From: an uncultured virus (IMG/VR IMGVR_UViG_3300000117_000017)
Taxonomy: Duplodnaviria > Heunggongvirae > Uroviricota > Caudoviricetes
Virus record (IMG/VR): IMGVR_UViG_3300000117_000017
Length of the DNA stretch: 20,000 bases
Direction: 5' to 3' (one strand)
Positions 1 to 20,000 of this stretch are shown piece after piece. The notes below the pieces were generated by a model. It was given only the letters and a program-made list of their open reading frames with translations, was not told the origin of the DNA and ran no database searches. A program made the translations under genes and the position numbers. Each line of letters starts with the position of its first letter. Position 1 is the stretch's first letter.

Positions 1-50
1 TCATCAATTAAGTTTTGCTTAACTTCTTCTATCGCTCTTCTTAAGCTCAT
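1..50 (-). CDS. 5' part of a hypothetical protein running off the window (MSLRRAIEEVKQNLID...)
   Basis: ATG at 50-48 overlaps the TGA of the 47..895 ORF (ATGA coupling); frame is open to the window edge. Confidence 0.65.
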   Translation of the reverse strand, partial: MSLRRAIEEVKQNLID

Positions 51-895
51 CTTTTCATACTCCCTATTTTTTTCTTAGTACCAAAATCTTTAGTATCAGC
101 TTTGGATATCATACCTTTGATACCTGCTCCAGGATCTGCTTTTCCGTGATAGCCATCAGCATAACCGGGTGGAAGTTTTTTTACTTTACCACCTTTCATT
201 TTAAATGCTGCAATAGCTGCGTCATGTGCTTTCTTTTCTGAATCAGACATTGCTTCTTTTTTCATAAGCCTGTTTGTAGCTCTATCGATACCACGTACTC
301 TCATTGAAGCTTTTCTTTCAGGACCTTTATTGTAATCTTGATCTTTATGCTTACCACCTAATTTGCCTATAGCATCTTGTGTAGAATCATCTCTACCTTT
401 TTGAAATACATCTCTTGAGGCTTTGCCAATATAATTCTTTGCAAGATTCTTTGATATTTCATTTACTTTAGATTCGTTTTGTTTTCTTAAAACTGCTGCA
501 ACTTGAGGATGTTTATCAATATCTTTGGAGATTTTATTCATAGCTTTTACAGCACCAGTCATATTTCCTTTTTTATATCGAGGATCAGATGCTATACCAA
601 TTGCTTGTTTAACATGTTTAGCGTCGTGCGCTTCATCTACAGATTCTTTTTTACCTTTACCGCTGAGGTCTGAATCGGCACCGTAGTAAGTACCTTTACC
701 TTTTCCAATATAAGAATTGACTCTTGCCATTGCCCACTGTTGAGGTGTGGTTCCTGGCCTGTGACCGGTTTTCCAAGCTGCCATTCCTCTATTATATACT
801 TTCTTTAAAGTACCATAAGATATGCCAGACTTTGCCGATTTTTTCTTGAGTCCTTCGTTTTCGAATAACTCTTGATGGGTTGAAAATTTAAGCAT
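47..895 (-). CDS. Basic hypothetical protein with DUF5824-like N-terminal domain; candidate internal head protein
   Basis: 282-aa ORF; segment LKKVYNRGMAAWKTGHRPGTTPQQWAMARVNSY resembles a conserved viral domain (recalled as DUF5824); Lys-rich; overlaps upstream gene. Confidence 0.7.
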   Translation of the reverse strand: MLKFSTHQELFENEGLKKKSAKSGISYGTLKKVYNRGMAAWKTGHRPGTTPQQWAMARVNSYIGKGKGTYYGADSDLSGKGKKESVDEAHDAKHVKQAIGIASDPRYKKGNMTGAVKAMNKISKDIDKHPQVAAVLRKQNESKVNEISKNLAKNYIGKASRDVFQKGRDDSTQDAIGKLGGKHKDQDYNKGPERKASMRVRGIDRATNRLMKKEAMSDSEKKAHDAAIAAFKMKGGKVKKLPPGYADGYHGKADPGAGIKGMISKADTKDFGTKKKIGSMKR

Positions 896-2078
896 TAGCT
901 TTACTCCTGTTTTTAATTTTTCTAACTTTAGCTCGATCTAACATTCTAGCATGTTTAATCTTATCAACTATTTTTTCTCTTTCAATTTTTTTCTTAGCGA
1001 GGTCTACAGCATCTTCACCATACATTCTTCTATACTTTAAAGTATGTTTACTTGGTTTAGTTTTAGCTGTTGCATCACCAGGTGCTTTCTTGTATGCTGC
1101 CGGATTATCATCCGACATTTTAGCGTGTTTTTTGAAATGTGAAAGTCTTTTAGTCTTAGTAGATTTCGAAAGACCTTTGAAGTATGGAGCCGGTTGAGTA
1201 CCGGGTGCTTTCTTTACATCAGGATCTTGCTTTACTTTCTTCGGTGCTTCTTGTTTCTTTTCTACTAATTCAATATCAGTTAACCATTTTCTATAAGACC
1301 TACCATTTGATTCTACAATGACATAATTACTTCCAAGATTGGTAACAGTAGCGAGTTCGTCACTGCCCATGAAAGCAACACTGTCACCAATATTAAACAG
1401 AGTTCCTTTAACATATGCCTCTCTTTCTTCAGAGACTGGAGTAAAGTGTAATGTAGTTTTATATTCTTTTTGTTCTTTTAATCCCATTCCACGACGTACT
1501 TCATTATATACTTTCTTAGCTTCATTATTCGAAACACTTCTAGGTAACCCTTGTGAGAATTGTGTAAAGTCTCCTTTACTCGCCAAATTTCTCATCTTTG
1601 ATGCTGACATACCTGATACGTCATCTGCATCTGGATCACGGTCTCCAGCTGAAATTACGTTTATTTTGTTAAACTTATAAAGTCCATGTCTTCCTTTTAC
1701 ACCATTGTATTTTTCTAATAACTTTTTAAATTCATTAATCCTGTCTGAGCCAACAACCATATTGATATTCTTATATCCTTCTGAATATAATTTAGTTGCT
1801 GCATCAAATACATTCTTAACTTTCTTATCAAGCATTACACTTCTGGCGTGCTTTGGAAAAAATTTACGGACCGTCTTAATTTTATAATTATAGTTCAAAG
1901 GGTTTTTCTTGTTATCTGTAGATTGAGATAGATACACTCTGTATGGGTTACTACCTGATTTTTTAGATAACTCATTCATTAACTTTTCATGACCCGATGT
2001 AGGTGGATTCATACGTCCAAAAGTAAAGTATACAGTTTTGTCTTCTTCAATAAGAAATGATCTAAACGAATTTATCAT
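888..2078 (-). CDS. HIGH-superfamily nucleotidyltransferase (cytidyltransferase/NMNAT-like) with basic C-terminal extension
   Basis: FTFGRMNPPTSGH (HxGH-type motif), MVVGSDR and MSASKMR (KMSKS/SxT-type motif); family common in marine T4-like phages. Confidence 0.85.
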   Translation of the reverse strand: MINSFRSFLIEEDKTVYFTFGRMNPPTSGHEKLMNELSKKSGSNPYRVYLSQSTDNKKNPLNYNYKIKTVRKFFPKHARSVMLDKKVKNVFDAATKLYSEGYKNINMVVGSDRINEFKKLLEKYNGVKGRHGLYKFNKINVISAGDRDPDADDVSGMSASKMRNLASKGDFTQFSQGLPRSVSNNEAKKVYNEVRRGMGLKEQKEYKTTLHFTPVSEEREAYVKGTLFNIGDSVAFMGSDELATVTNLGSNYVIVESNGRSYRKWLTDIELVEKKQEAPKKVKQDPDVKKAPGTQPAPYFKGLSKSTKTKRLSHFKKHAKMSDDNPAAYKKAPGDATAKTKPSKHTLKYRRMYGEDAVDLAKKKIEREKIVDKIKHARMLDRAKVRKIKNRSKANA

Positions 2079-2974
2079 TAACCTTTTTTCCTCTGTACTT
2101 CTTTCTTACGAACGTCTTTAAACTTGCGTTTAGCTAATCTATTAATCCTTTGTTTTAACGCTGGCTTATCAAGTCTCTTTTCAATTTCTTGTTTTCTTGC
2201 AAATGTAAGCTCGCTTTTAGGTATGCCTCGAGTTAATTTCTTTGCAATTTCATTACGTGCTTGTCTTCGTGATCTTTTTTCAAGAGTCTTTTTATTAGCC
2301 ATCTTTCTCATGGCTCTTTGACGACCAATCTTAATTCTTGTTTTTAATCTCTTCATCAATCGAGATTTCTTCATTCTCTGTTGTAGGTTTAAGGCTTCAT
2401 CAACATCTACTTCTTCTTTTGGCATTTCATCTGGCCATGTAGCTTCGTCAATTGATTCTTCTTTCATTAAACCGTTTAAGCTTTCTCTAGGATACATTCT
2501 AAATACTTTAGCACGAGCTTTATCAATGTACTTTTTCTTATTACGTTCGTAATCACCAGGATTTTTTGCTAGTGTTCTAGCGTGTTTAGTTATGTCAGAT
2601 GGTTTAGTTGGTTTAAGAACTGAAGGAGAAGAAGCTTCGCTTTTAGCTTTTTTCTTTTTCAAATTAGCTGGATGTAATGGATGTTTAATACCATAAGGAG
2701 ATTCAGGATTAGGATCTGCTTTTTTTGGTCTACCTTTTAAATCATTAGGATCTACAATTGCTTCTTTTTTAATAACTTCTTTATCAGTCTTAACCATGCG
2801 TATGCCGACTTTACCGTCAGGCTTTATATATTTTTCTGGTTTTCTATCTGCTGATTGTACGCTCTCATTTCCGTGATATTGCTTCTTACGTTTCTGAGCG
2901 TAGTATTTCACTTCATCTGATTCGCCTGGCTTATAATCCGCAGACGTCATATGTTTAAAATCTAATGGTGCCAT
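2078..2974 (-). CDS. Highly basic hypothetical protein, possible DNA-binding virion/core protein
   Basis: ORF track gives 2078..2998, but the ATG at 2974 forms a TAATG overlap with the upstream stop and is the likelier start; C-terminal ~100 aa very Arg/Lys-rich. Confidence 0.7.
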   Translation of the reverse strand: MAPLDFKHMTSADYKPGESDEVKYYAQKRKKQYHGNESVQSADRKPEKYIKPDGKVGIRMVKTDKEVIKKEAIVDPNDLKGRPKKADPNPESPYGIKHPLHPANLKKKKAKSEASSPSVLKPTKPSDITKHARTLAKNPGDYERNKKKYIDKARAKVFRMYPRESLNGLMKEESIDEATWPDEMPKEEVDVDEALNLQQRMKKSRLMKRLKTRIKIGRQRAMRKMANKKTLEKRSRRQARNEIAKKLTRGIPKSELTFARKQEIEKRLDKPALKQRINRLAKRKFKDVRKKEVQRKKG

Positions 2975-4203
2975 TAGTTCCTCCCCGGCTTGTCCCATCC
3001 TTTTATAATTTCTGGTGAAAAGTTGGCATATGAGAATTCCATACGATCAACGATTTTCACTGCATCACCACCAAGTTTGTCAATGGCCACATACCCTTCT
3101 TGACCCGTTACCTTATACCCATCACGAGTCTTAAGAAACGTTTGTGCGCCATTAAGCTTATTAAGTATATTTATAATTTTTAATTTTGCTAGAACTATAG
3201 ATTTCTGTAATTCAAACATCATTTCCAAACTTATTTTGTTTTGTGGTGAAAAGAATTTAAGTATTTCATTTAATTTTTGTTGTTGAGCAGTTTTACCTTT
3301 TTCGCTCTTTCTTTTATCTATCTCTTTTTGAAACTTCAATTTTATGTGTGATATTAACTTCGCAACGTGGGTTTTGGTATTACCAATGACTTCACCTTTT
3401 CGTACAAAAGAATTATTAAACGTTTCAATAAGCTGAGCAATGTTATTGTTGTTTTCGAGAGTACGTAAGGTAGTACTAGAAATTTTATTAAAAATCCTGC
3501 CAGCATTACTAAGATGTGCATTAACTTCCTCCGTATCTTTTTTAGTCATTGTAAATTGAGTCATGTCTCTGAGCATTGCATCTTGTGACCAAACATTTTT
3601 AGTGTTTTTAAACTTAGTAGTATCTACACCGTAAGAAGCTTTCATTGTTTCAAATGTGTTACCTGTGTATGTAGTGTGCCAAACTATTCCAATCTTTGCA
3701 GCTTTAACTTTCTTAGCAGCTTCAGTTCCAGCCGGCACTGCATATACAATTGTATTAGGATGAAAAGTGACATAAGGTTTACCTTTTAACTTTTTAGTTT
3801 TAACATCACTTGAATCAAATAAGAAGTCACCTTGTACTACACCTTTGATACCGAGTTCAGGCAAATACTTTAATGCGGCTTTGAGTTTAGCATTAAGATC
3901 ACCACCAGTATCGTCGTCAACGTCAGAATTAGTTTTATATACTTTTGGCGTGGCGTTGAAGATGCCTTTCTTAGCCACAAAAAATTTACCGTCGCGAGGA
4001 TCAGTACCAGCGAAAACAGCGGGTGCACCGTCCCACTTAACACTAACGTTTCCATCTTTAACTCCTGCTAACATGTCTCTTAATGAACGTAAAGCAAGTA
4101 TAGCTTGCCTAGTTCCATCTACACCACCGTAAAGAACTTTGTCTTCGATGTGAGTCATGTGTGTATTCTTTTGTTCTGTTATATATTCTTTAAATTTAAT
4201 CAT
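2974..4203 (-). CDS. Conserved T4-like phage protein (DUF6267-like) with ATP-dependent ligase/covalent nucleotidyltransferase-like motifs
   Basis: 409 aa; KNTHMTHIED N-terminal signature; VKWDGAP (KxDG), VQGDFLF, QEGYVAI and AVKIVDR occur in ligase motif order I, III, IV, V. Confidence 0.7.
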   Translation of the reverse strand: MIKFKEYITEQKNTHMTHIEDKVLYGGVDGTRQAILALRSLRDMLAGVKDGNVSVKWDGAPAVFAGTDPRDGKFFVAKKGIFNATPKVYKTNSDVDDDTGGDLNAKLKAALKYLPELGIKGVVQGDFLFDSSDVKTKKLKGKPYVTFHPNTIVYAVPAGTEAAKKVKAAKIGIVWHTTYTGNTFETMKASYGVDTTKFKNTKNVWSQDAMLRDMTQFTMTKKDTEEVNAHLSNAGRIFNKISSTTLRTLENNNNIAQLIETFNNSFVRKGEVIGNTKTHVAKLISHIKLKFQKEIDKRKSEKGKTAQQQKLNEILKFFSPQNKISLEMMFELQKSIVLAKLKIINILNKLNGAQTFLKTRDGYKVTGQEGYVAIDKLGGDAVKIVDRMEFSYANFSPEIIKGWDKPGRN

Positions 4204-5603
4204 TCGTAAACCTTTGCGTAAATTGATGATATGTCTAGTTTAGAACCAGCATAATTCACCATGTCTGTTACAACCAAATCTGCTTTGCCGTTTCTCATAT
4301 TATCAACTAAATGAAACAACACATGTATTGAAGCAATTTTACTATGCACTTCATTTGCTAACTTTGTAGTTAAGCCTTCCATGAATTCTTCTTTACTAAC
4401 TGTAGGATGTATCTTCTTAACCATATTGTAGATTGGTAATGCATTACGAGACTTTTCACCTTGTTTGTTTAATTCCAATGCTGTTCTTTTAAGATCTGCG
4501 TTTGAAGGTAGTGTTTTACCGATCCTTCTTTTAATTGAATCGGTTATTTGTGCGTAGCCTCCGCCACCACCTCTTGCAGTTTTTAATTCTAGTTCAAATG
4601 TTAAAGCAGCAAATTGCGATTTATTACGTATTGCAGCTTTACCTCCGTCAAACTCGATGTTAGCAGCTTTACCTCTCCAGAATTCAGAACCTTTTTTAGC
4701 AAAGGTTGCCATCAATCGTCCGCCTTTAAACTTATGAACATCTAAACTTTCATCTTTATTTTCTATAGAAAGTTTTATTCCTTTTTTAGATTGAACCTTT
4801 TTTAATGAAATACCTACTAATTTTCTTGATTCAAATAGTTTAACAAGTGTTTTATTTAGTTCCTGAATAGAACCTTTTGGTAGTTTGCTGGCTATTGATT
4901 TATCAGTAGTTGCCCATATGTCACCAGGGTTCCATTTGTCATTACTTAACTTATTCATTTGAGAATTTTTAAGAGCTTCATCTTTTACTTTATAAATGTC
5001 ATTCATAACTTTATCATCACGGTGGAATGACATATTTTTATTAATTAAATTTTTCTTTAGTAATTCTTGTGCTGTCCAATAACCCGACCAATGCCATGAT
5101 GCATCTAGACTCATAACCTGTTCAAATGTAGCACCTTTCACTGAAATTGCATTATAGGCTTTTTCAAGATCAGATGGCTGGATAGACTCAAAGGATGCAC
5201 GGGTATTGTTCACCATATACGCGCAGTAAACACATTGTGTAATTTCAGCAAAAGCGGTTTGCTGCGTTCCGCCACCAGAACCTCCGGTAGCTCCACCGAA
5301 TACATTTGATTTACCGATTTCATTTGATTTAATTGTGCCGGCATTTGTTTCAAACTCTTGTGTTTTCTTTTCTTTTTCTAAACGATCAATTGCTTCTCTA
5401 TTTGCTGGTGTATTCTTTATTATTATTTCTTTGCCTGCAATAGAAGGAATAGCTTCACCAGCTTTAACGATCTTTCTTAGTATAGCTATACGTGTTTCTT
5501 TAGTCTGAGAATTTATTTTTTCCCATTCACCTGGCGGCATCTTCGAAAATTCGAGTATCATGCGCTCCTCCAAGTATCTCATGTATGATTTAAATTTTAA
5601 CAT
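4200..5603 (-). CDS. Hypothetical protein with putative PD-(D/E)XK nuclease-like domain
   Basis: 467 aa; QTAFAE ... KWNPGDIW ... LVGISLKK pattern resembles restriction-endonuclease-like phage proteins; first gene after a late promoter. Confidence 0.55.
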   Translation of the reverse strand: MLKFKSYMRYLEERMILEFSKMPPGEWEKINSQTKETRIAILRKIVKAGEAIPSIAGKEIIIKNTPANREAIDRLEKEKKTQEFETNAGTIKSNEIGKSNVFGGATGGSGGGTQQTAFAEITQCVYCAYMVNNTRASFESIQPSDLEKAYNAISVKGATFEQVMSLDASWHWSGYWTAQELLKKNLINKNMSFHRDDKVMNDIYKVKDEALKNSQMNKLSNDKWNPGDIWATTDKSIASKLPKGSIQELNKTLVKLFESRKLVGISLKKVQSKKGIKLSIENKDESLDVHKFKGGRLMATFAKKGSEFWRGKAANIEFDGGKAAIRNKSQFAALTFELELKTARGGGGGYAQITDSIKRRIGKTLPSNADLKRTALELNKQGEKSRNALPIYNMVKKIHPTVSKEEFMEGLTTKLANEVHSKIASIHVLFHLVDNMRNGKADLVVTDMVNYAGSKLDISSIYAKVYE

Positions 5604-5608
5604 GATTC

Positions 5609-5616
5609 TATTTATA
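5609..5616 (-). promoter_or_regulatory. T4-type late promoter TATAAATA
   Basis: Exact TATAAATA on the minus strand, 5 nt upstream of the ATG at 5603 and just downstream of a terminator. Confidence 0.8.
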
Positions 5617-5630
5617 ATAGTTTACAACTT

Positions 5631-5652
5631 AAAAAAGCGCCCTTACGGACGC
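5631..5652 (-). terminator. Rho-independent terminator
   Basis: Minus strand GCGTCC-GTAA-GGGCGC hairpin (GNRA loop) followed by T6, downstream of the 5674..6141 stop. Confidence 0.85.
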
Positions 5653-5673
5653 AGTATTAATTTTTAAATCGTT

Positions 5674-6141
5674 TTAAAATCGAAGAAGAAATCTTGCTAT
5701 GTGACCAACAAACGGAAGTAACGCTACAGCCATTAAGAGATTGACTCCAGTATGAGCCATAGCTATTCTGAGTGTATCACCTTTAGGCATACCATCAGAA
5801 ACTAGAAGTCCCGCTAACCAAATTGTACCAGTAGTTCCAATATTGGCGCCAAGAACTGCAGCAATTGCTGCAGGAAGGGGGACAGCGCCTGATGCCACAA
5901 GGGCAATTATTGCGGTGGTTGAAAGACTTGATGATTGCCATAACAGTGTCATCACAATTCCTCCAACAAACATCCAATAAGGATTATGAATAAAGAAGTT
6001 AAGATGTTCTAAGTTTCCCATGGATTTCATTCCACCTGAAAACATTTTAAGACCTATATAAAAAACAACAAGTCCAACGAGAGTAGTCATTATGGGATTG
6101 CCTAAGTCCATCTTACACACCTTTTTAATTAATTCATTCAT
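5674..6141 (-). CDS. Na+/Pi cotransporter family protein (single repeat, PF02690/SLC34-NptA-like)
   Basis: Hydrophobic 155 aa with WQSSSLST and AVLGANIGTT signature motifs. Confidence 0.85.
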   Translation of the reverse strand: MNELIKKVCKMDLGNPIMTTLVGLVVFYIGLKMFSGGMKSMGNLEHLNFFIHNPYWMFVGGIVMTLLWQSSSLSTTAIIALVASGAVPLPAAIAAVLGANIGTTGTIWLAGLLVSDGMPKGDTLRIAMAHTGVNLLMAVALLPFVGHIARFLLRF

Positions 6142-6152
6142 ACTATTATATA

Positions 6153-6317
6153 TTAGCGGTCACGTCTCTTGAATGTTACACTTTTGTTAAACCTTTTCTT
6201 TTGAGAAGAATTATTACGTTTCCTATCTTCTGGACGATAATTAGGATCATAATGTTCGTATCCACGAATTCCATTTTCTTTTGCCCAAGCGGCAATCATA
6301 TCAAGTTTATGTTTCAT
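6153..6317 (-). CDS. Small basic hypothetical protein (54 aa, MKHKLDMIAAWAKENGIRGYEHYDP...)
   Basis: Read manually; ATGA overlap with upstream stop; fills the gap in the operon. Confidence 0.7.
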   Translation of the reverse strand: MKHKLDMIAAWAKENGIRGYEHYDPNYRPEDRKRNNSSQKKRFNKSVTFKRRDR

Positions 6318-6721
6318 TTTTGAAACCTGACTGTATATGTTTTTCCTTCGTATTGGAAAGTGACTGTTGAATGAGAGTAGACTGTTCTAGACTCTTCCTT
6401 ATAACGCGTTTGATTCCTGCAGTATCTCTTAACACCGCTACTAGCGCTACTATTTGAATGACCAAGCATGCCACCAATAATAGCTCCGATTGCTCCACCA
6501 TCTTTTTCTCCTTTGATGTTGTTACCTAATATTCCACCGATAATTGCTCCAGCAAGAGCATCTCCGGTCTTGTCACCCGATGTGACTTGATCTCTACAAA
6601 CTTCAACTGTATAAGGTGTTTGACTTATGACAGACTTATAGTGATCTCGTACTTGATTAGCATGTGCAGAACCTGTAAAAAACACTAAGCTTGCACATGC
6701 TATATACGTTAATTTATTCAT
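6314..6721 (-). CDS. Glycine-zipper 2TM domain protein with signal peptide
   Basis: N-terminal signal (…GSAHA); GAIIGGILG…GAIGAIIGGMLG repeats. Confidence 0.8.
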   Translation of the reverse strand: MNKLTYIACASLVFFTGSAHANQVRDHYKSVISQTPYTVEVCRDQVTSGDKTGDALAGAIIGGILGNNIKGEKDGGAIGAIIGGMLGHSNSSASSGVKRYCRNQTRYKEESRTVYSHSTVTFQYEGKTYTVRFQK

Positions 6722-6936
6722 GATTGGTTTATCTCCTTCAATTGATCAACTAAACTTTTCGATTCTTTTGGGTTTTCTACTAGTTGAGTGCGAGCCGCAT
6801 ACAACCTTTCGAGTCTTTTCTTTACAGATTTAACTTTCTTAGATTTATTTTCCCAAAAACTTATCTCATTAAGAACTCTATCCATTCCCATAGACATGGC
6901 TAGAGTGTCTTTAAATACACTCCGTGATGTATTCAT
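6718..6936 (-). CDS. Hypothetical protein
   Basis: 72-aa ORF translationally coupled on both sides. Confidence 0.7.
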   Translation of the reverse strand: MNTSRSVFKDTLAMSMGMDRVLNEISFWENKSKKVKSVKKRLERLYAARTQLVENPKESKSLVDQLKEINQS

Positions 6937-7121
6937 TATTTAAGTTTCCATAATATATACTCTTCACCATTCGCTTCAAGAGTTATCGCAGGGACACCAG
7001 ACGGTGCTTGCTTACCGACGTATTCCCATTCATAACCATCTTTCATTTGGCTGTTAGCTGTTTCTCTAAATTCTTGCGTATTCATACTGAACATCGCAAT
7101 GACCAATACTATGATTCCCAT
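6936..7121 (-). CDS. Small hypothetical protein with hydrophobic N-terminus
   Basis: 61-aa ORF, TAATG overlaps, AAGGAG RBS upstream. Confidence 0.7.
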   Translation of the reverse strand: MGIIVLVIAMFSMNTQEFRETANSQMKDGYEWEYVGKQAPSGVPAITLEANGEEYILWKLK

Positions 7122-7312
7122 TATTTTTCTCCTTCTATTTTATAAATTGGGGTTATTGCTATTTTATCAATATAATCATTATTATAATAAGTTCGTGTTA
7201 CAACTTCTTTTACTAGTTGACTACCACGAATTTTAAATGTTGTAAGTTCCCTAGACAGTACACCTTCACTGTCTAGGAGATCAAATGCTCGTTTCAAAGG
7301 ACCATCAGTCAT
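7121..7312 (-). CDS. Hypothetical protein
   Basis: 63-aa ORF, TAATG overlap with the DUF932 gene. Confidence 0.7.
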   Translation of the reverse strand: MTDGPLKRAFDLLDSEGVLSRELTTFKIRGSQLVKEVVTRTYYNNDYIDKIAITPIYKIEGEK

Positions 7313-8271
7313 TATGCAACCTCTGCAAACTTTAATGCTGTGTTAAGAGCATTTCTTTTTTTAATCTGGTTTCCACCAAACCATGAAGAGTAAAGTCTGT
7401 TGTCAGAATTTCTACCTTGTAGATGATCTGTAACATAAGTTACTGAGTTGAATGCTTGCCACCAAGAACCTTCTGCATACTTTGCACCGGGTTGTTGCTC
7501 TAAAGCATCGTAACATGCAATCGCATTCTTTGAAAGAGTTTCCATAGAAAGAGATCTGTTTTGAACTCTCTTATCCGCAGTTCTTGGATAAACATTATTA
7601 TAGAACTCAATAAGTGAATCAATGTTGTATCTTTTAGAACCTAAAAACTCTGCCATTTCTTTATAAGTCTTTAACTTATCAGATGCAATGCCAAGAGCTT
7701 TCTTAACTTCGTTAGAATTGAATTCAACTCTATGACCAACTTTTACAGACCTTTGAGCCTGCTGATCGAGTGAAAGTGAAAGTGTATTGTTACATACAAC
7801 TCTGATTGGCGTAAACCTAATGTCTATAGACTTACCATAGAGATGCGGATTAGAGAAAAGTAAGTAAGACTCAACTTTATCACCGCCGAAGAGATCAAAT
7901 GATTCTTTGACTTTAGCTAAAGCCCATACCATCTGTCCACCTTTAAGTGAACCTGCTGTATGCATTTCCATATCACCAGCAAGAACATACTCTGAAAAGA
8001 ATTCAAAAGCTTCTTCATTCTGAACTGGATTCCAGATCTGACCGATGTTAGTCAAGACTTTATCGTCTGAACTTCTTACTAAGGCTTTCATGCCTGTAGC
8101 AACTTTCTTACCACTTGGTAGAGTTGCGTATGAGTCAACCTGATCGACCGTCCAGTCGAGACCAGCTTTCGTCATCATTTGGTTTGGTGTAAGATCATTG
8201 CTGACCGGTACGCCTAGACCATGCCATGGTACTTCACCTGCATATGCCATTGTTTCAACTTGATGTGCCAT
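7312..8271 (-). CDS. DUF932/DUF945 family phage/plasmid protein (TIGR03299-like)
   Basis: MAHQVETMAYAGEVPWHGLG, PVQNEEAF, TAGSLKGG, TPIRVVCNNTL and WQAFNSVT motifs; AGGAGG RBS. Confidence 0.9.
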   Translation of the reverse strand: MAHQVETMAYAGEVPWHGLGVPVSNDLTPNQMMTKAGLDWTVDQVDSYATLPSGKKVATGMKALVRSSDDKVLTNIGQIWNPVQNEEAFEFFSEYVLAGDMEMHTAGSLKGGQMVWALAKVKESFDLFGGDKVESYLLFSNPHLYGKSIDIRFTPIRVVCNNTLSLSLDQQAQRSVKVGHRVEFNSNEVKKALGIASDKLKTYKEMAEFLGSKRYNIDSLIEFYNNVYPRTADKRVQNRSLSMETLSKNAIACYDALEQQPGAKYAEGSWWQAFNSVTYVTDHLQGRNSDNRLYSSWFGGNQIKKRNALNTALKFAEVA

Positions 8272-8289
8272 AATATATTCCTCCTAAGG

Positions 8290-8412
8290 CTATTGATTTG
8301 AATTTTGTTGGATACAACCAGGTGCAAGACCTTCGGTTGTACATGGATCTTCGATTGCGCCGATAAGTAAGACACATGCTAAGACTGATGTTATTGCTAA
8401 TAATTTTTTCAT
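8290..8412 (-). CDS. Small secreted/membrane peptide (40 aa, MKKLLAITSVLACVLLIGAIEDPC...)
   Basis: Read manually; first ORF after an early promoter, AAGGA RBS, signal-peptide-like N-terminus. Confidence 0.65.
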   Translation of the reverse strand: MKKLLAITSVLACVLLIGAIEDPCTTEGLAPGCIQQNSNQ

Positions 8413-8447
8413 AATATAAATTGTTCCTTTTTAATTATTATAGATCT

Positions 8448-8476
8448 ATTATACCACATTTTTTCTAAGATGTAAA
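8448..8476 (-). promoter_or_regulatory. Sigma70-type early promoter (repeat copy 1)
   Basis: TTTACA-17 nt-TATAAT with extended -10 (TGTGG) and AT-rich UP element. Confidence 0.85.
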
Positions 8477-8489
8477 GGAAAAAATGCAT

Positions 8490-8627
8490 TTAATTTAAAA
8501 ATTTTTCAATTATTTCTTTAAAGAAAAGATAAGCACCGTAGCAATAAACTACTACGATGATTGTCTTTAAAGTTTTATTCATGGAGTCGTCCGCCATGTA
8601 CACCCAGTCATGATACTTCTTTGGCAT
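8490..8627 (-). CDS. Small membrane protein (45 aa, MPKKYHDWVYMADDSMNKTLKTIIVVVY...)
   Basis: Read manually; TAATG overlap with 8627..8812; one hydrophobic segment. Confidence 0.65.
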   Translation of the reverse strand: MPKKYHDWVYMADDSMNKTLKTIIVVVYCYGAYLFFKEIIEKFLN

Positions 8628-8812
8628 TATGCTGCACTCCTTATTAGAATTTTACCTTGATCAAGCTTAGTAAAAATAATTTCAAGTAATCCAATTCGAT
8701 CTAAAGTATCATCAGATGGATTTGGTAACTTTACTAAAGAAGTATATTCATTTTGGTATGCAGTGAGCTTTGTCATAGTCATTGAGCTCATCATGTGTTC
8801 TGCTTTCTTCAT
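8627..8812 (-). CDS. Hypothetical protein
   Basis: 61-aa ORF, GGAGG RBS, coupled to upstream ORF. Confidence 0.7.
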   Translation of the reverse strand: MKKAEHMMSSMTMTKLTAYQNEYTSLVKLPNPSDDTLDRIGLLEIIFTKLDQGKILIRSAA

Positions 8813-9108
8813 TACGCTACCTCCTTAAAACCAATTCTTGCAACTTCAAACTTTGTAGCCGCACCGTCAGCATCGAATATGGTGAACTCATCTCCAACCA
8901 TTGAGCTGCGAAGAGGTGTACCATCAAAGTTGTGGTGGCATACTGTTACACCAGATTGTGGATTTTCAGACCAAGACTTGAACACATTTTGTGTCTTACC
9001 GAAGGCATCCTGTAGAGCCATTTGAGTATCTGTAAAAGGTGTTGCAATTGATGCAGCAGTATATGGAACCGCACCGTAATTGTTATTAAAAGTAATTGAA
9101 ACTATCAT
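8812..9108 (-). CDS. Hypothetical early protein, possibly YodL-like
   Basis: 98 aa, GGGAG RBS, follows an early promoter; LRSSMVGDEF resembles the YodL-like (H/R)SxSVxD motif. Confidence 0.6.
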   Translation of the reverse strand: MIVSITFNNNYGAVPYTAASIATPFTDTQMALQDAFGKTQNVFKSWSENPQSGVTVCHHNFDGTPLRSSMVGDEFTIFDADGAATKFEVARIGFKEVA

Positions 9109-9153
9109 TATATAAACTCCCGTTAAATAGTTAATTTTTTATTTTATAGTACT

Positions 9154-9182
9154 ATTATACCACACTTTTAACTTAATGTAAA
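9154..9182 (-). promoter_or_regulatory. Sigma70-type early promoter (repeat copy 2)
   Basis: TTTACA-17 nt-TATAAT with TGTGG extension; -35/UP region identical to copy 1. Confidence 0.85.
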
Positions 9183-9195
9183 GGAAAAAATGCAT

Positions 9196-9354
9196 TTAAT
9201 TTGAATTTTTTTCATGAGCAATCGTGACTCGATAACCCGGCTTTTCACACCAGATCTCTACGTGGTCTTTCATCATGCCAATTGCGTGCTTCATGTCATT
9301 GCATTCGGCACGTGTAATAAGCTCATCATTTTGAAATACGTAAACTACAAACAT
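9196..9354 (-). CDS. Small hypothetical protein (52 aa, MFVVYVFQNDELITRAEC...)
   Basis: Read manually; AGGAG RBS 6 nt upstream of the ATG. Confidence 0.65.
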   Translation of the reverse strand: MFVVYVFQNDELITRAECNDMKHAIGMMKDHVEIWCEKPGYRVTIAHEKNSN

Positions 9355-9363
9355 CGGCAACTC

Positions 9364-9585
9364 CTAAACTAAGTTAGGAAGTTTAGGCCAGTCTTCGCCC
9401 TTGCCGTTGATGCCCATCTTTTTGTCAAGGTGAGCGCATACGAGTTCGAGCATGAATGACGGATTGTCGGTGCAGTACATATCAAAAGCAATCAAGCCTA
9501 CGAGACCGTCATATACAAAGTCATCGACTTGGTGAGTCTCCATATAGTGTTCGATTGCGTTGCGTTCGGTGGTTACATTAAACAT
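9364..9585 (-). CDS. Hypothetical early protein
   Basis: 73 aa, AAGGAG RBS, directly after an early promoter. Confidence 0.75.
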   Translation of the reverse strand: MFNVTTERNAIEHYMETHQVDDFVYDGLVGLIAFDMYCTDNPSFMLELVCAHLDKKMGINGKGEDWPKLPNLV

Positions 9586-9615
9586 TTAAAACTCCTTTTG
9601 ATTTAATATGTATTA

Positions 9616-9644
9616 ATTATACCACAGTTTTAAAAGATTGTAAA
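9616..9644 (-). promoter_or_regulatory. Sigma70-type early promoter (repeat copy 3)
   Basis: TTTACA-17 nt-TATAAT with TGTGG extension. Confidence 0.85.
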
Positions 9645-9671
9645 GGACTTTTTTCACTTATTTAAAAGTTT

Positions 9672-10271
9672 TCACTTAACATGTTCATTATACGTGTGAT
9701 GTAGTTCTCCGTGTTCTCTTCTGTAGTCTCTTTCGTGTATAGAGTATATGTGCGTGAGTATGTTATGTAGCGGATGTAGAGGCGACACGAAAGCGCCAGG
9801 GTACGGATTTTTAGATAGTATAAAACTGTCTGGATCTACCAGAATATACTCGTCTCCGTTAAAGATATAGTTGTGTGTGCCGGCGTCATTATGAAACCAC
9901 ACGGTGTCTATCATGCTCGAGTACTCTGCCATGTTGGATAAGTTTTGTAAGATCGTGGAAAAGACTTTGTACGCCACTCCATGATTGAGATTACCGTCTC
10001 TCCAAAAATGGTGTTCTACCGAAGTTCCCTCAACGTAGTCCATCACGATCCTGCTCTCGTTCACATCGTAAACTCGTGGTACTCCTCCGTACATGTTATA
10101 GTACGCGTCATAATGATACCACCAGTCTCGCATCCATCTCTTCTTTGGTACTGTAAAAGTCTTTATGACCTTATCTCCGTCGCGTTCTATAGTCGCGTGA
10201 TGAGACTTTTTAATTATCTGTTTCATTTCAAGATTTTTTTTTCTCTTAAGCAGGTTTTTTTTACTCAGCAT
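9672..10271 (-). CDS. Protein-kinase-like (APH/RIO/Kdo-kinase-type) protein
   Basis: KVIKT (beta3 Lys), VPRVY, IVMDYVEG (hinge), FHNDAGTHNY (HxD..N catalytic loop), LVDPD (metal-binding Asp). Confidence 0.7.
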   Translation of the reverse strand: MLSKKNLLKRKKNLEMKQIIKKSHHATIERDGDKVIKTFTVPKKRWMRDWWYHYDAYYNMYGGVPRVYDVNESRIVMDYVEGTSVEHHFWRDGNLNHGVAYKVFSTILQNLSNMAEYSSMIDTVWFHNDAGTHNYIFNGDEYILVDPDSFILSKNPYPGAFVSPLHPLHNILTHIYSIHERDYRREHGELHHTYNEHVK

Positions 10272-10963
10272 CCTTGACCGAGTATACCGTGTGATGGTAC
10301 GGCATTCTCTTTATCGACATTCTCAGCGAGCTCCGCATCATAGAAGTACTCTTCCGTATCTCCGAGTCGGTACTCATTGCCATTCTCGACCTGATAGTAC
10401 TCGGTAGATACTTTAAAGTCCGGCATCTTCGGATTCTTCGGTGTCAGACTATTATCATACACTCTCATTCGATTATTCGGATACAGACAGTATTGCCCAT
10501 TCTCGAGTTCAAGCAAGTTGAAAGACTTATGCTCGTCCGGCTGCTCTGCCGTAGAGTAATCAATCTCATCCGCATGTATATGGTAGTTATCCAAGGTAGC
10601 AATATAGGAACCCTTTACAAATCCATGATTCTTTGTATAGACTTCAAAATCCATAGAGCCTATAAACTGTTTCTGTATACATGTAACACCGTAGTCCATG
10701 CAATTCCAGAACTGTAGATCGGGTAATGCCATATCAACAGAGGGTGTCTCTGGATCAGCAACAAAGGCACTGATCGGTAGTTTATCGAATAAGGCACCGT
10801 ACTCGGGTAAGAATGTTTCGAAATAGAAGGCACGACCCGGGATACTCTTAGCGGATACCCAGTGACCCTCGACGAATTCACCGTGTCCATCCTGGAGATC
10901 TCTCAGATACTCACGGCGTACCCATACTTTTTGGTTGGGTATATTACAAATTAAATGGGATAT
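10265..10963 (-). CDS. Conserved phage hypothetical protein (232 aa) with probable ATA start
   Basis: The frame of ORF 10265..10732 is open a further 77 codons to an ATA at 10963, 7 nt after AAGGAG; in-frame TAG at 10982-10984 bounds it. Confidence 0.75.
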   Translation of the reverse strand: MSHLICNIPNQKVWVRREYLRDLQDGHGEFVEGHWVSAKSIPGRAFYFETFLPEYGALFDKLPISAFVADPETPSVDMALPDLQFWNCMDYGVTCIQKQFIGSMDFEVYTKNHGFVKGSYIATLDNYHIHADEIDYSTAEQPDEHKSFNLLELENGQYCLYPNNRMRVYDNSLTPKNPKMPDFKVSTEYYQVENGNEYRLGDTEEYFYDAELAENVDKENAVPSHGILGQGC

Positions 10964-11213
10964 TACAAAGCTCCTTTGTTTCTATAGTTATCTATATGGT
11001 TACACAAAGTCTGAGGGAAGAAATTTCTCGAGAAAAAAAAATTTGTCAAAAAGGTATTCAGACGACAACCGAGGACAGGCTACAAGGCCACCTGTTATAC
11101 CACTGCGAAACTCTCCAATATAAACCCCTTTATCAGACACTGACTGAGCACCCTAACAGTAGTCCTCTATAGACTCTATCCTCTCAGATCCAGAAGGGCG
11201 CTCGGTGTCACTC

Positions 11214-11462
11214 CTACGAGTGGAGTTCGATATCCTTGGAGTGCATAGTACAGAGGTTTCTGTTATCAATCATATAGAGTGATCTATTACTAATATCTCT
11301 ATCGGTAGTCTCGAGGGATACTAATTCCTCTCCGATATCCTTATCGTATGTACTCCATAGATTGGTAGCGAAGTATACTGACAGCTTCTCGGTCTCACCC
11401 TGATAGACTCTCTGTACCTGTTCTCCGTTAGATTTGATTGAAGTTAAGATAGTATTAAACAT
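11214..11462 (-). CDS. Hypothetical early protein
   Basis: 82 aa, AGGGAG RBS, own early promoter. Confidence 0.7.
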   Translation of the reverse strand: MFNTILTSIKSNGEQVQRVYQGETEKLSVYFATNLWSTYDKDIGEELVSLETTDRDISNRSLYMIDNRNLCTMHSKDIELHS

Positions 11463-11494
11463 ATATTTTTCTCCCTTTAAAATAATATAGTATT

Positions 11495-11522
11495 ATTATA
11501 CCACACCGTGCGAGAATGTAAA
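11495..11522 (-). promoter_or_regulatory. Sigma70-type early promoter (repeat copy 4)
   Basis: TTTACA-16 nt-TATAAT with TGTGG extension. Confidence 0.75.
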
Positions 11523-11881
11523 GGACTTTATGCGTTTTTATGTGATTTATTTTTGTACTAAGAAAAAATCTCCGCGAGTCTGACGGCATTAAGGTTCCCT
11601 TCTCTCCTCCCCGATACTGTAGTTTTACTCGATATACATAGTATAGAGTACTTTACACAGATTACACAGACACCATATGAGGTTATGGATAACCTTTTCT
11701 ATATAGGATATAGTACACGTGACCACACCCGATTATCTATTACTCTATATAGTAGTTATTACTATAGCGTACTGTTCTGTGAGTGTATTAATGAAGTTAT
11801 ATGGAGTATGAGAGACATGTATTATTGGATGACCCTATATTGTTCTATTATAGGATGTATTATATGGATGATATGTAGGAT

Positions 11882-12067
11882 ATGAGTAATCAATTAACGG
11901 TAAAAGATCAAGTAGTAGTGGCGTTTTATTCCTTATTAATCCTTTATTCTTTAAAGGTAGGGATGTCGAGTCATCTGGGTGTATCGATATTTGGATTCTT
12001 TTGTATGTGGATGAATCTGAAGATGTTTGATGTATATGCGTTTAAGAAGAAATATGCACAAAAATGA
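11882..12067 (+). CDS. Small membrane protein
   Basis: 61 aa with two hydrophobic segments, immediately upstream of the radical SAM gene. Confidence 0.6.
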   Translation: MSNQLTVKDQVVVAFYSLLILYSLKVGMSSHLGVSIFGFFCMWMNLKMFDVYAFKKKYAQK

Positions 12068-12081
12068 AATGACACAGTGAT

Positions 12082-13014
12082 ATGAGACTCGACGGTAAGA
12101 AAATCTTATCTATAGACAGAGACGTGTCTGACTTGACGATAATAGACTGGGTACTTGGTAACACTTGTAACTTCAATTGCTCTTACTGTTTTCCTAACGC
12201 CAACACCGGCACCGACAGAGTTCCAAGACTCGACGATGTCTTAAAAAGAAATGTATATCATCTGTTGAAAGAGATCGATGCTGTAAGTAAACAAAGGATA
12301 GTGTTTAACTTTGGTGGAGGTGAACCAACACTGTATCGCGACATCGTTCAGTTGATGGACTTCTTAAGACCTTTTGGTGAGATTGGTTTTGTATCGAACG
12401 GAAGTCGAACTGTAAGATGGTGGAAGCAAAACCTACAATATATCGATCACGTATTGTTGTCTTATCATTCTGAATATACGGATCTCGAACACATGGCCAA
12501 AGTTATCGAGTGTATCAAGGACGATGTCGGTTTACGAGTACATGTGATGGTAAATCCTAAGTTATTTGACGAGTGTATCGACGCGTATAGTACTCTATCA
12601 GACAGATTTAGTGATGTTAACTTTCAACTTAAGACTTTAAGAGAAAACGGAAGAGTGATAGAGTACTCGCTCGAACAAGAGGTGATCATCAAGGATAACA
12701 TACACCAACCTCTCATGAAACCATCTTGTAAAGTAAACTGTGATGGAGAGATCTTTGATCTACAACTCCATCACGTGAAGAATTTACGAGGTACTTTTAC
12801 TGGATATCGTTGTTACGCTCATCACGACTTCATACAGATAGACAGTAGAGGTTTTATAGGAACAATGTCGTGTGGACAAAACTTTACGAAAAAATCAAAC
12901 ATTTATCTTAAGTCTTTTGTCGATAATTTTATATTGCCTAAATATAGTATAAGTTGCGAACGAGACATTTGTGGATGTATAGGTTTACTTTGTTCTAGGA
13001 AAGAATATGTATGA
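12082..13014 (+). CDS. Radical SAM protein with C-terminal Cys-rich (Twitch/SPASM-like) region
   Basis: CNFNCSYC (CxxxCxxC), FGGGEPTL, VSNGS; C-terminal CYAHH…IDSRG…SC…CERDICGC. Confidence 0.9.
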   Translation: MRLDGKKILSIDRDVSDLTIIDWVLGNTCNFNCSYCFPNANTGTDRVPRLDDVLKRNVYHLLKEIDAVSKQRIVFNFGGGEPTLYRDIVQLMDFLRPFGEIGFVSNGSRTVRWWKQNLQYIDHVLLSYHSEYTDLEHMAKVIECIKDDVGLRVHVMVNPKLFDECIDAYSTLSDRFSDVNFQLKTLRENGRVIEYSLEQEVIIKDNIHQPLMKPSCKVNCDGEIFDLQLHHVKNLRGTFTGYRCYAHHDFIQIDSRGFIGTMSCGQNFTKKSNIYLKSFVDNFILPKYSISCERDICGCIGLLCSRKEYV

Positions 13015-13447
13015 TACGAAAAAGATAATAGAAGAGATTATGTCTCTACCTCGCTTTGAGGATCAGATATGTTTACAAAGTGACGAGAGCGGAGACCCGT
13101 TTCTTGGCTGTGGAGTTAATCGTAACGACACAGCACTCGTAAGAAAAATCTTTGACACACCCGTACTGAACAGCATTATAGATGATCACAACCTTTATAG
13201 GACTCGAGTCATGAGAATGAGATCGAAGACGTGCTATACTTATCATCAAGATCCTACGAAGAGACTACACGTGCCCGTGGTGACTAACGACAAGTGTTTC
13301 CTAGTTGTTGATGACGAGGTAGTCAGGTGTCCTGATATCGGAAGACCTTACGTCATCGATACCACAAAGTTACACACGGCAGTCAACGCTTCTACAGAGA
13401 CTCGAATTCATATCGTTGGATGTATTCCACATGATACAAGAAATTAA
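13007..13447 (+). CDS. Aspartyl/asparaginyl beta-hydroxylase-like Fe(II)/2OG oxygenase
   Basis: YTYHQD…RLHVPVVTN…DTTKLHTAVN…RIHIV (HxD…H facial triad plus Arg). Confidence 0.8.
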   Translation: MYDTKKIIEEIMSLPRFEDQICLQSDESGDPFLGCGVNRNDTALVRKIFDTPVLNSIIDDHNLYRTRVMRMRSKTCYTYHQDPTKRLHVPVVTNDKCFLVVDDEVVRCPDIGRPYVIDTTKLHTAVNASTETRIHIVGCIPHDTRN

Positions 13448-13910
13448 CTGCATAGAGTACGATAAAGATTTAATATTACAAGAATGTGACGAGGCTTCGT
13501 ACGAACCGTACTTTGATCCTTTAGGTGGTAAGAGCCTTGACTACTGGATGATATGTAAAGACGTAGGACCTTACACGAACGAGATCAACAGACGAATGAG
13601 CAAAATTTTAGACGTACAGTGTCATCCTCGTTATTATATCTTAAAAGATAAGTGTGAAGTACCGTGGCATGTTGACAGAGGTACGAAGTGCGCGATTAAC
13701 ATGATACTGAGTACGGATCAAGACCCGATATGGTTCCGACGCGATGGCACCGTAACATCACACTCTTACTCTTTTTCACTGATCGACGTTCAGACAGAAC
13801 ATCGAGTAGAAGCTGTCACCGAACCAAGAAAACTTTTTAAGATGTCTATATTTGATATTGATTTTATGAAAGCGAAGAAGAGACTTGATCTTTACAAGAT
13901 CTCAACGTAA
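13431..13910 (+). CDS. Fe(II)/2OG oxygenase-like (cupin) protein
   Basis: VPWHVD…CAINM…IDVQTEHRV…RKLFK; ATG at 13431 preferred over the TTG at 13416. Confidence 0.65.
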   Translation: MIQEINCIEYDKDLILQECDEASYEPYFDPLGGKSLDYWMICKDVGPYTNEINRRMSKILDVQCHPRYYILKDKCEVPWHVDRGTKCAINMILSTDQDPIWFRRDGTVTSHSYSFSLIDVQTEHRVEAVTEPRKLFKMSIFDIDFMKAKKRLDLYKIST

Positions 13911-14433
13911 GTATGTTTTGCCAACAATTAATAGAGTCACTGTTATCTACACAAGTATATTTTAATTCATCAAGGACTACACAATCGAGATCGTGATTAT
14001 TTTTAAGACGTTCTCGAGTAATGTCAATAACTTTTTTCTTCTTTATATTTTGTATCGATACGAACGGATGGAGTCCCCATTCAATCGCTGTCTTAAATTG
14101 CTTTGGTATGAATAATTGAGATGCCGCAAACATACTTGGTCTTGATACTAGAGTCTTACATCTGTATTTTTTAAAGATGTAATATCTATCAGCAGCTCGT
14201 GCGCAATCATTCCATTTATCGTGAGTCCACAATCCTGAAAAAGATATCACATCATCTTCAAAGTAAAGTACGTCAAATCTGATGTAACCATCTAATCTTA
14301 CAGTTTTATAATTATTTCGATTAACGTGGTGAATGTTATCTTCGTACGCCAGTGAAAATACTCTTGATATTTCTTGTTTATCACGTACTATATTTTTGTG
14401 AGTTGCTTTCGTAATATCCAATGTATCACCCAT
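13864..14433 (-). CDS. Hypothetical protein, possibly GNAT/acyltransferase-like fold
   Basis: 189 aa; VISFSGLW…ARAADRYYIFKKYR resembles GNAT beta3-beta4/motif A; start uncertain. Confidence 0.45.
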   Translation of the reverse strand: MGDTLDITKATHKNIVRDKQEISRVFSLAYEDNIHHVNRNNYKTVRLDGYIRFDVLYFEDDVISFSGLWTHDKWNDCARAADRYYIFKKYRCKTLVSRPSMFAASQLFIPKQFKTAIEWGLHPFVSIQNIKKKKVIDITRERLKNNHDLDCVVLDELKYTCVDNSDSINCWQNILTLRSCKDQVSSSLS

Positions 14434-15128
14434 CCTGATATATCATAATGTTTTAACTTATACTGTTTGACATCTTTATGATGCTCGTCATGGTTACCAT
14501 CTCCAAATACTAACCAGTTTAACCAATTCACGTATCGTGGAGCTCCGTCTTTGTGTAAGAAGAAAGTAGTGAGGCCTTGAACCATGACGTTAATTGCCGA
14601 AGGTATACAAAATCCAAATACAACTCCTTGTGGTCCAAATAATATCGCTATCGTTGCCACGTACGCTATTATCATTAAGTAGTAGTACTTATGAGTCATC
14701 ATAAGAAACTTGTCTTTGAAAAGATATTTTACGTATCTAAGTTCGATATTATAGTCGTAATTTAAAGTTATAAGACTTAAAAATCCTTTTTTAGAGTCGT
14801 GTGGATCTTCTGGAGTGTCGTGCTTATCGTGATGTTTGTTATGAACTCCACACCAGCCAAACACTGAACCAGAGCCAGACAGTAAACCAAGAGTCGTACA
14901 TAAGTATTTTGTAAAAGTATTTCTAAACTCAAATGACTTATGAGAGTAAAATCGGTGAAAAGTACACACCATTCCTATGCACATATATAAAAAGTACATC
15001 ACTAATATTGTCACAAGATTAGTGATTGTTATTCCATACACTGATACGTAAATTAAAGACGCTATTAAATTTAATAATAGCGATAATCTTAATTTAGTTC
15101 CAGAACTCTCGAAAGTTCTCGTTAGCAA
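14388..15128 (-). CDS. Membrane fatty acid desaturase (delta-9/DesC-like)
   Basis: His boxes HRFYSH, HNKHH and HDEHH, plus DTPEDPH and transmembrane segments; TTG start with AAGGAG 7 nt upstream. Confidence 0.9.
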   Translation of the reverse strand: MLTRTFESSGTKLRLSLLLNLIASLIYVSVYGITITNLVTILVMYFLYMCIGMVCTFHRFYSHKSFEFRNTFTKYLCTTLGLLSGSGSVFGWCGVHNKHHDKHDTPEDPHDSKKGFLSLITLNYDYNIELRYVKYLFKDKFLMMTHKYYYLMIIAYVATIAILFGPQGVVFGFCIPSAINVMVQGLTTFFLHKDGAPRYVNWLNWLVFGDGNHDEHHKDVKQYKLKHYDISGWVIHWILRKQLTKI

Positions 15129-15705
15129 CTAGTTTCTCCTTAGCTTCTTTAAAAGTCATTTGTTTTATTCTTAGTTTAAATAACACTCTATCCTCGTCGA
15201 TTTGTTTTGGTACGGAATGAGCGTGATTAGTGTTAATTAATGCTACGTCATAATAAAAATGTCCTACATCCTTGAAAGATATTGGAGTCCGTTCTCCTTT
15301 TACTAAAAAATTAATAGCACATAACGTTTCGCCATCAATGTGGTAGTGAACATCAGCTCCTTCTTTTTGAGTAAGAAATCTAGGACCTAAATTATCTACC
15401 TGTAATAACCTTTTAAAAATCGCATGCAAACGTTCTGATTCACTGTTAGAATCATTATCTAAACTTGAAGATATCTTCCAATCCCTTTGATTATTAAACC
15501 AATCTTTATCCTCAACATCATAGCTGATAGTATCTTTTTCAATAAATCCTAGTCTTTTATATCTCTCAAGATTCTTTTCATTTATTGCATTATATCTAAC
15601 GGAACTAGATTCTTTTAATAACTTATCTTTATCGTGATTGATTTTAAAATGATATATAACGTCATCTTTTAAATCGTTTAATCTGTCGTCTACTATGCTA
15701 CTCAT
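15094..15705 (-). CDS. Fe(II)/2OG oxygenase-like (cupin) protein
   Basis: VHYHID…CAINF…INTNHAHSV…RVLFK; same motif layout as 13431..13910. Confidence 0.65.
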   Translation of the reverse strand: MSSIVDDRLNDLKDDVIYHFKINHDKDKLLKESSSVRYNAINEKNLERYKRLGFIEKDTISYDVEDKDWFNNQRDWKISSSLDNDSNSESERLHAIFKRLLQVDNLGPRFLTQKEGADVHYHIDGETLCAINFLVKGERTPISFKDVGHFYYDVALINTNHAHSVPKQIDEDRVLFKLRIKQMTFKEAKEKLVANENFREFWN

Positions 15706-15863
15706 TAAGATACTTGCACAGCTACGTATATTAACATACCAAAGATACCGATATTAATCATCATATTGATGTAGTGCGGGTTGGGTGTCATAATCTTTCT
15801 CCTTTTTGACTGAGGTGGTTTGTATTCATTACCACCCGTGTATTCAATGAGTCTTCCCCACAT
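15705..15863 (-). CDS. Small membrane peptide (52 aa, or 28 aa from an internal ATG at 15791)
   Basis: Read manually; GGAGG before 15863 and AAGGAG before 15791; C-terminal hydrophobic helix; TAATG overlap downstream. Confidence 0.55.
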   Translation of the reverse strand: MWGRLIEYTGGNEYKPPQSKRRKIMTPNPHYINMMINIGIFGMLIYVAVQVS

Positions 15864-15864
15864 G

Positions 15865-16077
15865 TTATCCTCCTATCCACGTGTTGACTTCGAAGACTTC
15901 GATCATCATGAAACTAAAGAGCAGAAGTAGAATACTCCACAGTATCAGTTTACCACTGAAGTTTGTCGCCGCCATCTTGATCGCGATCAGTTCATTACCG
16001 AGGAATCTGAGTGCCAGTTCAAACTCGTTGTGTTCATCTTTAATAACGATACCGTTCTTTTTTTCTACTTCTGCCAT
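15865..16077 (-). CDS. Small membrane protein
   Basis: 70 aa, C-terminal TM segment, AGGA RBS. Confidence 0.7.
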   Translation of the reverse strand: MAEVEKKNGIVIKDEHNEFELALRFLGNELIAIKMAATNFSGKLILWSILLLLFSFMMIEVFEVNTWIGG

Positions 16078-16086
16078 AATTTTATC

Positions 16087-16320
16087 CTATTGTTTTTCGC
16101 CTACATAAGCATATAGCTTATTTGCGGTTTCAATGAGATCAACCGGCTGATACATCAGTGGTGAGTGATCATTGACCGCGTCCATGATGTCCATGCGTTT
16201 TTCTTGCGCCTGATCGATCATTCTATACATAATATCCTGTTGTAAACAGAACTGTGTATCGGCCATCTCTTTGGCCATTCTTAAAGTTTCGAGTCTTATT
16301 TCGTATGCGTTTTTAGACAT
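16087..16320 (-). CDS. Conserved phage hypothetical protein
   Basis: 77 aa, AGGAGG RBS; NAYEIRLETLRMAKEM…ANKLYAYV pattern recalled from T4-like phage ORFs. Confidence 0.75.
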   Translation of the reverse strand: MSKNAYEIRLETLRMAKEMADTQFCLQQDIMYRMIDQAQEKRMDIMDAVNDHSPLMYQPVDLIETANKLYAYVGEKQ

Positions 16321-16343
16321 ATTGTCCTCCTGTGTGTGTTAAT

Positions 16344-16605
16344 GGTGAGATTCTGTTTCCACGCTCTCACCGGGCGCATAAGAATTAAGCAGCTTGCGCT
16401 AACTCTTGAGGTGCAAAATTATCGTTTGCATTTAGTATATTGTTCGCATTAACCGAGCTTACATCCGGATAACTCCACATCGTTATTGTACCTGTCGATC
16501 CTATTTCAGCCCCATCAGAAATACTCGATAATAGTATTTTTGGTGGAGCTGTCGGGTACTGCCCCCGAGTCCAGTGAACTTTTCACTTTGTTTCATCGTT
16601 ATATA
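16344..16605 (-). ncRNA. ssrA: Circularly permuted (two-piece) tmRNA, alphaproteobacterial type
   Basis: Minus strand: acceptor piece ending TCGGG-GGCAGTA-CCCGA-CAGCTCC-A-CCA (CCA ends 16541); 27-nt intervening hairpin; coding piece starting GGGGCTGAAATAGGATCGAC (16513), giving a G3-U70 pair; tag ANDNFAPQELAQAA* at 16429-16385; outer ends approximate. Confidence 0.95.
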
Positions 16606-16611
16606 GTATAT

Positions 16612-16640
16612 ATTATACCACAGAATTCGCCGTTTGTAAA
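16612..16640 (-). promoter_or_regulatory. Sigma70-type early promoter (repeat copy 5) driving the tmRNA
   Basis: TTTACA-17 nt-TATAAT with TGTGG extension. Confidence 0.85.
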
Positions 16641-16649
16641 GGATTATTT

Positions 16650-16657
16650 TATAAATA
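16650..16657 (+). promoter_or_regulatory. T4-type late promoter TATAAATA
   Basis: Exact motif 22 nt upstream of ATG 16680, with a GAGGAG RBS between. Confidence 0.8.
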
Positions 16658-16679
16658 GTACTGAAGAAGAGGAGTTATT

Positions 16680-17159
16680 ATGCCAGTAGCAGAAATACTA
16701 GCGGGTATCGCATTGGTGAAGTCAAGTGTAGATTTCATTAAGTCTAACATTGATACCTGTAAAGACATCGGAGAGTTAGGTAGTCACATTGACGCATTAT
16801 TTCGTGGTAAAGACGAAGTCAATAAGAAGTCGAATAAGCGTGGTTTAGGAGTCAAAGAACAGTTTGACACGGCACATATCGCAAGAGAAACGATTGACGC
16901 AAGACTTGCGGCGGAACAACTACAAGAAATTTCAACACTCATTAATCTACGATTTGGACCGGGTACATGGCAAGGAATTGTTGATGAACGCGCAAGGCGA
17001 ATACAAGAACAGAAAGAAGCCGAGAAACAAGCGCGTATCGATAAGCGTAAAGCCGATGCCGAAACATGGGCCGACATTAAGATGGTACTCATGGTTATGG
17101 GTGCGGCGGTCGGTGGAGTTGCGGCAGTCTTTGGTGCGATCTATTATAGTAATCAATGA
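16680..17159 (+). CDS. Hypothetical coiled-coil protein with C-terminal transmembrane helix
   Basis: 159 aa, strong RBS, late promoter. Confidence 0.8.
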   Translation: MPVAEILAGIALVKSSVDFIKSNIDTCKDIGELGSHIDALFRGKDEVNKKSNKRGLGVKEQFDTAHIARETIDARLAAEQLQEISTLINLRFGPGTWQGIVDERARRIQEQKEAEKQARIDKRKADAETWADIKMVLMVMGAAVGGVAAVFGAIYYSNQ

Positions 17160-17485
17160 TAAAGTTTTTTCTTATCTTTTGCGTTATAGTATCTACGGCA
17201 CTTGCGGGTGCTAAGACGGTCGGTACAAAGAAAGACTATACTCGTCAACAGAAGATACAACGTGGTACTATCGTTGAAAAGAAGTACACCACATGTAGAT
17301 TAAAGAAGATCATACAATCAAGAAGTGGTGAACAGGCGTGTATATATCAGGGTGGTAATAAAACATATGAGTTGATGTTTGACAACAATTGTCCAAAACA
17401 ATTCAAGTGTGTATACAATCCAAATAGTAAAGAACCAAACATCGATAATGTGATGGATAGTTTAAATTCAATAGGTAAAAAGTAG
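17156..17485 (+). CDS. Secreted hypothetical protein with four Cys in the mature part
   Basis: Signal-peptide-like N-terminus; ATGA overlap. Confidence 0.75.
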   Translation: MIKFFLIFCVIVSTALAGAKTVGTKKDYTRQQKIQRGTIVEKKYTTCRLKKIIQSRSGEQACIYQGGNKTYELMFDNNCPKQFKCVYNPNSKEPNIDNVMDSLNSIGKK

Positions 17486-17493
17486 GAGCTGAT

Positions 17494-17637
17494 ATGTTAG
17501 GTGAATCAAATGTAGGTGAAGAGAGAAAGTGTAGATATTGCGGACATCGATGTCACTGTTATTCAAGTGGATGTCCCGAGTGTATGAATGACGTGTGTCA
17601 GAAATGCGAATGTGGTAAAGATGATATTCAAACATGA
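17494..17637 (+). CDS. Cys-rich metallothionein-like peptide (47 aa)
   Basis: Read manually: MLGESNVGEERKCRYCGHRCHCYSSGCPECMNDVCQKCECGKDDIQT; AGGAG RBS; 9 Cys and 2 His. Confidence 0.7.
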   Translation: MLGESNVGEERKCRYCGHRCHCYSSGCPECMNDVCQKCECGKDDIQT

Positions 17638-17902
17638 GAATATGATACTAGATATGACGATATCGTCTAAGTCTAAATTATATAAAAATGATAAGTTAGT
17701 GTTCATGGGTGATGGTTATAAAGCCATCACAATAATGTTAAATAATAGTAAGAATAATGCTCCAGTGAAAGATAAGTTTTGGGCTCAACTCTCTACAAGA
17801 GAGAAGCCAAAATTTGATAAATCAGAAGATGCTCTTGAAAAACTCAGAAGAGAAGCTCAAGCCTCGATAGTTAAAACAGAAACTAAGAAGAAACGAAGAT
17901 GA
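17621..17902 (+). CDS. Hypothetical protein
   Basis: ORF track 17588..17902; ATG at 17621 preferred because it reduces overlap with the Cys-rich ORF. Confidence 0.65.
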   Translation: MIFKHENMILDMTISSKSKLYKNDKLVFMGDGYKAITIMLNNSKNNAPVKDKFWAQLSTREKPKFDKSEDALEKLRREAQASIVKTETKKKRR

Positions 17903-18117
17903 TACACGCATTTTTATTAATGGTATATTTAGGTTCTCGTGTAGAGAGTCAAGATATGTATTTTGCTGACATTGATCGATGTAAGTACTTTGCTGAAAGA
18001 TTAAACAATCAACCTGGTGTTCCAAATAGAGTCGCACAAGAAGATGCGCCTAAGTTCCTATCATATACGGCGATATGCGTACCTAAGCGCATCGGTAAGA
18101 ATACTAAAGTTTATTAA
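17899..18117 (+). CDS. Small hypothetical protein (hydrophobic N-terminus, two Cys)
   Basis: 72 aa, ATGA overlap. Confidence 0.7.
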   Translation: MIHAFLLMVYLGSRVESQDMYFADIDRCKYFAERLNNQPGVPNRVAQEDAPKFLSYTAICVPKRIGKNTKVY

Positions 18118-18215
18118 GCTGCTTTTAATAATAGACGATAGTTCAGTATCTTATGAACTAAAGCACGTTTACGAGCCTTAACAAACATCTTCCATTGAAA
18201 TGGTCTGTAAGTCAT
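18114..18215 (-). CDS. 33-aa basic peptide downstream of the riboswitch (MTYRPFQWKMFVKARKRALVHKILNYRLLLKAA)
   Basis: Read manually; GGGAGG RBS; lies directly 3' of the glnA-like RNA. Confidence 0.7.
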   Translation of the reverse strand: MTYRPFQWKMFVKARKRALVHKILNYRLLLKAA

Positions 18216-18247
18216 TTTGCCACCCTCCCTAGTTAATAGTTAGAGTG

Positions 18248-18291
18248 CGTTCCTTCAGCGATTGCTTACTTCCGCCCTTTACGGGTGAACG
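18248..18291 (-). ncRNA. Glutamine riboswitch (glnA motif / glutamine-I-like)
   Basis: Minus strand CGTTCA-CCCGTAAAGGG-CGGAAGTA-AGCAATCGCT-GAAGGAACG: P1 CGTTC/GAACG, P2 hairpin, E-loop AGTA/GAA, P3 hairpin. Confidence 0.8.
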
Positions 18292-18304
18292 TTTAATGTA
18301 ATAC

Positions 18305-18312
18305 TATTTATA
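18305..18312 (-). promoter_or_regulatory. T4-type late promoter TATAAATA
   Basis: Exact motif 13 nt upstream of the riboswitch P1. Confidence 0.75.
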
Positions 18313-18314
18313 CA

Positions 18315-18662
18315 CTAATCGGTGTTATATCTATATTCTCTATCAGAATCAACACTTGCATATTTATCGAATTCATCCATATCATGGACATACAACTGAA
18401 TGATAGCATAGTGTAGCACCTTCAGTAAATCTTTACGAGCATCTTTACTCGTACCTTTTTTACCATATCTTTGAGCATACTTCATAATGTTACCGATACA
18501 GAAACCTGTACCGTGGCCACCGTCAATTATAAATTCTGTAGCCTGAAAGTGCTGTCTTGAATAATGACCAGTATAAGTTGAGTCAATTACTCTTAGCAAC
18601 TCTTCAACATAATCTTTTTCATTAAATTTATATTCACCTTTCGGTTCTTTAGTTTTATTCAT
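18315..18662 (-). CDS. DUF3310-like protein (T7 gp1.7 nucleotide-kinase-related)
   Basis: HY…QATEFI…GFCIGNIMKYAQRYGKK…DLLKVLHY pattern. Confidence 0.75.
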   Translation of the reverse strand: MNKTKEPKGEYKFNEKDYVEELLRVIDSTYTGHYSRQHFQATEFIIDGGHGTGFCIGNIMKYAQRYGKKGTSKDARKDLLKVLHYAIIQLYVHDMDEFDKYASVDSDREYRYNTD

Positions 18663-19029
18663 GCTCGCCTCCAGGGTCGTTAGGGTCTAATTCAATCTTT
18701 TGTAGTCTTCCATTACCGGATAAGTACATTACTTGTCTTGATCTACTCGATGTATGATAACCGTTCTTTAAGAAGAATTGTGGTTTTCTTTTTGCAGTTT
18801 CAAATGCAGCGACTGTAACTGTTATTGCAGCTAAGATAAAAATATGTGCTATAGCCGTGATACCGAATATCCACATACTACTAAAGTACATTGAAAACAT
18901 AATACACCACATCCAAGCGAGCACTTGCATTATCATATGTCTTGTATTTAAGTGCGGTATATTCTTCAAAGGATTTCTATCATGATCCATGACTGAATTC
19001 CAACTATCATATACGAATTTACTCACCAT
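18655..19029 (-). CDS. Conserved hypothetical membrane protein
   Basis: 124 aa, two TM segments, NPLKNIP…RHMIMQVLAWMWC and DPGGEHE motifs. Confidence 0.75.
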   Translation of the reverse strand: MVSKFVYDSWNSVMDHDRNPLKNIPHLNTRHMIMQVLAWMWCIMFSMYFSSMWIFGITAIAHIFILAAITVTVAAFETAKRKPQFFLKNGYHTSSRSRQVMYLSGNGRLQKIELDPNDPGGEHE

Positions 19030-19180
19030 CGTCTTTAGACCTTTTATTATCTCTTACAATTACTTTAATTGAAAATGGATTTGGATCTTCTTCATCGCAC
19101 CAATCACATGGTACACCCTTCTGAAATCCCATTATATCTCTTTTCACACAACAGTAGTGTTCCCACCATTCTTCTTCCAT
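19019..19180 (-). CDS. Small Cys/His-containing protein (53 aa, MEEEWWEHYCCVKRDIMGFQKGVPCDWC...)
   Basis: Read manually; TAATG overlap with the hydrolase stop; HxC…CxxC possible Zn site. Confidence 0.65.
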   Translation of the reverse strand: MEEEWWEHYCCVKRDIMGFQKGVPCDWCDEEDPNPFSIKVIVRDNKRSKDDGE

Positions 19181-19731
19181 TATTTTTCCCATCTATAGAA
19201 AATATGATTAGCTATTATTAGAGTTTTAGTTTTTTGTTTACGCCATGATGGAAATACATAGTCGGCATGGTAATGTGTTGCACCATAAGTTATATCATCT
19301 TTATATTGACCAAAGAATATCGTTCTAGCTATTTGAAGTGCAACATCATAAACTTCTCTATCATATATAGGAATATCATCGCTTTTACCATCACAAAACC
19401 AGCTGAATTGACATCTGTTTTTAACCGGAAAGTATTTTGTTTTGTCTTTCCATGATGGTCTAGTAGGACCTTGTTGTATAACTTCACAATAAGTATTAGG
19501 ATAACGATCATCGCTAACACGGTTATCAACAACAAATGCAACCGCAAACATACCTTTAACTGGCTGGTTGCGTGCTTCCCAATAGATGTTATCGGCTAAA
19601 CATACAATCTGTTGGTGTGCGGTACCTTCATATTTCGATGCTGCATATGATTGTGGACTACAGAATGATAGTCCTATAAATCCTATAGTACCTGCAATAA
19701 ATGCTTTCATGGCATTGATATTGTTAAGCAT
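19180..19731 (-). CDS. Cell wall hydrolase, SleB/Hydrolase_2 family
   Basis: CLADNIYWEARNQ (catalytic Glu), VDNRV, CQFSWFCDGK, GATHYHADYV and NHIFY motifs; N-terminal signal/TM. Confidence 0.92.
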   Translation of the reverse strand: MLNNINAMKAFIAGTIGFIGLSFCSPQSYAASKYEGTAHQQIVCLADNIYWEARNQPVKGMFAVAFVVDNRVSDDRYPNTYCEVIQQGPTRPSWKDKTKYFPVKNRCQFSWFCDGKSDDIPIYDREVYDVALQIARTIFFGQYKDDITYGATHYHADYVFPSWRKQKTKTLIIANHIFYRWEK

Positions 19732-19912
19732 ACCAGTATAACTCTACTTCATCGGCAATTTGATCTTTGTCCAACCAGTTGAACTCTCTGTTTCTCATGA
19801 TCTCGACATGTTCTTTGGCTTGAGATAACGAATCAGCATCCTTAACGATATGCTCTGCGTTACTGTAAAACTCGTCCATTGAATCCATAACTAAACTTTT
19901 AACTTTTGCCAT
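19724..19912 (-). CDS. Hypothetical early protein
   Basis: 62 aa, AGGGAG RBS, after an early promoter. Confidence 0.75.
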   Translation of the reverse strand: MAKVKSLVMDSMDEFYSNAEHIVKDADSLSQAKEHVEIMRNREFNWLDKDQIADEVELYWYA

Positions 19913-19945
19913 AATATCTAACTCCCTTTTAATTATTATAGATCT

Positions 19946-19974
19946 ATTATACTACATTTTTCAGCAAATGTAAA
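19946..19974 (-). promoter_or_regulatory. Sigma70-type early promoter (repeat copy 6)
   Basis: TTTACA-17 nt-TATAAT; flanks nearly identical to copy 1. Confidence 0.85.
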
Positions 19975-20000
19975 GGAAAAAATGCACTTTATGCACATTT

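Follow-up and report, generated by a model that had tools for sequence, protein, structure and literature searches.

Among the closest described systems are the cyanophage desaturases vFAD-I and vFAD-II, lipid desaturases that branch beside picocyanobacterial DesC types (Roitman et al. 2017, PMC5776448); in a term search of that paper's main text, the words oxygenase, 2OG, hydroxylase and radical SAM do not occur. Numerous 2OG-Fe(II) oxygenases are reported for 14 of 16 cyanomyophages (Sullivan et al. 2010, PMC3037559), and radical-SAM cassettes together with a core AspH for pelagimyophages (Zaragoza-Solas et al. 2020, PMC7029224). The passages of these two papers that deal with such genes treat them as separate auxiliary genes (2OG pool, DNA repair, LPS) and describe no desaturase-GNAT-oxygenase unit. 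As for enzymes with defined substrates, ornithine lipids are hydroxylated on their acyl chains by OlsC and OlsD of the AspH/LpxO family and on the head group by the di-iron OlsE (PMC12971839), and Cpz10 is the αKG-dependent β-hydroxylase of caprazamycin biosynthesis, a nucleoside-antibiotic pathway (PDB 7V4F; PMC9814697). Finally, the cultured marine T4-like Pelagibacter phage Mosig EXVC030M (MT647606) carries a ~13 kb enzyme island beside its tail fibres (genes 00072-00090), in which an Asp_Arg_Hydrox gene lies directly upstream of a short FA_desaturase; according to predicted annotation only, this pair is surrounded by radical SAM, TauD, second AspH, N-acetyltransferase, nitroreductase and aminotransferase genes.

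The locus compared here with these systems belongs to a 20,000-nt stretch of an uncultured virus (IMG/VR IMGVR_UViG_3300000117_000017), below called the window. It is best explained as a segment of a hypervariable island in an uncultured marine T4-like myophage, comprising two convergent operons, a reading that, taken jointly with the lipid-directed module proposed below, may be right about half of the time. ORF calling followed a simple rule, the longest ORF being taken, and gives the following features:

11685..12067, plus strand: two small hydrophobic ORFs (66 and 61 aa), putative genes, directly upstream of O1 (ORF list)
12082..13014, plus strand: O1, predicted radical SAM enzyme, 310 aa (Pfam PF04055)
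13007..13447, plus strand: O2, predicted small AspH-family Fe(II)/2OG oxygenase, 146 aa (Pfam PF05118)
13416..13910, plus strand: O3, predicted Fe(II)/2OG oxygenase of the O3/O6 family, 164 aa (homology to O6)
13864..14433, minus strand: O4, predicted divergent GNAT-fold protein, 189 aa (AlphaFold model and fold search)
14388..15128, minus strand: O5, predicted compact Δ9-type membrane fatty-acid desaturase, 246 aa (Pfam PF00487)
15094..15705, minus strand: O6, predicted Fe(II)/2OG oxygenase of the O3/O6 family, 203 aa (AlphaFold model and fold search)
15705..16320, minus strand: three small ORFs (52, 70 and 77 aa) upstream of O6 (ORF coordinates)

The preliminary description had reported six tightly overlapping enzyme genes, and the ORF listing of the window returns all six at the same coordinates, with overlaps of 8-47 nt. 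According to these coordinates, the overlaps are 8 nt for O1/O2, 32 nt for O2/O3, 46 nt for O4/O5 and 35 nt for O5/O6, and the convergent 3' ends of O3 and O4 share 47 nt. O3 begins either at a TTG (13416) or at an alternative ATG at 13431, the start used previously, in which case its overlap with O2 is 17 nt. The TTG start of O5 is backed by the N-termini of its homologs (alignment A4). The six overlapping ORFs are genuine enzyme genes, and the assignments made earlier (a radical SAM enzyme, three Fe(II)/2OG oxygenases, a GNAT-like protein and a desaturase) agree with Pfam scores, homology and predicted folds. Cytidylyltransferase-like genes are present in the same window at 47-2078.

O1 is placed in the radical SAM superfamily by both motif and Pfam score, as its N-terminal cluster motif CNFNCSYC in the translation fits the CxxxCxxC 4Fe-4S signature and it reaches 49.1 bits (9.1e-13) against Radical_SAM PF04055 (cut-off 29.5). 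It also matches phrog_13987 (2.2e-14), and its PDB matches are restricted to the core (7tol, 2.1e-7). The C-terminus is Cys-rich, with no match to SPASM (PF13186) at E<=1 and 31 bits against N_Twi_rSAM (cut-off 170). Viperin or prokaryotic viperin was rejected as an identity, the best NCBIfam match, viperin_w_prok NF038283, having 53 bits versus a cut-off of 180 and spanning residues 20-132 only.

O2 is assigned to the aspartyl/asparaginyl β-hydroxylase family PF05118 on its score (Asp_Arg_Hydrox, 36.3 bits, 6.2e-9, cut-off 22.6), the HxD...H triad and the downstream Arg, residues H80, D82, H123 and R133 being invariant in its family (alignment A3). Its relatives occur in 11 viral loci at 47-58% identity. 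Lipid A hydroxylase LpxO was considered and rejected (NF033391, 18.2 bits versus a cut-off of 500). The nearest solved relative of the O2-type family is Cpz10 (7v4f, profile 4.1e-24), followed by proline cis-4-hydroxylase (2e-9) and human AspH (0.52). Cpz10 is likewise a small (~180 aa) AspH-family enzyme and has a small-molecule substrate; it differs in belonging to an actinomycete antibiotic pathway, and no other caprazamycin gene is seen in the window.

O5 scores 45.1 bits (1.4e-11) against FA_desaturase PF00487 (cut-off 29.7) and aligns to human stearoyl-CoA desaturase SCD1 (4zyo, E 8.6e-9) over residues 22-117, which cover TM1-2 and His boxes 1-2. With H58/H63, H96/H99/H100 and H213/H216/H217 invariant in 13 sequences (A4), it is, as judged from the alignments, a compact Δ9-type (SCD/DesC) membrane desaturase with its di-iron histidine set intact. 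Similar to the vFADs, it is a phage-borne Δ9 (DesC/SCD) desaturase with three His boxes from a marine T4-like myophage, and both are presumed to act on host membrane acyl chains. It differs from the vFADs in its shorter length (246 aa) and in sharing no more than 32% identity with its best 80 cellular relatives, most of which are cyanobacterial.

Neither O3 nor O6 belongs to a Pfam, PHROG or NCBIfam family, and no oxygenase family in Pfam or NCBIfam matches them at E<=1. The ORFs starting at 13431 and 15094 had been described as paralogous, and BLASTP bears this out (E = 1e-13, 34% identity across 88 residues), with all five motifs, PR(Y/F), HxD, CAIN, H.V and R.LFK, lining up. The AlphaFold model of O6 (pLDDT 89.5, pTM 0.86) has 183 Foldseek matches at E<=1e-3; the best VIA match is 6f0w (Z 11.7, rmsd 2.9 over 145 residues), and the best 50 VIA rows listed are 2OG oxygenases throughout, with AspH and prolyl hydroxylases, including a viral collagen prolyl hydroxylase (Z 11.4), among the best structural matches. 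According to this model, O6 is an Fe(II)/2OG dioxygenase with a double-stranded β-helix fold, and O3 is assigned to the same class through homology to it. Residues H122, D124, H163 and R173 (O6 numbering) are invariant in 18 sequences, including O3 (A2), and would fill the 2-His-1-carboxylate triad and the basic 2OG-binding position, the 2OG role being deduced from position. In an hhalign comparison of A2 with the AspH-like alignment A3 (85.6%, E 5.6e-6) the HxD...H...R residues coincide, and O3/O6 appear to be a new AspH-related 2OG oxygenase family absent from Pfam.

As for O4, no Pfam, PHROG or NCBIfam family matches it, and its assignment as a GNAT-fold protein comes from the AlphaFold model (pLDDT 86.3, pTM 0.85), whose element order is β1-α1-α2-β2-β3-β4-α3-β5-α4-β6-β7. 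With Foldseek, 110 PDB structures match at E<=1e-3, those listed being GNATs without exception, and VIA gives 130 chains at Z>=8 (best 1mk4, Z 11.1, rmsd 3.4 over 144 residues), the best 50 of those listed being acetyl- or acyl-transferases only. The family comprises 277 representative clusters at E<=1e-3 and has no relative among species-representative genomes, O4 being the founding member of a new, mostly viral, uncharacterised family. In GNATs, the acyl-CoA pyrophosphate-binding motif Q/R-x-x-G-x-G/A follows strand 4. On inspection of alignment A1 the O4 family has no G-x-G/A after this strand and reads KKYR(C/S)K..L with R91 invariant; the segment is modelled at low confidence (block 91-100, pLDDT 58). 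OlsB, too, has a GNAT-like fold. LuxI and FeeM-type synthases are found neither among the best 50 VIA matches nor among the Foldseek matches listed, and LuxI/FeeM-type or OlsB-type Pfam families give no match for O4 or the relatives scanned. Among the VIA matches listed, the structural neighbours of O4 are ordinary acetyltransferases and not known N-acyl-amino-acid synthases.

Comparison across loci, using local family HMMs built from our own alignments, shows that minus-strand O6->O5->O4 is a conserved, essentially virus-only module of a predicted 2OG oxygenase, desaturase and GNAT. O4-family genes occur in 43 of 78 viral desaturase loci, versus none of the 76 viral loci seeded with radical SAM and a single one of the 80 bacterial desaturase loci; the respective values for the O3/O6 family are 20, 0 and 0. 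Viral desaturase matches number 392, and these locus counts are drawn from 78 loci; the loci come from related phages, and the counts are therefore partly dependent. After collapsing 110 viral desaturase genes at 90% identity to 67 non-redundant ones, an O4-family gene is found within 4 genes in 30 cases, an AspH/O3-O6 oxygenase in 36, and both in 22, with a linked member in 9 of 16 desaturase clades (50% identity). The GNAT stands at +1 relative to the desaturase in 9 of the 67 and at +2 in 7, and in all 9 cases at +1 its start overlaps the desaturase stop by 1-46 nt. Conversely, a search seeded with O4 yields 17 metagenome loci with an oxygenase alongside in 16 and a desaturase in 10; in L257, L258 and L260-L263 the order is oxygenase -> desaturase -> GNAT. 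Moreover, P0081 (353 aa) is a natural fusion of an O4 domain (4-169, 4.4e-24) and an O3/O6 domain (189-350, 2.2e-29; BLASTP to O6, 8e-15), recorded in this 353-aa form on 33 contigs from several Tara accessions. Catalytic residues are invariant across all four enzyme families (2OG, AspH-type and desaturase alignments, A2-A4).

The earlier proposal that some of the genes act together is thus backed by the recurrence of this sub-module and by the fusion; co-occurrence in viral contigs stands for the O6-type oxygenase, desaturase and O4-type GNAT and falls for the set of six. A fixed six-gene pathway is not supported, as O1 and O2 are not conserved partners: L258, with an O4 90% identical to that of the window, already lacks O2, and O1-like genes elsewhere are mostly located in multi-radical-SAM arrays. 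O1, whose relatives in 76 viral loci are at most 39% identical, is a variable accessory gene that is not kept together with the module.

Such variability is what would be expected if independent auxiliary genes had been collected in a recombination hot spot, their clustering reflecting insertion-site preference and tandem duplication, an account that we regard as possible but doubtful. Each enzyme would then have a host target of its own: membrane lipids for the desaturase, as for the cyanophage vFADs; the 2OG pool, nucleic acids or proteins for the oxygenases; and some amine for the GNAT. Composition indeed changes from contig to contig: the plus-strand block O1-O2-O3 differs among close relatives, and in L094 a radical SAM gene takes the slot of the desaturase between oxygenase and GNAT. 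Paralogs are expanded as well, from O3/O6 to tandem desaturases (L115, L118, L123, L174 and L175) and AspH/cupin genes reaching three or four in one locus. AspH-like genes, found in 25 of the 76 rSAM-seeded viral loci as well, are thus general island residents. O5's own clade has 7 non-redundant members, GNAT/oxygenase neighbours being found only in the window and L080; the unlinked members (L078, L079, L081, L101 and L102) sit among large structural-type genes, and since 5 of 7 stand alone, the desaturase can work alone. Likewise, 37 of the 67 viral desaturases have no O4-family gene within 4 genes, and this, the mostly unlinked O5 clade, the gene replacement in L094, the missing canonical acyl-CoA motif of O4 and the ordinary acetyltransferases among its listed structural neighbours all run against the module reading. 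From cyano- and pelagimyophages, non-syntenic islands with several oxygenase paralogs and radical SAM genes are already known, as are hypervariable regions and 2OG oxygenases in multiple copies (PMC3037559, PMC7029224).

Mosig provides a further comparison, its desaturase being 29% identical to O5. However, its island is far larger than the cassette of the window, its N-acetyltransferase falls outside the O4 family, and no O3/O6-family gene is detected in it; its AspH-desaturase pair without an O4-family gene also counts against the module. As far as the published accounts go, this pair, the multiple 2OG oxygenases and the radical-SAM cassettes contradict the preliminary statement that marine T4-like phages have each of these families singly. 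What a hot spot accommodates less readily is the absence of the O4 family from 1.06 Mb of rSAM-seeded viral islands versus its frequency in desaturase loci, start/stop overlaps kept although the proteins are only 27-40% identical, a gene order maintained over 61-100% O4 identity, and the GNAT-oxygenase fusion. Oxygenase-rich hypervariable islands being already documented, what is new compared with the cited accounts is the O4 family, the O3/O6 family and the desaturase-GNAT-oxygenase grouping, the last of these having no published description in the literature searched.

Our best explanation of the whole, for which we judge the chances to be evenly balanced, is a conserved module acting on one acylated substrate, with the plus-strand genes as accessories. 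The module probably edits an acylated lipid, and its most likely function would be the tailoring of an acyl chain or an amide-linked lipid. This direction is favoured because O5 aligns to stearoyl-CoA desaturase, by the OlsC/OlsD/OlsE analogy and by the small-molecule substrate of Cpz10. O6, O5 and O4 would all work on a common substrate on the cytoplasmic side of the host membrane: O4 would make or use an acyl-amide (N-acyl) linkage, O5 would desaturate the acyl chain by one double bond, and the oxygenases would hydroxylate that chain or the head group, giving a modified lipid or lipo-amino compound during infection. The plus-strand operon O1 -> O2 -> O3 would be a changeable accessory tailoring set outside the fixed module. 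In the Ols system an N-acyltransferase, AspH/LpxO-family 2OG hydroxylases and a His-box di-iron membrane enzyme similarly act on one amide-linked lipid, which is an analogy only; O2 has just 18 bits against the LpxO model, and O5 is a relative of Δ9-desaturases, not an OlsE-type hydroxylase. A bolder version, tentative and more probably wrong than right, is that the new GNAT family is an N-acyl synthase in a virus-only module of marine T4-like phages, where it would work with the compact desaturase and dedicated 2OG hydroxylases to make a hydroxylated, unsaturated amide-linked lipid in the infected cell. If true, the N-acyl product would be a phosphorus-free membrane lipid or a lipo-amino-acid signal, and the phage would encode a multi-step lipid pathway without cellular counterpart.

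Alternatively, the radical SAM enzyme, the AspH/prolyl-hydroxylase-like oxygenases and the GNAT may modify a RiPP-like (possibly lipidated) peptide or a virion/tail-fibre protein. Protein-modifying enzymes are among the best structural matches of O6, as noted above, the Cys-rich O1 has relatives that adjoin SPASM-domain rSAM enzymes, and the two small ORFs are immediately upstream of O1. Comparable islands adjoin tail-fibre genes (Mosig) and an LtfC-like gene (L084), and O5 homologs in L078 and L079 neighbour giant structural-type ORFs. We nevertheless find this unlikely: no conserved precursor peptide was found, the 61-aa ORF upstream of O1 having no tblastn match in 94 loci, the O2-family profile favours Cpz10 and proline cis-4-hydroxylase over human AspH, a four-helix membrane desaturase has no obvious protein-directed role, and O1 is not conserved alongside the module. 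We consider it very improbable that the oxygenases, GNAT and radical SAM enzyme tailor a nucleotide-sugar, a glycan of the cell surface (LPS, O-antigen), a nucleoside or a DNA base. In favour of this reading, related islands encode glycosyltransferases (in L080, and three of type GT2 in L178), aminotransferases of the ArnB and HisC types, a carbamoyltransferase, methyltransferases and QueC-like PP-loop enzymes; L093 adjoins DHFR and thymidylate synthase, the window has its cytidylyltransferase-like genes, and pelagimyophage variable regions abound in LPS-related genes (PMC7029224). However, none of those partner genes lies within the cassette of the window, and the partner that O4 and O6 have specifically, and in conserved fashion, is a membrane desaturase of lipid type.

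Returning to the lipid-directed module, its minus-strand operon probably extends beyond the range given in the preliminary description, via the three small ORFs up to 16320, which are on the same strand as O6 and separated by gaps of at most 9 nt. In L080, L092 and L094 the module comes with a relative of the 70-aa ORF (91%, 78% and 65%, respectively, by tblastn). The best promoter-like site on the minus strand, a consensus match only, is at 16640-16612 with 11 of 12 matches. A 7.9 kb contig from another run holds the entire 11606-16340 region with 175 differences.

The analysis shows that the cassette at 12082..15705 contains a conserved, essentially virus-only module consisting of an oxygenase, a Δ9-type desaturase, and a GNAT-fold protein. 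It is encoded as the minus-strand operon O6-O5-O4 (~1.8 kb), next to the plus-strand block O1-O2-O3. All six ORFs appear in the ORF list where the preliminary description had placed them:

12082-13014, plus strand: O1, radical SAM protein (Pfam Radical_SAM, 49.1 bits, above the curated cut-off)
13007-13447, plus strand: O2, small AspH-family 2OG oxygenase (Pfam Asp_Arg_Hydrox, 36.3 bits, above the curated cut-off)
13416-13910, plus strand: O3, 2OG oxygenase and paralog of O6 (TTG start, alternatively ATG at 13431)
13864-14433, minus strand: O4, GNAT fold by structure prediction
14388-15128, minus strand: O5, compact membrane desaturase (Pfam FA_desaturase, 45.1 bits, above the curated cut-off)
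15094-15705, minus strand: O6, 2OG oxygenase fold by structure prediction

From O1 to O6, neighbouring genes overlap by 8, 32, 47 (convergent ends), 46, and 35 nt, respectively. Promoter and terminator scans (32 sites vs 22.7 ± 5.0 in shuffled sequence, and 1 vs 2.5, respectively) are close to the shuffled expectation and serve as hints only.

O3, O4, and O6 have no family match in Pfam, PHROGs, or NCBIfam, and searches of the PDB by sequence alone, run with profiles of O4 and of O3/O6, return none below E 0.1. The suspected paralogy of O3 and O6 is borne out by BLASTP (E 1e-13, 34% over 88 residues), while similarity of O2 to either of them is below BLASTP detection. According to profile-profile comparison, the O3/O6 alignment matches the AspH-like alignment around O2 with 85.6% probability (E 5.6e-6) and with the HxD, His, and Arg columns matched; H122, D124, H163, and R173 (O6 numbering) are invariant in the 18-member O3/O6-family alignment. 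The AlphaFold model of O6 is a double-stranded β-helix (pLDDT 89.5, pTM 0.86) with 183 Foldseek matches in the PDB at E ≤ 1e-3, and in a Foldseek-independent search (best Z 11.7) the best 50 matches listed are all 2OG oxygenases. As for O4, its model has the strand/helix order of GNAT (pLDDT 86.3, pTM 0.85), with 110 Foldseek matches at E ≤ 1e-3 and, in the independent search, a best Z of 11.1 and 130 chains at Z ≥ 8; the best 50 structural matches listed are all acetyl- or acyl-transferases. Thus, on the fold models, the searches, and the profile-profile comparison, the earlier labels of three Fe(II)/2OG oxygenases and a GNAT-like protein stand. For the LuxI/FeeM alternative raised for O4, neither entry is among the 50 structural matches listed, which does not by itself speak against it. 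GNAT proteins bind acyl-CoA through a glycine-rich motif after strand 4, and by inspection this motif is absent from O4. The ESM Atlas gave no lead for O4 (best score 0.87, unnamed viral clusters), and complex prediction for O5 and O4 (score 0.00, mark 0.32) counts neither for nor against binding.

O5 aligns with human and mouse stearoyl-CoA desaturase (E 8.6e-9) over membrane helices 1-2 and His boxes 1-2, and its three His boxes are invariant among 13 viral homologs. No recent host donor exists for O5: identity to its best 80 cellular relatives, the majority of them cyanobacterial, does not exceed 32%. Regarding O2, the family profile matches Cpz10 best in the PDB (4.1e-24); it also matches proline cis-4-hydroxylase (2.4e-9), and human AspH at 0.52 only. 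In the part of the source consulted, Cpz10 is described as a small αKG-dependent β-hydroxylase that acts on a small molecule in caprazamycin biosynthesis (PMC9814697).

Co-occurrence around the desaturase was assessed on the best 80 of 392 viral stretches that a profile scan found to encode short-desaturase relatives. ORFs were called by a simple rule and labelled with HMMs built on our own alignments; desaturase matches weaker than 1e-10, the window's own record, and Pelagibacter phage Mosig (EXVC030M, MT647606) were left out. The 110 desaturase genes kept collapse to 67 at 90% identity. Within 4 genes of the desaturase, 30 of the 67 have an O4-family gene, 36 an AspH or O3/O6 oxygenase, and 22 both, although these locus counts are not independent events because the loci come from related phages. 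The GNAT gene is at position +1 in 9 cases and +2 in 7, and overlaps of 1-46 nt between its start and the desaturase stop occur in all 9 at +1. Linked desaturases belong to 9 of 16 clades (50% identity). The control sets are compared below.

Loci with cassette families in viral and bacterial sets
Viral desaturase-seeded loci (n=78): O4 family 43; O3/O6 family 20; AspH-like 39
Viral radical-SAM-seeded loci (n=76, 1.06 Mb): O4 family 0; O3/O6 family 0; AspH-like 25
Bacterial desaturase-seeded loci (n=80): O4 family 1; O3/O6 family 0; AspH-like 2

By these counts AspH-like genes are general island residents. A specific tie to the desaturase holds for the O4 and O3/O6 families.

Many viral loci (L115, L116, L118, L119, L122, L123, L144, L155, L174, and L175) have 2-3 desaturase genes (244-282 aa), in tandem or 1-2 genes apart; those of L115 are convergent, and in several multi-desaturase loci an O4-family gene lies just upstream on the opposite strand. 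A nitroreductase-family gene, which could be a redox partner, adjoins the module convergently with the GNAT gene at L080:4929-5585, L094:10731-11396, and L179:3247-3858. QueC-like PP-loop genes are present in L092 and L093.

Seen from O4, none of 185,579 species-representative genomes contains a relative of the family, and an IMG/VR pattern scan finds it in three loci only. A full HMMER search of 1.84 billion representatives yields 277 clusters at E ≤ 1e-3 and 131 at ≤ 1e-10. The metagenome scan with O4 returned 17 loci, 2 of which are the window's own sequence and 2 duplicate IMG/VR contigs. An oxygenase gene is beside the GNAT gene in 16 of the 17 (the exception is a 1.2 kb fragment), and a desaturase is present in 10; of the 7 loci that do not have one, 5 are contigs of 1.2-6.7 kb, either short or truncated. 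At 61-100% O4 identity, the gene order O6-type, desaturase, O4 persists in L257, L258, and L260-L263. Furthermore, the 353-aa protein P0081 combines an O4 domain (residues 4-169, 4.4e-24) with an O3/O6 domain (residues 189-350, 2.2e-29; BLASTP to O6 8e-15), the sole O3/O6 fusion among the best 150 of the 277 O4-family representatives. It is not an assembly accident, since the 353-aa form occurs on 33 contigs from several Tara accessions. A by-eye reading of P0135 (414 aa) and P0157 (346 aa) as oxygenase fusions is unsupported (hhalign 2.1% and 0.1%, respectively; Pfam and PDB negative). Their extra C-terminal halves of ~190-230 residues have no detectable family, and the full-length forms each occur on several contigs.

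The proposal of a six-gene pathway thus holds in part: co-occurrence of O6-type, desaturase, and O4-type genes recurs in viral loci, but the O1-O2-O3 block varies. Among O4 loci, L258 (90% O4 identity) lacks O2 but has genes of O3 type and, for the radical SAM, of O1 type; three O3/O6-type genes are present in L263, and L261 has neither an O3-type gene nor an O1-type radical SAM. The resemblance of O1 to known radical SAM enzymes is confined to the core, and its 76 viral relatives are all at most 39% identical. The 73 further O1-like genes in radical-SAM-seeded loci typically neighbour 3-6 more radical SAM/CxxxCxxC proteins, and among the O1-like genes compared only that of the window has AspH and O3-type genes immediately after it. 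In L050 a desaturase precedes an O1-like gene, and in L094 an unrelated radical SAM gene takes the desaturase's usual place between the O6-type and O4-type genes. Given such varied neighbourhoods, O1 is an interchangeable accessory. The usual arrays in the O1-seeded viral loci L002-L077 are 3-6 consecutive radical SAM/CxxxCxxC proteins of 300-510 aa, some with SPASM, and resemble the 'radical SAM cassettes' that have been noted in pelagimyophages; AspH-like genes also occur in 25 of the 76 loci.

The catalytic residues of the module are intact, its genes often overlap, and there is one natural fusion. The module's oxygenase, desaturase, and GNAT protein would act on one acylated substrate at the membrane, and we give roughly even chances to a linked lipid or acyl-amide tailoring module. 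A tight pathway has observations against it: the closest O5 homologs (63-69%; L078, L079, L081, L101, and L102) have no cassette neighbour and adjoin very large structural-type ORFs, 37 of the 67 desaturases have no O4-family gene within 4 genes, and according to an HMM check Mosig has none at all. To our knowledge, work to date has regarded phage lipid genes, such as cyanophage Δ9 desaturases, as auxiliary genes that stand singly. That the module genes are independent auxiliary genes is possible but doubtful. Tailoring of a peptide or protein appears unlikely, and that of a glycan or nucleoside very unlikely. A domain scan of the window's genes finds no carrier protein.

Ornithine-lipid chemistry uses enzyme classes parallel to those of the module (OlsC/OlsD and OlsE, with the N-acyltransferase OlsB, which has a GNAT-like fold, completing the set), although by Pfam and NCBIfam the phage proteins all fall outside these families. 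According to the section consulted (PMC12971839), acyl chains are hydroxylated by OlsC and OlsD, 2OG enzymes of the LpxO family, and OlsE is a membrane hydroxylase of the di-iron kind. A sphingolipid-type pathway was rejected, as the recurrent aminotransferases are HisC/CobD-type and not α-oxoamine synthases (L179 best hisC 3.5e-43).

If lipid tailoring is correct, abundant ocean phages go beyond tuning host lipid saturation and may, in the infected cell, make or remodel a specific lipid or lipo-amino compound. The acyltransferase-fold family, with at least 277 sequence clusters, and the oxygenase family are both new, and the small size of the module makes it directly testable. The module also offers a way to approach the function of the variable, oxygenase-rich islands in marine T4-like phages, about which little is understood.

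The literature search, whose coverage was without most subscription journals, found no paper describing the O6-O5-O4 module. From the parts of the sources consulted, cyanomyophages carry Δ9 lipid desaturases (Roitman et al. 2017, PMC5776448, where the main text, as far as consulted, does not mention oxygenase, 2OG, hydroxylase, or radical SAM), 14 of 16 cyanomyophages have numerous 2OG-Fe(II) oxygenases (Sullivan et al. 2010, PMC3037559), and pelagimyophages have large variable regions, radical-SAM cassettes, and an AspH core to all (Zaragoza-Solas et al. 2020, PMC7029224). Among GenBank phages, only Mosig has a relative of O5 (29%), and its Asp_Arg_Hydrox gene directly precedes the desaturase, similarly to the oxygenase-desaturase pairing of the module. 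Its island of ~13 kb, next to tail fibres, holds three radical SAM genes, TauD, a second AspH, an N-acetyltransferase, a nitroreductase, and aminotransferases. The multi-copy oxygenases, the radical-SAM cassettes, and this island therefore contradict the premise that each family occurs singly in marine T4-like phages (Sullivan et al. 2010; Zaragoza-Solas et al. 2020; Mosig). The Mosig nitroreductase also lies beside the AspH-desaturase pair.

Three contigs binned as Bdellovibrionales (L178, L179, and L242) have the same island repertoire as the phages: desaturase, nitroreductase, P4H/AspH/TauD/PhyH oxygenases, HisC-type aminotransferase, methyltransferases, FMN reductase, and SDR, with an O4-family GNAT in L179 and three adjoining GT2 glycosyltransferases in L178. 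They are either phage or prophage DNA in bins, or they represent the one cellular lineage that shares the module.

In IMG/VR, the window matches a contig of 73 kb (~41% complete by CheckV). Its conserved flank genes are closest to those of uncultured Phage C48C1 (56-66%) and Methylophilales phage Melnitz (47-54%), and more distant from cyano- and pelagimyophages (36-40%); related loci have genes for T4 gp59, DNA ligase, DHFR, and thymidylate synthase. Judging by these genes, the source is a marine T4-like myophage. GenBank phages have no DNA match to 11500-16500 and no tblastn match to O1, O3, O4, or O6. Marine metagenomes of many studies (2012-2025) hold near-identical DNA, and a 7.9 kb contig from one run spans 11606-16340 with 175 differences, so that the six genes stay together in a variant ~4% diverged. 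None of the 22 runs listed for this DNA is an RNA data set, a result with no bearing on expression. A mobile block with fixed ends was rejected: in the left loose end, 20 of 30 letters agree with the adjacent upstream part of the window, which makes it an edge effect. The right one (~16340) falls in an intergenic region and counts neither for nor against such an end. Of the words sampled from the cassette, a fraction of 0.34 is present in run X10, labelled as a cave metagenome, which has as yet no bearing on habitat.

Elsewhere in the window, on the minus strand, two adjacent genes at 47-2078 have DUF5824 and a cytidylyltransferase-like region (phrog_3041, phrog_395 'cytidyltransferase') and are followed by DUF6267; these are conserved across cyano-, pelagi-, and Methylophilales myophages. 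The 155-aa ORF at 5674-6141 has a Na+/Pi-cotransporter domain (PF02690, 1.1e-15), only a fragment of a normal transporter; it may have an auxiliary role related to phosphate or be a remnant. The protein at 10265-10732 matches phrog_3704 ('ferredoxin', 6.4e-61) at profile positions 78-219 only and has no Pfam match, so this label was not adopted and probably belongs to a domain that the protein lacks; a 220-aa relative adjoins the module in L091. Finally, the protein at 19180-19731 has a Hydrolase_2 (cell-wall hydrolase) domain and is probably the endolysin.

Follow-up and report, generated by a model that had tools for sequence, protein, structure and literature searches.

The window, by which we mean the whole 20,000-nt stretch of DNA analysed here, carries on its minus strand a complete, circularly permuted two-piece tmRNA gene of alphaproteobacterial type that is structurally constrained. 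The gene matched the Rfam model RF01849 (alpha_tmRNA) at 16341–16644 (minus strand) over the entire model (1–355 of 355) with 133.9 bits (E 7e-37), against a gathering score of 50 bits, and the model RF04321 (tmRNA_permuted; threshold 47 bits) at 16385–16603 with 123.4 bits, again over its full length (1–213 of 213). The permutation is evident from the gene order, in which the T-arm, the 3' acceptor strand and CCA come ahead of the 5' acceptor strand and the tag frame.

Rfam alignments and a base-by-base check of the pairs place the acceptor piece, the first in the gene, at 16541–16603 (this and the following elements are all on the minus strand); it comprises the 5' strands of the closing helices, the T-arm, the 3' acceptor strand and CCA. 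As read from the sequence, the T-arm (16568–16552) consists of the T-stem and the loop GGCAGTA, which aligns, as GGCAGUA, to the Rfam consensus GGCgGUA (alpha-type GGCNGUA), and is followed by the 3' acceptor strand CAGCTCC (16551–16545), the discriminator A (16544) and an encoded CCA (16543–16541). A 27-nt intervening segment (16540–16514) contains a 7-bp hairpin (AAATACT, 16539–16533; AGTATTT, 16525–16519) that is also present in the minimum-energy fold. The coding piece (16344–16513) starts with the 5' acceptor strand GGGGCTG (16513–16507), which forms seven pairs with CAGCTCC, G3:U70 included, and continues with AAATAGGATCGAC, the 3' strands of the closing helices, a small hairpin located by Rfam alignment and sequence (16468–16453), the tag frame and a 3' hairpin. 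The tag reading frame (16429–16385) opens with the alanine resume codon GCA (16429–16427), reads ANDNFAPQELAQAA and ends in GCT GCT TAA, that is, in two alanines and the stop TAA (16387–16385). The 3' terminal hairpin GGTGAGA/TCTCACC (16371–16344), placed by both Rfam and the fold, exposes the conserved loop GCGTGGAAACAGAA.

An earlier note on this DNA had listed the acceptor stem with its G3:U70 pair, the discriminator A and CCA, the T-loop, the spacer hairpin, the tag and the 3' stem, and all of them lie at the sites it named; the strand, which it had left out, is the minus strand. The covariance-model search that it suggested as a check is the RF01849 match reported above. Its description of the gene as a complete two-piece tmRNA of alphaproteobacterial type rather than an att-site fragment also agrees with a full-length match that takes in the two pieces, the tag and the 3' hairpin. 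The predicted fold of the transcript outperformed 200 of 200 shuffled sequences (z −3.5), and besides the intervening hairpin the minimum-energy structure recovers the acceptor stem and the 3' hairpin; closing helix 2 has two mismatches in this copy. The gene is AT-rich (41% GC).

The gene is carried by a lytic marine myovirus that is T4-like and belongs to the pelagimyophage/Melnitz-like group. Positions 524–20000 of the window are 99.995% identical to, and collinear with, a longer IMG/VR record (G001; 73,320 bases, linear, about 41% complete by CheckV), and the claim that the tmRNA is phage-encoded is borne out by the T4-like genes of that record. They include a module of gp3, the small and large terminase subunits, sheath, tube, portal, protease, scaffold and major head protein (gp3 and gp16–23), together with replication and regulation genes for UvsW, gp55, gp47/46, gp45, gp44/62, RegA, gp43, UvsX and gp41; Hsp20, MazG and PhoH are encoded as well. 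Within the window, ORFs match phage families and auxiliary genes, among them DUF6267/phrog_455, phrog_1221, an endolysin, DUF3310, DUF932, a cell-wall hydrolase, a cytidyltransferase, a ferredoxin, a radical SAM protein and a fatty-acid desaturase. No integrase family was matched among the 27 + 63 ORFs scanned, and megablast matched the complete window to none of 50,697 phage records. The major head protein shares 66% identity with that of C48C1, 61.7% with Melnitz, 59.8% with Mosig, 59.1% with HTVC008M and about 57% with cyanomyophages.

The tmRNA gene is preceded by a promoter (16612–16643, minus strand) made up of an extended −35 element, TCCTTTACA (16643–16635), a 13-nt interval and an extended −10 element, TGTGGTATAAT (16622–16612). 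Written as TTTACA-17-TATAAT with TG (16640–16612), it matches 11 of 12 consensus positions and is sigma-70-like. The arrangement TCCTTTACA-N13-TGTGGTATAAT recurs at six near-identical aligned minus-strand sites in the window (16640, 11522, 9644, 9182, 8476 and 19974), and the promoter class is therefore the phage's own, in line with the phage promoter that the earlier note had described. The related viral loci L036 and L049 have this promoter upstream of their tmRNA as well, and L044 retains the −10 element alone. Judging from the promoter type, transcription of the tmRNA may be early.

No T-run follows the 3' hairpin, and no terminator-like site was detected within 15800–17200. The first ORF 3' of the tmRNA (77 aa, 16087–16320, minus strand) has a Shine–Dalgarno sequence, AGGAGGA, 6 nt before its ATG, which lies 23 nt past the 3' hairpin. 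Because there is no terminator and this well-preceded ORF follows so closely, the two are probably co-transcribed, with the tmRNA as the leader of a longer transcript. The 77-aa ORF has no PHROG or Pfam match and gave no alignment with gp33; among three aligned relatives, it is kept 3' of the tmRNA in L036 alone. In a divergent plus-strand block (16680–18117), a TATAAATA box lies 22 nt upstream of the first ATG; the box occurs four times in 20 kb, no more than expected by chance.

In marine RNA data, 15–18 runs contain 5–13% of the words sampled from a 1.2-kb stretch, and assembled contigs from four of four marine RNA libraries, belonging to four studies, overlap the tmRNA gene, though such contigs give neither ends nor strand and may stem from DNA carry-over. 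Two of them (X1, 16249–16399; X4, 16295–16515) bridge the junction between the 3' hairpin and the 77-aa ORF, which does not imply a single transcript, and one library (X3) yielded eight contigs, of which those listed across 16370–16615 have depths of 12–60. Some contigs have a different spacer and are therefore derived from relatives, and stretches that no contig covers carry no meaning. As support for transcription, we regard these contigs as weak at most.

Scanning IMG/VR for the T-arm/acceptor pattern returned at least 120 loci, which together with the window and two cultured phages make up the 123 T-arm matches considered here. In 119 of the 123 matches listed, a 5' acceptor strand pairing at seven of seven positions lies downstream, with spacers of 5–264 nt across these 119 genes. 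A seven-of-seven partner alone could arise by chance; the AAATAGGATCGAC block follows the 5' acceptor strand in all 41 aligned short-spacer copies. The Rfam alpha_tmRNA threshold was passed by each of the 20 viral loci tested, 19 of them full-length. The nearest copies among the matches listed are viral, namely L036 (87% identity over 302 nt), L049 (83%), and L044 and L100, which are about 89% identical and have a 160-nt spacer.

For a covariation analysis, 41 distinct viral copies were aligned with MAFFT and the Rfam-derived structure was projected onto the alignment. Paired cells amounted to 81.6%, compared with 37–47% when the partners were slid, and the covariation score was 0.398, compared with 0.07–0.103 after sliding; none of 500 shuffles reached 0.398. 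Both sides change in 21 of 30 pairs. The first T-stem pair is CG in 19 copies, UA in 16, GC in 5 and AU in 1; counted from the outer end, acceptor pair 2 is GC in 31, AU in 9 and CG in 1, and acceptor pair 3 is CG in 19, GC in 14, AU in 6, UA in 1 and UG in 1. Compensatory swaps thus occur at variable positions of the T-stem and the acceptor stem, as they do in closing helix 3; the search pattern and the seven-of-seven pairing filter partly fix the T-arm and the acceptor stem, where only the variable positions carry weight. The G3:U70 pair is kept in 41 of 41 copies, a position at which A:U would also have passed the pairing filter. Closing helix 2 is weak, with 41% of cells paired. The 3' hairpin shows compensatory changes as well, being GGAGAGA/TCTCTCC in L036 and L049 and GCCGGA/TCCGGC in L044. 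We read this covariation as selection within phages for a working tRNA-like domain.

The gene is intact, lies in a phage, has a promoter of the phage's own class and belongs to a set of phage copies that covary. Our main reading, to which we give a probability of roughly 0.8, is that it is a real and complete phage-borne two-piece tmRNA under selection, most likely rescuing ribosomes during infection by means of the SmpB and alanyl-tRNA synthetase (AlaRS) of the host. The steps that we infer are as follows. Host RNA polymerase would initiate near 16605 at the phage's sigma-70-like promoter, giving a single precursor that contains the acceptor piece, the 27-nt hairpin spacer and the coding piece and that, since no terminator follows the tmRNA, probably reads on into the next ORFs. 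Host enzymes would cut out the spacer, as the processing of the two-piece tmRNA of Caulobacter suggests by analogy, and the two resulting RNAs would be held together by the acceptor stem and the closing helices. The CCA end would be charged by host AlaRS, through recognition of G3:U70, and host SmpB would deliver the RNA to stalled ribosomes. A gene for SmpB was found in none of four phage records (G001, Melnitz, Mosig and HTVC008M), and function would therefore rely on a compatible host SmpB. Translation would resume on GCA and append ANDNFAPQELAQAA. The benefit to the phage may lie in additional capacity for ribosome rescue at a time when mRNAs of the host and of the phage undergo cutting; that the tmRNA would offset host RNase or toxin defences, as the earlier note proposed, is speculation.

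The Caulobacter tmRNA is reportedly processed into two RNAs, and its tagging activity is said to have been shown experimentally by Keiler, Shapiro and Williams in 2000. Caulobacter was the only one of 14 control genomes in which the tmRNA family matched. Its gene, as represented by RF01849, and the window gene share the order acceptor piece–spacer–coding piece, the G3:U70 pair, the encoded CCA and the T-loop GGCNGUA, and both have the ANDNFA... tag and the 3' hairpin with an ...AACAGAA loop of the consensus. The Caulobacter gene is cellular, whereas that of the window is AT-rich and has a minimal spacer and a phage promoter. The earlier note had taken the permutation, the T-loop and ANDN tags as typical of alphaproteobacterial ssrA; the ANDN start is not confined to that class, since the tag 18-mer is also found in records titled Bacteroidota, Spirochaetota, Clostridia and others.

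The tag offers a somewhat different account of the function. The RNA might act by altering the fate of the tagged proteins: ANDNFAPQELAQAA, with its QAA end, would compete with the host tag and lead to slower degradation or degradation by another route, or the tagging of host proteins would recycle amino acids, an idea stated by Buchholz et al. (2022; PMC9004378). The ending AQAA is rare among the matches listed, being present in 6 of the 83 viral genes whose tag ends in AA by pattern (5 of 67 distinct tags) and in 2 of 82 cellular ANDNFA-type tags, and the nearest relatives (L036, L049, L100, L059 and L082) share it. The relatives' tags read ANDNFASQELAQAA in L036, ANDNFAPQEFAQAA in L049 and L100 and ANDNFAPQELALAA in L044. 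The last of these, however, ends in ALAA and is otherwise the same as the window tag, so that the Q/L position seems free to vary, and the majority of viral tags have ALAA or RLAA ends such as ordinary tags show (the commoner ends being ALAA, RLAA and AVAA). We consider an altered fate of tagged proteins unlikely as the main role, and ribosome rescue remains the preferred reading.

A passenger without a role in the phage, that is, a host ssrA or a piece of it acquired by recombination or imprecise excision, is a conceivable origin, given that ssrA is described as a common integration site whose fragments occur in prophages (PMC9004378). Those fragments are partial 3' pieces beside an integrase, and we rejected an att-site fragment as an explanation of the window gene, which is full-length with both pieces and lies in a T4-like phage whose scanned ORFs matched no integrase. 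The gene is, moreover, driven by the phage's own promoter class, and its best cellular matches reach 69–80% over parts, compared with 83–89% for viral contigs. The structure-preserving covariation among phage copies, which points to selection within phages, likewise speaks against a passenger, and we hold this origin to be very improbable. It is scarcely credible that the contig is of cellular or chimeric origin and carries the host's own tmRNA gene: close look-alikes do exist in MAGs titled Rhodobacteraceae, Saprospiraceae and Actinomarina, but the window is collinear with a 73-kb record bearing a full T4-like structural and replication module, its ORFs match the phage families named above, and the look-alike contigs, being short (4–71 kb) and assigned to taxa unfit for an alpha-type tmRNA, are probably mis-binned phage DNA.

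The type of the tmRNA bears on its origin and not on the present host. The earlier note had held that the gene identifies the host class, which is not supported. Melnitz carries an alpha-type ssrA and yet infects OM43, which is not an alphaproteobacterium (PMC9004378); the window capsid is about equally distant from that OM43 phage (61.7%) and from SAR11 phages (59–60%); a close copy is absent from the cell genomes sampled; and the ANDN tag start occurs in many phyla. Since Melnitz infects OM43, the alpha type reflects where the gene came from and says nothing of the host in which it now resides, and a host should not be read from tmRNA type.

Among cellular sequences, a BLAST search of the 304-nt gene against 401 alphaproteobacterial genomes gave partial matches in 196 of them (69–80% identity or short conserved blocks) and no close copy, and three pattern scans of named cellular records found nothing closer than 71–80% over parts among the matches listed. 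One unpublished genome of the 401 (G245) showed a weak partial match alone, and the negative result depends on it to that minor degree. The exact 25-nt T-arm/acceptor string has six matches in genome contigs, from three Saccharibacteria MAGs, one Parcubacteria, one 'Saprospiraceae' and one Rhodobacteraceae bin; the CPR matches were rejected as host evidence, the two tested scoring 29.9 and 24.9 bits and thus failing to reach the RF01849 threshold. No Pelagibacter-titled record appeared among 80 listed of the 104 loci with the tag 18-mer, nor among 80 of the at least 120 loci with the AGGTTNGAC core, and many of the listed matches to either come from single-cell genomes of marine 'uncultured Alphaproteobacteria'. 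Some 130 positions can be aligned, most of them invariant, too few to resolve a tree.

Buchholz et al. (2022; PMC9004378) describe an alphaproteobacterial-type two-piece ssrA in phage Melnitz, whose host is OM43 (Methylophilales), and report that Mosig and 17 of 47 related contigs have the gene too. By that account, a marine T4-like phage in which an early-type promoter precedes a two-piece tmRNA of alpha type is already published. Three of four cultured relatives exceed the alpha_tmRNA threshold in our search (Melnitz, 106.7 bits; HTVC008M, 83.8; Mosig, 67.6), and C48C1 has no match. The Melnitz ssrA (MZ577097, 45984–46436) resembles the window gene in being a complete alpha-type two-piece tmRNA of a marine T4-like myophage, with a sigma-70-like promoter directly upstream and a glutamine riboswitch nearby; its T-loop is likewise GGCAGTA, and its tag starts with ANDN. 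The two differ in spacer length (140 nt in Melnitz and 27 nt in the window), in the tag (ANDNYVPVDYALAA and ANDNFAPQELAQAA, respectively) and in the core (AGGTTCGAC and AGGATCGAC), and their sequences share short conserved blocks and nothing more.

Position in the genome differs as well. In Melnitz, Mosig and HTVC008M, the tmRNA occupies a slot between a PD-(D/E)XK exonuclease and gp33, whereas that of the window lies outside this slot, in an accessory region some 12 kb past the exonuclease, and is followed by the non-gp33 ORF of 77 aa; gp33 had no match in the partial genome G001. Mosig, in which the gene is annotated as SsrA (MT647606, 111467–111805), and HTVC008M resemble the window in having a two-piece tmRNA above the alpha threshold and in belonging to the same phage group by capsid. 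Their T-loops are divergent and their tags shorter (GEDNFALAA and ANFNEYALAA), and the window copy, at 133.9 bits, is much nearer to the alpha consensus. The HTVC008M tmRNA, at about 145103–145414, is unannotated in NC_020484.

A blastn search of the phage collection matched only roseophage vB_RpoS-V10 (MH015255) and Rhodobacter phage RcXuper (OP186293), in a 37-nt T-arm/acceptor block of 94.6% identity. Like the window, each of these phages has a full two-piece gene of alpha type (112.6 and 106 bits), unannotated in both; they are 147-kb Rhodobacterales phages not listed as T4-like, their spacers measure 109–111 nt and their tags are ANINNAPMEMAIAA and ANENFAPMEMRLAA. What the window copy adds to the known cases is a gene missed by ARAGORN, located outside the usual slot, nearer to the alpha consensus than the copies of cultured pelagimyophages and with the rare AQAA tag end, together with a riboswitch tied to an ORF of its own.

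This riboswitch, a glutamine aptamer (RF01739, 56.4 bits), is located at 18244–18293 on the minus strand and is followed by a basic ORF of 33 codons (18114–18215, minus strand) preceded by AGGGAGGG, its own Shine–Dalgarno sequence. Four plus-strand ORFs separate it from the tmRNA, which lies 1.6 kb downstream of it; in Melnitz, by contrast, the riboswitch is directly 3' of the tmRNA. The cassette of aptamer, Shine–Dalgarno sequence and peptide ORF was found in four places: in the window, in L036 (2.6 kb 5' of its tmRNA), in L044 (120 nt upstream) and in Melnitz (directly downstream, the ORF being unannotated). A Shine–Dalgarno sequence and an ORF of 26–65 codons follow within 70 nt downstream of 109 of the 115 viral aptamers with enough downstream sequence, and an alpha-type tmRNA arm, sought with a loose pattern and no covariance model, occurs within 2.5 kb of 7 of the 115, at offsets of −408 to +1799. 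The small riboswitch ORFs have no Pfam or PHROGs match. With 109 of 115 aptamers before a small ORF and 7 near a tmRNA, the riboswitch belongs with the small ORF, and control of the tmRNA by the riboswitch is not supported. This separation corrects the published reading, in which the tmRNA is described as 'controlled by' a glutamine riboswitch (PMC9004378).

A broader interpretation, which we advance tentatively and would not bet on as a whole, is that the gene belongs to a tmRNA lineage long resident in marine T4-like phages rather than recently captured from a host. The lineage would be mobile between genomic slots and have no close counterpart among sampled cells; in the window it would serve as an early-operon leader on the phage's promoter class, with a rare AQAA end that may alter the fate of tagged proteins. 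If this is true, the tmRNA type would record the history of the phage lineage rather than the present host, and phage tmRNAs would form a branch of the trans-translation system with an evolution of its own.

Such genes have been surveyed with ARAGORN, whose calls in 18,146 phage genomes are reported to include 53 two-piece tmRNAs, of which 50 are aquatic (PMC9004378). ARAGORN, which the earlier note had suggested as a further check, called no gene in the window at default or -ps settings; with -ps90, it misplaced a permuted gene at c[16078,16633], to which it gave a wrong tag, and called no correct gene. Among the matches listed, it misses 37 of 95 distinct complete viral two-piece tmRNA genes, that of the window included, the 95 being the subset of the 119 with enough flank, leaving out cut loci and duplicates. 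ARAGORN-based counts of such viral genes are therefore too low, and surveys that use it undercount the two-piece tmRNAs of phages.

In the window, a glutamine riboswitch (RF01739), a Shine–Dalgarno sequence and a small ORF follow one another on the minus strand at 18114–18312, with a TATAAATA box immediately 5′ of the aptamer. The ORF encodes a conserved basic peptide of 31–34 aa (MTYRPFQWKMFVKARKRALVHKILNYRLLLKAA in the window version), for which no Pfam match was obtained. Other copies of this cassette were found in two viral relatives of the window tmRNA (L036, 260–439; L044, 2751–2920) and in the OM43 phage Melnitz (L010, 1926–2096), although in the Melnitz record an ORF is annotated on the opposite strand where the riboswitch-linked small ORF sits. 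Among the 115 viral aptamers with enough downstream sequence to judge, 109 had a small ORF (26–65 codons) at most 70 nt 3′ of the aptamer; these ORFs represent several peptide families. We can only guess that the riboswitch-linked peptide is a regulator of nitrogen status.

Six near-identical promoter-like sites, TCCTTTACA-N13-TGTGGTATAAT, were detected in the window, all on the minus strand (8426–8501, 9132–9207, 9594–9669, 11473–11547, 16590–16665 and 19924–19999) and each inside a gap 5′ of minus-strand genes. They probably constitute the early promoter class of the phage.

The two tmRNA pieces are separated by only 27 nt in the window, whereas the spacer reaches 140–160 nt in Melnitz (L010, 1600–1740) and L044 (3033–3185), and in both of these it contains a reading frame that opens with ATG (noticed on visual inspection in Melnitz). 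A tRNA gene directly adjoins the tmRNA in 6 of 20 viral loci (L036, 2829–2912; L049, 2730–2800; L064, L068, L016 and L028); in contrast, ARAGORN found no tRNA genes in the 73 kb IMG/VR record G001.

Full-length alpha-type tmRNAs were present but unannotated in three records of the phage collection searched: HTVC008M (NC_020484.1, about 145103–145414, 83.8 bits), vB_RpoS-V10 (MH015255, about 9181–9572, 112.6 bits) and RcXuper (OP186293, about 3216–3632, 106 bits). In the Rhodobacteraceae bin G005, eight alpha_tmRNA matches lie on separate contigs (L142, L146 and L147 among them), comprising one canonical copy at 284 bits, six at 51–114 bits that look like phage copies and one below the threshold. 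The contigs carrying the phage-like copies are likely to be phage or prophage contigs within the bin. CPR genomes, namely, Saccharibacteria and Parcubacteria MAGs (L135, L136, L138 and L139), contain a perfect copy of the 25-nt alpha-type T-arm/acceptor string found in the window tmRNA. Since the alpha model gave only 25–30 bits in the two loci tested (L135 and L138), the CPR loci may be permuted tmRNAs of a different kind or else tRNA-like elements.

The window also carries host-like auxiliary genes at 5674–6141 (minus strand) and 13007–15128. They encode a fragment-sized Na/Pi-cotransporter domain protein of 155 aa, an Asp/Asn beta-hydroxylase-like protein, a radical SAM protein and a fatty-acid desaturase.
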